Below are positions 1 through 64,000 of a DNA stretch of 64,000 nt, piece after piece. A program made the translations under genes and the position numbers. Within the stretch, counting starts at the first letter, position 1; each line of letters opens with the position of its first letter. The notes below the pieces were generated by a model. It worked only from the letters and a program-made list of their open reading frames with translations. It was not told where the DNA came from and did no database searches. This stretch comes from Candidatus Oxydemutator sp. (GTDB taxonomy: Bacteria; Pseudomonadota; Gammaproteobacteria; Poriferisulfidales; Oxydemutatoraceae). The DNA lies in NCBI GenBank assembly GCA_965203445.1, contig OZ241883.1, positions 64,001-128,000 on the forward strand, in the 5' to 3' direction.

Positions 1-541
1 CGACGACGATGCCGCCGATGCCGCCGAACGTCAGCAGCCCGGCGATGCTGTAGCCCATCGTCTGCAACGCCATCAGGGCCGCGGTTACGACGACCGACGC
101 GCGCAGCAGTTTGTTCAGCGCGCGCGTGCCGGCGCGGTCGAGCATTTTGTCTCCGGCGTCGTCGGCGAGCAGGCGCTGCTCCACCCCGCGCAAAAAGCGC
201 AGCACGAACCACGCCAGCGTGCCGATGACCAGCAGTTTTCTGACGGTGGCGATCAGCCCGGTGAACCAGGCGTCGCCAGCGTGCCACGTGAACTCGGCGG
301 CGTAGCTGATGCCGAGCGTCCACACGAACACCGTCAGCGGCGTCTTCAGGCTGGTCAGCAGCACGTCGTCCCACTTCGTCTGCGTGCGCCCGGCGCGCTC
401 GATCAGTTTGCGGATGCCGCGGTTCAGCAGCCAACTGGCGACCATCACCGCAAATACGATCGCGAACAGCGCCAATACCAGCCACAGCGGCGAGTCCGGG
501 CCGAACCCAAAATAATTCGATTGTTGCAGCCACTCCTGCAT
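1..541 (-). CDS. Small-conductance mechanosensitive channel (MscS family), N-terminal part; runs off the left edge
   Basis: Manual translation from ATG at 541 (GGAG RBS upstream): MQEWLQQ...TKWDDVLL..LKTPL...LQTMGYSIAGLLTFGGIGGIVV; several TM segments and the MscS TM3-type 'G.S...LL..GG.GG' motif. Confidence 0.8.
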   Translation of the reverse strand, partial: MQEWLQQSNYFGFGPDSPLWLVLALFAIVFAVMVASWLLNRGIRKLIERAGRTQTKWDDVLLTSLKTPLTVFVWTLGISYAAEFTWHAGDAWFTGLIATVRKLLVIGTLAWFVLRFLRGVEQRLLADDAGDKMLDRAGTRALNKLLRASVVVTAALMALQTMGYSIAGLLTFGGIGGIVV

Positions 542-623
542 GGTGTCTCCTTCTTTGAATGAACGCTTGGATTAACGCCCCGAATCAACGTCGGGCGTCA
601 ACGTCGCCCGCCGACGTTGTTCG

Positions 624-1655
624 TCAACGCGGCGACGCCGCGAACCTCTCCAACAACGCGACCGCCTGCGCATAATCGAACGCCTGGCCGACGGCGGCGG
701 CGCGCGCGCGACGTACCGAATCCCAGCGCCGCGCCGCCGCCGCGCCGTAGCGTTCGGCTTCGGCGTCGTCGAAACCGGCCATCAGTCGCCGCGCCATCGC
801 GCGATTATTGCAGACTAAGGCCACGTCGCAACCGGCATCCAAGGCCCGTTTCAGCGCGGCGGCGTCGGGGGACAGGCTGCCGCTCATGCCGAGGTCGTCG
901 GTGAACGCGACGCCGCCGAACCCCATTCGCCCGCGCAGCACGTCGCGCAGCCAATAACGCGACAGGCTTGCGGGCCGGTCGTCGGCCTCGGCATAGACCA
1001 CGTGCGACAACATCACCGCGTCGAGCAGGCGCCGCGACGCCAGCATCTCGAAGGGTTTGAGATCGAGGGCCGCTATCGCGTCGAGCCTGCGCCCGTCGAG
1101 GACGCGGCGATGATGGGTGTCGCCTGCCGCCGAACCGTGTCCGGGAAAATGCTTGGCGACCGCGATCATGCCGGCGTCGTGCAGCCCGGTGATGAACGCG
1201 CCGCCGAGCGCGGCTATGGCATGCGGATCACGATGGAACGCGCGCTCGCCGATGACGCCGCCGGCACCGGTGTGGACGTCCAACACCGGCGCGAAACTGA
1301 AATCAACGCCGACGCCCTGCAACTCGCGCGCGACGACGCGCCCGAACGCGCGCGCGACCGCCAGCGCCTCGTCGCGGTCGCGGTCGTAACGCCGTCCGAC
1401 GGCCGCGGCTTGCGGCAGCGCGGTGAAATGCGCGCGCAGCCGCTGGACGTCGGCGCTTTCCTGATCCACCGCGATTTGCAGGCCCGGTTTCAGTGCGTGA
1501 ACGTCGTCGCACAACGCGCGCAACTGTTCCGGTTCGCGGTAGTTGCGCGCAAACAGCACGACGCCGCCGACCAGCGGGTGCGCCAACAATTCTCTTTCCT
1601 CGGGCGTCGGGGCGAGGCCGTCGAGACCCAGCATGAACACGCCGGCGTCAGCCAT
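624..1655 (-). CDS. nagZ: Beta-N-acetylhexosaminidase (GH3)
   Basis: GGVVLFARN, IAVDQE, FAPVLD, KHFPGHGS..DTH, FTDDLGM motifs; start taken at MADAGVFMLG. Confidence 0.92.
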   Translation of the reverse strand: MADAGVFMLGLDGLAPTPEERELLAHPLVGGVVLFARNYREPEQLRALCDDVHALKPGLQIAVDQESADVQRLRAHFTALPQAAAVGRRYDRDRDEALAVARAFGRVVARELQGVGVDFSFAPVLDVHTGAGGVIGERAFHRDPHAIAALGGAFITGLHDAGMIAVAKHFPGHGSAAGDTHHRRVLDGRRLDAIAALDLKPFEMLASRRLLDAVMLSHVVYAEADDRPASLSRYWLRDVLRGRMGFGGVAFTDDLGMSGSLSPDAAALKRALDAGCDVALVCNNRAMARRLMAGFDDAEAERYGAAAARRWDSVRRARAAAVGQAFDYAQAVALLERFAASPR

Positions 1656-2433
1656 CACGGCGCCCCCACCCCGACGCTTCGGCGACAATCGCAATCCCCT
1701 CCAACACCAGATTCGGCGCCGCCACGCAATTCTCGAAAACCGCAAGCGTTCGCGCCCCGCCGCCGGTCAGCACGAGCGGGGCGTCGGCGTCGCGTTGCGC
1801 GCGCATGTCGCGGATGATGGATTCGACTCCGGCGGCGACAACGCGCCGGCAACCGGCGGCGACGGCTTCGTCGGTGGCGGTGGCGAAGAGGTCGTCTTTG
1901 GAGACGGCGGCTTCGGAGGCCGCGGCAAAAGCGGCCCGCCGCAAACCATGCGTCCGACGACACAGGGCGTCTCGCAGCAAGCCGGCGCCGGGCAGTATCA
2001 CGCCGCCGTGGTGCAGTCCGTCGCCGTCGAGGTAATCCAACGTCAGCGCGGTGCCGCAATCCGCGACGATACACGAGCGCTTCAGGCGCCGCCGCGCCGC
2101 GATCAGCGCAAGGCAGCGGTCGGCGCCGAGCTGGTCCGCGCGGTAGCGCGTCGCAACGCCGCACGCCGGCAACGCCGGCGAGAGAAAGATCGGATCGGGC
2201 GCGTCGTCGCCAAAAGCCGTGCGCACGGCTTGCGCGACGCGGGCGTCGCATTCGGCGCCGGCGACGCTTGCAATATGCACCGATTGCGGTGCTTGGCGCA
2301 GACGTTGTCTCAACGAGCGCCGCAGTCCGTCGCCGAGATCGGCGGTCGGCAACGCGGCGCAAAACGCGACCGCGCCTTCGTCCACGCGCGCGTACTTGCA
2401 GCGGCTGTTGCCGACGTCTATCAGTAATCTCAC
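1648..2433 (-). CDS. coaX: Type III pantothenate kinase
   Basis: LLIDVGNSRCK, LGADR, VADCGTALTLD, GGVILPG, LTGGGA, NLVLEG; GTG start; follows birA. Confidence 0.9.
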   Translation of the reverse strand: MRLLIDVGNSRCKYARVDEGAVAFCAALPTADLGDGLRRSLRQRLRQAPQSVHIASVAGAECDARVAQAVRTAFGDDAPDPIFLSPALPACGVATRYRADQLGADRCLALIAARRRLKRSCIVADCGTALTLDYLDGDGLHHGGVILPGAGLLRDALCRRTHGLRRAAFAAASEAAVSKDDLFATATDEAVAAGCRRVVAAGVESIIRDMRAQRDADAPLVLTGGGARTLAVFENCVAAPNLVLEGIAIVAEASGWGRRDG

Positions 2434-2462
2434 GCTACTCTCGCGTTCCGCTCGCGTTCCGC

Positions 2463-3290
2463 TCAGGCGGGCGGGCGCACGCGCACTTCCTCGCAGCGGC
2501 AAATCCTGACGCCCTTTGGCGTTTCGACGCGCAGGCAGGCTTGTTCGTCCACGCCGCGCGCGACGCCGCGGAAAGAAGCGCGCGCGACGCCCGCCGTCGG
2601 CACAACCTCGACCGGCTTGTCGCGCAACAGATCGAGCGGCGCGAAACGCCTTGCCAGCGAGCCCTTTGTGGCCGACGACGTGCAGTCGGCCGCCTCGAAG
2701 ACGGCCTCGATGACAAGCGCCGCGACGCGGTCGCCGTCCGGCGAAGGCAGACCGGCGTCGGCCAACGTCGCCCCCGACGTCGTCCCCAACGTCGTCCCCG
2801 AGCGCTCGATTGCGGCGCCCGCGTCCCGCGGCAACGCGACGTTGACGCCGACGCCGGCCACGCACAACGACCCGCGCCGCTCGATCAGAACACCGGCGAG
2901 TTTTCCGGCGCCGCAATACAGATCGTTCGGCCACTTGACGCCGACCCGCGTAGCACTCGCCTCGCACAGGCGTCGCGCCAACGCGACGGCGATCATCAAA
3001 CCGAGCCAGCCGGCGCGCGTCTCGTCCGGCGACGCGCGCCACGCCGCCGACAGATACACGCCGCCCGCGGGCGAAATCCAGGAGCGCCCGCGGCGCCCGC
3101 GCCCCGCCGTCTGCCGGCGCGCCAGGCACAACGTGAATTTCCTGTACGGCGGCGGCGCCCTCGACAGCAGATAATCGTTGGTCGAGTCGACGACGTCGAG
3201 CGCGCAAAACGCGGCGATGCGCCGTCGCGCGCGCAGCGGCAGCCGCGTAAGCAGACGGGCGGAAGCAAAAGGGGAGACGGCGGCTTGCAC
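2463..3290 (-). CDS. birA: Biotin--[acetyl-CoA-carboxylase] ligase (no N-terminal HTH)
   Basis: VDSTNDY, QTAGRGRRGRSW.SP, VKWPNDL, KLAGVLIE, GVGVNV motifs. Confidence 0.92.
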   Translation of the reverse strand: MQAAVSPFASARLLTRLPLRARRRIAAFCALDVVDSTNDYLLSRAPPPYRKFTLCLARRQTAGRGRRGRSWISPAGGVYLSAAWRASPDETRAGWLGLMIAVALARRLCEASATRVGVKWPNDLYCGAGKLAGVLIERRGSLCVAGVGVNVALPRDAGAAIERSGTTLGTTSGATLADAGLPSPDGDRVAALVIEAVFEAADCTSSATKGSLARRFAPLDLLRDKPVEVVPTAGVARASFRGVARGVDEQACLRVETPKGVRICRCEEVRVRPPA

Positions 3291-3399
3291 AACGCCGCTA
3301 TTTTATATCGGCTTTACGTCGGCGCGCCGCGGCGCGGCGAATACACGGAGATTTGTCGGCGGACGAAAGGCACCCACCCAGGCTTGCGGCTGATAACTC

Positions 3400-4488
3400 C
3401 TATTCGCGGCACGGAATGTAGCGCAGGTATTCCATGTCCGTGCGCACTTTCTGTCCGTCCGGCGACAATACCACGTAACCGTATTCGTGGGCCAACGCGA
3501 CGGCGTCATCATCCACGGTCATGCCCGCCACCACCGGCACCAGGATTCTGCCGCGCAACTCCGGCAACCTGCGCATGGCGTTCGGCAGCAACGTCTTGTG
3601 CACCTTCTCCACGTCGGTCTTGCGCAATCGCAGCTTGATCTCGACGACGGCGACGTACTTCCCGTTGTGCATGACCAGATCGTATTCCGCTCTCCTGCCG
3701 CGGCGGTCAACTATGACGTTGGGGCGAATTTCTCCAAAATGCATACCGCCGATCCAGCGGTTTTTTCTCAGCGCCTCGTAGAAGAAGTCTTCCGCTAAGC
3801 GGCCATGTGTCTCGCCCATGCCGCCGACCAGCTCTTTGAGCTTCTCCCATTTCTGATCGCGCTTGTGCTCGAGTTTCTCGCGTTCCTGTTCGAGCCTCTT
3901 CCGTTCCTGCTCGAGCTTCTGCCGTTTCTGCTCGCGTTCCTGATCGCGTTCCCGCTCGAGCTTCTCCCATTCCTGCTTGCGTTCCTGCTCGAGCTTCTGC
4001 TCGAGCTTCTCGCGTTCCCGCTCGAGCTTCTCCCATTCCCGCTTGCGTTCCTGCTCGCGCTTCTCCCACTCACGCTCGCGCTCCTGCTCGAGCCTCTCCT
4101 GCTCCTGCTTGCGTTCCTGCTCACGCTTCTGCTCGAGCTTCTCGCGCTCCTGCTCGCGCTTCTCCCACTCACGCTCGCGCTCCTGCTCGAGCCTCTCCTG
4201 CTCCTGCTTGCGTTCCTGCTCACGCTTCTGCTCGAGCTTCTCGCGCTCCTGCTCGCGCTTCTCCCATTCACGCTCGTGCCTCTGCTCGCGCTCGGCGTCG
4301 GCTTTATGGCGCTCAGCCCTCTCCCTTTCGAAGGCCGTCATCATCTCGTTCAATCTCGCCCTGAAGTCGGCGCGATCTCTGACGCTGTCTCGGGTGGCCT
4401 TGGCCTGAATTGCGGCGGCCTGGCCCAGGTATCTCTCGGCGCGATCCAGATAGTCTCGTGTTTTTTCGGAGTCGTTCATGGCGTTCAT
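3400..4488 (-). CDS. Coiled-coil repeat protein with C-terminal PD-(D/E)XK nuclease-like domain (DUF3782-like)
   Basis: Long E/R/K/Q repeat region followed by G.LAEDFF...EYDLV......VVEIK, an E...D...ExK arrangement. Confidence 0.7.
   Translation of the reverse strand: MNAMNDSEKTRDYLDRAERYLGQAAAIQAKATRDSVRDRADFRARLNEMMTAFERERAERHKADAEREQRHEREWEKREQEREKLEQKREQERKQEQERLEQEREREWEKREQEREKLEQKREQERKQEQERLEQEREREWEKREQERKREWEKLEREREKLEQKLEQERKQEWEKLERERDQEREQKRQKLEQERKRLEQEREKLEHKRDQKWEKLKELVGGMGETHGRLAEDFFYEALRKNRWIGGMHFGEIRPNVIVDRRGRRAEYDLVMHNGKYVAVVEIKLRLRKTDVEKVHKTLLPNAMRRLPELRGRILVPVVAGMTVDDDAVALAHEYGYVVLSPDGQKVRTDMEYLRYIPCRE
3840..4290 (-). repeat. Intragenic tandem repeats (33-nt units; 99-nt higher-order repeat)
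   Basis: ctgctcgcgcttctccca recurs at 4051, 4150 and 4249 (period 99); protein units EWEKREQEREK/LEQKREQERKQ/EQERLEQERER. Confidence 0.9.
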
Positions 4489-4713
4489 TGTATATTGGTG
4501 TTCGCCGCGCGCAAGCGGCAAACACCGGCGGTCGCGGAGTCACACTGCGCCCCGGCCAACCCTTTCTACCATTCGTCGGATGACTTCTTCCGCGCAATCT
4601 GCAAGTTGCATTTCCACCTGCCACTCGTCGCCGTTTTTGTGAATACTCTGCTCTTCGTCGGCTATTTGGGGCATCTCGTCGCAGCGGCTTCGGTATGGCC
4701 GGATGGTTGCGTA

Positions 4714-4750
4714 TATAATTCCCGGCCAAAACGTCCAAAATGTCCAAAAC
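4714..4750 (+). promoter_or_regulatory. Putative sigma70 -10 box followed by three 9-bp direct repeats upstream of yceI
   Basis: TATAAT at 4714-4719, then ggccaaaac/gtccaaaat/gtccaaaac, then GAGGGGAGGA RBS. Confidence 0.5.
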
Positions 4751-4766
4751 GAGGGGAGGAACACAA

Positions 4767-5363
4767 ATGGCGATGCAAGACAAAACATCCAAAGCCGCGG
4801 GCGCCTTGAAGACGACGTGCGCGGCCGCCGTGCTGGCGCTGTTCGCCACCGCCGCGCCCGCCGCCGACTACACGATAGACGAGAGCCACGCCTTCATCCA
4901 ATTTCGCGTCAAGCACCTGGGCTATAGCTGGCTGGTGGGCAGGTTCAACCGCTTTTCCGGCGCGTTCTCATACGATGCCGACGGCGGCGGCATGGGCGAG
5001 GTCGAGGTCGAGATTGACACCGCGAGCGTGGACAGCAACCACGCCGAGCGCGACAAGCACCTGCGCAACGAGGACTTCCTCGACGTGGCGAAATACCCGA
5101 GCGCGACGTTTCGCGCCACGCGCTACGACGGCGACGCCGACGGCGGCACGCTGCACGGTGCGCTGACGCTGCACGGCCACGTGCGCCCGCTCGCAATCAC
5201 GGTGCGCAAGATCGGCGAAGGCCCCGACCCGTGGGGCGGCTACCGCGCCGGCTTCGAGGGCAAGGTCGTCTTTGCGCTCGCCGACTTCGGCATTGATTAC
5301 GACCTGGGGCCGACGGCAAAGAACGTCGAGATGGAACTGCACATCGAGGGCATCCGGCGCTGA
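4767..5363 (+). CDS. yceI: YceI family periplasmic polyisoprenoid-binding protein
   Basis: Signal peptide; YTIDESHAFIQFRVKHLGYS..GRFN.FSG, SVDSNHAERDKHLR, DPWGGYRAGFEG. Confidence 0.92.
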   Translation: MAMQDKTSKAAGALKTTCAAAVLALFATAAPAADYTIDESHAFIQFRVKHLGYSWLVGRFNRFSGAFSYDADGGGMGEVEVEIDTASVDSNHAERDKHLRNEDFLDVAKYPSATFRATRYDGDADGGTLHGALTLHGHVRPLAITVRKIGEGPDPWGGYRAGFEGKVVFALADFGIDYDLGPTAKNVEMELHIEGIRR

Positions 5364-5926
5364 TGCGCGCGCGACCGGCGCGACCGGCATACTCGGCGCG
5401 CTATGGCGTCGTCGCGCGGGCGATGCACTGGCTGATCGCGGCGCTGATTCTGTCCATGGTCGCGCTCGGCGCGTGGCTGGTCGCGGCCGGCTATTACGAC
5501 CGCTGGTATCAGGACGCGCTGTTCTGGCATCGCGCGCTCGGGATCGCGGTGCTGCCGCTGGCGGCGTTTTACATCGTGTGGCGCGGCGTGCGTCCCAAGC
5601 CCGCGCCCGCCGCCGGCCTCGCCGCCTGGGAACGCGCCGCGGCCACGGCGGCGCACCGCGCGTTCTTCGTGCTGATGTTCGCGCTGCCGGTGAGCGGCTA
5701 TCTGATCTCGGCGGCCGCCGGCGCGCGGGTGCCGCTGCCGGGAGGCCTCGCAATTCCGGCGCCCGCGTCTTTCGGCGTCGAGATCGGCGACGGCCTGCGC
5801 GCGCTCGCCGAGCAGGCGCATTACTGGCTTGGCTACGGCGTGGCGGCCTTGGCCGCGATCCACGCCGCGGCCGCGATCAAACATCAGTGGTTCGACGGCA
5901 ACGGCGTGCTGCGCCGGATGTGGTGA
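5363..5926 (+). CDS. Cytochrome b561 (YceJ-like)
   Basis: RYG.VAR.MHWLIA, WHRALG, AHRAF...LPVSGY, AHYW...IHAAAAIKHQW; coupled to yceI. Confidence 0.88.
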   Translation: MRARPARPAYSARYGVVARAMHWLIAALILSMVALGAWLVAAGYYDRWYQDALFWHRALGIAVLPLAAFYIVWRGVRPKPAPAAGLAAWERAAATAAHRAFFVLMFALPVSGYLISAAAGARVPLPGGLAIPAPASFGVEIGDGLRALAEQAHYWLGYGVAALAAIHAAAAIKHQWFDGNGVLRRMW

Positions 5927-5939
5927 AGCGGGCGCGACG

Positions 5940-7646
<1,707 letters not shown>

Positions 7647-7668
7647 GGCGGGTGACGCGCAGCGCCGA

Positions 7669-8901
7669 TCAAGGACTGTGATGCGCGTAAATTGTCAATA
7701 TCAGCTCGGAATCGTCTATCAACCGATATTGTGGCCTGCGCCCGCTGAGCCGCTCGCTCTCCTCCATGATGATGGGCACCCCTTCTCCGCGGCGTTCCAG
7801 ATAGTAGCGACGCAGCACGCGGTCATGGTCTATCGCCACGCGGCAGCGACTCAACAGGCTGGTCAACAGCTCGTTCCTCGTGGCTTGGCGCAGATGGATA
7901 TTGTCGACGGAAATGGTGTTTGGCGGCGCGCCCGGGGAGAATATTTCCAGGTGGTCGTCGAACATGAAAAAGCGTATCTTCGAGCCGTGAACGGAGTAAT
8001 CCCGATGCGCCACCGCGTTGACTATCGCCTCGAAGACGACGCGGTCGGAATACTGGGGCGTCTCCTCGCGGTAAGGCTTTTTCACGGCGCCGATGAGCTG
8101 ATTCCTCGCAAGGAAGCCCATCGCCTCGTCAATCTGTTTGTTCAAAGGCCCGGTAATCTGGTGTGCGTCAATCTGGCGATGAGAATCTCTCCTCGTTCCC
8201 CTGTAGCGCACCGCCTCGATAAAGGCGTTCGGCAGAAACTTTTCGGGTTGCTCGGCACACATCAACACCCCGCCGACGGAGGCATGCAGCCGCCCTTGGT
8301 CCTCCACCAGTAAACGGCACTTTTTCAGGAGATCCTCCGCGGCACCCGCGGAGCGCGCCACCAGCGGACGCCATAACTCCTCTGCCAAATCGGCCGCGGA
8401 CGATTCCGGCACGGACTGCTCGTCAAACCGGATGAGCCGCGCCTGGCTACGCTGTTGCATCAGGCGCGCCAGAATATCGGGAGACATCTTGCGCTTGCTG
8501 CTCCCCTGCCTCTCAAAATACCCGTGCGGACTGCTGTGCACCCACAGGCTTCGAGGAACGTGTACAAACAGAACGGGGCGCTCTTCACCGTCCAAACCGG
8601 GGAGATAATCCTTGCGAGTATGGACGTTGATCCTTGGTTCTATAGTGTCCTTGCATAACTCTACTACCCTGCTTTCGATGGACTCGATCTGCTCCGCTGA
8701 GAGCCCTGTAACCTCCCGATTTTTGTTCACCCCGAATACTATGGTGCCCCCGTTGGAATTGGCGAAAGCAGCTATTTCATCGGCCAAACCATGCCAGTCT
8801 TCCTTGCTTGGTCTCCTGGCGACAGTACCATTCTTGAACTCAAGAGTAGAGTCTTCCCCCAAACTCAGCCTCTTTCTGATATCTCCAATAATCTCGAACA
8901 T
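7669..8901 (-). CDS. Schlafen/AlbA_2 domain + HATPase_c_4 (RecG-C-like) protein, copy 1
   Basis: GEDSTLEFK...EIAAFANSNGGTIVFGV; EAIVNAVAHRDYS; IFSPG; RNELL; ERRGEGVP; visibly lower GC than flanks. Confidence 0.82.
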   Translation of the reverse strand: MFEIIGDIRKRLSLGEDSTLEFKNGTVARRPSKEDWHGLADEIAAFANSNGGTIVFGVNKNREVTGLSAEQIESIESRVVELCKDTIEPRINVHTRKDYLPGLDGEERPVLFVHVPRSLWVHSSPHGYFERQGSSKRKMSPDILARLMQQRSQARLIRFDEQSVPESSAADLAEELWRPLVARSAGAAEDLLKKCRLLVEDQGRLHASVGGVLMCAEQPEKFLPNAFIEAVRYRGTRRDSHRQIDAHQITGPLNKQIDEAMGFLARNQLIGAVKKPYREETPQYSDRVVFEAIVNAVAHRDYSVHGSKIRFFMFDDHLEIFSPGAPPNTISVDNIHLRQATRNELLTSLLSRCRVAIDHDRVLRRYYLERRGEGVPIIMEESERLSGRRPQYRLIDDSELILTIYAHHSP

Positions 8902-8903
8902 GT

Positions 8904-11633
8904 TTATTTCTCATCAATATGTATTTTCCGATAACGCTTCTCAAAGGCCTCTTTACCGCCCTCCATAATATCGCATACTTTTTTCCTGACGTTCCTGTCT
9001 TGCAGGCCACTGCAACATCCCATATGGGTTTCCCCATTCTTTGGTTCCAAAGCAACTACCAGTTCCGCGTCGCCGTTGACCACGATGTTGGCGTTGTGGG
9101 TGACCACGATGACTTGTCTGCGTGTTTTTATTTGCCGCAACTGTTGCACGACCAACCCGTACACCAACTCATTGTCAAGATCATCTTCGGGCTGATCAAG
9201 CAACAGGGGGCCTTCGCCATGAGAGAGCAGAAAAGCCAATAAAGCAGCGTTTTTCTGCCCTGGTGATCCTTCAGCGATGTTTCTTTTGTCAGGACCAAAG
9301 GTGACTTCGAGCGCATCCTCAGGGAACCAGCACTGCAATCTGTCCAATTGTTCTGGTGCCAGTCTTTGCAAGTGTGCCCTGAAACGCTTACCGGCCACGT
9401 ATCCCTCATTTCTCAAAATAGCATGTACCTCTTTTTTCAACCGGCTTATTTTTTGTTCCATGTTGTCGTCCGGCGCGGTTATTATCCTTACCAAGCCTCC
9501 GATGTCCTGTAAAAACGTCTTATCATCACATTGCAGCAGTTCTCTGATCGCTTGTTCCACCTCCGCGTCCGGAGCCGCCATCTCCCGCACCTCCATTTGC
9601 ACGTGCTGATTCTCAGACAAAACGTCTTTTACAAAACTGCTCCTTTTCCGTGTCAAACGACGACGATGAGTTAACATTTTTTCCATGCATTTATCCAGGC
9701 CCTTTTGCACGGAATCCGAACCTTTCAGCCTTGCAATTTCCGTTAAACGTTCTTCCAACTTCCTCCTGTTTCCCACTAGTACACTATACCGAGCAGGATC
9801 GATACCCCTCTCTCGCAGTTCTTCTTTCTTTTCTTTATAACGGACTATATCTTGTTCCATTCTCATCATCCAGGGCGCATTCTTTTTCGTCTGTTCCCAC
9901 CTTGACAAAGCTTTCCGCGCTTCTTCTCTGGCAAGACCCAGCTTCTCTTTCACGCTTGACCAACAGTGATTGATCTCCCGTAACGCCTGCATACAGGCGG
10001 CTTCCGTCTCATCCTGCGGATCGAACAGGTCTTCATTGATCTCGACGGGCCCCACTTCGCCAATATTCTTCTGGATCCCGGCTGCCATCTCTTCCCATTC
10101 TCTCTGCAAAGTCTGCGTCTCTTCCACCTGATCTCTGCGACGCTGGTACAGTCTCAAAAGCTCGGAATAATCAGACTTCTCTATCTGTCTTAAATGCCGT
10201 CGGGTCTCATCCAGTTCTCCTCGCAACCGAGTTTCCTGACTCAACTCCTCGTCAATTCGCCGTTTTTCTCTGGACAATTCACAGTATTTTCTCTCAAGCG
10301 CGGCTTTCTCTTCTTGCCACGCCTTACTATCCATGTCAGACGAATTATCAATAATTCCCAACAATCCTTGCGGGTCACCGGCAAGAGTATATATTTGCTT
10401 TTGGCTGAATATGCTGACGGGAAACAAACCAGACACCTCTCCTTCATAAGGCTGCCATTCACCCTGCTCTTGTTTCTCAGCGTACGGAACATCTTCTTCT
10501 GAGGACCAGCATAAGCGGAAGCGTTCCTCCCCCTTGCGATACACCAATTTAATATCTGTTTTTTCGGTTAACACGCCGTCATCTCCACGCCCCCCGTAAA
10601 TACGGCTATATCTCTCTATATCACCGCGCAAAGTTTCGGGAACATCGCCATCTTTCTGCATAACCAAGCGCATGAATTCGATCAGGGTTGATTTGCCGCT
10701 ACCGCGACCGCCGATGACGGCGTTCAGAAATGGATTCCACTGACATTCAAAAGAACTACTTCTGCCAATGTATTTCGATTTATTCACGCGTAGAGATTCA
10801 ATCACGTATCCCGCACGTTTATTGGGATTTTCATTAGTGCCGTCGCTCCGTTGCACGGACGTTGGGTTTCCATCCAGTAACGCAAGCCGTATTCCCTCCA
10901 GAGTCGGCTCATCCATCTTAATCCAGGTGTAATGGCTACCAGGAAAAGAGCCGCCGGTTGTGGAACTCTCCCGGTGGTGGCTATCTGATCCCAATACTTC
11001 AGTCCAGCGAACCTTTTCACCCTGATACAACCCGGGCTTCGAATAGTTTGGGTCTTTCAATTCGATAGCGATTATATTTTCGTTGCGCAGTACTTCTCTA
11101 AGAGTGCTGCCACGGTTACGCAATTCCTCAAGTAAGCCCTTTGGTCCATCCGCATGTGCTGGGATAGCAATACCATTTGCTTCCTTAATGGCATCAACGA
11201 CTTCATTGATAGGCTTCCTCGTTTCAGTCCCACTTTCCCCTCGTCTGTTCGGGTAGTACTCAACGGCACCTAATAAGCGAGCAATGTCACTTGTCTTTGT
11301 TTCTTTGTCAAAAATCGCCAATACGTGAACTCCCCCATGAACCGAAATCTCAACACCTGGAAACAAATGCAACGGACGGTACCCATCTGGTTCTTCCGTC
11401 TCTAATGCATGCAAAGCATCTTGCAGTTTGTCTATCCATTCACCACTGTCATGATCAGTCACAGCCACACAATCAATGTCCGCCCGCATGTAATCCAGTA
11501 ACCAGTCGCGCGGAGCAATCATCCTCGTTTCAGCTTGCCGCGGCCCCTTCCCGTAATCCGGCGAGGCCGGCGTGTGGGTATGAAAATCAAACTGCCACCA
11601 ACGGGCGCCGGACCAATTCCAATCGGTGCTCAT
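8904..11633 (-). CDS. PHP-domain + ABC/SMC-type ATPase (Ppl / TrlF family), putative anti-phage protein
   Basis: PHP: DFHTHTPAS.D, AVTDHD, GVEI...GVHVLAIF, IPAHAD, GSDSHH; ATPase: GGRGSGKST, coiled coil, GSPGQK, LLLDQPEDDLD, VVTHN; lower GC. Confidence 0.85.
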   Translation of the reverse strand: MSTDWNWSGARWWQFDFHTHTPASPDYGKGPRQAETRMIAPRDWLLDYMRADIDCVAVTDHDSGEWIDKLQDALHALETEEPDGYRPLHLFPGVEISVHGGVHVLAIFDKETKTSDIARLLGAVEYYPNRRGESGTETRKPINEVVDAIKEANGIAIPAHADGPKGLLEELRNRGSTLREVLRNENIIAIELKDPNYSKPGLYQGEKVRWTEVLGSDSHHRESSTTGGSFPGSHYTWIKMDEPTLEGIRLALLDGNPTSVQRSDGTNENPNKRAGYVIESLRVNKSKYIGRSSSFECQWNPFLNAVIGGRGSGKSTLIEFMRLVMQKDGDVPETLRGDIERYSRIYGGRGDDGVLTEKTDIKLVYRKGEERFRLCWSSEEDVPYAEKQEQGEWQPYEGEVSGLFPVSIFSQKQIYTLAGDPQGLLGIIDNSSDMDSKAWQEEKAALERKYCELSREKRRIDEELSQETRLRGELDETRRHLRQIEKSDYSELLRLYQRRRDQVEETQTLQREWEEMAAGIQKNIGEVGPVEINEDLFDPQDETEAACMQALREINHCWSSVKEKLGLAREEARKALSRWEQTKKNAPWMMRMEQDIVRYKEKKEELRERGIDPARYSVLVGNRRKLEERLTEIARLKGSDSVQKGLDKCMEKMLTHRRRLTRKRSSFVKDVLSENQHVQMEVREMAAPDAEVEQAIRELLQCDDKTFLQDIGGLVRIITAPDDNMEQKISRLKKEVHAILRNEGYVAGKRFRAHLQRLAPEQLDRLQCWFPEDALEVTFGPDKRNIAEGSPGQKNAALLAFLLSHGEGPLLLDQPEDDLDNELVYGLVVQQLRQIKTRRQVIVVTHNANIVVNGDAELVVALEPKNGETHMGCCSGLQDRNVRKKVCDIMEGGKEAFEKRYRKIHIDEK

Positions 11634-11659
11634 GCTTCCAATTCTACACTGCTCGACTG

Positions 11660-13087
11660 CTATTGCGGCCGGTTTGGGCCGCACGAACGCACACCATTCG
11701 CAGACACGGGACTGTTATGAGCGCCGGCCTTGGCCGTCCTTGCCCTCGTATCCAGATCGGTGAAGAGATCGTCCGGCAGTTTTTCGCCGGTTTGCGGGTG
11801 GCGCAACGTGCGCTTGAGGACGAAGTCGAACAGCAGCGGGTTGTAGCCGTAAATCTCGTCGAGCCATTGCTGCTCGTCGTCGGTGATCATCGCGTGCGCG
11901 GCAAGCGCCTTGGTCGGGTTGAAAAACGCAATCGCCGGAACCGGATAATCGCTGCCGTTCAGCATCCGTCGGTGCAGCGCGCCCACCGGGCGCGTCCCTT
12001 CGATCACTCGCACCATCAGTTTGCGCGAGTCGCCGGACAACAGGCCGCCCATCACCATGACCGAGATCTCGCCGAACAGCAGGCCTTCGTATTCCGGCAT
12101 CCCCATCAGCTCGATGAAATCGTTGAAATACGGCTCCCCGGTATCCGGGTTTTCGCCGCGACGGGCGCCGTGCAACGCGACCGCGGTCACGCCGCAATCG
12201 AGCGCCTTGCGCAGGCTGCGCGGATCGCCCAGGCGCTGGTAGCTTCCATCCGGCGTCCGCAGGACGTACTCGTGTCCGGTGTGCACCAGCAACGCGACGC
12301 CGTTTTCGGCCAGCGCGCGGTAGTTGTGCGCGGAAACTTTCTCGAGGTCCATGCCCATCGAGGGCGGCAGCCATTTGAGATAGCGCACGCCGAGCGCGGC
12401 GAGACGCTCGATGCGGGGCTGAAAATCCTTGCGGTACGGGTGCACCGACGCCACCGGCACGACGCGCACGCGGTTGCTGCTCTTGTCGTCAAGGGCAGGC
12501 GCGGCCGCCTGCTCCAGCGCGCGGTTCATCCGCGCCGCCAACCCGATCACGTAGTCGTCGGGCACGTACAGGTCGGTGTATTCCGGCAACGCGCGGCCTT
12601 GCTCGTCGTGAAAATAGTCGAGCGCGTAGAGATAGAAACGATGCTCGACGGCGCCCGCAAAATACTTGCGCTGCACGTCCTGAAAATGCAGCAGCAGGCG
12701 CAGAAGCCGGTCTTCGTACTGCTGGTCCAGGCGCTCGAAATCATCCACGCCGGAAGCGCTCATGAAAACCCGCGCCTTCAGCCACGACACCGGGCGCAGC
12801 AGACTGTTCATGTCGGGATGGAGATAGGCATCGCGGCCGGCCGCGGACGTGCCGCGCGCGATCGCGTGCAGGTGGTGGTCCGCCAGCACCAGAGTTCCAG
12901 CGTCGGCGCCCGCGCCCGCGTCGTCGAAAGCAAACGCCTCCGCCAACAGCCTCTTCGCGCCGGCGCCGACGTTCGCCTCCATCTGCGACGGCTCGCCGCG
13001 AAAATCCCCGCCTATGGACGAAAACGAACACCCGGCCAAACACCCGACGCCCGCCAACACAACCGCAAACCGAATGGATTTATTCAT
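11660..13087 (-). CDS. Amidohydrolase-family (TIM barrel metallo-hydrolase) lipoprotein
   Basis: Lipobox LAGC; DHHLH, LKWLP, VHTGHE, ALHGA, GSDYP metal-ligand motifs. Confidence 0.75.
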   Translation of the reverse strand: MNKSIRFAVVLAGVGCLAGCSFSSIGGDFRGEPSQMEANVGAGAKRLLAEAFAFDDAGAGADAGTLVLADHHLHAIARGTSAAGRDAYLHPDMNSLLRPVSWLKARVFMSASGVDDFERLDQQYEDRLLRLLLHFQDVQRKYFAGAVEHRFYLYALDYFHDEQGRALPEYTDLYVPDDYVIGLAARMNRALEQAAAPALDDKSSNRVRVVPVASVHPYRKDFQPRIERLAALGVRYLKWLPPSMGMDLEKVSAHNYRALAENGVALLVHTGHEYVLRTPDGSYQRLGDPRSLRKALDCGVTAVALHGARRGENPDTGEPYFNDFIELMGMPEYEGLLFGEISVMVMGGLLSGDSRKLMVRVIEGTRPVGALHRRMLNGSDYPVPAIAFFNPTKALAAHAMITDDEQQWLDEIYGYNPLLFDFVLKRTLRHPQTGEKLPDDLFTDLDTRARTAKAGAHNSPVSANGVRSCGPNRPQ

Positions 13088-14114
13088 TTTCTTTTACCAC
13101 GTCGCAATGCAACCCTGTCCCTCCGGGAGAGGGAGAATAATTCGTCCGTTCGCGTGGCGTGTTTCTTTCCCGGAAGACGCCGTCCGCGTAACCCTGCACG
13201 CTTTTGTCGTAGCGCGCCCTCTCCAGGCGCTTTTCGGCCAGACAGCAATAATACTCATCAATCTCTACGCCGACGTAGCGGCGGCCCAATTTGGCCGCGA
13301 CCACCGAAGTCGTGCCGGAACCTGCGAACGGGTCGAACACGACGTCGTTCGGTTTCGAGCTTGCCAGAATAATTTTGGCGAGGAGTTTTTCCGGCTTCTG
13401 CGTCGGGTGGTCGGTATTCTCCGGCATGGACCAGAACGGAACCGTGACGTCGGTCCAGACGTTGGAGGGATGGGTGGCGCGGTATTTCCCGCCGCCTTCG
13501 TCCCGCCAGTCCTTCGGCCTGCCGTTCGCGTCCCTGTACGGTGCCACGACCTTGCGCCTTATTTTTACCGCCTCGACGTCAAAATAATAGTCTTTCGACA
13601 GGGTGCAAAACCAGATGTCCTCGGAGCAATTTTTCCAGTTGGATTTCGCGCCGCACCCTTTCTCCCTCTCAAAAGTAATCCGGTTTTGAATCTGAAAATA
13701 GCGGCGCGCGACGTTGCATATCGCGGCGCCCGAGCGCCAGTCGCCGCACAGATAGATCGAGGCGCGCGGCTGCATCAGGCGAACGATTTTTTGCATCCAG
13801 GAATCCAGCCATTCTTCGTATCGCTCCCATTCCATGGCCTGGAACGAGGCCGCGCCAAACGTCTTGGTCAGATTGTACGGGGGATCAACAAAAACAAGAT
13901 CGGCAAACGCATCCGGCAGACGTTCCAATGCCTCGAAAATATCCTGATGTATCGTCTTGTTTTCGATCACGTCCAAAGACGCCGGCCCTTTCAGCGTGAT
14001 CAAGCGCTTTTTGAGCAGTGCTACGTCGGTATCGTCCAACGTCAGCGTGCGGTTGCCCGGCGCCCGTTGTTTGTCCGCCGATTGTTTCGTCAGTTGTTCC
14101 GTCAGTGGTTTCAT
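13080..14114 (-). CDS. Site-specific DNA methyltransferase (N4-C/N6-A, beta class), orphan
   Basis: DPPY precedes HPTQKP and DPFAGSGTT; GVEID. Confidence 0.9.
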   Translation of the reverse strand: MKPLTEQLTKQSADKQRAPGNRTLTLDDTDVALLKKRLITLKGPASLDVIENKTIHQDIFEALERLPDAFADLVFVDPPYNLTKTFGAASFQAMEWERYEEWLDSWMQKIVRLMQPRASIYLCGDWRSGAAICNVARRYFQIQNRITFEREKGCGAKSNWKNCSEDIWFCTLSKDYYFDVEAVKIRRKVVAPYRDANGRPKDWRDEGGGKYRATHPSNVWTDVTVPFWSMPENTDHPTQKPEKLLAKIILASSKPNDVVFDPFAGSGTTSVVAAKLGRRYVGVEIDEYYCCLAEKRLERARYDKSVQGYADGVFRERNTPRERTNYSPSPGGTGLHCDVVKENE

Positions 14115-14138
14115 CAAAAGTCTGGCGCCCGCGCCTGA

Positions 14139-14214
14139 TGGTGCCGGGGAGAGGAATCGAACCCCCAACCTTCGCATTACAAATGCGCTGCACTACCGAT
14201 TGTGCTACCCCGGC
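14139..14214 (-). tRNA. tRNA-Thr(TGT)
   Basis: GCCGGGGTAGCACAATCGGTAGTGCAGCGCATTTGTAATGCGAAGGTTGGGGGTTCGATTCCTCTCCCCGGCACCA; 76 nt, anticodon loop TTTGTAA, encoded CCA. Confidence 0.95.
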
Positions 14215-14251
14215 CAGGCCGCGACGATGCGCCGGGACGCATTATAGAGGG

Positions 14252-14923
14252 TCAAACCGGGTTGCGCAGATAGACCGGCAGCGCGCGCGCGGCTTCCACG
14301 GTCTCGCAGCCGTTGCCGGCCAGCGCGAGTTTGAGCATGGCCGCGGCCGCGGGCCGCAGGTCGCCGTCGCAGACGGTCGGCGCGGCGCCTAATGCCTCGA
14401 TCATCTCGTCGCGGTACAGGTGCCACGCCGAACCGGCGCCGACGCCGCGAAAGTCGCGCGCCGGCGGCAACTTTGCGGGTGCCGCCAGCCCCTCTGCCGC
14501 GGCCGGGGCGGCCAAGCCGTCGTCGTCTTTGACGAAGCGCCCGTAGTACACCTCGCCCATGCGCGCGTCCATGGCCGCGAACACCTCGGCGGCGGCGTGG
14601 CGCTCGATGGCCACCTGCGCGAGCGCCTGCAAATCGGATACCGGCACCACCGGAAGACCACGCGCGTAAGCCACGCTTTGGGCGACCGCGGCCGCGACGC
14701 GCACGCCGGTAAAGGCGCCCGGCCCCCTGCCGAAAACCAGCGCGTCGAGTTGGCCGAGACCGACGCCGGCCTCATGAAACAACGCCTCGCACATCTCGAA
14801 GATCAGCACGTTGTGGCGGCGCGGCGCAATCGCAAAACGCCGGTAGATCCTGCCGTCGCAACCGAGCGCCGCCGAACACGCCTCGGTGGCGGTGTCGACC
14901 GCAAGCACGTGAAATCGTCCCAC
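14252..14923 (-). CDS. tsaB: tRNA threonylcarbamoyladenosine biosynthesis protein TsaB
   Basis: LAVDTATEACSAAL, GRGPGAFTGVR, MDARMGEVY, PVYLR. Confidence 0.93.
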   Translation of the reverse strand: MGRFHVLAVDTATEACSAALGCDGRIYRRFAIAPRRHNVLIFEMCEALFHEAGVGLGQLDALVFGRGPGAFTGVRVAAAVAQSVAYARGLPVVPVSDLQALAQVAIERHAAAEVFAAMDARMGEVYYGRFVKDDDGLAAPAAAEGLAAPAKLPPARDFRGVGAGSAWHLYRDEMIEALGAAPTVCDGDLRPAAAAMLKLALAGNGCETVEAARALPVYLRNPV

Positions 14924-14945
14924 GTCGGTTCTTACCGGGCGGTTC

Positions 14946-16889
14946 CTACTGGAAGTAGCCCCGCAGCGGCGCCAGTTCCCGAAACACTTTCATCGGCGGC
15001 AGGCTGTCGAGAAAAATCCGTCCGTACGGTCTGGTGGTCACGCGGCAATCGCCGATGACGATGACGCCCGAATCGGCGGCGTCGCGGATCAGGCGACCGA
15101 CGCCCTGGCGCAACGCGAGCACCGCCTCCGGCAGCGTGTTCTCGACGAAGTAGTTGCGTTCCTGCTCGCGCGCACGCGCGATCTTTGCCTGCACCACCGG
15201 GTCGCCCGGCGATGCGAACGGCAGGCGGTCTATGACCACGCAACTCAATGCCGCGCCCTTGACGTCCACGCCCTCCCAGAAACTGTTGGTGCCGAGCAGC
15301 AGCCGGCCGCGCCCGTCGCCAAAGCGCCTGATCAGTTCCATCTTCGGCGCGCTCCCCTGCACCAGCAGTTGCCACGCGGTGTTTTCGTCCAGCCATTCGG
15401 CGGCGCGCCTCAGCGCGTGGTGACTGGTGAACAGCAGGAAAGCGCGCCCGTTCGACGCCGCCAGCAGCGGTTCGACGGCGCCCAACAGTTTGTCCGTATA
15501 GCGCTCGTTGTTCGGTTCGGGCAGGCCCCGCGGCAAATAAAGCGCGGCCTGCTCGCGGTAGTCGAACGGGCTGTCGAAGGCCGCCTGGGCGCCGTCGGCG
15601 GCCAGCCCCAACTCGGACCGAAAATGCGTGAAATCGTCGCCGACGGCGATGGTCGCCGACGTATAGATCCAGTTCGCGTCGTACAGGCGGGTCTTTTCGG
15701 ACAACAACGCGGACACGTCGCACGGGGAAAGATACAGTTGAAACGAGCGCCGCACGTGCGAAAACCACGCGACGAGACCGTCGTCGCCGACGTCGCCGAG
15801 CGCGCGCTCGAAATCATCGTCGAGCGCGGCGACGCGCTGCCACAGGCTCGCCCAATGCTCCGACAACGCGCGCAACGGCTTCAAATGCGACACCAACGCC
15901 TGGTGCGCGTCGGCGAGCGCCCGGCGCCTCTCGTCGAACTTCTTCACTGCCTTCAGCACGGCGACGGGGCCGCGCTCCGGCAGCCTTGCGAACAGATGCG
16001 TGAACGCCCCGAGCGCGTCGCGGCATTGCCCGAGGCACTTTTGCCGGCGCGCGTCGTCGCGCGTGTCGTCCCGTTTTTCCGCCTTCGCCGCGATCTCGCA
16101 ATCGCGCAGCAGATCGTGCCACCGGCGGCTCGTCAGGCGTTCGGTAAAATTGCGCTCGGCGACGCCCTTGAATTGGTGCGCCTCGTCCACGACGATGACG
16201 TCGGTACCCGGCAGCAGTTCCATGAACCCCTCCTCCTTCAACGCCATGTCGGCCATCAGCAGGTGGTGGTTGACGACGACGAGATCGGCGCGCGCGGCCC
16301 TCTGCCGCGCCTTGGCGACGAAGCACGGACGGTAGTGCGGGCAGTTCGCGCCGAGGCAACTGTCCGGCGTCGACAGCACCAGCGGCCACGTCGGATCGTC
16401 TTCGGCGACCTCCTTCAGCGTATGAACGTCGCCGTCGTCGGTCTCGCGCGACCAGCGCCGGATGAGCTCGACGCTGCCGGCGTCCGCCTCCAACGTCGGC
16501 GTTTGCGTCAGGTACTCGAGGCGCTCGAGACACAGGTAATTGGCGCGCCCCTTCAACAGCGCGGTCTTTATCGTGGCGCCAAGCGCCTTACGCACGACCG
16601 GCAAATCCTTGTAATAGATCTGATCCTGCAAGTGGCGCGTCGCGGTCGAGATGATCGTGCGGCGCCCGGACAACACCGCCGGCACCAGATAGGCGAAGGT
16701 CTTGCCGATTCCGGTGCCGGCCTCGACCACGAGGTCGTCGCGGCCCGCGACGGCGGCGGCGACCCGCGCCGTCATCTCCAGTTGCTGGCGGCGCTCGCCG
16801 TAGCCTTCGATCAGACGCGCGAACGGCCCGCGCACGGACAGCAGACCGGCGCAGCGGCGCGCGAAATCCTTCGTCGGGGCGTGGTTCAT
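14946..16889 (-). CDS. DinG/YoaA family ATP-dependent DNA helicase (Fe-S)
   Basis: EAGTGIGKT, LKGRANYLC, C-x4-C-x5-C cluster, VDEAH, SATI, FWEGVDV, QGVGRLIR. Confidence 0.93.
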   Translation of the reverse strand: MNHAPTKDFARRCAGLLSVRGPFARLIEGYGERRQQLEMTARVAAAVAGRDDLVVEAGTGIGKTFAYLVPAVLSGRRTIISTATRHLQDQIYYKDLPVVRKALGATIKTALLKGRANYLCLERLEYLTQTPTLEADAGSVELIRRWSRETDDGDVHTLKEVAEDDPTWPLVLSTPDSCLGANCPHYRPCFVAKARQRAARADLVVVNHHLLMADMALKEEGFMELLPGTDVIVVDEAHQFKGVAERNFTERLTSRRWHDLLRDCEIAAKAEKRDDTRDDARRQKCLGQCRDALGAFTHLFARLPERGPVAVLKAVKKFDERRRALADAHQALVSHLKPLRALSEHWASLWQRVAALDDDFERALGDVGDDGLVAWFSHVRRSFQLYLSPCDVSALLSEKTRLYDANWIYTSATIAVGDDFTHFRSELGLAADGAQAAFDSPFDYREQAALYLPRGLPEPNNERYTDKLLGAVEPLLAASNGRAFLLFTSHHALRRAAEWLDENTAWQLLVQGSAPKMELIRRFGDGRGRLLLGTNSFWEGVDVKGAALSCVVIDRLPFASPGDPVVQAKIARAREQERNYFVENTLPEAVLALRQGVGRLIRDAADSGVIVIGDCRVTTRPYGRIFLDSLPPMKVFRELAPLRGYFQ

Positions 16890-16912
16890 CGAATTTGGGC
16901 AACCCCCTGTTT

Positions 16913-17887
16913 TCATTGCGACCATTGCGATAGTTTTACCGGATGGATGTACAACGTGCCTTCAGGCCAGTTGGCCAACAACTTCCCGAGCTGCATCCCG
17001 TATTGTTCAGCAAACCGCCCCTGCTCTTCGCTTTCCCACATTGCCTTTCCCCACGATGAAATGTCTCCTTGCGTAATAATCTCTCCAGGTTCGGCGCACA
17101 TCATCAACGAGGTCGGCAACGCTATTTCCACAAATAAATTGCCCGAGGCGAAAATCCCGCAGTAGTGAGCGAATTGTCTTATGTGCTTCGAGGATACAAT
17201 GCAGATATCCGAATAACCACGAATAAAAGGCAAACGCGGGACATATGTGCGGTTGAGTCGTTTGAGGTACGCGACTAGAAACCTCGCTCCTAATAGACGG
17301 AGAGTTCTCCTAATATCGGTTATATCTCTCCACCCGAACGATTGAGTCAACCAATACATGAGAGGCCTGTTAAGGTAATAGGTTGGTATCGGTTTTATTG
17401 TCAATCCCAGATTCTCAAATCTTTTCAGGGTCTCATCATAAGTGGGAAGTAGATCTTCTACCTGAAAGTTATTGCTCCATGTGAGAACCCCCCGCGTGTG
17501 AGTCCAAAGGTCTGCTTGATGCAGAAGCCTAAATCCAGGAAGAAAAGACTTGGCTCTGTCACCACCCAATCCGAAATGCTCCATATAATTCCCTTCGTTG
17601 ATCATCGGATTCAACACCAGATCATCTGCGATGAACAGGTAATGCCGATGTTTCTCCGCAAAGTATTGATTGTATCCTTGAGCTATGTGTCCTTGAAAGG
17701 AATAAGAATCTTCATAAACGGGGATCACGTTCTCACCCCCCCCCCCCCCCCCCCCCCCTTCATGGAAAGGCATCAGGTGATAGACATGCGAAAACCTGCC
17801 GCGATACAGGTTCTCCAGCTTTTCCACGTTGGCGCTGTGGCGGTGGTTGTAAATGACAACCAGGCAGACGCTGCCGCTCATCTGCAT
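16913..17887 (-). CDS. Putative glycosyltransferase (DUF288/STELLO-like), copy B, with poly-G tract
   Basis: LVVIYNH...LENLY..RF, YLFIADDLVLN, GYSDI, FVEIALPT, HPVKLS; lower GC; ATG overlaps upstream TGA. Confidence 0.6.
   Translation of the reverse strand: MQMSGSVCLVVIYNHRHSANVEKLENLYRGRFSHVYHLMPFHEGGGGGGGGENVIPVYEDSYSFQGHIAQGYNQYFAEKHRHYLFIADDLVLNPMINEGNYMEHFGLGGDRAKSFLPGFRLLHQADLWTHTRGVLTWSNNFQVEDLLPTYDETLKRFENLGLTIKPIPTYYLNRPLMYWLTQSFGWRDITDIRRTLRLLGARFLVAYLKRLNRTYVPRLPFIRGYSDICIVSSKHIRQFAHYCGIFASGNLFVEIALPTSLMMCAEPGEIITQGDISSWGKAMWESEEQGRFAEQYGMQLGKLLANWPEGTLYIHPVKLSQWSQ
17736..17758 (-). repeat. 23-nt homopolymer (poly-G on the coding strand)
   Basis: C23 on + strand, currently in frame (encodes Gly8); the paralog has only 7 C at this site. 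Confidence 0.85.
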
Positions 17888-18153
17888 CACGTCCCCGCCC
17901 GCCCGGAAGGAAAGATGATCGTGCGGCGTCCGGACGACACCGCCGGCACCAGATAGGCGAAGGTCTTGCCGATTCCGGTGCCGGCCTCGACCACGAGGTC
18001 GTCGCGGCCCGCGACGGCGGCGGCGACCCGCGCCGTCATCTCCAGCTGCTGGCGGCGCTCGCCGTAGCCTTCGATCAGACGCGCGAACGGCCCGCGCACG
18101 GACAGCAGACCGGCGCAGCGGCGCGCGAAATCCTTCGTCGGGGCGTGGTTCAT
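17887..18153 (-). pseudogene. Truncated duplicate of the dinG 5' end fused to the last codons of ispF
   Basis: MNHAPTKDFARR...EAGTGIGKTFAYLVPAV.SGRRTII then FPSGRAGT*, the IspF C-terminus. Confidence 0.85.
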
Positions 18154-18176
18154 CGAATTTGGGCAACCCCCTGTTT

Positions 18177-19181
18177 TCATTGCGACCATTGCGATAGTTT
18201 TACCGGATGGATGTACAACGTGCCTTCAGGCCAGTTGGCCAACAACTTCCCGAGCTGCATCCCGTATTGTTCAGCAAGCCGTCTCTGCTCTTCGCTTTCC
18301 CACATTGCCTTTCCCCACGATGAAATGTCTCCTTGCGTAATAATCTCTCCAGGTTCGGCACACATCATCAACGAGGTCGGCAACGCTATTTCCACAAATA
18401 AATTGCCCGAGGCGAAAATCCCGCAGTAGTGAGCGAATTGCCTTATGTGCTTCGAGGATACGATGCAAATATCCGAATAACCAAAAACTAAAGGCACACG
18501 CGGGACAACATCCCGTGGTATTAAATACCAGGCTCGAAACTTCCTTATTAATCGCGCAATAACTTTGACCTTCCCCCTGAACGCTGATCCGCGCCACCCA
18601 CGTTCAACGTGTCCCAATGTTTTCCTAATATCGGTTATATTTTCCCGACCGAGCAACTCAATCCGCAAACGTGGCGCTATCGCGAAATAGGCCGGTATCG
18701 GTTTTATTGCCAACCCCAGATTCTCAAATCTTTTCAGGATCTTATCACGAGTGGGAAAGAGACCTTTCATCTGAAGCCCCTCGCCCCATCCAAAAGCCCT
18801 ATGCGTGTTACCCCAAGAGGCTGCTTCATGCAGAAACCCACATTCGGGAATAAAAGACTTGACTCTGCCACCGCCTAATCCGAAATACTCCGCATAATTC
18901 CCTTCGTTGATCATCGGATTCAACACCAGATCATCCGCGATGAACAGGTAATGCCGATGTTTCTCCGCAAAGTATTGACTGTATCCTTGAGCTATGTGTC
19001 CTTGAAAGTAACCAGAGCTTTCATAAACGGGAATCACGTTCTCACGCCCCCCCTGATAGAAAGGCATCAGGTGATAGATATGGGAAAACCTGCCGCGATA
19101 CAGGTTCTCCAGCTTTTCCACGTTGGCGATATAGCGGTGGTTGTAAATGACAACCAGGCAGACGCTGCCGTTCATCCGCAT
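18177..19181 (-). CDS. Putative glycosyltransferase (DUF288/STELLO-like), copy A
   Basis: Same motifs as copy B; ATG overlaps the ispF stop. Confidence 0.6.
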   Translation of the reverse strand: MRMNGSVCLVVIYNHRYIANVEKLENLYRGRFSHIYHLMPFYQGGRENVIPVYESSGYFQGHIAQGYSQYFAEKHRHYLFIADDLVLNPMINEGNYAEYFGLGGGRVKSFIPECGFLHEAASWGNTHRAFGWGEGLQMKGLFPTRDKILKRFENLGLAIKPIPAYFAIAPRLRIELLGRENITDIRKTLGHVERGWRGSAFRGKVKVIARLIRKFRAWYLIPRDVVPRVPLVFGYSDICIVSSKHIRQFAHYCGIFASGNLFVEIALPTSLMMCAEPGEIITQGDISSWGKAMWESEEQRRLAEQYGMQLGKLLANWPEGTLYIHPVKLSQWSQ

Positions 19182-19693
19182 CACGTCCCCGCCCGTCCGG
19201 AAGGAAAATCGGGCGCGCGAATCAGCGCGATGCTGTGCGCGGCGATGCCCTCGCCGCGACCGGCGAAGCCGAGTTTCTCGGTGGTCGTCGCCTTGATGCT
19301 GACGCAATTTTGCGCAAGCGCCAGATCCTCGGCCAGGTTCTTGCGCATTCCGGGGATATGCGGCTGCAACCTCGGTTCCTGCGCGATCAACGTCGAGTCG
19401 AGGTTGACGATTGCAAATCCGGCGTCTTCGAGCATCGCGTGCACTTTGCGCAGCAGCCAGCGGCTGTTGATCGCGCGGTAGGTCTCGTCTTCGTCCGGGA
19501 AATGCACGCCGACGTCGCCGAGCGCGGCGGCGCCCAGCAGCGCGTCGCACACCGAATGGATCAGCACGTCGCCGTCAGAATGCGCCTTCAGCCCGAAGGC
19601 AAACGGAATGCGCACGCCGCCGATGACGATGTGCCGGCCCTCGCCAAAGGCGTGCACGTCGTAGCCGTGCCCGATCCGCAACGTGTCGTTCAT
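19181..19693 (-). CDS. ispF: 2-C-methyl-D-erythritol 2,4-cyclodiphosphate synthase
   Basis: RIGHGYDVH, AHSDGDVLIH, KATTTEKLGF.GRGEGIAA. Confidence 0.96.
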   Translation of the reverse strand: MNDTLRIGHGYDVHAFGEGRHIVIGGVRIPFAFGLKAHSDGDVLIHSVCDALLGAAALGDVGVHFPDEDETYRAINSRWLLRKVHAMLEDAGFAIVNLDSTLIAQEPRLQPHIPGMRKNLAEDLALAQNCVSIKATTTEKLGFAGRGEGIAAHSIALIRAPDFPSGRAGT

Positions 19694-20385
19694 CGGTCCT
19701 CTCCCGCGCCCAGACTGACTTCCGCGTAACGCAAATCGTCCGGATAAGTGATTTTTACGTTGCCGGCGTCGCCGACGACCGCCTTGACCGGGTGGCCGGC
19801 GCGCTCCATCGCGCCGGCCTCGTCGGTGACCGCGTCGCCGCACGCAACGGCATCCTCCATCGCTGCGCGCAACGGCGCGTAGCGAAACAGCTGCGGCGTC
19901 ACCGCGCGCATGATGCAATCGCGGTCGAGGGTGCGCTCGACGTAGCCGCCCGTGACCTGTTTAAGCGTGTCCGCAATCGGCACGACCAATATTGCACCGC
20001 CCGCGCCGGCGGCCGCGGCCTCGCGCAACAGCCGCTCAAGGTCGGCGGCGCGCAGGCACGGGCGCACGGCATCGTGCACCGCGACCCAGTCGTCGGGCGC
20101 GGCCAAGCCGTCCAGCGCGGCCAGCGCGTTGGCCACCGACTCGGCGCGGCTGCACCCGCCGGTGCATTGCCGCACGCGCGCGTCCCGGGCGAACGCGCTT
20201 CCCGACCAACGGTCGTCTCTGGCCGACAAAGCGACGACCACGGCCTGCATCGCCGGGTGCCCGAGCAGCACCGCGAGACTGCGGTCGAGCACGCTGACGC
20301 CCGCGAGCGGCAGGTATTGCTTGGGCACGCCGCCGTTCATGCGCGCGCCGGCACCGGCCGCCGGCACGACGCCCCAACACTTCAT
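19690..20385 (-). CDS. ispD: 2-C-methyl-D-erythritol 4-phosphate cytidylyltransferase
   Basis: VVPAAGAGARM...PKQY, VHDAVRP, TPQLF, TDEA.AME, NVKITYPDDL. Confidence 0.95.
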   Translation of the reverse strand: MKCWGVVPAAGAGARMNGGVPKQYLPLAGVSVLDRSLAVLLGHPAMQAVVVALSARDDRWSGSAFARDARVRQCTGGCSRAESVANALAALDGLAAPDDWVAVHDAVRPCLRAADLERLLREAAAAGAGGAILVVPIADTLKQVTGGYVERTLDRDCIMRAVTPQLFRYAPLRAAMEDAVACGDAVTDEAGAMERAGHPVKAVVGDAGNVKITYPDDLRYAEVSLGAGEDR

Positions 20386-20720
20386 TCCTGCTCCTGTCGC
20401 GCCTCGGGCGCGCGCTCGATGACGCGCACGAAAGTCTCGCCGCGCTTGACCATACCCAGGTCCTCGCGCGCCTTTTCCTCGAGCGCACTGACGCCGGTCT
20501 TGACGTCGCGCACCTCGCGCACCAGCGCCCGGTTCTGTTCCTTCAGCGTCTCGTTGACGAGGCGCTCGCGCTCGTTCGACTCGCGCAACCCGAACCACCG
20601 CGACAGGCCGTCGTCGCCCCACAGCGAAAACTGCAACGACGCGAACAGCACCAGCAGCAGCGCCCCCAGGACGCGCACGCCCCAACGCGCGCCGCCGCGC
20701 TTTGCGCGCCGCGCCGTCAC
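20382..20720 (-). CDS. ftsB: Cell division protein FtsB
   Basis: TM + LQFSLWG..G, coiled coil, EEKAREDLGMVK.GETF; precedes ispD. Confidence 0.9.
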   Translation of the reverse strand: MTARRAKRGGARWGVRVLGALLLVLFASLQFSLWGDDGLSRWFGLRESNERERLVNETLKEQNRALVREVRDVKTGVSALEEKAREDLGMVKRGETFVRVIERAPEARQEQE

Positions 20721-21307
20721 CGCGTCTCCAACAGGCGTTCGAGATAGCGCGCGAGCACGTCCACCTCGATGTTGACGCGGTCGCCGGCGACGCGGTCACG
20801 CAAGGTGGTCGCCTCCAACGTGTACGGAATCAGGTTCGTCCAAAAACTGGACGAACCCACGTCGTTGATCGTCAGGCTTACGCCGTCCACGCACACCGCG
20901 CCCTTGCGCGCGAGATAACGCGCAAGCGCCGGCGGAAAACGGATTGCAACGCGCCGCGATCCGCCGTCGGCGACGACGCTTGTGATTTCACCCACGCCGT
21001 CCACGTGGCCGCTGACGAAATGGCCGTCGAGTCGGGCCGACGCCTGCAACGCGGGCTCGAGATTGACCGCGTCGCCGATCTCGAGACCACCGAGCGTCGT
21101 GCACGACAGCGTCTCGGACGACACGTCGGAGGCAAAACCGCGGCCGTTGCGCGCGGCGACGGTCAGACAGACGCCGTTGACCGCAATGCTGGCGCCGGCG
21201 CGGGCGGCTACGAGGCCGGCGTCCGGCTCGACGTGCAGGCGGCGGTCGCGGCCGCCGTCGCCGACCGCCACAACCCGCCCCGTCGCGCGCACGATGCCGC
21301 TGAACAT
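20717..21307 (-). CDS. ribE: Riboflavin synthase (alpha chain)
   Basis: MFSGIV, SIAVNGVCLTV, VNLE, GHFVSGHVDG, DGVSLT, VNIEVD. Confidence 0.95.
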   Translation of the reverse strand: MFSGIVRATGRVVAVGDGGRDRRLHVEPDAGLVAARAGASIAVNGVCLTVAARNGRGFASDVSSETLSCTTLGGLEIGDAVNLEPALQASARLDGHFVSGHVDGVGEITSVVADGGSRRVAIRFPPALARYLARKGAVCVDGVSLTINDVGSSSFWTNLIPYTLEATTLRDRVAGDRVNIEVDVLARYLERLLETR

Positions 21308-21310
21308 CGC

Positions 21311-21937
21311 CTACCCGACGCGCCTTTTGCGCACGGACGCCTTCCTGCGCGACGCGGCGGCGGCCTCGGCGGCGAGAGCGACCGAATACAAGGTCATCGG
21401 CAACCCGCTCGCGTTGTCGAACTCGGCGGCCGCGGCCACGCCGACGCGCGCGATCTCCTCGGCCTCGTCGCAGCGCTCATAGACGCCGAACATCGCGCCC
21501 AACGCGAACTCGCTGCCGGCGCCGATGGCCCAGAACTTCGAGTACTCGAAGACCTCGCGCAGCGAGAACACCGAAAATACACCGTGGCGGTTGACGATCA
21601 GCGCGTCTATGCGGCTCGATTCGTACGGCGTGTCGTCGTCCTCCTTCGGGTTCAGGTAATAGCGCTCCTTCAACAGCGGGTGGATGCGGCGAAACGACTC
21701 GAAAATCGCCATGCGCGAACTGAAGTCGTAGTCGCCGCCGGCGTCGGCCAGCAGGCTTCTGACGACCGCGTCGTGGGCGGCGCTGCCGACGAGGCCGACG
21801 TGGCTGCCGGCGTACTCGAAAATCTTGTCGTGCGACAACTCATAGGCGCTGCTCTGCTTGACGTCGCCGAAGCTGGTCAGCGTGTCGGCGGCGATGCAGG
21901 CGCGGCCACCCTTGCGCACGACGACTATCGTGGACAC
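21311..21937 (-). CDS. Proteasome-related Ntn hydrolase (BPH/HslV-like)
   Basis: MSTIVVV.K....IAAD.LTSFG, KIF, GLVGSAAH, YESS, FWAIGAG.EFALGAM. Confidence 0.75.
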   Translation of the reverse strand: MSTIVVVRKGGRACIAADTLTSFGDVKQSSAYELSHDKIFEYAGSHVGLVGSAAHDAVVRSLLADAGGDYDFSSRMAIFESFRRIHPLLKERYYLNPKEDDDTPYESSRIDALIVNRHGVFSVFSLREVFEYSKFWAIGAGSEFALGAMFGVYERCDEAEEIARVGVAAAAEFDNASGLPMTLYSVALAAEAAAASRRKASVRKRRVG

Positions 21938-23058
21938 GGTTCCGCCAGTATTCTGAGATCGTTTCCCATCATGCGCACGTCGCGGTAGCGGAACTCCTCC
22001 CGCCGCCCGATACTTTCAATGATACCGTCGAAGCGCGCAAGTCCCCTGCCGGCGTGCCCCAACAGGTGCGGCGCGACGTACAACAGCAGTTCGTCGCAGA
22101 GCCTGGCCTCGATCAGCGCACCGGCCAGCACCGCGCCGCTCTCGACCTGCACTTCGTTGATCGCGAAGCGCGCGGCCAGCGTTTCGAGCAACGCCGCCAG
22201 CGGCACGCGACGTTTATCCGTATCGAACGCGAGCACCTCGACGCCGCGCTCCCGAAACGCGCGCACGCGCCCACCGTCGGCGCGACACGCGGCGACCACG
22301 GCTTTGCCCGCGCACGCATAGACGTTCGCCGTCGGCTTCGTCTTCAGGTCGCCGTCTATGACTACGCGCAACGGCTGGCGCACTTCGCCGGTTCCCATGC
22401 CGAGACCGAGGTCGGAAGCGGTCAAGCGTACGTTCAGACGCGGATCGTCGTGGTTCACGGTGCCGCTGCCGGCCACCAACGCGCCGCTCCGCGCGCGCCA
22501 GAACTGCACGTCGCGTCGCGCCGCCTCGCCGCTGATCCAGGCGCTTTCCCCCGACGCCAGCGCGGTGCGCCCATCGAGGCTGATCGCCGACTTGACGCGC
22601 ACCCACGGACGCCCGCGCGTCATGCGCGATACGAAACCGCGGTTCAGGCGCCCGGCCTCATCGCCCAGCAGACCGCACTCGACGGCGACACCGGCCGCGG
22701 CCAGCGCCGCGACGCCGGCACCGTTGACTCGCGGGTTCGGATCGCGCATCGCCGCGACCACGCGTGCGACGCCGGCCTCGATCAGCGCGTCGCTGCACGG
22801 CGGCGTCCTCCCCTGGTGCGAACACGGTTCGAGCGTCAGGTACGCGGTGGCGCCGCGCGCCGCTGCGCCGGCGTCGTGCAACGCGGCAATCTCGGCGTGC
22901 GCGCCGCCGGCGCGGGCGTGAAACCCCCGCCCGACGATACGTCCGCCGTGATCGTCGGGCCGCACGATGACGCAGCCGACGCTCGGATTGGGGTGTGCGG
23001 TGTACAGCCCGCGCCGCGCCAACGCCAGCGCCTTGCACATGAAATAGGCGTCGTTCAT
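21925..23058 (-). CDS. ribD: Bifunctional riboflavin biosynthesis deaminase/reductase
   Basis: PNPSVGCVIV, HAE, TLEPCSHQGRTPPC, SLDGRTA, DDPRLNVR, VESG. Confidence 0.95.
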   Translation of the reverse strand: MNDAYFMCKALALARRGLYTAHPNPSVGCVIVRPDDHGGRIVGRGFHARAGGAHAEIAALHDAGAAARGATAYLTLEPCSHQGRTPPCSDALIEAGVARVVAAMRDPNPRVNGAGVAALAAAGVAVECGLLGDEAGRLNRGFVSRMTRGRPWVRVKSAISLDGRTALASGESAWISGEAARRDVQFWRARSGALVAGSGTVNHDDPRLNVRLTASDLGLGMGTGEVRQPLRVVIDGDLKTKPTANVYACAGKAVVAACRADGGRVRAFRERGVEVLAFDTDKRRVPLAALLETLAARFAINEVQVESGAVLAGALIEARLCDELLLYVAPHLLGHAGRGLARFDGIIESIGRREEFRYRDVRMMGNDLRILAEPCPR

Positions 23059-23639
23059 CGCCCCGCCGCGACGCCCTCCCCGCTATTGCCCCCGTCGCGG
23101 TCCCCGCCGTGGCTCCCGCCGTCACCCTTGCCGTCGCCCTCGCCGTCGAGTGCGAGCGGCAGCTGCCCGTCGTCGGCTTTGCCGGCGGCGGGCCTGCCGA
23201 TGCCGTCCACCAGTTCGCGGAACGCGCCGGCGTCCTGAAAATTCCTGTAGACCGACGCAAAACGCACGTAGGCTACGGTGTCTAGTTTTTCCAGCTTGCG
23301 CATCACCATCTGACCGATACGCCGCGACCCGACCTCGCGCTTTCTGACCGACATCAAGCTGAGTTCGACGGCCTTGACGAGTTCGTCCAACGTGCCCTCG
23401 GCGACCGGTCTTTTGGTCGTCGCCAGTTCCAGGCTGCGCCGCAGTTTGTCGGCGTCGAACGGTTCGCGGCGCCCGTCGCGCTTGACGACCTTGGGAGCGG
23501 TCGGGTGCAGCGTTTCGTACGTCGTGAAGCGTTTGCGGCAATCGCGGCACTCGCGCCGGCGTCGGATAGCGGTGCCGTCGGAAACCGGGCGCGTGTCGGT
23601 GACCTCGGCCTTCGGGGCGCCGCAGAACGGGCAGTTCAC
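23055..23639 (-). CDS. nrdR: Transcriptional repressor NrdR
   Basis: CPFCG...DTR...IRRRREC..C..RFTTYE, ATP cone, VAYVRFASVY; GTG start. Confidence 0.95.
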   Translation of the reverse strand: MNCPFCGAPKAEVTDTRPVSDGTAIRRRRECRDCRKRFTTYETLHPTAPKVVKRDGRREPFDADKLRRSLELATTKRPVAEGTLDELVKAVELSLMSVRKREVGSRRIGQMVMRKLEKLDTVAYVRFASVYRNFQDAGAFRELVDGIGRPAAGKADDGQLPLALDGEGDGKGDGGSHGGDRDGGNSGEGVAAGR

Positions 23640-23664
23640 TGTACGCGGGACGCGCGCGGGCTCC

Positions 23665-24918
23665 TCAGTCGCCGTACACCGGAAACTTGCGGCACAACTC
23701 GAGAACCTGGGCCTTGACGGCGGCGATTGTGGCCTCGTTTTCAAGATCGTCCAGCACGTCGCACACGAGGTTCGTAAGGTGCGCGGTTTCCTCGTTGCCG
23801 AAGCCGCGCGTCGTGATCGCCGGCGTTCCCAGGCGCAGCCCGCTGGTCACAAAAGGCGACTTCGGATCGTTCGGCACGCTGTTCTTGTTGACCGTGACGT
23901 TGGCGCGCCCGAGGGCGGCGTCCGCGGCCTTGCCAGTCACATCTCTCGAGATCAGACTGACCAACATCAGGTGGTTGTCGGTGCCGCCCGACACGATCTC
24001 GTAGCCGCGCTCGATCATCGTGTTCGCCATGACCGCGGCGTTGCTCTTGACCAGGCGGATGTAGTCCCGGAAGTCGGCCTGCATCGCCTCCTTGAACGCG
24101 ACCGCCTTGGCCGCGATGACGTGCATCAGCGGGCCGCCCTGCATTCCGGGGAACACCATCGAATTGATTTTTTTCTCGATCTCTTCGTTGCGCTTGCAGA
24201 CGATGAAGCCGCTGCGCGGGCCGCGCAAGGTCTTGTGCGTGGTCGAAGTCACGACGTCGGCGTGCGCCACCGGGTTGGGGTATTCGCCGGCGGCGACCAA
24301 GCCCGACACGTGCGCCATGTCCACCACCAGCCAGGCGCCGACTTTGGCGGCGATCGCGGCCATGCGCTCCCAGTCCACGATGCGCGAGTACGCCGAGAAG
24401 CCGGCGATGATCATCTTCGGTTTGCACGCGAGCGCCTGGCGCTCGATCTCGTCATAGACGAGCAGGCCGTCCTCGTTCACGCCGTACTGCTCGGCGTTGA
24501 AGATCTGGCCCGAGAAATTGACCTGGGAACCGTGCGTCAGATGGCCGCCGTCGGCGAGACTCATGCCCATAATCACGTCGCCCGGCTGGCACAGCGCCAG
24601 ATAGACCGCGGCGTTGGCCTGCGAACCCGAGTGCGGCTGGACGTTGGCGTAGTCGGCGCCGTAGAGTTCCTTCAGCCGTTCGATTGCCAGCTGCTCGGCG
24701 ACGTCGACGTTGTCGCAGCCGCCGTAGTAGCGCTTGCCGGGGTAACCTTCGGCGTACTTGTTGGTCAGCACCGATCCCTGCGCCTCGAGCACGCGCGGGC
24801 TGGTGTAGTTCTCGGACGCGATCAACTCGACGTGTTCCTCCTGGCGCCTGCGCTCGGCTTCGAGCGCGATGCCCAGTTCGGGATCGAAATCCGCGATTTT
24901 CATGCTGCGGTCGAACAT
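23665..24918 (-). CDS. glyA: Serine hydroxymethyltransferase
   Basis: [42 protein letters not shown]. Confidence 0.98.
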
Positions 24919-24989
24919 GCCTGCTCCTTCGGGTGGGTGAAAACGGCCGATTATACCTTGAGAGGGGCCGGCGCACCGTCGCCGCGGTC

Positions 24990-26108
<1,119 letters not shown>

Positions 26109-27542
26109 GGGACGCCCTGCCGACGTGCTCCTCAGGGAAGTAATTCTTGAAATGGGTGTATTTGCCGATGAAGGTCAGCTTGCTCTTAAACGTCGGGCCG
26201 TTGCGCTGCTTGACGACCTCGACGTTGATGACGCCGCTGTTTTCGTCCTCGCCGCGCTCGTCGCCCCGGTAGAGCACGGCGATCAGGTCGGCGTCCTGTT
26301 CGAGCGCGCCGGACTCGCGCAGGTCGGACATCTGCGGTTTTTTCTCGGGGCGGCTCTCGATGTTGCGATTCAACTGCGACAGCGCGACGACCGGCAGGTT
26401 CACTTCCCTCGCCAGCGCCTTCAGCGCGCGCGAGATCTCGGAAATCTCGACGGCGCGGTTTTCGACCGAGTTGCGCGAGCGCATCAGCTGCAAATAATCC
26501 ACGACGACCAGCGCCAGGTCGCGGTGTTCGCGGTGCAGGCGGCGCACGCGCGCGCGCACCTCGGTCGGCGTCAGGCTCGGGCTGTCGTCCACGTAAATGC
26601 CGACGTCGGAGAAGCGCGTGTACCACTCGGTCAGCCGCGCCCATTCCTCATCCGCGAGCCTGCCGGTGCGCAGGTGCATCTGGTCTATCCGGCCGAGCGA
26701 CGAATACAGGCGCGTCGCGATCTGGTGCGCCGGCATCTCCATGCTGAAGATCGCGACCGTGCCGCACCGCTGGCGGACCGCGGCGTGTTCGGCGACGTTC
26801 AGCGCGAAACTGGTCTTGCCCATGGACGGGCGCCCGGCGACGATCACCAGATCGCCGGCTTGCAGGCCGCTGGTCTTCTCGTCGAATTCGGTGAAGCCGG
26901 TGGCCACGCCGGTGATCGCGCCGGGCGATTTGCGGCGCTCGTCCACCTGCTCATAGACCAGCTTGCCAAGATGATGCAGTGGCTGAAATTCCGCCGACTT
27001 GCGCGCGACGCGGTCGGCCAGGCCGAAGACGCGCTGTTCGGCGCGGTCGAGCAGTTCGCTGCTGCCCTCGCCGGTGCTCGCGTGCGCGTCCTCGATGATC
27101 TCGGTCGCCTCCTTGATCAGGCGGCGACGCATCGCGTTCTCGTGCACGATGCGCGCGTAGGCGGCGATGTTGGCCGAGCCTGGCACCTCGCCGGCGAGTT
27201 CCGACAAATACGACAGCGTCTTGTCGCCGCCGGCCTGCTTGTCGCCCCTCAGACGGTCGGCGACGGTGACCACGTCGCACGGCTGCCCGGCCTCGGCGAG
27301 ATCGCTTACGACGCGAAACAGCTCGCGGTTCTGCCGCGAGTAGAAATCCTCCTCCGACAGAACGTCGGAGACCTTGTCCCAGGCCTCGTCGTCCAGCAAC
27401 AGCCCGCCGATGACGGCCTGCTCGGCCTCGACGGAATGAGGCGGCACGCGCATGGCCGCGACCTCGCCGCCGTTGCGCGCGGGTTCCGACAACGCCGCCA
27501 CCGCCGTCTATCCTATGGTGCCCTCGGCCGACGCGACGCGGC

Positions 27543-28013
27543 CTACTCCCGGCCGCTCTCGCCGCCCGCGCCGGCTATCGTCAGGCGGACGACCGCGTTG
27601 ACGTCGGCGTGCAGGTGCAGTTCCACCGGGTACTCGCCCAGCTCGCGGAACACGCCGTCCGGCAGGCGCACTTCCGACTTGGCGACGTCCACGCCGCAGG
27701 TCCTCGACACCGCGGCGGCGATCTCGGCGGTGCCGACCGAACCGAACATCTTGCCCTCCGCGCCGACCTCTACGGTGACCACGACCGCGGCGTCGTTCAC
27801 CTTGGCCGCGCGCTCCTCGGCCTTGGCGCGCTCCTCGCGCATCTGCTGCTCGAGCTCGGCCTTGCGGCGCTCGACTTTGGCGACGTTTTCCTCGGTCGCA
27901 GGCTCGGCCTTGCCCGACGGGATCAGGTAGTTGCGGGCGTAGCCCGGGCGCGTCCTGACGACGTCGCCCACGTCGCCCAGTTTCTCGACTTTGTCGAGCA
28001 ATATGATTTCCAC
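27543..28013 (-). CDS. rplI: 50S ribosomal protein L9
   Basis: EIILLDKV.KLG.VGDVV...PGYARNYLIP.GKA, GKMFGSV; GTG start. Confidence 0.96.
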   Translation of the reverse strand: MEIILLDKVEKLGDVGDVVRTRPGYARNYLIPSGKAEPATEENVAKVERRKAELEQQMREERAKAEERAAKVNDAAVVVTVEVGAEGKMFGSVGTAEIAAAVSRTCGVDVAKSEVRLPDGVFRELGEYPVELHLHADVNAVVRLTIAGAGGESGRE

Positions 28014-28023
28014 GTCGTCCTCT

Positions 28024-28935
28024 TCAGTCGTTTTCTCGTTCGCCGCCGGCGCGCGCCGAAAGACGGCGCAAACCGAACAGGCTGTCACTCCATCCCAGCA
28101 CCACCACCGCAAGCAGCAGCAGCGGCTCGAAGACGGACAGCGCCAGCAGCACGTAGAAGACGCGGTGCCACAGCCGCCCGCGCGCAAGGCCGGCAAGCCA
28201 GCCGTGCACCACGGCCACACCCTGCAGCAGGAACAACGGCATCATGACCAGCGCCAGCTGCCGCAACACCGGCGCCTCGGCCGGCACCGAGACAACCGCC
28301 GTCGCAATTCCCAGAACCGCAACTCCCCTGCCGACGCCAAGCGACGTGAACTCGTCCCTGAAGCACCCCGGCGCGTCCAGCAGCGACTGCCACCAGCGCC
28401 CCAATAATAACATCAACGACCAGATCAGCAGCAGCGACGACAGCGCGATGCCGTTCATCAGGGGCGCCATCGCAAGCAACGCGGCCGTCACGGGGTCGCC
28501 GACGCCAAGCAGGCGCGCGTAGCCGAGCAGCGCCTCGCGCCACCAATCCTCGACACCGGGTAGCTGCGCCATCACGACCACCGCCGCCGCCGTCACCGCC
28601 GAGGCCGCGACCAGCGGCCGCGACGGCGAGCGGCAACGCCGCAGCAGCGCGGCCAGCGGCAGCAGCGGCAGCCACTGCAACAGCGACACACCGACAATCG
28701 GCGGCAGGCCGCCGCGAAAACCATGCAGCAGGTAGAACAATACCGCCAGCACCGCGCACGCGCCCGCGACCACCCCGGCGGCGCGACGCCAGTCGAGCGC
28801 CAGCGCAAGCAACGCGACGCAGCCGCCGGCGAGAATACCGACGACCGGCAACAGCACCGACAACAGCGCAAAACCGAGCACCGCGGCCAACGCCTGCGGA
28901 TAGCCCGTCATGACGAAGGCGGCGATCTTTCTCAT
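28024..28935 (-). CDS. Membrane protein of the YybS/DUF2232 type
   Basis: Multi-TM protein with LGRWWQSLL..PG.FR.EF; usual position between rpsR and rplI. Confidence 0.75.
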   Translation of the reverse strand: MRKIAAFVMTGYPQALAAVLGFALLSVLLPVVGILAGGCVALLALALDWRRAAGVVAGACAVLAVLFYLLHGFRGGLPPIVGVSLLQWLPLLPLAALLRRCRSPSRPLVAASAVTAAAVVVMAQLPGVEDWWREALLGYARLLGVGDPVTAALLAMAPLMNGIALSSLLLIWSLMLLLGRWWQSLLDAPGCFRDEFTSLGVGRGVAVLGIATAVVSVPAEAPVLRQLALVMMPLFLLQGVAVVHGWLAGLARGRLWHRVFYVLLALSVFEPLLLLAVVVLGWSDSLFGLRRLSARAGGEREND

Positions 28936-28958
28936 GACCAGGAGCAGGTTGAAGACGT

Positions 28959-28984
28959 CGGGCGCCCCCGTTCGGGAGCGCCCG
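28959..28984. terminator. GC-rich hairpin downstream of the NHLP gene (possible terminator or processing site)
   Basis: cgggcgcccccg-ttc-gggagcgcccg imperfect inverted repeat; no clear U-tract. Confidence 0.35.
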
Positions 28985-29034
28985 TATATGGAAACGCCCT
29001 GAGCGAGGGTTCGGGTCGCCGCTACTTACCGAGG

Positions 29035-29445
29035 TTACAGCCGTCCGGTGGCATGGGCGCCGACGACCGCGGCCCCCGTTGCGAGCGCGCTGGCCCCGGC
29101 CCCGACCGCGGTAAGGGCGCCGCCGATCGCGAACAGTATCGTGACGATAATCTCGCCGCCGGAAATGGCCCGCAACTGTTCGTCGGTCAAATCGGAAAAG
29201 GATCTGTCGAAGCTATCGTAACAAGGCAACGCGACGTGCACGGTGTCCGCGGTATTCTGCACCAGGCGCACGTTCATCCCGTCCGCCAGCAAAACGCCTC
29301 TGTCGGCGAACGTCTTTCTGACGTCCTTTTGCAACTCCGCACGGAAGTTTTCGTCGCGACGGCAAGTATCGGCGAGCAGCGCCGCGGCCACCTCGTTCAT
29401 CGCCGGAATTCGAGTTGTTGTTGATTCGGGTTGTTGATTTGGCAT
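29035..29445 (-). CDS. NHLP (nitrile hydratase-like leader) RiPP precursor, proteusin-like
   Basis: D..FRAEL.KD.R..F...G..L..G.NVR.VQNT.DTVH.ALP leader, LTDEQLRAISGG double-Gly site, then a 39-aa hydrophobic core; GAGGT RBS before ATG 29445. Confidence 0.82.
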   Translation of the reverse strand: MPNQQPESTTTRIPAMNEVAAALLADTCRRDENFRAELQKDVRKTFADRGVLLADGMNVRLVQNTADTVHVALPCYDSFDRSFSDLTDEQLRAISGGEIIVTILFAIGGALTAVGAGASALATGAAVVGAHATGRL

Positions 29446-29675
29446 TGTCAGCACCTCATTATTTTGCGTAGATTGGTTTCTTTATGATAAACCGGATGCA
29501 GACAAAAAACCGAAAACCGCCGCCACAATAAAGTTCGGCAACACTTGGCAGTCCCCGAGAACGCGGCGGGCGCCGGCCCCTCGCGCTCCCGCGCCGCACC
29601 CATGGTTTGCGCATAGCCTGCACATTTGTAATAGGGGGAAGGGACTGGAAAACCCGTCCCGTCCGCGACTCATGG

Positions 29676-29900
29676 TCAGTGGCGATCCGTGTAGGGCAAC
29701 AACGCCAAGTAGCGCGCGCGCTTGACGGCGGTGGCCAGTTGACGCTGGTAGATGGCCTTGGTGCCGGTTACGCGGCTCGGGATGATTTTGCCGGTGTCGC
29801 TGATGAAATCCTTGAGTAGCGCGACGTCCTTGTAGTCTATCTCGGTGACCCCGGCGCGCGTGAAACGGCAATACCTGCGGCCTTTGGGATAATTCGCCAT
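29676..29900 (-). CDS. rpsR: 30S ribosomal protein S18
   Basis: [39 protein letters not shown]. Confidence 0.98.
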
Positions 29901-29922
29901 CTGCTCCTATTCTCCCGCTTCG

Positions 29923-30585
29923 TCACGCCTTCGCGGAGTCGTCGCCGGTGTCGCCATCAGAGGCCGCGCCGGGGGAATCGGCGGCAGTGTCCGCGGGCGC
30001 TTGCGCGCCGGCGGCGGCCTTCGCGTCGGCGGCAGTGTCCTCGGGTGCTTGCGCACCGGTGACGGGGTTCGCGGGCGCTTGCGTACCGGCGGCGGCCTTC
30101 GCATCGGCAGCATTGTCCGCGGGTGTTTGCGCGCCGGCGGCAGCCTTCGCATCGGCGGCGGGGGTCGCGTCCGCTTGCGCACCGGCGGCGGCCTTCGCAC
30201 CGGCGGCCGCGGCGGGCGCCTTCGCCGCCGCTTTCACGCGCGCTTCGTCCTCTTCGCGCGCGCGCTCGGCGGCGCGCGCAATCGGAGAAGGCGCCGTCAC
30301 CGCGTGTTCGCGCCGGATTACGAGGTCACGAATCACGGCGTCGTTGAACTGAAACGAACGGGAAATCTCGCCGACCGCCTCGGACGTGGTCTCGACGTTC
30401 ATCAGAACGTAATGCGCCTTGTTGATCTTGTTGATCGGGTACGCAAGCTGGCGCAGGCCCCAGTCCTCGAACCGGTGCACGGCGCCGCCGCTGCCCTTTA
30501 CAATCTCGCGGTAGCGCGCGACCATCGCCCCGACCTGGGCGGTCTGGTCCGGGTGCACCAGGAACAGAATTTCGTAGTGACGCAT
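29923..30585 (-). CDS. rpsF: 30S ribosomal protein S6 with long Ala-rich repeat tail
   Basis: [42 protein letters not shown]. Confidence 0.96.
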
Positions 30586-30689
30586 TATTTGTGGCTTTCC
30601 GCGGGAAGCTTTTTATTATAGGAAAAAGAGCCGCAGGAGTCAAATCGCCGTCTGCTATAGTAGCGGACGAAGGACGCGGTGACGCAACT

Positions 30690-31598
30690 ATGATTACCAC
30701 GACGCTGATGGGCGGACTCGGCAACCAGATGTTTCAGTACGCGGCCGGCAAAGTACTGGCGGAGAAGCATCGGACCTCGCTGCAACTATACTCGCGGCGG
30801 GCAGCGGACTATCGCCTGCACCCTTTCGATATAAAGGGAAAAGTGGTCTCCGACTATCCGCCGACGCCGCTCATGAGGCTGTGCCCGAAAGCAATCCGCT
30901 ACGAAACGCGGCCATTCACCATGGTGCTAGGGCGCTGCCTGGGATTCTGCTCCCTGATAACACGCGACGCGAAGCGCCGAATGACGAGACAGGTGATCTT
31001 GAACGAATTGGCATCACCCACTTCTGAATCCTTCCTCGGCACAAAGAGTCACGTTTTCTTACGCGGGTGTTGGCAAAAGCACGCTTACTACGAGCCTATC
31101 GCCGACGCGCTCGCGCGCGACTTCACCGTCAAGACGAAACCGAATGCCGCCAACCGTGACGTGCTGAGGCGCATTCGCGCGTCGTCCGAAGCCGTGGCCG
31201 TGCACGTACGGCGCGGGGATTATCAGTCCAGCTCGTACCACTACCTATGTAGTCCCAATTACTATCGCGCCGCCTTTCGGCACCTCCGTGAGGTGCTGAC
31301 CGACCCCGTGTTCTTCGTATTTTCCGATGACATGCAGTGGGCCAAGCGCCACCTGTCGCCGCCGGGAGAAACGCATTACATAGACAACAACGGACCGTCG
31401 CAGAGCCATGAAGACATGCGCCTGATGCAGGCGTGCTCGCACTTTGTCATCGCCAACTCGACCTTCAGCTGGTGGCCGGCGTGGCTTGCCGACGCGCCCG
31501 ATAAGATCGTCATCGCCCCCAAGATGTGGCACACGCCCGAGGTGGATGAAAGAAGGTGCCTCGGCAAGCATTGTCCAGAAGACTGGCTGCGCCTGTAA
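30690..31598 (+). CDS. Alpha-1,2-fucosyltransferase (GT11)
   Basis: GGLGNQMFQYA, G.WQ, AVHVRRGDY, FSDD..W, IANSTFSWW.AWL, P.DW. Confidence 0.9.
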   Translation: MITTTLMGGLGNQMFQYAAGKVLAEKHRTSLQLYSRRAADYRLHPFDIKGKVVSDYPPTPLMRLCPKAIRYETRPFTMVLGRCLGFCSLITRDAKRRMTRQVILNELASPTSESFLGTKSHVFLRGCWQKHAYYEPIADALARDFTVKTKPNAANRDVLRRIRASSEAVAVHVRRGDYQSSSYHYLCSPNYYRAAFRHLREVLTDPVFFVFSDDMQWAKRHLSPPGETHYIDNNGPSQSHEDMRLMQACSHFVIANSTFSWWPAWLADAPDKIVIAPKMWHTPEVDERRCLGKHCPEDWLRL

Positions 31599-31632
31599 TA
31601 GACCCGCCAATGGGCCTGTAACGGCGCGCGTC

Positions 31633-33780
31633 TCACCCCGGGCGCACGCCGCGGCGTCGGTTCAGGCGATGGAAAAACTTCCGGCGCGCGGCCTCGCCCG
31701 GCGGTGCCAGGTCAATTTCGCGCTCGCGCGGGGCGACGCGCATCAGCGTGACCTCCAGCGCGTCGCCCAGGCGGTATTCGCCGCCGCGCTCGCCCACCAG
31801 CCGGTGGCGCGCCGCGTCGTGGTGGTAGTAGTCGTCGTCTAGCAGACGCACGTGCAACAAGCCCTCGACGTAAAGGTTCTCCAACTCGATGAACAGACCG
31901 AACGACGTGACGCCGGTGACGACGCCGGCGAACGTCTCGCCGACGCGCTTTTCCAAAAACACGCACTTGAAGTAGCTTTCGACGTCGCGGCTTGCGTCGT
32001 CGGCGCGCTTCTCGGTGAACGTGCAATGCTCGCCCTGGCGCTTGAGCGTGCGCTCGTCGTAGGAGGCCCCCGCCGGCGAACCGAGCACGTCGTGCAGCGC
32101 GCGGTGCACGAGCACATCGGGATAACGGCGGATCGGCGACGTGAAATGCGCGTAGGACTCGAGCGCCAGGCCGAAATGCCCGGTGTTGAGCGGCGCGTAC
32201 ACCGCGCGCGCCAGCGAACGCAGGACGACGCCGGTGATCACGCGCCGGCGCTCGTGCCCGCCCGCGTGCGCCAGCACGCGCGCCACGTCCGCGACTTCGC
32301 CGGCGCCCAGGTCGAGACCGAAGTCGCGCAAAAAGCAGGCGAGATCGTCGCCGGCGCCGTCCTTCAGCCCCTGGTGGACGCGGTAGAGAAAACGCCGGTC
32401 GTGGCGCTTCAGAAAAGCCGCGGCGGCGACGTTGGCGCAGATCATGAACTCCTCGATCAGGCGATGCGCGTCGCCCCGCACGAGCGGCACCACGTCCCGC
32501 AGACGCCCACGCGCATCGAGACGCACGCGCGCCTCGCAGGTCTCAAAGTCGAGCGCCGCGCGGCGCGCGCGCGCGGCGCGCAGCGCCTGGTAGATTTCGT
32601 GGGCACGGCGCAGCATCTTCCGCACCGGCGCCGTACACGACGCCGGCAGCGGCGCGGCGCGCGAGAAAAACGCGCCGACCTCGCTGTAGCGCAGGCGCGC
32701 GCGCGAACGAATCACGGCCGTGCAAAAGTCGTGCTCGAGCAATTCGCCGGCCGCCGAGACGCGCATCCGGCAGACCAGCGCGGCGCGCTCCTCGCGCGGG
32801 CGCAGCGAACACAGGTCGTCCGACAGCAGCGGCGGCAGCATCGGCACGACGCGCCCCGGGAAATACACCGAATTGCCGCGCGCCTCGGCTTCGCGGTCGA
32901 GCGCGCCACCCGGGCGAACGTAGCTCGCGACGTCGGCGATAGCGACCCACAACGTCGCCGCACCGGCGTCCTCCTCGCAGCAAATGGCGTCGTCGAAGTC
33001 CTTCGAGTCGCTGCCGTCTATCGTAACGAACGGCAACGCGCGCAAATCCCGGCGCCCGGCGCCGGCGAGCGGCGGCGGCTTGCGTTTGATGGCCTCGCTT
33101 TCCCGCAGCGCCTCGCGCGGCCATTCATCCGGCAGGTCGAAAGCCCGGATCGCCAGTTCGATCTCGAGAGCGCCGTGGTCTTGCCGCTCGAGTACCCGCA
33201 CCAACGTGCCCGTAAGCCGCGCCGACGTCGGCGACGGCGGTTGCAGGCGCACGACGACCGCGGCGCCGTCGGCGGGCGCAAGCCCGTCATCGTTCACCGG
33301 AACGCTGCCCAGGCCGCGCTCGCGCAACGGCACGACGCAGCGACCGCGCCGCGAAAACAGGCCGACCAGTTCGTGGCGGCGTTCGAGCACCTCGACCGCC
33401 ACCGGCTTCGCCTCGCGCGGGCCGGCGTCCGCGATCACGCGCAGACGAACGCGGTCGTCGGCGAACAAGCGGCGCGCCAGTTTAGCCGGAAGCGCCACGC
33501 GCGCGCCGCCGTCGTCGCGGCGCAGCGCCAAGCCACCGTCGTCGCGCTCGACGCGGCCGACGACGAACACGGGCTTGCGCCGCGTCGCGTACGCGCCGCC
33601 GGCGTCGCAGCGGATCTCGCCGTCGCGCTCCATCGCCGCGAGGCGCCTTGAAAAAGCGGTTTTTTCGTCGTCGCCGTCCAGATCGAAATGGACGAGCAGT
33701 CTGGGCAGGCGCAGCGGCTTCGCGCTCGCGTCTATCGTCTCGTAGATGGATTGCCTTTCCGGGATAACGGTCTTGGCCAA
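31633..33780 (-). CDS. rnr: Ribonuclease R
   Basis: VTIDG.DSKDFDDA, VAIADV, LIEEFMI.AN, HFTSPIRRYPD, S1 domain FGLFIEL. Confidence 0.93.
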   Translation of the reverse strand: MAKTVIPERQSIYETIDASAKPLRLPRLLVHFDLDGDDEKTAFSRRLAAMERDGEIRCDAGGAYATRRKPVFVVGRVERDDGGLALRRDDGGARVALPAKLARRLFADDRVRLRVIADAGPREAKPVAVEVLERRHELVGLFSRRGRCVVPLRERGLGSVPVNDDGLAPADGAAVVVRLQPPSPTSARLTGTLVRVLERQDHGALEIELAIRAFDLPDEWPREALRESEAIKRKPPPLAGAGRRDLRALPFVTIDGSDSKDFDDAICCEEDAGAATLWVAIADVASYVRPGGALDREAEARGNSVYFPGRVVPMLPPLLSDDLCSLRPREERAALVCRMRVSAAGELLEHDFCTAVIRSRARLRYSEVGAFFSRAAPLPASCTAPVRKMLRRAHEIYQALRAARARRAALDFETCEARVRLDARGRLRDVVPLVRGDAHRLIEEFMICANVAAAAFLKRHDRRFLYRVHQGLKDGAGDDLACFLRDFGLDLGAGEVADVARVLAHAGGHERRRVITGVVLRSLARAVYAPLNTGHFGLALESYAHFTSPIRRYPDVLVHRALHDVLGSPAGASYDERTLKRQGEHCTFTEKRADDASRDVESYFKCVFLEKRVGETFAGVVTGVTSFGLFIELENLYVEGLLHVRLLDDDYYHHDAARHRLVGERGGEYRLGDALEVTLMRVAPREREIDLAPPGEAARRKFFHRLNRRRGVRPG

Positions 33781-33834
33781 CGGTGTGCTCCGGGAACGGC
33801 GCCGCGGCGAGGGAGAAATACGCGCCGACTCCTG

Positions 33835-33847
33835 TATAATCGCGCCA
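33835..33847 (+). promoter_or_regulatory. Putative -10 box with GC-rich discriminator for tRNA-Leu
   Basis: TATAAT at 33835-33840 followed by cgcgcc, 18 nt before the tRNA. Confidence 0.55.
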
Positions 33848-33858
33848 TTCTAACACAT

Positions 33859-33942
<84 letters not shown>

Positions 33943-33949
33943 CACGGAT

Positions 33950-34813
33950 TCATCCGTCGCGCTCGAGCATCCGCAGGACTTGCTTATACAGGCGGTTGCG
34001 CGCCAAGCCGCTCAATTCGGAGACGACGCCGGCGGCGACGCCGGGCGGCAGATGCCGCGCCAGGCGCTGCAACAAGTCTTGCGCGGACACCGTAATTTCC
34101 TCCGCGGGCGCGGCGTTCGCGCCCGCGACCAACAACACGAACTCGCCCTTGCCCCGGGCCGCGTCGGCCGCGAGCCACCGGCGCACGCCGGCGGGCGTGC
34201 CGCGCACCACGGCCTCGTGCACCTTGGTCATCTCCTTCGCCAGGCACACCTCGCGCTCCTCGCCGAACACGCCGCCCAGGTCCTCGAGCAACGCCGCGAT
34301 CCGGTGCGGCGCCTCGAAAAAGACCATCGTGCGGCGTTCGCGCGCGAACTCGCGCAGGCGCGCGACGCGCGCCCGCGGCGTCGCCGGCAGAAAGCCCTCG
34401 AACACGAAACGATCGGCGTCGAAACCGGCGCACGACAGCGCCGCCGCCGCGGCGCTGGCACCGGGCAACGGCGCGACGCGCACGCCGCGCGCGTGGGCCG
34501 CGGCCACTAGGCGGCGCCCGGCGTCGCGCACCAACGGCGTGCCGGCGTCGCTCAGCAACGCGGCGTCCTCGCCGCGCGCAAGGCGCGCGATCAGCGCCGC
34601 ACATTTGCGCGCCTCGTTGTGGCGGTGCAGGCTTTCGGTGTGCGCGCCTATGCGGTAGCGCGCGAGCAACACCGCGCTGGTGCGCGTGTCCTCGCACAGG
34701 ATCCAATCCACGCCACGCAAGATCTCGACCGCCCTGAACGTGAAGTCGCCAAGGTTGCCTATCGGCGTCGCCGCGACGTACAAAGTGCCGCGACCATCGG
34801 TGTGTTTCGCCAT
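33950..34813 (-). CDS. rsmI: 16S rRNA (cytidine1402-2'-O)-methyltransferase
   Basis: LYVAATPIGNLGD, CEDTR, SDAGTP, FEGFLP, FEAPHR, KEMTK.HE, KGEFV. Confidence 0.96.
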   Translation of the reverse strand: MAKHTDGRGTLYVAATPIGNLGDFTFRAVEILRGVDWILCEDTRTSAVLLARYRIGAHTESLHRHNEARKCAALIARLARGEDAALLSDAGTPLVRDAGRRLVAAAHARGVRVAPLPGASAAAAALSCAGFDADRFVFEGFLPATPRARVARLREFARERRTMVFFEAPHRIAALLEDLGGVFGEEREVCLAKEMTKVHEAVVRGTPAGVRRWLAADAARGKGEFVLLVAGANAAPAEEITVSAQDLLQRLARHLPPGVAAGVVSELSGLARNRLYKQVLRMLERDG

Positions 34814-34849
34814 CTGTAGTAGAATGAATCGTGCCAGCCAGATCTTTCA

Positions 34850-36730
34850 ATGCCAGAAGTAACACGCCCCGCCCGGCAAGGCAACCGCCGCCTCGGTGCA
34901 CGCCTGGGCGCGCGCTGCCTTGCCGCGCTGCTGTGCGCGAACACCGCCGGCTGCGGCGGAGTGCTGCAACTCGACTTCGTGCAGGACATGTGGACGCAAA
35001 AAGCGTACCGCGAGGCGACGCAGCTCACCGAGCAAGGGCGCTACGCGCAAGCCGCGGAAATTCTGTGGAACACCGCGCAGGACCTGCCGCCGCCACACCG
35101 TGAAAAAATGCAGGTCGAAAGCGCACGCGCGCTGCTCGACGGGCAATACCTGCTGCACGCGCGCCAAAGCCTCGCGTTGATCGACGAAAGCGCTCTGGAC
35201 GCGCCCGGCCTGCTCGACAAGCGCGTGCTCGAGGCAGTGTTCTACCGCGAGGCCGAGCAGCCCGCCAGGATCCTGGAACTGCTGCCCGACGCGATCGTCA
35301 CGCGCGGTGCGGCGCCGGTGCGCGCCGCCGCACTCGAACTGCTGGCGGCGGCGCTGTTCGACCGCGGGCGCTATTTCGACAGCGTCACCGCGCGCCTGCG
35401 GCGCCGCGAGTTGTTGGACGCGGACGCCGCGCGCGAGAACACGATGGCATTGTGGAAGGCGCTCACCGCCGCCGACCCCGCCGACATGGCCGCAAGGCTC
35501 GCGACGCTGAACGACGACGGCGGCGGCGACCTCCGGCTGCGCGCGTGGCTCGAACTGGCGGCGCTGGCAACGCCGCGGGAAATAGACCGCACCCGGCTGG
35601 AGCAGGCGTACGCCGGCTGGCGCGCGAAAAACAATTTCCTGTCGGTACCGGAGGCGGTCACCCGGCAGCTGCACGCGCGCTGGGACTATCTCGACTTCCG
35701 CCCGCGCAAGGTCGCGCTGCTGCTACCGCTGACCGGACGCTACGGACGCCACGGCAAGGCCATCCGCGGCGGGTTCCTGCGGGCGCACGCCGCGGCTTTC
35801 ACCGATCTCGAGGTGCGCTTTCACAACACCGACCAGGAGCGAAGCGTCACCGAACTGTACCGGCGGGCGGTGGCGCGTGGCGCCGAAGCCGTCATCGGGC
35901 CGCTGCTCAAGCACGAGGTCGAAGAGCTGCTCGAGGCAGGCGCGGCCGAAGCGCCGACGATCACGCTGAACTACCACAACGACGGCGGTTTCCGAGCGCG
36001 CGGAGAGTTGTTCCAGTTCGGACTGCTGCCCGAGGACGAGGCGGTGCAGGTCGCGGAGAAAATGCACGCCAGGGGTCTCGACCACGCCATCGCGCTGACG
36101 CCCGACGACGCGTGGGGACGGCGGCTCTACCGGCGCTTCGAGGAACGCTACACCGAACTCGGCGGCCAGGTGCAAGAAATCCGCCGCTACGACGTTCACT
36201 TCGAGGACTACGCGACGATCGTGCAGTCGCTGCTGCGACTCGACGACAGCAAAAAACGCCATCGCGCGCTCGAACGGATAGTCGGCGAGGAGTTGCGCTT
36301 CACGCCGCGCATACGCGGCGACGTCAACGCCGCGGTGTTGTTCGCGCCCCCGGAAAAAGCGGCGCTGATCTACCCGCTGCTCAAGTATTACTACGCCGAG
36401 GAACTGCCGGTCTATGCGACGTCGCACGTCTATCAACCGGGCCGCGAGAAGATCCTGCGCGAACTCGACGGCCTGATCTACTGCGACGTGCCGTTGATGA
36501 TAGACGATGCCCCCGAGAACGCGCGCCCGGACGAATATCCGAGGCTGTTCGCACTCGGCGCCGACGCCTATGGCCTGATGGGCGCGATCCGCCGCATGGC
36601 GGTGAGCAACGTGCGCATGCCCGGCGCCACCGGCGTCCTCTCGGTCGGCGCCAACCGCCGCCTGTTTCGGCGGCTGTCGTGGGCGAGGTTTGCCAGAGGC
36701 AAGCCGGTGCCCCTGGGAGAAAGCTGGTGA
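34850..36730 (+). CDS. lpoA: Penicillin-binding protein activator LpoA (LppC family)
   Basis: Lipoprotein-like N-terminus, KVALLLPLTG, VIGPLLK, FGL.PEDEA, RLFALG.DAY; divergent from rsmI. Confidence 0.85.
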   Translation: MPEVTRPARQGNRRLGARLGARCLAALLCANTAGCGGVLQLDFVQDMWTQKAYREATQLTEQGRYAQAAEILWNTAQDLPPPHREKMQVESARALLDGQYLLHARQSLALIDESALDAPGLLDKRVLEAVFYREAEQPARILELLPDAIVTRGAAPVRAAALELLAAALFDRGRYFDSVTARLRRRELLDADAARENTMALWKALTAADPADMAARLATLNDDGGGDLRLRAWLELAALATPREIDRTRLEQAYAGWRAKNNFLSVPEAVTRQLHARWDYLDFRPRKVALLLPLTGRYGRHGKAIRGGFLRAHAAAFTDLEVRFHNTDQERSVTELYRRAVARGAEAVIGPLLKHEVEELLEAGAAEAPTITLNYHNDGGFRARGELFQFGLLPEDEAVQVAEKMHARGLDHAIALTPDDAWGRRLYRRFEERYTELGGQVQEIRRYDVHFEDYATIVQSLLRLDDSKKRHRALERIVGEELRFTPRIRGDVNAAVLFAPPEKAALIYPLLKYYYAEELPVYATSHVYQPGREKILRELDGLIYCDVPLMIDDAPENARPDEYPRLFALGADAYGLMGAIRRMAVSNVRMPGATGVLSVGANRRLFRRLSWARFARGKPVPLGESW

Positions 36731-37074
36731 CGGACGGGCACGCCGTCGGGCGCGCCGCGGAAGACGCCGCGCTGGCGCGCCTGCGGCAGAGCGGCCTCAG
36801 GCTGCTCGAGCGCAACTACCGGGCGCGACGCGGCGAGATAGACTTGGTGATGCGCGACGGCGACACCCTGGTATTCGTCGAGGTGCGCTACCGCAGAAGC
36901 ACCAGTCACGGCGCCGCCGCCGAGACCGTGGACCGCCGCAAGCGCGCAAGGCTGATCGCCGCGGCGCAATCCTATCTGCAACAAAACCGCCGGAACGACG
37001 CCTGTCGTTTCGACGTCGTCGCACTACAGGACGGACGCCTAGACTGGATGCGCGACGCCTTCCGCTGCGACTGA
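36727..37074 (+). CDS. yraN: YraN family (UPF0102) endonuclease-like protein
   Basis: G..AE..A...L...GL.LL.RNYR.RRGEIDLVM, LVFVEVRYR, CRFDVV. Confidence 0.92.
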   Translation: MTDGHAVGRAAEDAALARLRQSGLRLLERNYRARRGEIDLVMRDGDTLVFVEVRYRRSTSHGAAAETVDRRKRARLIAAAQSYLQQNRRNDACRFDVVALQDGRLDWMRDAFRCD

Positions 37075-37120
37075 AACGGGCCGCGCGCCGACCAGGGAGC
37101 GGCCTGCACTCCCGGTATAA

Positions 37121-37765
<645 letters not shown>

Positions 37766-37769
37766 CACC

Positions 37770-39140
37770 TTGGCGCTGAACGCGCGCTTCCTGGGCCTGC
37801 TGCAAGCCGCCTGTCCCGGGCGCGTGGTGACCGAGGAGGCCGCGTGCTGGACCTACGGTTACGACAACAGCCGCCGCCACGCGCGGCCCGAGGCCGTGGT
37901 GTTTCCGGCGAACCACGACGAGACGCTGGCGCTGGTGCGCGCCTGCCGCGAGCACCGCGTCGCGCTGACGCCGCGCGGGCGCGGCACCAACACGACCGGC
38001 GCGTGCGTGCCGGTGCACGGCGGCGTCGTCGTCTCGTTCGAGCGCATGAACCGCATACTCGCCCTCAGTGCCGCCGACCGTTCGCTGCGCGTGCAACCGG
38101 GAGCCACCAACCAGGAGGTGCAGGATCGCTGCGCCGGCGCCGGCCTGTTCTGGCCGCCGGACCCGGGCAGCGCCGCGTATTGCTCGATCGGCGGCAACCT
38201 CGCGTGCAACGCCGCCGGCCCGCGCGCGCTCAAGTACGGCACCGCGCGCGACAACGTGCTGCAACTGAAGGCGGTGACCGGCGCCGGCGAGACCCTGGTA
38301 ACCGGCGCCCGCACCACGAAGAGCGTCGTCGGCCTCGATCTGACGCGGCTGCTGATCGGTTCCGAGGGCACGCTCGCGCTGATCACCGAGGCGCTGTTGA
38401 AGTTGACGCCGCGCGCGCCGCACAAACGCACGCTGCGCGCCGTCTATGCGGGCGCCGAGGCGGCCGGCGCCGCGGTGTGCTCGATCACGTCGCAACCGGA
38501 GACGCCGTGCGCGCTCGAACTGATGGACGACGTGTGCCTGCGCCTGCTGCGCGAGCACGGCGGCGCCGACGTGCGCGACGACGCGCGCGCGATGTTGATC
38601 ATCGAGGCCGACGGCGGCAAGGCGGCCGTCGCCGAGGCCGCGGCGGCGCTGCGCGAGGCGGCGCGCAATCCGGGGCTGCTCGCGCTCGACGAGGCCGCGC
38701 CCGACGACGGCGAGCGCCTGTGGCGCGCGCGCCGGGAGCTGTCGCCGGTGCTCAGAAACTTCAAGCCGTGCAAGATCAACGAGGACGTCGTCGTGCCGGT
38801 GTCGCGCGTCGCCGATCTGCTGCGGCGGCTCGGCAACGTCGGCGAGCGCCATGACGTCGCCGTCGCCGCCTTCGGTCACGCCGGCAACGGCAACCTGCAC
38901 GTCAATGTACTGTACGAACCATCCGAGGAACGGGCGGCACGGAGCGCGCTTGCCGAAATTTTCGCGGCCGTCCTGGAACTGGAAGGCTCGATCTCGGGCG
39001 AGCACGGCGTCGGCTTGAGCAAACGCGACTTCGTGGCGCTCGAACTCGAGGCGCCGACGCGCGCGGTTATGCGGCGCGTTACGCGCGCGCTCGACCCCGA
39101 CGACGTGCTGAACAGCGGCAAGGGATTGCCGCGGGAGTAG
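37770..39140 (+). CDS. FAD-linked oxidase (GlcD/D-lactate dehydrogenase family)
   Basis: RGRGTNTTG, PPDPGS, GGNLACNAAGP..LKYG, GSEGTL, FGHAGNGNLH, SGEHGVG. Confidence 0.9.
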   Translation: MALNARFLGLLQAACPGRVVTEEAACWTYGYDNSRRHARPEAVVFPANHDETLALVRACREHRVALTPRGRGTNTTGACVPVHGGVVVSFERMNRILALSAADRSLRVQPGATNQEVQDRCAGAGLFWPPDPGSAAYCSIGGNLACNAAGPRALKYGTARDNVLQLKAVTGAGETLVTGARTTKSVVGLDLTRLLIGSEGTLALITEALLKLTPRAPHKRTLRAVYAGAEAAGAAVCSITSQPETPCALELMDDVCLRLLREHGGADVRDDARAMLIIEADGGKAAVAEAAAALREAARNPGLLALDEAAPDDGERLWRARRELSPVLRNFKPCKINEDVVVPVSRVADLLRRLGNVGERHDVAVAAFGHAGNGNLHVNVLYEPSEERAARSALAEIFAAVLELEGSISGEHGVGLSKRDFVALELEAPTRAVMRRVTRALDPDDVLNSGKGLPRE

Positions 39141-39161
39141 CACCGGGAAGGGGAGGCGCGG

Positions 39162-40007
39162 CTACCCTCGCCGCACCTCGAACGCCCGGTGTTCGAGGCA
39201 CGGAAAACTGCACCGCAGCCGGCGCTGCTCGGCGCGGTCTATGATCGCCGACACGACGCCGTCGCCGCCGGCGGCGGCGGCGCGGATCACGCCCCAGAAA
39301 TCAACGACGCAACTGTGGCCGTAGCATGATCTGCCGTTGGCGTGCGTGCCGCTCTGATTGGCGGCGATGACCCAGGCCTGGTTTTCGATGGCGCGCGCGC
39401 GCAGCAGCGGCTGCCAATGCGCCGCGCCGGTCGCCGCCGTGAACGCCGACGGCAACGCGATGATCTCGGCGCCGCCCGCGACCAGCAGCCGGAACAATTC
39501 GGGAAAGCGCAGGTCGTAGCAGACGGTCAGCGCGACGCGCCCGAACGGCGTATCGGCGAGCACCGGCTCGGTGCCCGGCTTGTAGGCGGCGGACTCGCGG
39601 TAGCGCTGGTTCTGTTCCGGCAAGTCCACGTCGAACAAATGAATCTTGCGATAGGCGGCGACGGTCTTGCCGTTCGCGGCTATCAACGGCGACACCGCGT
39701 AGGCGCGTTCGTCGTCCGGCGACTCCACCGGCACGGTGCCGCCGATCAGCCACACGCCGCGGCGCACCGCCTGCTCCGCCAGAAAATCCTGGATCGGCCC
39801 GCGGCCCTCCGGCTCGCGCAGCGCGAGCTGATCGCGCTGCTCGCGCCCGATGAAAGCGAAGGTCTCCGGCAGCACGATCAACAACGCGCCGTCGCCGGCG
39901 GCGTCGGCAATGGCCGCGGCCGCGTGGCGCAGGTTCCTGGCGACGTCGTCCGTCGAGTTCATCTGAATCGCGGCGCAACGGAAGCGCTCCATAGCGTCGT
40001 CGTTCAT
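39162..40007 (-). CDS. Carbon-nitrogen hydrolase (Nit1-like deaminated glutathione amidase)
   Basis: LPE, YRKIHLFDV, CYDLRFPE, AFT..TG.AHW..LLRARAIE.Q. Confidence 0.9.
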   Translation of the reverse strand: MNDDAMERFRCAAIQMNSTDDVARNLRHAAAAIADAAGDGALLIVLPETFAFIGREQRDQLALREPEGRGPIQDFLAEQAVRRGVWLIGGTVPVESPDDERAYAVSPLIAANGKTVAAYRKIHLFDVDLPEQNQRYRESAAYKPGTEPVLADTPFGRVALTVCYDLRFPELFRLLVAGGAEIIALPSAFTAATGAAHWQPLLRARAIENQAWVIAANQSGTHANGRSCYGHSCVVDFWGVIRAAAAGGDGVVSAIIDRAEQRRLRCSFPCLEHRAFEVRRG

Positions 40008-40074
40008 AGCGCCGTCCACCGCAGCGGGTCGCGGAAATTGCGCGGCCGCGGCCGCGCGCTCCCGGCGACGACGG

Positions 40075-40905
40075 TCACTCGCGCCATTCGGCCAGGCGGC
40101 GGCTGAACTCGCGCCACGTAGGACCCGGCGCGCCGTCGCCGACGGCTTCGTCGTCTATCGTCGTCACCGGCAGGATTTCGCGCGTCGAACTGGTCAGCCA
40201 CACCTCGGTCGCGGTGAACAGCTCGGCCGCGGCAATCGCGCGCTGCTCGCAGACGACGCCGTGCGCGGCGGCGATCTCGATGACGACGCCGCGCGTGATC
40301 CCGGCCAGCAGGCGCGGCCCGGCCGGAGGCGTCGCGAGGTTGCCGGCGATGACGACGAAGACGTTGCTGGCGGCGCCCTCGGTGATCTTGCCGTCGCGCA
40401 GCAGGATCGCCTCGTGCGCGTCGCGGTCGCGCGCGCGCCGGCGCAGCAGCACGTTGGCGAGCAGGCTGACCGACTTGACGTCGCAACGCCCCCAGCGCGT
40501 GTCCTCGGCCGTGATCGCGCGCACGCCGCGCTCCGTCCGCGGTTCCTCGGGCTGCGCCAGCGTCATCGCAAACACCGTCGGTTCGAGGGCCTCGGAGGCG
40601 ACGTGATCCCTGGGCGCCACGCCGCGCGTAACCTGTACGTAGATTGCGAGATCGGACAAACCCGAACGCTCGATCAACCCGTCGCAGACGCCGCGCCACC
40701 GTTGCGGCGGGTACGGGTTTTTTATCTCGGCCTGGGCCAGGCTGTAGGCCAGGCGCTCGACGTGCGCCTGATAACGAAACATCCGGCCGCGGTACACCGG
40801 CACCACCTCATAGACGCCGTCGCCAAACAAAAAACCGCGGTCCAGCGGATTGATGCAGCACTCCTCGAGCGCCAGGAAGCGGCCGTCGTGATAGGCGGCG
40901 GTCAT
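40075..40905 (-). CDS. D-amino acid aminotransferase (class IV PLP)
   Basis: DRGFLFGDGVYEV, QVTRG..PRDH, KSVSLL.NVL, TEG..SN, LAGITR. Confidence 0.88.
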   Translation of the reverse strand: MTAAYHDGRFLALEECCINPLDRGFLFGDGVYEVVPVYRGRMFRYQAHVERLAYSLAQAEIKNPYPPQRWRGVCDGLIERSGLSDLAIYVQVTRGVAPRDHVASEALEPTVFAMTLAQPEEPRTERGVRAITAEDTRWGRCDVKSVSLLANVLLRRRARDRDAHEAILLRDGKITEGAASNVFVVIAGNLATPPAGPRLLAGITRGVVIEIAAAHGVVCEQRAIAAAELFTATEVWLTSSTREILPVTTIDDEAVGDGAPGPTWREFSRRLAEWRE

Positions 40906-42050
40906 TCAAACAGGCGGATGAAACCGTCTCCGATGCGGGTGAATATGCCTCCCTCGGGCACCGCCCGCGCGGCCACCAGCGGCGCCGCGTGCAACAGGCG
41001 GTCGCCAAAAAACGCGCGCGCGGTACCGAGCGCTTGGTGGCGGGCGACCGGCGCCTCGATATCCTCCCGCACCGACAGCTCGGTCCTGATCCCGGCGCGG
41101 CTGACTTTCGGCCAAGTCGCGTAGAAATCGTTCAGCAACACCAGATCGGCGTAGTCGTCCTCGCCGCCCCAGACGCGCGCGCGCTCCAACGGCTTCCCGT
41201 GCTCGAACAGGCGCGTGGTGCGGTAGAAACGAAAACCATAGCGCAGCAGCTCCGCGGTCTGCCGAAAACGTTGCTTGTCGCCGTCGCTGCCGAGCACGAC
41301 CGCTATCAGGCGCATGTCGTCCTGCCGCGCCGACGCCGCCAGGCAGTAGCCCGCGGCCTCGGTGTGGCCGGTCTTCAGGCCGTCCACGCCGAGGTTGCCG
41401 CCGCGCCACAGCAACTTGTTGCGATTGTGCTGGGTGATGCCGGCGTAGGTGAAACTGCGCTCGGCATACAGCGCGTAGTGGCGCGGGAAGTCGCGGATCA
41501 GCGCCTGCGACAGTCTGGCGACGTCGTAGGCGGTCATGTAGTGGCCGGTCGCGGGCAGGCCGCTGGTGTTCACGAAGTTCGAGCCGTCCATGCCGAGCGC
41601 GTCGGCGGTCTCGTTCATCACGTCCACAAAAGTCTCCTCCGAGCCCGCGACGTGTTCGGCCAGCGCGATGCTGGCGTCGTTGCCGGACTGGATCACGACG
41701 CCGGCGATCAGGTCGGACAACGCGACCGACTGCCCGACCTCGATGAACGTGCGCGAGCCCGGGGCGCGCCACGCCGCTTCGCTGACCACCGCCTCGTCGT
41801 CTATGGACACCCGCCCGTCGGCCAGCGCCTGGTAGGCCACGTAGGCGGTCATCAGCTTGGTGAGGCTGGCCGGCTCGAACGATTCCCCGGCGTTCTTCTC
41901 GGCCAGGATCGCGCCGCTGTGGTAGTCCATCAGCAGGTAGCCGCGCGCCGTCGAATCGGGCGGGCGCGGCGCCCAGTCGTTTGCCGCCGCGCCCGGCGAC
42001 CACGCCGCGCCCGCGACCCAGGCGGCCGCCAGCAGGCGGCGCGCGCTCAC
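40902..42050 (-). CDS. D-alanyl-D-alanine carboxypeptidase (PBP5/6)
   Basis: PASLTKLMT (SxxK), SGNDA (SxN), KTGHT (KTG). Confidence 0.93.
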   Translation of the reverse strand: MSARRLLAAAWVAGAAWSPGAAANDWAPRPPDSTARGYLLMDYHSGAILAEKNAGESFEPASLTKLMTAYVAYQALADGRVSIDDEAVVSEAAWRAPGSRTFIEVGQSVALSDLIAGVVIQSGNDASIALAEHVAGSEETFVDVMNETADALGMDGSNFVNTSGLPATGHYMTAYDVARLSQALIRDFPRHYALYAERSFTYAGITQHNRNKLLWRGGNLGVDGLKTGHTEAAGYCLAASARQDDMRLIAVVLGSDGDKQRFRQTAELLRYGFRFYRTTRLFEHGKPLERARVWGGEDDYADLVLLNDFYATWPKVSRAGIRTELSVREDIEAPVARHQALGTARAFFGDRLLHAAPLVAARAVPEGGIFTRIGDGFIRLFE

Positions 42051-42829
42051 CACGGCAACACCAGGTAATCGGCAAAGCCGCGCGAACGCAGCCGTTTCTT
42101 GATCGCCGCCAGTTCGCGCAACGCGTAAGGCCCCAGGCGCACCTGGTTGACGCGGCGCCCGCGCGCGCGCGTCCTGACGACCGACGGCCTTAGATCCTTG
42201 AGTTTTTCGGCAACCACCTCGGCGCTGCGCCGGCTGGAATAGGCGCCGACCTGTATCCATCGGTCGCGGCGCCGCGCCGGGGGCAGCAGCTCGATCTCGA
42301 CCGGCACGACGCCGTCTTGGACCATCCCCAATTTGCGCGCCGCCGCGTACGACAGATCTATGATGCGGCCCTCGACGAAAGGCCCGCGGTCGTTGACGCG
42401 AACGACGACGCTCTTGTCGTTGTTCAGGTTGACGACGCGCACGTAGCTCGGCAGCGGCAGCGTCTTGTGCGCGGCGCTCAGTTCGTGCATGTCGAAAATC
42501 TCGCTATTGGCGGTGGGACGCCCGTCAAACCGTTTGCCGTACCAGGAGGCCTTGCCGGTCTCGCGGTAGCCGATCGGGCGCGGTCTCACGTGGTAGCTGC
42601 GACCCGCGATCTCGTACGAATACCTCGGGCCGCGAGGCCGCCAGGCCGTGGCTTGCGCACCCTGGCGCTTCGCGCCGGGCGCGTGCCCGGCGGCGGCGTT
42701 CTCCGAGACGTGTGCGTAGGCGCCGCCACCCGGCGTCGCGCAGCCGCCCAACGTCCACGCGCCGACCAACGTCGCGCACACGCCGAGCGCGCAGGCGGCG
42801 TTTTTGGTCCTTGCGTTGCGCGTCTGCAC
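42047..42829 (-). CDS. rlpA: Septal ring lytic transglycosylase RlpA
   Basis: G.ASWYG..F.GR.TA..E.FDM..LSAAHKTLPLP, RVNDRGPF..GRIIDLS, SPOR domain. Confidence 0.93.
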   Translation of the reverse strand: MQTRNARTKNAACALGVCATLVGAWTLGGCATPGGGAYAHVSENAAAGHAPGAKRQGAQATAWRPRGPRYSYEIAGRSYHVRPRPIGYRETGKASWYGKRFDGRPTANSEIFDMHELSAAHKTLPLPSYVRVVNLNNDKSVVVRVNDRGPFVEGRIIDLSYAAARKLGMVQDGVVPVEIELLPPARRRDRWIQVGAYSSRRSAEVVAEKLKDLRPSVVRTRARGRRVNQVRLGPYALRELAAIKKRLRSRGFADYLVLPW

Positions 42830-42850
42830 GTATCGAAATCGGCGGTTCGT

Positions 42851-43861
42851 CTATTCGGCGTCACGGTACGCCCGGTGGATGAGTTGCCCCAGGCGGTGCA
42901 CCGCCATCGCGTAGCGGCGGCTCGTATTATAGCGGGTAATCACGTAGAAATTGTTGTAGCCGACCCAGATCCGGCGGTCGCCGTTCTCGTGCACGAAGCC
43001 GAACAACGCGAAGCGCGGCTCGCGCGGCGTGAAGCCGTTCACGCGCACGCCGTGCCCGGCCAGGTCCGCGACCGAAAGCCAGGGCTTCAGTTCGCGGTTG
43101 AGCAGCGCCTCGTAGTCGCCGGCGCCGATCTCGACGTATTCGCCGAGCGGCGCGTGCCGGTCCCAGCCGTGGCGCGCCAGGTAATTGGCGACGCTGCCGA
43201 TGGCGTCCGCCGCGCTCCACAGATCGCGCGCGCCGTCGCCGTCGAAGTCGATTGCATAGGCGCGGTAGCTACTCGGAATAAACTGTCCGAAACCCATGGC
43301 CCCGGCGTAGGACCCGGTGAGCGCCCCGCAATCTATGCCGTCGCCGCGGCACAACAGCAGAAACTGGGTCAGCTCGCGGCGGAAAAACGCGGCGCGGCGC
43401 GGATAATCGAAACCCAGGGTCACCAGCGTGTCGAATACCGGAAAACCGCCGGTTCTGGTGCCGTACAGGGTCTCGACGCCGAGGATCGCCAGCACGATCC
43501 GCGGCGGCACCGCGAACCGCGCGGCGGCGCGCTCGAGCAGGCCGCGGTGCTCGCGCCAATAGCGCACGCCGGCCGCAACGCGCGCGTCGGTCAGGAAGAT
43601 CTCGCGGTACTCGTGCCACGGCAGCGCCTCGGCCGGACGATCCATCGCCGCAATCGCGCTCTCCTGCCTGACCGCGCGCCGGAACAGGTCTTCGAGCGCC
43701 GCGCGCTCGAACGAGTGCCGCGAGACGAGCTCGTCCACGTACGCCTTGACGTCGGCGCGCTCGTGGTATGACGCGGGCGCGGCCTGCACGAGCGCGAACG
43801 GCAGGCACAGCGCCGCCGATACCGCGCGCGCGGCCGTTTTCAACGCCGGGTCCAGGATCAT
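42851..43861 (-). CDS. mltB: Lytic murein transglycosylase B
   Basis: ILGVET.YG, GSYAGAMG.GQFIPSSY..YAIDFDGDG, NFYVITRYN. Confidence 0.93.
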   Translation of the reverse strand: MILDPALKTAARAVSAALCLPFALVQAAPASYHERADVKAYVDELVSRHSFERAALEDLFRRAVRQESAIAAMDRPAEALPWHEYREIFLTDARVAAGVRYWREHRGLLERAAARFAVPPRIVLAILGVETLYGTRTGGFPVFDTLVTLGFDYPRRAAFFRRELTQFLLLCRGDGIDCGALTGSYAGAMGFGQFIPSSYRAYAIDFDGDGARDLWSAADAIGSVANYLARHGWDRHAPLGEYVEIGAGDYEALLNRELKPWLSVADLAGHGVRVNGFTPREPRFALFGFVHENGDRRIWVGYNNFYVITRYNTSRRYAMAVHRLGQLIHRAYRDAE

Positions 43862-44991
43862 GGAATACGCCTTATCATCGGGCGGTACCCCGACACCGCC
43901 ATGAGAATACCGAACGAGGCCAGCAGCGTGACCGCCGAGGTGCCGCCGTAGCTCAACAGCGGCAGCGGCACGCCGACCACCGGAATCAGGCCGCTGACCA
44001 TGGCTACGTTGATCAGGAAGTACACGGCGAACGAAAAAGTCAGGCTGCCCGCCAACAGGCGGCTGAAATCGTCCGGCGCGCGCAGCGCTATCATGGCACC
44101 GCGAACGGTGACGCCGACGTAGACTGCGAGCAGCACGCACGTGCCGATGAAACCGAACTCCTCGGCAAACACCGAGAACACGAAGTCGGTCGAGCGCTCG
44201 GGCACGAAGCCCAGATGCGCCTGGGTGCCGTTCATCCAGCCCTTGCCCCACAGTCCGCCGCCGCCGATCGCGATCTTCGACTGGATGGCGTGGTAGCCGA
44301 CGCCCAGCGGATCGCTCTGCGGATCGAGAAACACCAGCACGCGCTGGCGTTGGTATTCGCGCAGCGCGTCCCACAGGAACGGCGCCGATAGCAGGCCGCC
44401 GGCCAGCAGCAGCAGTATCCAGCGGTAGCGCACGCCGGCGAAGAAGATCACGAACATCCCGGAGACCGCGACCAGGAACGCGGTGCCCAGGTCCGGCTGC
44501 CACAGGATCAGCCCGACCGGCAGCGCCAGCAACGGCAACGCGAGCGCTATCCTGGGCAGCGGCGGGCGCTCTCCGGCGTGCCCGGCGAGCAACGCGCACA
44601 GCAGCATCGGCGTCGCCAGCTTCAGCAACTCCGACGGCTGAAAACGCACCAGCCACACGTCGAGCCAGCGTTGTGCGCCCTTGCTGACGTCGCCTGCAAA
44701 CCACACCACCAGCAGCAGGACGACGGTGCCGACGTAGAGCGTGGGCACCCAGCGGCGGTAGGTTGCAAGCGGCACCGCCGACAGCAGTACCATCAGCGCA
44801 AAACCGAGCGACAGGCGCACCCCCTGGCGCACGATCAAGCGCGCGTCGTCGCCCGCCGAACTGAGCAAGGTGACGACGCCGATGGCGACCAGCGACAGCA
44901 GCAGAAAAAGCAGCGGGTAGTCCAGGCGCACCAGCCGCCACCCGGCGCGCCAGGCGGCGGCCACCGACGGCATTGCAGAAGACGCGACCAT
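43858..44991 (-). CDS. rodA: Rod shape-determining SEDS protein RodA
   Basis: GAQRWL, QPSE.LK, QPDLGT, GY..IQSKIAIG.GG, PE.STDF, GVPLPLLSYGG. Confidence 0.95.
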   Translation of the reverse strand: MVASSAMPSVAAAWRAGWRLVRLDYPLLFLLLSLVAIGVVTLLSSAGDDARLIVRQGVRLSLGFALMVLLSAVPLATYRRWVPTLYVGTVVLLLVVWFAGDVSKGAQRWLDVWLVRFQPSELLKLATPMLLCALLAGHAGERPPLPRIALALPLLALPVGLILWQPDLGTAFLVAVSGMFVIFFAGVRYRWILLLLAGGLLSAPFLWDALREYQRQRVLVFLDPQSDPLGVGYHAIQSKIAIGGGGLWGKGWMNGTQAHLGFVPERSTDFVFSVFAEEFGFIGTCVLLAVYVGVTVRGAMIALRAPDDFSRLLAGSLTFSFAVYFLINVAMVSGLIPVVGVPLPLLSYGGTSAVTLLASFGILMAVSGYRPMIRRIP

Positions 44992-46844
44992 CAGCGCACC
45001 GCGCCAAGCGACAGCCGCACCCGACTCAGGTCGAAATAGGCGTCGAATATCCTGCGCGCGGCCGGGGCCGCGGCGCGCCCGCCGCTGCCGCCGTGCTCGA
45101 TCACGACGGCGACCGCGATCTCCGGCTCCTCGACCGGCGCGAAGGCTACGAACATCGCGTGATCCTCCGGATCATTCTCGCGTTGCTCGGCGCTGCCGGC
45201 CTCGTCGCGCACTATCGTCTTTAATTGCGCGGTGCCGGTCTTGCCGGCGACGAAATAGGACAGGTCGTCGCTGATGCGAAAGGCGGTGCCGTTCGGGCTG
45301 TGCACGACCGCGACCATCGCGCCGATGACGTAATCCCAGTGCTCGGCGGCGCCCCCGAAGACGCGCTTGCGCGCCGCCGGCGGCAGCGCCCGCCACGCCT
45401 GCTCATGCGCACCGCGCACCGCCTTGACCAGTCTGGGCGCGGCCTGCTCGCCGCGCATCGCCAGCACCGCCGTCATCGCCGCCATCTGCAGCGGCGTCGC
45501 CAGCATGTAGCCCTGGCCGATGCCGGCGATGACCGTCTCCGCCGGGAACCACGGCTGGCCCAGCGCGTGGCGCTTCCATTCGGGCGACGGCACCAGGCCG
45601 GGCAACTCGGCGGTGGTGTCTATGCCGGTCGCGCGGCCCAGGCCGAAGCGCCTCAGAAAAGCGGCGAGCCTGACGATACCCAGACGCTGCGCGGCGTCGT
45701 AAAAAAAAACGTCGCACGACTGCGTGATCGCCTTGCCCATGTCCACCCATCCGTGCCCCTCCTCGCGCCAGTCGTAGTAACGGCGCGAATAACCGGGCAA
45801 CTGGTAGTAGGGGCCCGCGAACAGGCGCCGGTGCACGTCGCCGGTACCGTTGTGCAGGGCGGCGAGCGCGACCACCGGCTTGATCGTCGAACCGGGCGGG
45901 TACTGCCCCGACACCGCGCGGTTGAAAAAAGGTTTCGAGGCGCTGTCGCGCAACCAGTTGTACTCCTCGTCGGACAGCCCCCCGGAAAACAGATTCGGGT
46001 TGTACGACGGCCTGCTGACCAACGCCAGCACGTCGCCGTTGCGAGGATCCAGCGCGACGACCGCGCCGTGGTGGCCGTCGAGCGCCGCGTACGCCTGTTC
46101 CTGCAACGCGGCGTCCAGGGTCAGCATCAGATCGTCGCCGGCGCGCGGCTTGCGTCCGCCGACGTCGCGAATCACGTGGCCACCGGCGTTGACCTCGACG
46201 CGGCGAAACCCGGCGGCGCCGTAGAGCACGCGCTCGTAACGCCGCTCGACGCCGGTCTTGCCGATGTAGGGCGCGCCGCGGTACTTGGACGCCTCGAAAT
46301 CGCCCAGGTCATCGCGGCTGATGGCGCCGACGTAACCGATGGCGTGGGCGAACAGTTCGTCGTAGGGATAGTCGCGCGCGAGACGACCGACGATATCAAC
46401 GCCGTCGAGACGGTGGCGCAGGATCGCAAGACGCGCCACTTCCTCCTCGCTCAGATGCGAGCGCAGCAGCACGCCGTGGCGCGGCGGCGCGGCGGCGAGC
46501 ATCCTGCGAAAGCGCCGCACGTCGTCGTCGGTGACGGCCACGACGGCGCGCAGCGCGCGCAGCGTCGCGTCCACGTCGCCGACCAGCGACGGCGTTATCT
46601 CGATACTGTAGGCGGTGCGGTTGCCGGCCAGCAGCAGCCCGTTGCGGTCGTAGATCGAACCACGCGCCGGCGGCGACGGCAGCAGGTTCAGGCGATTCTC
46701 CTCGGACAGCGTGCGGTAATGGTCGTGCTCGCTGACCTGTAGCGTGAACAGGTGGAACAACACCGCGATCACCGCCGCCAGCGTGGCCAGCGCGGCGACC
46801 ACGACGCGCCCGAAAAACAGGCGCCGCCGCGCGCGCGCGCTCAT
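44991..46844 (-). CDS. mrdA: Penicillin-binding protein 2 (start uncertain)
   Basis: RGSIYDRNG, GKTGVE, PPGSTIKP, SCD.FFY, AGKTGTAQ. Confidence 0.94.
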   Translation of the reverse strand: MSARARRRLFFGRVVVAALATLAAVIAVLFHLFTLQVSEHDHYRTLSEENRLNLLPSPPARGSIYDRNGLLLAGNRTAYSIEITPSLVGDVDATLRALRAVVAVTDDDVRRFRRMLAAAPPRHGVLLRSHLSEEEVARLAILRHRLDGVDIVGRLARDYPYDELFAHAIGYVGAISRDDLGDFEASKYRGAPYIGKTGVERRYERVLYGAAGFRRVEVNAGGHVIRDVGGRKPRAGDDLMLTLDAALQEQAYAALDGHHGAVVALDPRNGDVLALVSRPSYNPNLFSGGLSDEEYNWLRDSASKPFFNRAVSGQYPPGSTIKPVVALAALHNGTGDVHRRLFAGPYYQLPGYSRRYYDWREEGHGWVDMGKAITQSCDVFFYDAAQRLGIVRLAAFLRRFGLGRATGIDTTAELPGLVPSPEWKRHALGQPWFPAETVIAGIGQGYMLATPLQMAAMTAVLAMRGEQAAPRLVKAVRGAHEQAWRALPPAARKRVFGGAAEHWDYVIGAMVAVVHSPNGTAFRISDDLSYFVAGKTGTAQLKTIVRDEAGSAEQRENDPEDHAMFVAFAPVEEPEIAVAVVIEHGGSGGRAAAPAARRIFDAYFDLSRVRLSLGAVR

Positions 46845-46875
46845 CGAAACGGGCGCGTTGCGCGCGCCGTGCGCG

Positions 46876-47403
46876 TCATCCCGAATGACGGCGCGCGCTC
46901 GCCGTGATCTCGCGCCGCGCCGCGTCGGCGTCGAGCCAGCCCTCGACCTTGACCCATTTGCCCGGTTCGAGTTTCTTATAGTGTTCGAAGAAATGAACGA
47001 TCTGGTCGCGCAGGTTGGCGGGCAGCTGCTCGAGCGTCTCGACGTCGTCGTAACCGCCATTGGCGCCGCGCACCGGCAGCGCGACGATCTTCAGATCGCG
47101 CCCCGATTCGTCGCTCATGTCGAGCGCCGCCAGCGGGCGGCAGCGCACGACGCAGCCGACGACGAGCGGCGTCGGCGTGATCACCAGCACGTCGAGCGGA
47201 TCGCCGTCCTCGGACAGCGTGTTCGGCACGAAACCGTAGTTCGCCGGATAGTGCATCGGCACGTTGATAAAGCGATCCACCAGCACGGCGCCGCTTCTTT
47301 TGTCCACCTCGTACTTGACCGGCGCGGCGTGCGCCGGAATCTCGATAACGACGTTCAGCACCTCGGGCAACGGATCGCCCGGCGTCAGTTCGGCCAGGTT
47401 CAT
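46876..47403 (-). CDS. ppa: Inorganic pyrophosphatase
   Basis: VIEIP, VKYEVDK, YPANYGF, DGDPLDVLV, HFFEHYK.LE.GKWVKV. Confidence 0.96.
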   Translation of the reverse strand: MNLAELTPGDPLPEVLNVVIEIPAHAAPVKYEVDKRSGAVLVDRFINVPMHYPANYGFVPNTLSEDGDPLDVLVITPTPLVVGCVVRCRPLAALDMSDESGRDLKIVALPVRGANGGYDDVETLEQLPANLRDQIVHFFEHYKKLEPGKWVKVEGWLDADAARREITASARRHSG

Positions 47404-47430
47404 CGCGCGCCGCGCGTCGCGCGCCGCGGG

Positions 47431-47751
47431 CTAACCGTCGCCATGCGCCGCGTCCACCATTTTTTGCAATTCGCCGCTGGCGGACAATTCCAGCGTGATG
47501 TCGCAACCGCCGACCAGTTCGCCGCCGATGTACAACTGCGGAAACGTCGGCCAGTTCGCAAACCGCGGCAGGTGCTCGAACACCTCCGGGTCGAGCAGCA
47601 CGTTGACGTAGGCGAACTCGCGCCCGCATTCCTGCAACGCCGCCGAGGCGCGGCTCGAAAACCCGCACTGCGGCATCTGCGGCGTGCCCTTCATGTAGAG
47701 TATGACCGGGTTGTCCGCAACCTGCCCCCTGATTTTGTCCATAACGTCCAT
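47431..47751 (-). CDS. grxD: Monothiol glutaredoxin Grx4
   Basis: YMKGTP..PQCGFS, WPTFPQLY..GELVGGCDI. Confidence 0.96.
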   Translation of the reverse strand: MDVMDKIRGQVADNPVILYMKGTPQMPQCGFSSRASAALQECGREFAYVNVLLDPEVFEHLPRFANWPTFPQLYIGGELVGGCDITLELSASGELQKMVDAAHGDG

Positions 47752-47788
47752 ATGCGCCTCCAGTAAGGTTGACCGCGGATTATAGCAG

Positions 47789-47910
47789 CTCACTCCCCAC
47801 CCTCTCCTAGGGGGAGAAGGTTACATTATTAGCCTGCGGGCACCTTCTCTCTCTGAATAAAGAATGGCCGAAGCCTCCCCACCAAACCCTCTCCCAGGGG
47901 GAGAGAGAAG
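47789..47910. repeat. Two degenerate REP-like palindromes (CCCTCTCC-n-GGGAGA)
   Basis: ctcactccccaccctctcctagggggagaagg (47789-47820) and ctccccaccaaaccctctcccaggggggagagag (47875-47908); related copy at 13111-13135. Confidence 0.55.
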
Positions 47911-47962
47911 GATTTGCTCGGGATCACCGACGTTGAGGACATGTTACAATCCGTTCCTGATC

Positions 47963-48196
47963 ATGAGCACGATAGATCTTTATCAACTGCTCAGACGCAT
48001 TCCCGACGTCACCGACGATGAGGCGAAGGCGGCGGCGGACTTGATTGCCTAAGCCGACGAAGTGGTTACCAAGGCCGATCTGGAGGCTGCGCTTTCCCGG
48101 CTTGAGGCCAGGCTGACCAGATTGATATTCGGCGTCGTTTTCAGCGCCGCCGCCGTTATTATTGCCGCGGTCGGCGCAATAACGAAGCTCACCTGA
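47963..48196 (+). pseudogene. Small coiled-coil + C-terminal TM protein (DUF1640/CCDC90-like) interrupted by an in-frame TAA
   Basis: MSTIDLYQLLRRIPDVTDDEAKAAADLIA*ADEVVTKADLEAALSRLEARLTRLIFGVVFSAAAVIIAAVGAITKLT*; the frame continues past TAA 48050-48052 with the TKADL motif. Confidence 0.6.
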
Positions 48197-48279
48197 CACG
48201 CGCCGCCGGCGCCGCCTGGCGTCGTCCCCCTTCGCTTTCTTCCGACCTGCGCCCACCCAGCGTGCGCTATCATGGCCGC

Positions 48280-49395
48280 ATGATGCGGCCACGACCACTA
48301 CGCGCGGCACGCCTGGTGCGGGCGTGGTGCCACGAACTCGGCTTCGACGACGTCGGTTTCTCGCACACGCGCCTCGATCGCTACGAGGCGCGCTTGCACG
48401 ACTGGCTCGCCGCCGGCATGCACGGCGAGATGCGTTACATGGAAGCGCACGGCGACAAGCGCAGCCGCCCGGCGCACCTGGTGGCGGGCACCGTCAGCGT
48501 GATCTCGGTGCGCATGAACTACCTGTCCGCGGCCGCCGCGCCGGCGTGGTCGGTGCTCGGCCAATCGCACAAGGCATACGTCTCGCGCTACGCGCTCGGG
48601 CGCGACTACCACAAGCTGATGCGCAAGAAGCTGCAAAAACTCGCCGACCGCATGACCGAAGCCTTCGGCAGCTTCGGCTACCGCGCCTTCGTGGACAGCG
48701 CGCCGGTTCTCGAGAAACCGTTGGCCGAGCAGGCCGGCCTCGGCTGGATCGGCAAGCATACCTGCCTGATCTCGCGCACTTCCGGATCGTGGTTTTTCTT
48801 AGGTGAGCTATACACCGATCTGCCGCTGCCGGCGGCGACGCCGCAACAAGACCATTGCGGACGCTGCCAACGCTGTATCGACGTCTGCCCGACGCGCGCC
48901 ATCGTGGCACCGTACAAACTCGACGCGAGGCGTTGCATTTCGTACCTGACGATCGAGCTGAAGGGCGCGATCCCGGTCGCGTTGCGGCCGCTGATCGGTA
49001 ACCGTGTCTTCGGCTGCGACGACTGCCAGCTGGTATGCCCGTGGAACCGCTACGCGCGCCACGCCACGGAGGCGGGTTTTGCGCCGCAAGGCGGCATAGA
49101 CGACGCCGAGTTGTTGGAACTGTTCGCCTGGAATGAAGAGCAGTTTGAGCGCAAACTGGCGGGTTCCGCGATCCGCCGCATCGGCCATGAACGCTGGCAA
49201 CGCAACGTCGCCGTCGCTCTCGGCAACGCGGACTATTGCGCCGACGTCGCCGCGGCACTGGCGGCAAAACGCAACCATCCGTCGCCGCTGGTGCGCGAAC
49301 ACGTGCGCTGGGCGCTGCTCGAGCAGCAGCGCAAAAAAAAGGGAATTATGTATCCAAATCTACAAAAACATGAAAATTACTCATCAGGACAATAG
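48280..49395 (+). CDS. queG: Epoxyqueuosine reductase
   Basis: SRYALGRDYH, VDSAPVLE, GSWFFLGE, CGRCQRCIDVCPT, GCDDCQLVCPWN. Confidence 0.95.
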   Translation: MMRPRPLRAARLVRAWCHELGFDDVGFSHTRLDRYEARLHDWLAAGMHGEMRYMEAHGDKRSRPAHLVAGTVSVISVRMNYLSAAAAPAWSVLGQSHKAYVSRYALGRDYHKLMRKKLQKLADRMTEAFGSFGYRAFVDSAPVLEKPLAEQAGLGWIGKHTCLISRTSGSWFFLGELYTDLPLPAATPQQDHCGRCQRCIDVCPTRAIVAPYKLDARRCISYLTIELKGAIPVALRPLIGNRVFGCDDCQLVCPWNRYARHATEAGFAPQGGIDDAELLELFAWNEEQFERKLAGSAIRRIGHERWQRNVAVALGNADYCADVAAALAAKRNHPSPLVREHVRWALLEQQRKKKGIMYPNLQKHENYSSGQ

Positions 49396-49565
49396 CTTGT
49401 ATGTAATCTTCCTCGTTTATTCAGTGTTTATTCAGCATTTTGTATAAATATATGTTATCTCTCATATTTTCTAACACCTTGCAGATTTTGCTACATAATT
49501 CCCTCAGAAAAGACTACTTTGGCCAAGCCGCCAGGATGCCGGCATCAGAATGGACAATATCCTCT

Positions 49566-50831
49566 TCATGCCTGTTCCTGCAAGGATTGTGCCGCAAAGA
49601 TGGTCAGGCACAGCTCATCGCCATACATCCTGTAGACCGGCTTCCTGCCGCTCAGTTTTTCACTTTCGCGCAGAATAATGCCCACACCCTCGCCTCTGCG
49701 TTCCAGGAAATACCTTCTCCCTACGGTACCGCCGAGCCGTTCTTCTACGGCCAGCTCAGACAACAGCCGAGACAGTAGTTCATTACGAGTTGCCTGGTTG
49801 TCCACTAAAGCTTCAACCGTCATGGTATTTGCAAGGGCACCGGGGGAGTAGAGTTCCAGTCTGTCGGCGAACAGGAACAGGCGTATTTTTGAACCGTGTA
49901 TAGAGTAGTCTCTGTGCATGACGGCGTTCACCAGGGCTTCAAAAACGGCGCGCGCGCTGTACTGTGGCCGTTCCCGTCGCCCCACTTCCTTACGCGCGGA
50001 CTTCTGATTATGCTTCTCGACGAACTTACAGGAGTCCATGATCTGCTGGTCCAGCGGCCCCTTGAAATCCTGGGCGTCCAGTTGATAGTTGGCGTCTTTA
50101 TGCAGTCCTCTATAACGGACGGCACATACAAAACTGTTGTACAGATGCTCGTGAGACCGGTCGCTGCACATCAGCAACCCGGCCACGGAAGCCCGATAAA
50201 CACCATTGTCGTCAACCAGCAACCAGCGCTTCAGAAGCTGCTCAGTTTCTTGCTGCTCGGCGTCTTGCTGCTCAGTTTCCGCCCTGGTGATAAATCTTGC
50301 GAATAAATGTTTGCTTAGAGTCGCCTTGTCGGTAGAAGGCACAAACTGTTCATCAAACTTGATAGTCCTGGCTTGTGATCGGGCTTGCGATATCCTGGCC
50401 AGCTGCTCCGGTGTCATTTCGCGCTTGGCGTCTCCCTGCCGCAAATAGTACCCACCGACGCTTCGGTGCAGCCACAGACTCTTCTCGACGTCTATATAGA
50501 CCAGTCGCTTTTCTCGTCCCATTTCATCTGGCATAAGGACGCTGTCGACGAAAAAGTTGGTGATGGACGGCTCTATCGAGTCGTGACATATCTCACTGAT
50601 AAAGTGAATCAATAGCCTGGGGTCATCGCCGATTCCAAGAATATCTTTATCATCGGAAACGCCAAAGATGATCACGCCACCTTGATGATTTGCAAAAGCC
50701 GCAATTTCATCCGCAAGATCGCCTCTGCCCGGATCTTTTACTGTATTACCGGCAATTCGTACTTCCTTGAATTCCATCGCCGAGCTTTCGCCCGCGCCAA
50801 TTTTTTCCAGCAATTGAGCGGCACTAAACAT
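49566..50831 (-). CDS. Schlafen/AlbA_2 domain + HATPase_c_4 protein, copy 2
   Basis: GESSAMEFK...DEIAAFANHQGGVIIFGV; EALVNAVMHRDYS; ATRNELL; ERRGEGV; colinear with 7669..8901; lower GC. Confidence 0.82.
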   Translation of the reverse strand: MFSAAQLLEKIGAGESSAMEFKEVRIAGNTVKDPGRGDLADEIAAFANHQGGVIIFGVSDDKDILGIGDDPRLLIHFISEICHDSIEPSITNFFVDSVLMPDEMGREKRLVYIDVEKSLWLHRSVGGYYLRQGDAKREMTPEQLARISQARSQARTIKFDEQFVPSTDKATLSKHLFARFITRAETEQQDAEQQETEQLLKRWLLVDDNGVYRASVAGLLMCSDRSHEHLYNSFVCAVRYRGLHKDANYQLDAQDFKGPLDQQIMDSCKFVEKHNQKSARKEVGRRERPQYSARAVFEALVNAVMHRDYSIHGSKIRLFLFADRLELYSPGALANTMTVEALVDNQATRNELLSRLLSELAVEERLGGTVGRRYFLERRGEGVGIILRESEKLSGRKPVYRMYGDELCLTIFAAQSLQEQA

Positions 50832-51087
50832 TGGAATACTCCAGGTGGATGCGCCTGTAACGCTGCTCGAATGCTTTTTCTCCGCCTTCCAGAATATCGC
50901 ATATCGCTTGTCTGACCTGCTTATTCTGTATGCTGGCGGGTTCTTGTACTCGAGTTTGACCATCTTCTACTTTCAGGGGCAGGACCATCTCTGCATCGCC
51001 ATTTACCACAACGTTGGCGTTGTGTGTGACGACGATGACTTGTCGCTCGCTTTTGACGGCACGCAGCTCGTGGTCGCTCAGGTTCAT
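50824..51087 (-). pseudogene. 3' remnant of a Ppl/TrlF-type ATPase
   Basis: RQVIVVTHNANVVVNGDAEMV...ICDILEGGEKAFEQRYRRIH aligns with the C-terminus of 8904..11633; Walker A/B and PHP parts absent. Confidence 0.85.
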
Positions 51088-51115
51088 GGATGGGAATTAT
51101 GCCCCATGATCGGGG

Positions 51116-51925
51116 TCATTCTTTGTCGGAAACATTCCCGTCAACCCACCCTTGAACCGACCCGTGGGAAAGGGCGGTTGAACCGCCCGAGAGCGCGCGT
51201 TCGATGGTTTTGGGATCGAGTTCTCGCCAGGCGCCGGCGCACAGCGCGCGCGGCAGCGTGACCGGGCCGAAACGCACTCTGATCAGACGGTTCACCTGCA
51301 GGCCCTGGCTCAGCCACAGGCGGCGTACCAGGCGGTTGCGGCCCTCGCGCAGGCGCACGCGAAACCAGCGGTTGCCGCGGCCCGCGCGGCCGTGTTCCTC
51401 GACGCCGTCGAAACGCGCGCGGCCATCTTCGAGGGGAACGCCTTCGCGCAGACGCTCGAGCGCCGCGGCGGTCACACGGCCGTGCACCCGGGCCAGATAC
51501 TCGCGCACCAGGGCCGAGGATGGGTGCATCAGGCGATGGGCGAGTTCCCCGTCGGTGCAAAACAGCAGCAGGCCGGAGGTGTTGACGTCGAGACGTCCCA
51601 CCGCGATCCAGCGCGCACCGGTGAGCGGTGGCAGATGATCGAACACGGTGGGTCTGCCGCCGGGGTCGTCGCGGCTGGTGATGACGCCGCACGGCTTGTG
51701 GTACGCGAGCACGCGGTTCGTGCCCGCGACGGTCGGCGCGACGCGCCGTCCCGCGACCGAGATCGAATCCCCAGGCGACGCCTTGTCGCCCGGCACCGCG
51801 ACGCGGCCGTTGACGCGCACCCGGCCCTCGGCGATCAGGCGCTCGATGCGTCTGCGCGAACCGACGCCGGCGTCAGCCAGCAGCTTCTGTATCCTGGTCG
51901 GAACTTCGGGGGGAGTGTGCGGCAT
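51116..51925 (-). CDS. rluB: 23S rRNA pseudouridine synthase RluB family
   Basis: RIQKLLA.AGVGSRR, YHKP.G, VGRLD.NTSGLLL, EGRNR.VRR; follows scpB. Confidence 0.9.
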   Translation of the reverse strand: MPHTPPEVPTRIQKLLADAGVGSRRRIERLIAEGRVRVNGRVAVPGDKASPGDSISVAGRRVAPTVAGTNRVLAYHKPCGVITSRDDPGGRPTVFDHLPPLTGARWIAVGRLDVNTSGLLLFCTDGELAHRLMHPSSALVREYLARVHGRVTAAALERLREGVPLEDGRARFDGVEEHGRAGRGNRWFRVRLREGRNRLVRRLWLSQGLQVNRLIRVRFGPVTLPRALCAGAWRELDPKTIERALSGGSTALSHGSVQGWVDGNVSDKE

Positions 51926-52562
51926 CGTCGGCAAGCGCGGGCGCGGCGGCGCCGTCGTTCGCGGCCTTCGCGGCCGGCGCGCCGGTCGCCCCCGCCGCGC
52001 CGGCCACGGGCGCGGCGGGTGGCACGCCCGTGCCGTCGCCGCCGAGCGCGGCCAGCGCCGGCAGTTCATCTAGCGAGCGCAGGTTGAGGTCGTCCAAAAA
52101 AGCGCGCGTCGTCGCGTAGAGAGCCGGGCGTCCGGGCGTCTCCTTGTGGCCGGCGATCTCGATCCAGCCGCGCTCCTCAAGGATGCGCAGCGTGCCGCTG
52201 CTGACCGAGACGCCGCGTACTTCCTCGATCGCGGCGCGTGTGACCGGCTGGCGGTAGGCGATCAGCGCCAGGATCTCGAGCAGCGCCTTGGAGTAGCGCG
52301 GCGGCTTTTCCTCCCACAATTTCGCAAGCCACGGCGCGTAGTCCTCGCGCGTCTGGTAACGGTAGCCAGACGCCACCTGCGTAAGTTCGATGGCGCGCCC
52401 GGCGCACTCGGCCTCGAGCGCGGTTATGGTCTCGCCGAGCAGCGCGCGGTCGGGCGCCTTGCCGTCGTGCGCCAGCAGCCTCGCCAGCTCGTTGAATTGC
52501 AGCGGGCGCGGCGACGCCATCAGCAGCGCCTCGACCACCCGCTTCATTTCGGCGGCGTCCAC
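51873..52562 (-). CDS. scpB: SMC-Scp complex subunit ScpB
   Basis: VEALL, VASGYR.QT, YSKALLE.LA.IAY.QPVTR, GRP.LYATT..FL. Confidence 0.94.
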   Translation of the reverse strand: MDAAEMKRVVEALLMASPRPLQFNELARLLAHDGKAPDRALLGETITALEAECAGRAIELTQVASGYRYQTREDYAPWLAKLWEEKPPRYSKALLEILALIAYRQPVTRAAIEEVRGVSVSSGTLRILEERGWIEIAGHKETPGRPALYATTRAFLDDLNLRSLDELPALAALGGDGTGVPPAAPVAGAAGATGAPAAKAANDGAAAPALADDAAHSPRSSDQDTEAAG

Positions 52563-53354
52563 TCAGGCGGCACTCAGGTGTATCGGCGCGTATGCCGCGT
52601 TCTGCTCGACGCGGATCATGCCGGCCTTGATCAGTTCGAGCAAAGCCAGAAAAGTGACGATGACGCCGGCGCTGCCTTCGCGCGGCGCAAAGCAGTCGGC
52701 GAACGCGACCGACCCGTCGCGCCCCAGCAGCGCGAGAATGTTCGCGATCCGCTCGCGCACCGGCAGCGGTTCGCGCGCGACCGCGTGGCGCCGGTGAAAC
52801 TCGGCGCGGCGCAGCACCTCCTGAAAGGCGCCGACGAGGTCGTCGAGGGCGACGCGCGGCGGCGGCTTGACGATCTTCAATCCGGCGCACGGCGTCTCGA
52901 ACTCGTGGAAGTCTCGCGCCGCGCGCGGCAGCCGGTCGAGGTCGCGCGCGGCCTTGCGAAAGCGCTCGTATTCGAGCAGGCGGCGCACCAGTTCGGCGCG
53001 CGGGTCTTCCTCCTCGGCGTCGGCGTCAGGCGGGCGCGGCAGCAACGTGCGCGACTTGATCTCGGCCAACGTCGCCGCCATCAGCAGGTACTCGGCGGCA
53101 AGCCCGATTTTCATCTCCTGCATCACGCCGATGTAGCGCATGTACTGCTCGGCGACGCGCGCAACCGGCAGACTCAGTATATCGAGGTTCTGGCGCCGAA
53201 TCAGATAGAGCAGCAGATCGAGCGGGCCCTCGAAAGCCTCGAGAAAAATCCGCAGCGCGTCGGGCGGGACGTACAGATCCTCGGGCGCCGCCTCGAGCGC
53301 GCGCCCTTCCACGACCGCGAACGAGCGCTGCGCGCCACCAACCGCCCCGGCCAC
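52563..53354 (-). CDS. scpA: SMC-Scp complex subunit ScpA
   Basis: LYVPPDAL..FLE.FEGPLDLLLYLI, AEYL.MAA.L.EIKSR.LLP, FLALLEL. Confidence 0.94.
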   Translation of the reverse strand: MAGAVGGAQRSFAVVEGRALEAAPEDLYVPPDALRIFLEAFEGPLDLLLYLIRRQNLDILSLPVARVAEQYMRYIGVMQEMKIGLAAEYLLMAATLAEIKSRTLLPRPPDADAEEEDPRAELVRRLLEYERFRKAARDLDRLPRAARDFHEFETPCAGLKIVKPPPRVALDDLVGAFQEVLRRAEFHRRHAVAREPLPVRERIANILALLGRDGSVAFADCFAPREGSAGVIVTFLALLELIKAGMIRVEQNAAYAPIHLSAA

Positions 53355-53356
53355 CG

Positions 53357-54568
53357 TCAGCCGCCCCCCAGCTTCATCGCGCGGCACACTTCGTCGAGCG
53401 TGTCGCGCGCGACCTCGCGCGCGGCGTCGTTGCCCTCGGCGATGATCTTCTGCACCGTGCCCTTGTCGTTCTCGTAGTCGCGCGCGCGCGCGCGTATGCC
53501 GGCGATCTCGGCCTGCACGTCGTCTATCAGCGAGCGCTTGCACTCGAGGCAACCGATGCCCGCGGTGCGGCAACCTTCGTCCACCCAGGCGCGACGCTCG
53601 TCGTCGGAATAGATCTTGTGCCACTCCCACACCGGGCACTTCCCGGGATCGCCCGGGTCGGTGCGCCGTTTGCGCGCCGGATCGGTCATCATCGTGCGCA
53701 GTTTCACCTCGATCGCGTCCGGCGACTCGCGCAGCGAGATCGTGTTGCCGTACGATTTCGACATCTTGCGGCCGTCGAGGCCGGGAATGCGCGAGGCCCC
53801 GGTCACCATCGCCTGCGGCTCCGGCAGCAGCAACCGCGCCTCGCCGTCGAGATAGCCGCACAGGCGCTCGCGATCGCCGAGCGAGACGTTCTGCTGCGAT
53901 TCGACCAGGGCCACGGCGACGTCGTGCGCGCGCTCGTCGCCCTGCTCCTGGTGCTTCCTGCGCAGCTCGCGGTAGAGTTTCGCGTTCTTGTGGCCGAGTT
54001 TTTCGATGGCGCCTTTCACCCGTTTTCGGAAGTCCGGCTCGCGCCCGTACAGATAATTAAAGCGGCGCGCGATCTCGCGCGAAAGTTCGACGTGCGCGAC
54101 CTGGTCGTCGCCGACCGGCACGAGGCCGGCCTTGTAGATCAAAACGTCGGCGGCCTGCAACAACGGATAGCCGAGAAAACCGAACGTCGTAAGGTCGCGC
54201 CCCGGCAGCCTTTCCTGCTGCTCCTTGTAGCTCGGCACCCGTTCGAGCCAGCTCTGCGGCGTGATCATCGCCAGCAGCAGATACAGTTCGGCGTGTTCCG
54301 GCACCTCCGACTGCACGAACAAGGTCGCGGTGCCCGGATTGACGCCGCAGGCGAGCCAGTCAATGATCATCTCGATGGTGTTCCCGGCGACGTCGGAGGT
54401 GTCCTCGTAGTGCGTGGTCAGCGCGTGCCAGTCGGCGACGAAGAAAAAGCACTCGTGGCTCAGCTGCAACTCGGCCCAGTTTTTGACGACGCCGTGGTAA
54501 TGGCCGAGATGCAGCCGCCCGGTCGGGCGCATGCCGGAGACGACGCGCTTGCCTTGCGCCTGGGACAA
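53357..54568 (-). CDS. trpS: Tryptophan--tRNA ligase
   Basis: SGMRPTGRLHLGH, ADWHALT, YPLLQAADVL, VPVG.DQ, KMSKS. Confidence 0.96.
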   Translation of the reverse strand: MSQAQGKRVVSGMRPTGRLHLGHYHGVVKNWAELQLSHECFFFVADWHALTTHYEDTSDVAGNTIEMIIDWLACGVNPGTATLFVQSEVPEHAELYLLLAMITPQSWLERVPSYKEQQERLPGRDLTTFGFLGYPLLQAADVLIYKAGLVPVGDDQVAHVELSREIARRFNYLYGREPDFRKRVKGAIEKLGHKNAKLYRELRRKHQEQGDERAHDVAVALVESQQNVSLGDRERLCGYLDGEARLLLPEPQAMVTGASRIPGLDGRKMSKSYGNTISLRESPDAIEVKLRTMMTDPARKRRTDPGDPGKCPVWEWHKIYSDDERRAWVDEGCRTAGIGCLECKRSLIDDVQAEIAGIRARARDYENDKGTVQKIIAEGNDAAREVARDTLDEVCRAMKLGGG

Positions 54569-54726
54569 GTTCAGCCGGGCAGGCCGCGCCGACCTGGAAA
54601 ATCCGCGAACGCGCGGGGTGAATACATTATGGACTCAATCGGGCCGTGGTAACCAAGCAAGGGTAGCGCACGCGCCAGGGTTGTCAAGACTGGCGCGCGC
54701 TTCTCTTTATTTGAACCCCCCGGGTG

Positions 54727-54829
54727 CCCCCGAGAGCAAGGAAACGCCCCACGGGCGTTCCCCCCGAGGGGCAAGGAAACACCCCCACGCCCGCCCCCGA
54801 GAGGCAAGGGAACGCCCCCACGGGCGTTC
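54727..54829. repeat. Three ~33-36 bp imperfect tandem repeats with internal hairpin, upstream of ffs
   Basis: cccccgag(a/g)(g)gcaagg(a/g)aac(g/a)cccc(c)acg... x3; units 1 and 3 contain the aacgccc...gggcgtt palindrome. Confidence 0.8.
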
Positions 54830-54847
54830 CCGAAGTATATAATGGAA

Positions 54848-54949
54848 GGCGGCCTTTCGCAGTGGCGCCTTTGCAGCGGAGAATTGCCAATCCCGCCAGG
54901 TTCGGAAGAAAGCAACGGTAACAATTTTGCCGCGTGCCGAAGAACCGCC
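54848..54949 (+). ncRNA. ffs: Signal recognition particle RNA (4.5S)
   Basis: Long hairpin ggcgg...ccgcc with domain IV core CCAGGTTCGGAAGAAAGCAAC (GGAA tetraloop); TATAAT at 54838-54843; directly upstream of dnaX. Confidence 0.85.
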
Positions 54950-54974
54950 GCTGCGGGGGGCTTGGACAACGACG

Positions 54975-56687
54975 ATGAGTTACCAGGTACTGGCGCGCAA
55001 ATGGCGCCCGCGCAACTTCGAGCAGGTCATCGGCCAGCAGCACGTCATCCGCGCGCTCCAAAACGCGCTCAAGCTCGGACGCCTGCACCACGCCTATCTG
55101 TTCACCGGCACGCGCGGCGTCGGCAAGACCACGCTGGCGCGCATCCTCGCCAAGTGCCTCAACTGCGAACGGGAGGTGGGCGCCTCGCCGTGCGGCGAAT
55201 GCACGGTCTGCCGGCAGGTGGACGGCGGCAACTTCCTGGACCTGATGGAGATAGACGCGGCGTCGCGCACCGGCGTGGACGACATGCGCGAGCTGCTGGA
55301 CAACGTGCAATACGCCGCCGGCGCCGGGCGCTACAAGATCTACCTGATAGACGAGGTGCACATGTTGTCGGTCAACAGTTTCAACGCGCTGCTGAAGACC
55401 CTCGAGGAGCCGCCCGAACACGTCAAGTTCTTCTTCGCGACGACGCATCCGCAGAAAATCCCGGTCACGATCCTGTCGCGCTGCCTGCAATTCAACCTGA
55501 CGCGGCTGCCGCACGAGCTGATCCGCGAACATTTGGCCAAGCTGCTTGCAGCCGAGGACGTCGCCTACGAGGAAGCGGCGCTGGGCGAGATCGCGGTCGC
55601 CGCCGAGGGCAGCGTGCGCGACGCGCTGAGCTTGCTCGACCAGGCCATCGCCTACGGCGACGGACGCCTCAAGACCAGCGAGGTCGAGACGATGTTGGGG
55701 CTGGCCGCGCGCCAGCAGGTGATGGCCCTGGGACGCTGCATCGCCGACGGCGACGCGCCCGGACTGTTCGAGATTATCGAGCTTGCGTACCGCAAGGCGG
55801 TGGACTTCGAGAGCCTGCTGAAGGACGTGATCGCGCTGCTGCACCAGGTGGCGCTGCGCCAAGCCCTGCCCGGCGCCGAGATTGCGCCGCAACTGAAGGA
55901 GCAAGAGGTGGATCGGCTGGCCGCCGCCATCAGCGCCGAGGACCTGCAACTGTGCTACCAGATCGCGATCAACGGCAGGCGCGACATGGCGTTCGCCGCG
56001 GACGACAAGGCGGCGTTCGAGATGACGATGCTGCGGATGCTGCACTTCACGCCGCTGCAAGCGCCGGCGCGGACGCGCCGCGACAACGGCGCACAGGCGG
56101 CCGCGGGCGCCACCGCGGACGTGCAAGACGTGCCAGCGGCCACGCCCCCGGGGCGGCGCGCGACACCGCCGCAGGGCGCGCGCGACGCACCCGGTGCAAC
56201 CCGGGGCCCATCGAAAGACACGCCGCAAAACGCACCCGTCGCACCGACCGAGACCGAGACGGACGGCGCGCGCGCGAACTTCCGCCTCACCAACGGCAAC
56301 GACGTACCCGGCTGGATGCGGCTGATCGAAGCCTGCGGCCTGCAGGGCGCGGCAAAGGAAATCTGCCTGCACTCGCTGCTGACGCCGCGCTCCGAGACCG
56401 AAGCGACGCTGGCGGTGGACGAGCGCATCGAGGCGTTGTGCAGCGACGAGCGCAAGCGCGAGATCGGGGGCGCCCTCAGCCGGCTGCTCGGGGTCGAAGT
56501 CTCGCTTGCCTTCGAGACGGCCTCAGCGGCGCAAACACCAGCGCAGATGACAATGCGCGAAAAACTCGAACGCCACCGCAAAGCCGAACTGGCGATAGAC
56601 CAAAACCCGCAGGTGCACTCGCTGAAGGAACGCTTCGGCGCGCGCACCATCCCCGACTCGACGCGCCCGATCGAGCCGGAAAGCTGA
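54975..56687 (+). CDS. dnaX: DNA polymerase III subunit gamma/tau
   Basis: MSYQVLARKWRP, GTRGVGKTT, IDEVHML, ALLKTLEEPP, SRC. Confidence 0.97.
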   Translation: MSYQVLARKWRPRNFEQVIGQQHVIRALQNALKLGRLHHAYLFTGTRGVGKTTLARILAKCLNCEREVGASPCGECTVCRQVDGGNFLDLMEIDAASRTGVDDMRELLDNVQYAAGAGRYKIYLIDEVHMLSVNSFNALLKTLEEPPEHVKFFFATTHPQKIPVTILSRCLQFNLTRLPHELIREHLAKLLAAEDVAYEEAALGEIAVAAEGSVRDALSLLDQAIAYGDGRLKTSEVETMLGLAARQQVMALGRCIADGDAPGLFEIIELAYRKAVDFESLLKDVIALLHQVALRQALPGAEIAPQLKEQEVDRLAAAISAEDLQLCYQIAINGRRDMAFAADDKAAFEMTMLRMLHFTPLQAPARTRRDNGAQAAAGATADVQDVPAATPPGRRATPPQGARDAPGATRGPSKDTPQNAPVAPTETETDGARANFRLTNGNDVPGWMRLIEACGLQGAAKEICLHSLLTPRSETEATLAVDERIEALCSDERKREIGGALSRLLGVEVSLAFETASAAQTPAQMTMREKLERHRKAELAIDQNPQVHSLKERFGARTIPDSTRPIEPES

Positions 56688-56714
56688 CGCCGCCCCATCC
56701 CCGGCCCCGCCGCA

Positions 56715-57335
56715 ATGGCGCACAAGAACCTGCTGAAACAACTGACGGACACCTTCACCTGCCTGCCGGGAGTCGGCCAGAAGACCGCGCAGCGCTTCGT
56801 CTATCACCTGCTCGAGCGCGACCGCCCCGGCGGCGTGGCGCTCGCCGAACTGCTGGCCGCGGCCATGGAAAAAATCGGCAACTGCGAGCGCTGCCGCATG
56901 TTCACCGAGGACGCGCTGTGCGCAATATGCAGCGACCCCGGGCGCGACCGTTCGCTGCTGTGCGTGGTCGAGAATCCCGCCGATCTGGTGGCGCTCGAAA
57001 GCAACACCGACTACCGCGGCCTCTACTTCGTGCTGCACGGCAGACTGTCCCCGCTGGACGACGTGGGGCCGCAGGAGATCGGTCTCGACCTGCTCGAAGA
57101 CACGCTTAGGAAAAATGCCGTCAGCGAACTGATACTCGCCACCGGCACCACGGTCGAGGGCGACGTCACCGCGCACGTCATCGGCGAGCTGGCGGCGCGC
57201 CGGCACACCAGGACGACCAAGATCGCACAAGGGGTGCCGGTCGGCGGCGAGCTTGAATACGTGGATGCCTCGACGCTGGCGCAGGCCTTCACCACGCGCC
57301 TGCCGGTCGGCAACGACGGCGAGGCGCCCGACTAA
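56715..57335 (+). CDS. recR: Recombination mediator RecR
   Basis: LPGVGQKTAQR, C4 zinc finger, CVVE.PAD, Toprim domain, GVPVGGELEY.D. Confidence 0.96.
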   Translation: MAHKNLLKQLTDTFTCLPGVGQKTAQRFVYHLLERDRPGGVALAELLAAAMEKIGNCERCRMFTEDALCAICSDPGRDRSLLCVVENPADLVALESNTDYRGLYFVLHGRLSPLDDVGPQEIGLDLLEDTLRKNAVSELILATGTTVEGDVTAHVIGELAARRHTRTTKIAQGVPVGGELEYVDASTLAQAFTTRLPVGNDGEAPD

Positions 57336-57448
57336 GGCGCGCGACCTCGTCCGGCCGCCCGCCTTGCGGCAGGCGCGTGGCGGACGAATCAAGGCCCCGG
57401 TCACGGCGCGCAAACGGCGCGCCGAAGCGGCGCGCCCATGCACGTACG

Positions 57449-58222
57449 TCAGCCGCCGTCGAAACGATAACCGAAGTCATGCGCCATCCGGCGGCACAGC
57501 ACGGCGATGCGCTCCCTGGAATAGTCGGTGTAATAGCCCCGGTAATCATCATTGCGCTCCCTGACTCCGGTCTTCGTGCGCGGCAGCGTCCGGCGGGGCA
57601 ACTGCAACAGCCGGCATACCTCGTCGTAATCCCGCTGCAAGTTCTCGAAACGCAGGTAGCGGTCGGCGTAGCGGCGCCCGCGACTGAAATAAAACTCCGG
57701 AATCTCGGCGACCAGCGGGGCGAACAGCCCCCGGCGCAGCGCGAACTCGACGCTCTCCTTGCGGCGCCCGCACTCAAGATCGCGCCGGGCGCGGCGCAGG
57801 TGCCGGCGACGGCGCACGTTGCCGAGCCAGCCGCGCACAAATCTGCCGCCGTCGTGCTGGATGTTCGGCCAATCCACGAGCAGCTTGTAGCGGTAAAAAG
57901 ACACGAACAAATCCCACGGATTCCTGACCACGGTGAACTTGAAATACCGCTCCCAGACGCCGGCGCCGACCTTGTCCCGAATTACGTCGGGCAGGACGTG
58001 CGGCGACAGCCAGCCGGCCACGGCGGTGTCGGCGAAAGCGTCCGTGTTTTGCGCGGACAAAACCCCGAAATCGTCGGCGTCCAGGTCGCGGCGAAACGTT
58101 TCGTCGCCGATGATGACGTCGTCGGCGCCGCACTGGCTCGACAGCGCGACGCGCACACTGGTGCCGGCGACCTTGCGCGGACACACGAAGATGAACTTGT
58201 GCCGATGCGAGACTATCGTCAC
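57449..58222 (-). CDS. Sulfotransferase (Sulfotransfer_2 family)
   Basis: IVSHRHKFIFV..RKVAGTSV (5'-PSB), FKFTVVRNPWD.FVS.Y (3'-PB), RFENL..D, FGY.F. Confidence 0.85.
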   Translation of the reverse strand: MTIVSHRHKFIFVCPRKVAGTSVRVALSSQCGADDVIIGDETFRRDLDADDFGVLSAQNTDAFADTAVAGWLSPHVLPDVIRDKVGAGVWERYFKFTVVRNPWDLFVSFYRYKLLVDWPNIQHDGGRFVRGWLGNVRRRRHLRRARRDLECGRRKESVEFALRRGLFAPLVAEIPEFYFSRGRRYADRYLRFENLQRDYDEVCRLLQLPRRTLPRTKTGVRERNDDYRGYYTDYSRERIAVLCRRMAHDFGYRFDGG

Positions 58223-59154
58223 GACCAGCGATCCAGCAGCCGCCCCAACGAGGCCCTGGCGCGGCGCATCGGCGTATAGCCGGGCGACGTCTTGACGAGG
58301 TCGCCGACGTGCAGCGCGGCGATCGCGCGCCGCGACAACAGGCTACGGTACGCCAGGTGCGCGGCGCACGCCGAAACCATGGACGGCGCCCCTTCGCCGC
58401 CGGATTGCAGTTCGACGCGCGCGAATGGATAGGCGCGGTTCAGGCGACGATTGACCTTGACCGCGACCAGCGACATGAACAGATCCTCGCCGTTCCACAG
58501 CGGTTCGCTTTTGTCCCTCACCAGGGTCTCGACCAACGGCGCGTAGTCGAAAAATGCGTTCGCCAAGCGCTTCGGAAACAACGCGGCGCCGGTCAGGGCG
58601 TAGGTGACGTCGCCGAAACGCGCACGGTCGCAGTAACGCAGGTTTTTGTCGGGGTCGCGCCCGTAGAGACTGTGGATGAGGTGCGGGTCGCGTGCAAAAC
58701 CGTCGTACAACGCGGACAAGCTCTCCGCGGGCACGATGACGTCGTCATCGAGCGACAACACGACGTCGTTGCGCGCCTCGGCGGCCGCCAGAAAACGACG
58801 CGCCAAGCCATATTTGCGGGCCGCGTCGTGATCGCGCCGATGGACGACGCGGCAGCGCTCGCCGGCGTAATCGAACGCCGTCTCCGGGCGCCCGTGGGAA
58901 ATAATGATTTCGTCGACGTGCGGACACTGCTCGAGCAGCGGCAAAATGACGTGCTTCAGGTTGTAGGCTCTTTCCCAATTCGGGATAACCGCCGAGACGC
59001 CGCCGGGAGGGGATTCGATATTCACGCCGTGACCATGTTTGCGCGCCCGTTCCAATACACTTTCAATACGCGATTTTGAAAAACCGTTCCGGGTCCCGCT
59101 CGGGTTCGACGCAAGTGTATGCACCGCTTTTGCGATAAGGCGCGTCGCGGGCAA
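58219..59154 (-). CDS. GT-A glycosyltransferase, GT64/EXTL2-like (start uncertain)
   Basis: SAVI.NW.R, L.RRF, VLSLDDDV, LTGAALF, NGEDLFMS, and a C-terminal H...RS pattern like the exostosin C-terminal domain. Confidence 0.65.
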   Translation of the reverse strand: MPATRLIAKAVHTLASNPSGTRNGFSKSRIESVLERARKHGHGVNIESPPGGVSAVIPNWERAYNLKHVILPLLEQCPHVDEIIISHGRPETAFDYAGERCRVVHRRDHDAARKYGLARRFLAAAEARNDVVLSLDDDVIVPAESLSALYDGFARDPHLIHSLYGRDPDKNLRYCDRARFGDVTYALTGAALFPKRLANAFFDYAPLVETLVRDKSEPLWNGEDLFMSLVAVKVNRRLNRAYPFARVELQSGGEGAPSMVSACAAHLAYRSLLSRRAIAALHVGDLVKTSPGYTPMRRARASLGRLLDRWS

Positions 59155-59214
59155 GTATAAGCCAAAACCTGCGCGCCGCGCATTGTAGGGTTATCATGCG
59201 CGCATGGCCCCGCA

Positions 59215-61415
<2,201 letters not shown>

Positions 61416-61441
61416 GCGCCACCCATTCGAGGAGAGGTTCG

Positions 61442-64000
61442 ATGCACAACGAAGCCGACAACAGCGACCACACCGAAAAAAACGCGCGGCAAACGCGCGA
61501 AGCGTGGGGCAAAACAAACAACGAGAAAGGCGAATTTCATCCGCTCGCCCATCACTGCATGGACGTCGCGGCGGTGTTCGCACGAATGATGAAACTGCCG
61601 GTCATCCGCAACCGCATGGAAACGGCGGCGGAGCGCCCGTTGACCGACGTGGACAGCGAGCGATTGTCGGCCCTGGTCTTCCTGCACGACGTCGGAAAGT
61701 TGCATCCCGGTTTTCAGGCCAAGGGTTGGCCGCCCGCACTGTGGCGCAGGGAACGATGCGGGCACTCGAAAGAGGGTTGGGCATTCTTGCAGTTAGCCGC
61801 AAGCCTGCCTGAGCATCCATTCCACAAAACCATGCGGGAGATGATGACATGGGGGCAGGCGGTGGTCGGACTCCTCGGCGCCGCCCTGGCACACCACGGG
61901 CAACCCGTTGGTCAACCGACCGACCCAACACTTGTAGATTGGGACCGACCATCCCTGCCCCACTACCAATGGCGCGAGGAAGCAGGCGTCATGGGAAAAG
62001 CCATGCGCAGATGGTTCGCCCGCGCCTTCGAGACGGGAGGTGCGGACTTGCCGGACAAACCACAATTCCACCACCTGGTCGCCGGACTTATCGCGCTCTC
62101 GGACTGGATTGGTTCGGACACGAGATTCTTCAAGTATCAGGCGCCTTTCACCTTGGACTACGACTCCGAGGCGCATGGAAACGCAGCGACGGCGCTGAAA
62201 GAAATCGGATTGGAACTGGATGAGGCGGCTTTCCAGCCTGCGCCGAGTTTTGCGAAGCTGACGGGACATACCAAACCAAATGCGGCGCAGTGTGTGGTGG
62301 GCAACGTCGAGCCGGAGGCGCGGCTTCTGATTCTCGAAGCCGAGACGGGATCGGGCAAGACCGAAGCCGCCCTGTGGCACTTTACGCAACTGCTCGCCGC
62401 CGGCAAAGTGTCCGGCCTTTACTTTGCAGTGCCGACGCGCGCCGCGGCCAGGCAGCTGCACTTGCGCGTCCATAGGATGCTGTCGCATGCGTTCGATGAA
62501 CAATTGCCTGAAGCCGTGTTGGCTATTCCGGGCATGTTGCGAGCGGGAGATTTCGAAGGCCGACGCCTGCCCGATTGGAAAGTCCTGTGGGATGACGCCG
62601 ACTCGCAATCAGCCCCGCGACGATGGGCCGCCGAGCATGCGACGCGGTTCCTGGCAGCGCCGGTCGCCGTCGGCACGGTGGATCAGGCGATGCTCGCAAG
62701 TCTTCAGATAAAACATGCGCACCTGCGAGGCAGTGCGCTGAACCGCAGTCTTCTGGTCATAGACGAGGTTCACGCGTCCGATGCCTACATGACCGAGATT
62801 CTGAAACGGCTCACGGAGGAACATCTGGCCACCGGGGGATACGCGATGCTGATGTCCGCAACGTTAGGCGCACGGGCGAGGTCGCGCTTAACCGGCGAGG
62901 TTCTGCCAAGCTTTAAGGTTGCCAGTGAAACACCTTACCCGGCTGTCTGGATCCAGGGAGAGCCTGGCCCGCGCGCCGTGGCGAGCGCGGAACACCCCAG
63001 GCAGGTACATCTCGAAACCGTCCCGACGATGGATCCGGCGGAGGCGGCAAAGAAAGCGATTGCGGCGGCGGAACGAGGCGCGCGCGTTCTGGTAATCCGG
63101 AACACGGTGGATAAGGTGGTAGAGACTTGGCGCGCGACGAGGGAGGCGGGCAAGAGTTCTCTGCTGTGGCAAGTGGCGGGAGGTCCGGCGCTGCACCATG
63201 GACGTTTTGCGGTCGAGGATCGCGCTCTGCTCGATGAAGCGGTCGAAAAAACACTCGCCCCATATAGATTACGAAAGACGCAGGGTTGCATCGTGATTGG
63301 CACGCAAACACTGGAACAGTCGCTCGATATTGACGCTGACCTGCTCATCACCGATCTTTGCCCGATAGACGTGCTGCTACAACGGATCGGGCGGCTCCAC
63401 CGCCACGACCTGCCCAGGCCAGACGGTTTTGAAACCGCCCACACTTGGATATTATTGCCAGAGAATGGTTTGGAACCTCTCACGAAACCAGATTTCTGTA
63501 ACGGGTTGGGTAGATGGAAAGACAAAGATGGAATTAACGGTATTTATCAGGATCTTGCAGGACTGGAATTGACCAATCGGCTGATCAAGGAAAGTCCCGT
63601 CTGGAGAATACCGGAGATGAATCGCGCATTGGTGGAGGGCGCCACTCACCCGAACTGCATTGAAGCACTAATAATGGAAATGGGGAGAGAATGGGATAAA
63701 TATAACAAGGACTTACATGGTTCCGAAATGGCGCAGAGGATGATCGCCGAGATCAACGTGTTGGATCGAGGGGAGGAGTATGGCGGTGAAAGCTTTCCCA
63801 GTGCAGATGAAAAAATTATGACTCGCCTGGGCGAGGAAGGAGTAATCCTGTCATTCGAGCCATCGCCCGGCCCCTTCGGCAAACCAGTGACCCGAATCGC
63901 TTTGCCGGCACGACGGTCTCATGGAATAATGGAAGAGGACCTGGTAAAAATTGAAAAAGAGGAAAATGGCCTGATTTTATCGGTCGCCGAGAAGCGATTT
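61442..64000 (+). CDS. cas3: CRISPR-associated HD nuclease/helicase Cas3 (type I, probably I-E); runs off the right edge
   Basis: Manual translation from ATG 61442 (GGAGAGG RBS): WGK...HPLAHHCMDV, LHDVGK, AHHG, SDWIGS, EAETGSGKTE, VGTVDQ, IDEVH, MSATL, IRNTV, TQTLEQSLDIDAD, QRIGRLHRH. Confidence 0.92.
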   Translation, partial: MHNEADNSDHTEKNARQTREAWGKTNNEKGEFHPLAHHCMDVAAVFARMMKLPVIRNRMETAAERPLTDVDSERLSALVFLHDVGKLHPGFQAKGWPPALWRRERCGHSKEGWAFLQLAASLPEHPFHKTMREMMTWGQAVVGLLGAALAHHGQPVGQPTDPTLVDWDRPSLPHYQWREEAGVMGKAMRRWFARAFETGGADLPDKPQFHHLVAGLIALSDWIGSDTRFFKYQAPFTLDYDSEAHGNAATALKEIGLELDEAAFQPAPSFAKLTGHTKPNAAQCVVGNVEPEARLLILEAETGSGKTEAALWHFTQLLAAGKVSGLYFAVPTRAAARQLHLRVHRMLSHAFDEQLPEAVLAIPGMLRAGDFEGRRLPDWKVLWDDADSQSAPRRWAAEHATRFLAAPVAVGTVDQAMLASLQIKHAHLRGSALNRSLLVIDEVHASDAYMTEILKRLTEEHLATGGYAMLMSATLGARARSRLTGEVLPSFKVASETPYPAVWIQGEPGPRAVASAEHPRQVHLETVPTMDPAEAAKKAIAAAERGARVLVIRNTVDKVVETWRATREAGKSSLLWQVAGGPALHHGRFAVEDRALLDEAVEKTLAPYRLRKTQGCIVIGTQTLEQSLDIDADLLITDLCPIDVLLQRIGRLHRHDLPRPDGFETAHTWILLPENGLEPLTKPDFCNGLGRWKDKDGINGIYQDLAGLELTNRLIKESPVWRIPEMNRALVEGATHPNCIEALIMEMGREWDKYNKDLHGSEMAQRMIAEINVLDRGEEYGGESFPSADEKIMTRLGEEGVILSFEPSPGPFGKPVTRIALPARRSHGIMEEDLVKIEKEENGLILSVAEKRF

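Follow-up and report, generated by a model that had tools for sequence, protein, structure and literature searches.

A Ppl-family gene and a Schlafen-GHKL gene form a conserved, co-diverging pair in Candidatus Oxydemutator sp., suggesting a two-gene anti-phage operon

Two adjacent genes of Candidatus Oxydemutator sp., one of the Ppl/TrlF family and one encoding a Schlafen-type protein, raise the question of whether they are independent neighbours or the two parts of one defence unit. They lie in a 64,000-nucleotide stretch of contig OZ241883.1, which was analysed as a whole and is called the window here. The initial annotation described them as a lower-GC pair 2 nt apart. Direct reading of the minus strand at the junction (8902..8903) agreed with this spacing, as the Ppl stop codon TAA (8906-8904) is followed by the letters AC and by the ATG of the second gene at 8901. 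The purine-rich GAGAAA is placed immediately 5' of this ATG, and the layout is compatible with co-transcription and coupled translation. The GC content is 0.49-0.55 across positions 8001-12000 versus 0.61-0.72 for most of the window, and the pair sits within this low-GC insert.

The first gene (8904..11633, minus strand) encodes an N-terminal PHP phosphoesterase domain and a Rad50/SMC-like ABC ATPase, as had been predicted. Its reading frame (8904..11684) continues to an in-frame GTG at 11684, which would give 926 aa; the ATG at 11633, which gives 909 aa, matches the N-terminus of the family. The protein was matched along its full length by PADLOC Ppl (8e-151) and by NCBIfam TrlF_fam_ATP (577.6 bits, cut-off 350). 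It carries the PHP motif HxH, the Walker A motif GGRGSGKS and the Walker B motif LLLDQPE, and the family alignment conserves HxH, DH, Walker A, the signature SPGQK, the Walker B DQPE and the H-loop THNAN. The DQ of Walker B, previously regarded as a variant, is the rule in this family, being present in 37 of 37 aligned members.

Ppl (Gao_Ppl) is described, in the accessible parts of two papers (PMC12904381, PMC13648713), as a single-gene anti-phage system of E. coli and a nuclease effector acting alone, its discovery being credited to Gao et al. 2020 and its mechanism to Xu et al., Mol Cell 2026. The window's protein shares with it the full-length PHP and Rad50-like ABC ATPase architecture and the same metal-binding and ATPase motifs, and the model of the validated protein, Ppl_antiphage (NF042955), gives full-length scores for no subclade but the one with the window's gene. 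However, the score of 577.3 bits (residues 26-921 aligned with profile positions 1-882) is far under the equivalog cut-off of 1000, and the window's gene is therefore classified as a member of the Ppl family and not as an orthologue.

The second gene (7669..8901, minus strand) encodes 410 aa with a Schlafen/AlbA_2 domain at about residues 1-155 (Pfam SLFN_AlbA_2, 3.1e-20, residues 16-140), a middle subdomain and a GHKL ATPase domain that extends to the C-terminus (HATPase_c_4, 2.1e-17, residues 306-398). The predicted AlbA_2 identity with an E-x4-EFK motif was upheld: the motif is E16-x4-E21-F-K23, and its E16, E21 and K23 line up with SLFN12/SLFN13. The AF2 model (pLDDT 85.5) was matched by Foldseek along its whole length to 3LMM, and its parts to the nuclease domains of SLFN5/11/12/13/14 and the GHKL domains of histidine kinases and PDK. 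A C-terminal HTH was found neither by Pfam nor in the AF2 model. The protein thus has the architecture of the His-kinase class of prokaryotic Schlafens, named pSlfn1 in the available text of Perez Taboada et al. (Nat Microbiol 2026, PMC13056530) and also termed the 'Schlatpase' supradomain in the consulted parts of a preprint (bioRxiv 10.64898/2026.05.29.728809): SLFN_AlbA_2 with E-x4-(E/D)-x-K and then a PF13749 GHKL ATPase domain, with a modelled fold resembling the SLFN nuclease domains of eukaryotes and the GHKL kinases. According to PMC13056530, no architecture is more frequent among prokaryotic Schlafens than SLFN_AlbA_2 plus GHKL (34% of 5,930 proteins). Characterised examples, as far as these sources describe them, carry a sensor within the protein (Ig-like, DUF262, pAgo core or Csx15), whereas the window's Schlatpase has no extra domain or HTH, and Ppl, encoded by its own gene, would be the candidate for the sensor role.

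Upstream of Ppl, a 475-aa open reading frame (11660..13087, minus strand) ends with a stop 26 nt ahead of the Ppl ATG. It had no Pfam match at 1e-4 and none in NCBIfam or PADLOC; the Amidohydro_2 match was weak (E 0.0086), and its atlas features were similar to Amidohydro_2 clusters (0.96). It is counted as context and only as a candidate member of the unit. Its start is overlapped by an N6/N4 DNA methyltransferase gene (13080..14177, minus strand; Pfam N6_N4_Mtase 3e-42, PADLOC MTase_II 4.3e-66), likewise context, so that four genes stand head to tail on one strand. The core genes around the pair are glnS, tsaB and one for a DinG-like helicase.

The same pair had been reported to recur about 42 kb away in the window, which holds for the Schlatpase and not for a whole Ppl. 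The second Schlatpase gene (49566..50831, minus strand, 421 aa, motif GESSAMEFK) is intact, with 47% identity to the first over 414 aa in tblastn and Pfam matches to HATPase_c_4 (4.8e-17) and SLFN_AlbA_2 (1.7e-16). The Ppl beside it (50824..51087, minus strand) is a relic, an 87-codon open reading frame corresponding to the last ~78 Ppl residues, from the H-loop to the C-terminus. The relic aligns without gaps or stops to residues 847-924 of the window's Ppl (54% identity, 85% positives; tblastn and BLASTP) and covers only positions 868-944 of NCBIfam TrlF; there is an 8-nt overlap with the Schlatpase ATG, and the relic starts 28 nt past the stop of a rluB-like gene. A third pair, complete and very diverged, is located outside the window in the same genome (G000:C1:405594-409405), and in its partner E16 is replaced by G. 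A single 2.38-Mb genome therefore holds multiple diverged copies and one relic.

The linkage was analysed in 401 genomes of the same phylum, in which 39 Ppl/TrlF genes were defined as TrlF matches above the cut-off. The frequency of a downstream AlbA_2-HATPase_c_4 gene, proposed as a check in the initial annotation, proved high: a homologue of the window's Schlatpase lies directly 3' on the same strand in 27 of the 39. AlbA_2 matches number only 237 in these genomes (in 135 of them), and by our own estimate, not computed by a tool, chance adjacency per gene is well below 1%. The Ppl tree showed two clades separated with support 100; the partner is present in 25 of 29 members of clade B, which includes the window's gene, with four lacking it, and in 0 of 8 members of the other clade. 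Across 29 pair loci, the partner starts between -26 and +134 nt from the Ppl stop, with start codons of our choice. The pairwise identities of Ppl and partner correlate at r = 0.97 across 25 full pairs, a value reached by 0 of 2000 permutations in a Mantel test, and 15 of 22 splits are common to both trees (shuffles: mean 0.14, maximum 2). Moreover, five genomes carry two pairs each, with identities between the pairs of 20-26% for Ppl and 25-34% for the partner, and the partners are unmixed, so the co-divergence reflects more than the species tree. The neighbours vary, including housekeeping genes, hsdR/hsdS, GmrSD, BrxL, HEPN-DUF499, SIR2 and TIR, and Ppl and Schlatpase remain constant while the flanks change. 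The recurring linkage noted at the outset is thus much stronger than could be seen in one sequence; the initial observation was partly confirmed and its interpretation partly supported.

Based on these results, we consider it somewhat better than an even chance that the two genes form an anti-phage operon acquired by horizontal transfer, in which the Schlatpase provides the Ppl system with an effector arm directed at RNA. The two genes would be transcribed, and probably translated, together and inherited as a unit. By homology to E. coli Ppl, the Rad50-like ATPase and PHP domain would bind NTPs and 3'-OH DNA ends, and the nucleotide depletion and 3'-OH ends accompanying phage infection would lead Ppl to degrade DNA in the 3'-5' direction. 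By homology to the prokaryotic Schlafens that have been characterised, binding of ATP to the GHKL domain would cause oligomerisation and produce an active tRNA-cutting nuclease, which may act as a second arm through translation shut-off or abortive infection. We infer that the two proteins are coupled, the Schlatpase perhaps being licensed by the Ppl ATPase, by Ppl bound to DNA or by a nucleotide signal common to both, possibly through direct contact. The original proposal of a sensor ATPase plus a Schlafen effector was too simple in this respect: the linkage is real, but Ppl is a nuclease effector in its own right and, in the available passages on E. coli, works alone.

Alternatively, two autonomous single-gene systems may travel together, their adjacency reflecting co-mobilisation and layered 'backup' defence with no mechanistic dependency, an account that we regard as possible though rather unlikely. 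It is consistent with the reported defence by Ppl alone in E. coli and with the solo clade-B Ppl genes on many plasmids and E. coli chromosomes. A solo Ppl 40.6% identical to the window's, whose NF042955 score places it in the subclade of the window's gene, occurs on Enterobacterial plasmids (502 plasmid records matched, mostly near-identical) and on E. coli chromosomes, next to type II R-M in one plasmid record and a prophage in one chromosomal record. The Schlatpase family is likewise not dedicated to Ppl, and the link is non-exclusive. Among its 80 closest relatives, 72 were informative and 8 had too little sequence; Ppl is upstream in 17 of the 72 (14 full length, one cut by a contig end and two relics) and absent in 55, for each of which the upstream DNA spans 2.7 kb or more. 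In these Ppl-free loci, the Schlatpase of this subfamily (41-57% identity) lies in type I R-M operons, next to SNF2 or ResIII helicases, next to other ABC ATPases or among housekeeping genes; the Schlatpase gene also occurs between hsdM and hsdS/hsdR, and AAA_15/AAA_21 ATPases adjoin it in 7 of the 55, an association with ABC ATPases that also speaks for the operon reading. The label 'Ppl-linked' requires 9-10 changes on the Schlatpase tree, and three Ppl relics beside an intact Schlatpase (the second copy in the window, L087 and L116) indicate that the Schlatpase outlasts Ppl loss. Further in favour of autonomy, the accessible parts of a BREX survey (NAR 2026, PMC12839542) describe Schlafen-His-kinase genes as widespread 'backup suicidal effectors' within BREX and BREX-related loci. 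On the other hand, the fixed order and narrow junction, the co-divergence with shared splits and the constancy of the pair amid changing flanks are unexpected for mere neighbours, and the partner is retained in a clade with degenerate PHP motifs (L002, L033 and L038), in which HxH and DxH have been lost and the ATPase motifs persist. Moreover, the two Schlafen systems that defended E. coli in the available text of PMC13056530 are DUF262 and Ig-like fusions and not of the His-kinase type, which fits a need for a partner and is no proof of it.

The catalytic residues bear on a further reading, an improbable one in our view, in which the Schlatpase is a nucleic-acid- or ATP-binding regulator or safety catch of Ppl, for example preventing self-damage at replication termini. 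Of the 27 aligned partners, 25 keep E-x4-(E/D)-x-K, as do all 17 Ppl-linked loci of other phyla, and E291, N295, H299, R300, D301, P323, G324 and N328 of the GHKL region are invariant in the 27; both sites therefore appear conserved like those of an enzyme, which speaks for the effector reading and against a regulatory role. Two of the 27 have a changed catalytic motif, the partner in the third pair of this genome and L031, the latter with Q replacing E21; this counts against the effector reading and for a regulator. In databases, relatives carry the names 'transcriptional regulator' or 'RNA-binding domain-containing protein', an HTH is reported in >90% of Schlatpase C-terminal tails in the sources available, and Ppl is described there as toxic once RecBCD is inactivated, so a brake would be useful. 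Nevertheless, the window's Schlatpase terminates with the GHKL domain and its gene is downstream of Ppl, whereas most defence regulators are encoded upstream, and numerous Ppl genes manage with no Schlatpase.

The preferred reading, Ppl with a Schlatpase effector arm, was compared with known systems. If the two proteins are coupled, they would resemble PARIS AriA/AriB, Gabija GajA/GajB, Septu PtuA/PtuB and Lamassu in combining an ABC/Rad50-like ATPase with a separately encoded nuclease, the ATPase being proposed, in the passages available, to sense DNA ends or phage cues; the PARIS nuclease is reported to be a tRNase. However, the window's ATPase includes a PHP nuclease of its own, and its neighbour encodes a Schlafen-GHKL protein and not a TOPRIM, HNH or Cap4 nuclease. 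PADLOC AriA, GajA, PtuA and LmuB matched the window's Ppl weakly (1e-8 to 5e-3), in the ATPase motifs alone, and membership of these systems was rejected. The BREX-embedded Schlafens, and the stand-alone Schlatpases reported in type I R-M operons (bioRxiv 10.64898/2026.05.29.728809), represent the same gene type placed in another system's operon; in the accessible parts of these reports, they are mostly of the wHTH-bearing form and Ppl is unmentioned, whereas the host gene in the window is Ppl, co-diverging with the Schlatpase. Likewise, Ppl is stand-alone as described in the available passages, whereas the window's gene and 25 of 29 sampled clade members have a fixed downstream partner.

Both components are published, and these comparisons suggest that the two-part defence unit as such is undescribed, as the initial annotation supposed. 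PADLOC-DB 2.0.0 has no model naming a Schlatpase partner within the Ppl system, Ppl is not named in the main text of PMC13056530 or bioRxiv 10.64898/2026.05.29.728809, and the text of the searchable papers, which treat Ppl as a single gene, does not mention Ppl and Schlafen together. In the literature searched, the pairing appeared nowhere but in the rows of a single supplementary table, the neighbour tables of PMC13056530 (files 13-17 excluded) placing Gao_Ppl__PplA, uncommented, within +/-10 kb of 38 Schlafen entries.

The pair occurs in at least 12 phyla. Among the 80 closest relatives in genome_contigs, it occurs in Spirochaetota, Thermodesulfobacteriota, Myxococcota, Verrucomicrobiota, Chloroflexota, Poribacteria, Actinomycetota, Latescibacterota, Acidobacteriota, Bacillota and Pseudomonadota and in one Methanospirillum archaeon. 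It is also carried by a Burkholderia thailandensis plasmid and by IncC plasmids, the latter in the order hsdR-TrlF-Schlatpase-hsdS-AAA-hsdM. A housekeeping role in DNA repair or RNA metabolism, suggested by the Rad50/SbcC-like ATPases that repair DNA with nucleases and by the core genes around the window's pair, is very improbable given the low-GC insert, the patchy distribution (a match in none of 3 same-genus genomes and in 4 of 40 related ones), the location on plasmids and within R-M or BREX-type loci, the diverged copies and relic in one small genome and the anti-phage members of both families shown experimentally in the sources available.

In human SLFN11, DNA damage or ssDNA triggers tRNA cleavage, and the DNA-binding and helicase parts, unrelated to Ppl, are in one protein. 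Coupling of a DNA-end or ssDNA signal to a Schlafen tRNase might be a functional analogy, as a hypothesis only, homology being implied for the SLFN domain alone; ssDNA sensing by SLFN11/9 is the topic of one abstract. Lastly, and counting against the operon reading, the 'fused' Ppl-Schlatpase proteins of a big protein collection resemble frameshift or deletion products and not clean fusions.

The pair studied here lies on the minus strand of the window, where the Ppl gene (8904..11684, encoding P0001) and the Schlatpase gene (7669..8901, encoding P0002 of 410 aa) are arranged head to tail. Ppl has 926 aa when translated from a GTG and 909 aa from the ATG at 11633, the start chosen in the initial annotation; this ATG is located 26 nt past the stop of the upstream ORF and matches the N-terminus of the family. 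The junction of the two genes reads TAA-AC-ATG, which leaves a gap of 2 nt, and a purine-rich stretch precedes the Schlatpase ATG. The G + C content is 0.49–0.55 over 8001–12000 versus 0.61–0.72 in most of the window, and the pair is flanked by the core genes glnS, tsaB and a DinG-like helicase gene, in a genome of 2.38 Mb assembled as a single contig. Two further minus-strand genes occupy the stretch 11660–14177: a 475-aa ORF of no assigned function directly upstream of Ppl and, overlapping its start and thus two genes upstream of Ppl, a type II N6/N4 DNA methylase gene. The 475-aa ORF has no family match (Pfam Amidohydro_2 at an E-value of 0.0086), and its Atlas features resemble Amidohydro_2. 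With the methylase, it could make up a module, R-M-like or accessory, within the insert that holds the pair. The promoter and terminator scan over 7300–14600 gave counts at shuffle level (4 vs. 3.4 and 9 vs. 8.5 in shuffles).

P0001 matched the NCBIfam model NF045780 (TrlF_fam_ATP) with 577.6 bits, against a curated cut-off of 350 bits, residues 26–922 aligning with profile positions 2–944, and the PADLOC Ppl model (PDLC02208) over its full length (8e-151, residues 26–921). On NF042955, the equivalog model of the validated E. coli anti-phage Ppl, it scored 577.3 bits and missed the cut-off of 1000, the best sampled relatives reaching 605–634 bits; the protein is therefore a member of the family and not an orthologue of the validated Ppl. 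The PHP motifs FHTHTP at 34, VTDHD at 75, AIPAHAD at 173 and GSDSHH at 232 align with those of the family, and we take the HxH, DH, H and DxH residues to be metal-binding, as in the PHP fold. Weak matches were obtained with CehA/McbA metallohydrolase (4e-7) and RNase RNM, and none with Pfam PHP at E ≤ 0.01. The ATPase part carries Walker A GGRGSGKS at 325, the signature SPGQK at 807, Walker B LLLDQPE at 827 and the H-loop VTHNAN at 860; G325, R327, G328, G330, K331, D830, Q831, P832, E833 and H863 are invariant in 29 Ppl sequences. The DQ of Walker B, initially described as a variant, is a trait of the family, as DQPE is present in 37/37 aligned members. The PHP HxH and DxH residues are lost in the clade formed by loci L002, L033 and L038, which keeps the ATPase motifs and the partner. 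The search by sequence found no solved structure of a close P0001 relative.

P0002 combines a Schlafen domain (Pfam SLFN_AlbA_2, 3.1e-20, 73.3 bits vs. a cut-off of 25.3) with a C-terminal GHKL ATPase domain (HATPase_c_4, PF13749, 2.1e-17, 63.3 bits vs. a cut-off of 26). Its E16-x4-E21-F-K23 aligns with the matching stretch of SLFN12 and SLFN13 and fits the catalytic motif E-x4-(E/D)-x-K, which the accessible text of PMC13056530 defines for prokaryotic Schlafens. Across 27 aligned partners, K23 never varies, and the conservation of E16 and E21 is 90% or more; G replaces E16 in the third pair of the same genome (L002), and Q replaces E21 at locus L031. The GHKL residues E291, N295, H299, R300, D301, P323, G324 and N328 are invariant in all 27. 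The AlphaFold2 model built from these partners (pLDDT 85.5) was matched by Foldseek over its whole length to 3LMM, the structure of the uncharacterised DIP2311. The N-terminal part matched the nuclease domains of SLFN5/11/12/13/14 and SAMD9, and the C-terminal part the histidine-kinase/PDK GHKL catalytic domains of HK853, PDK and CpxA. Unlike the His-kinase-HTH Schlafens, which carry a C-terminal HTH, P0002 has no C-terminal (winged) HTH; the chain ends at residue 410, 12 residues past the HATPase_c_4 match, and the modelled secondary structure closes with the final beta-strands of the GHKL fold.

The window's second locus, about 42 kb away, had been taken for another, diverged pair. It is not a pair, since the intact Schlatpase gene (49566..50831, 421 aa, 47% identical to P0002) stands behind only an 87-codon Ppl remnant (50824..51087). 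This relic corresponds to the last ~78 Ppl residues (54% identity, 85% positives, without gap or stop), overlaps the Schlatpase ATG by 8 nt and lies 28 nt past an rluB-like gene. A complete further pair is present outside the window at G000:C1:405594-409405 (L002), where Ppl shares only about 20% and the partner about 27% identity with its counterpart in the first pair, and a 490-aa ORF containing an N6_N4 methylase domain overlaps the start of Ppl by 4 nt (stretch 405594–410900). Five more AlbA_2 paralogues of this genome have no Ppl within 6 kb. Counted by tblastn, the 2.38 Mb hold 8 AlbA_2/Schlatpase-like paralogues, and 7 by Pfam, a high number for the genome size considering the mean of about 0.6 per genome in the phylum sample. 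The Ppl family is mostly missing in related genomes, with a match in 0/3 genomes of the same genus and 4/40 in all.

For the analysis of linkage, the TrlF model was run against 401 genomes, an even sample of the same phylum; 39 matches, distributed over 33 genomes, exceeded the cut-off. A P0002 homologue is located directly downstream, on the same strand, of 27 of the 39 Ppl/TrlF genes, and the recurring linkage suggested by the initial annotation was thus borne out. Three of these loci are imperfect, with a partner truncated to 280 aa at L036, Ppl in pieces at L045 and a partner start 134 nt downstream at L018. The other 12 genes have different neighbours, e.g., cas3/cas5, hsdS/hsdR, RhuM, AIPR or an integrase, and the partner was found beside none of 10 shorter PHP-less relatives scoring under the cut-off. 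AlbA_2 matches in the same genomes number 237, in 135 genomes (a tally that includes the unpublished genome G383), and by our own estimate this rarity places chance adjacency far below 1% per gene.

The Ppl tree consists of two clades separated with a support of 100. The first contains 8 solo proteins of ~1000 aa, and the second 29 sequences, 25 of them paired, with the window's gene inside an all-paired subclade of 10. In the 25 complete pairs, the pairwise identities of the two proteins are correlated with r = 0.97, a value reached in none of 2000 Mantel permutations. The Ppl and partner trees have 15/22 internal splits in common, compared with 0.14 on average and at most 2 when the labels were shuffled 1000 times. 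Five genomes carry two pairs each, which belong to different clades with partners unmixed, and this indicates co-divergence beyond the species tree.

The proteins of loci L047, L048 and L050–L056 form a group apart: they are PHP-less, ~630–690 aa long, match the ATPase part of the TrlF model only (290–320 bits, under the cut-off) and have no Schlatpase neighbour. A Rosetta-stone search for fusions gave 15 long hits, 4 of which join Ppl-like and Schlatpase parts. None was accepted as evidence of a clean fusion, since the Ppl tail of P0009 is frameshifted, entire lobes are missing from P0006 and P0015, and P0007 is chimeric, including an Eco57I-like part.

In the reverse survey, the 80 closest Schlatpase relatives (41–57% identity) were retrieved from contigs representing one genome per species. 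Ppl is directly upstream in 17 of them, in full length in 14, cut by the contig end in one and as a relic in two (L087 and L116); 55 are without Ppl, each with at least 2.7 kb of upstream DNA, and 8 contigs are too short to tell. Ppl-linked loci occur in Spirochaetota, Thermodesulfobacteriota, Myxococcota, Verrucomicrobiota, Chloroflexota, Poribacteria, Actinomycetota, Latescibacterota, Acidobacteriota, Bacillota and Pseudomonadota, as well as in one archaeon, Methanospirillum. The Schlafen motif is kept in 17/17 Ppl-linked and 49/55 unlinked loci of other phyla. Among the 55 loci without Ppl, 7 adjoin hsdM, hsdS or hsdR, 7 adjoin ABC ATPases of the AAA_15/AAA_21 type and 4 adjoin SNF2 helicases; others lie beside ResIII, DUF1156 or DuOB genes or in plain housekeeping surroundings. 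In the Schlatpase tree, which is midpoint-rooted only, the deepest branches are all Ppl-linked, and the Ppl-linked label changes 9–10 times, at least 7 changes being forced. The clade of the window's relic-bearing copy has 8 members, and the remaining 7 are without Ppl. Judging from the three relics, those loci at least have lost Ppl and retained an intact Schlatpase. On viral contigs (IMG/VR), 51 distant Schlatpase relatives (22–38% identity) were found, none of them with a Ppl-type match within 4 kb. Two Schlatpase genes stand in tandem at L088 and L119; at the latter, the second copy is upstream of the pair, and a SIR2_2 gene is downstream.

The pair is also carried by plasmids. On a Burkholderia thailandensis plasmid, TrlF is followed after 1 nt by an "ATP-binding protein" 48.7% identical to P0002. 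On IncC plasmids such as pNDM102337 (L060, record positions 134572–145342), the pair is part of a type I R-M operon in the order hsdR, TrlF, RNA-binding domain protein, hsdS, AAA ATPase and hsdM. On a Pseudomonas syringae plasmid (L061), the unannotated 2.8 kb ahead of the Schlatpase is Ppl read in two frames, being either a frameshifted pseudogene or a sequencing error. Enterobacterial conjugative plasmids carry a 40.6%-identical TrlF that is solo and, in the plasmid record examined, located beside a type II R-M system; it was matched by 502 plasmid records, mostly near-identical copies. The E. coli chromosomal TrlF is likewise solo. Such solo Ppl genes, the many Schlatpases without Ppl and the Ppl relics keep alive the main rival explanation, according to which Ppl and Schlatpase are autonomous systems travelling together; we consider this possible but rather unlikely. 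If the two are independent, the locus is a clear case of stacked defence genes with a datable relic.

The surroundings of the pair differ between loci. Housekeeping neighbours (proS, an ABC transporter, response regulators, hisB) are found at some of them, and defence genes (hsdR, hsdS, GmrSD, AAA_21-DUF4276, HEPN-DUF499, BrxL, SIR2, TIR, Macro) at others. As the neighbours vary from locus to locus, Ppl and Schlatpase form the smallest constant unit. Nesting with R-M genes is seen in the window, in the third pair (methylase directly upstream), on IncC plasmids and at L017, L031, L076 and L079. Constant nesting in an R-M operon was rejected as a rule, since most flanks are unrelated.

In contrast to the catalogued Ppl, a single-gene, standalone system, the window's gene has a downstream partner, as do most sampled members. 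The accessible parts of PMC12904381 and PMC13648713 describe E. coli Ppl as a phage-protective, NTP-inhibited 3'-5' exonuclease of ssDNA. As presented there, phage-induced NTP depletion lifts the inhibition at the PHP and NTPase domains, activation also involves 3'-OH ends produced by phage homing endonucleases, and the protein is toxic without RecBCD; the primary paper named in these sources is Xu et al. 2026. The architecture of P0002 is the pSlfn-HisKinase type, which, in the accessible text of Perez Taboada et al. (PMC13056530), accounts for 34% of 5,930 prokaryotic Schlafens, described as tRNases fused to sensors; bioRxiv 10.64898/2026.05.29.728809, in its available part, names it "Schlatpase" and places stand-alone representatives in R-M operons. 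Of seven Schlafen systems tested in PMC13056530, the DUF262 fusion and the Ig-like fusion alone defended, so that, as far as this text goes, no construct of the His-kinase type did. ATP-driven oligomerisation and tRNA cleavage are shown for RzAgo and RorSlfn5 in the accessible parts of PMC13056530 and bioRxiv 10.64898/2026.05.29.728809, and the available text of the BREX survey (PMC12839542) presents Schlafen-His-kinase-wHTH genes as widespread backup effectors.

The main texts of PMC13056530, bioRxiv 10.64898/2026.05.29.728809 and PMC12839542 make no mention of Ppl, and no relevant paper emerged from literature searches for Ppl together with Schlafen or for Schlafen together with PHP and ABC ATPase. 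The supplement of PMC13056530, in the portion searched (all but files 13–17), lists Gao_Ppl__PplA within ±10 kb of 38 Schlafen entries, uncommented. The Ppl–Schlatpase pairing is real and widespread and, as far as the literature was searched, undescribed as a unit. It also differs from PARIS, Gabija, Septu and Lamassu, as the P0001 ATPase gave weak partial matches to AriA, GajA, PtuA and LmuB (1.6e-8 to 5e-3), and P0002 gave no match to the effector models of these systems.

On these data, the pair is a co-inherited and predicted co-transcribed set of two known defence genes. We lean towards reading it as a two-effector module in which predicted DNA degradation by Ppl is combined with predicted tRNA cleavage by the Schlatpase. 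In this reading, Ppl would respond to DNA ends and to the depletion of nucleotides by degrading DNA. Cleavage of tRNA would be the contribution of the Schlatpase, which either the Ppl ATPase or the nucleotide signal sensed by Ppl would license. Three findings suggest that the Schlatpase has the ATPase and not the PHP domain as its constant counterpart: the partner is retained in the PHP-degenerate clade, ABC ATPases other than Ppl adjoin the same Schlatpase family, and the catalytic sites of the partner are conserved.

More speculatively, Ppl might be a two-component system in most lineages, its ATPase on phage DNA ends licensing a separate Schlafen-GHKL tRNase, an idea we put forward with considerable doubt. 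The Rad50-like ATPase of Ppl would bind phage DNA ends under nucleotide depletion, and the sensing of DNA ends would be wired to translation shut-off, as a prokaryotic counterpart of the logic by which human SLFN11 connects DNA damage to tRNA cleavage. The Schlatpase would be the only effector in the clade with decayed PHP motifs, and sensor-less Schlatpases might borrow Ppl, other ABC ATPases, R-M or BREX as sensors. Such licensing would also explain why the commonest bacterial Schlafen class, being sensor-less, is as yet without shown defence when expressed alone.

Ppl has been catalogued and studied as a one-gene system, and no class of bacterial Schlafens is more abundant or less understood than the Schlatpases. 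Joint action of the two proteins of the module would mean that defence catalogues are under-calling a widespread two-gene system, seen here in 12 or more phyla, one archaeon and IncC plasmids, and would give sensor-less Schlatpases a testable activation mechanism. A DNA-end sensor with a tRNase would then also be a tractable bacterial model for the switching on of Schlafens by DNA signals.

Three other regions of the window were recorded. The DinG-like helicase gene (14946–16925, minus strand) matched the PADLOC model "typeIV_DinG (CAS-IV-A associated)" at 1.6e-133 and most likely belongs to the housekeeping DinG family. Between this gene and ispF, a second low-GC stretch (16913–19550, minus strand, 0.50–0.53) contains ORFs of 417 and 457 aa that gave no Pfam, NCBIfam or PADLOC match; it may be another small island, its function unassigned. 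In the last kilobase of the window (63001–64000), the G + C content falls to 0.54 and the GC skew is positive.
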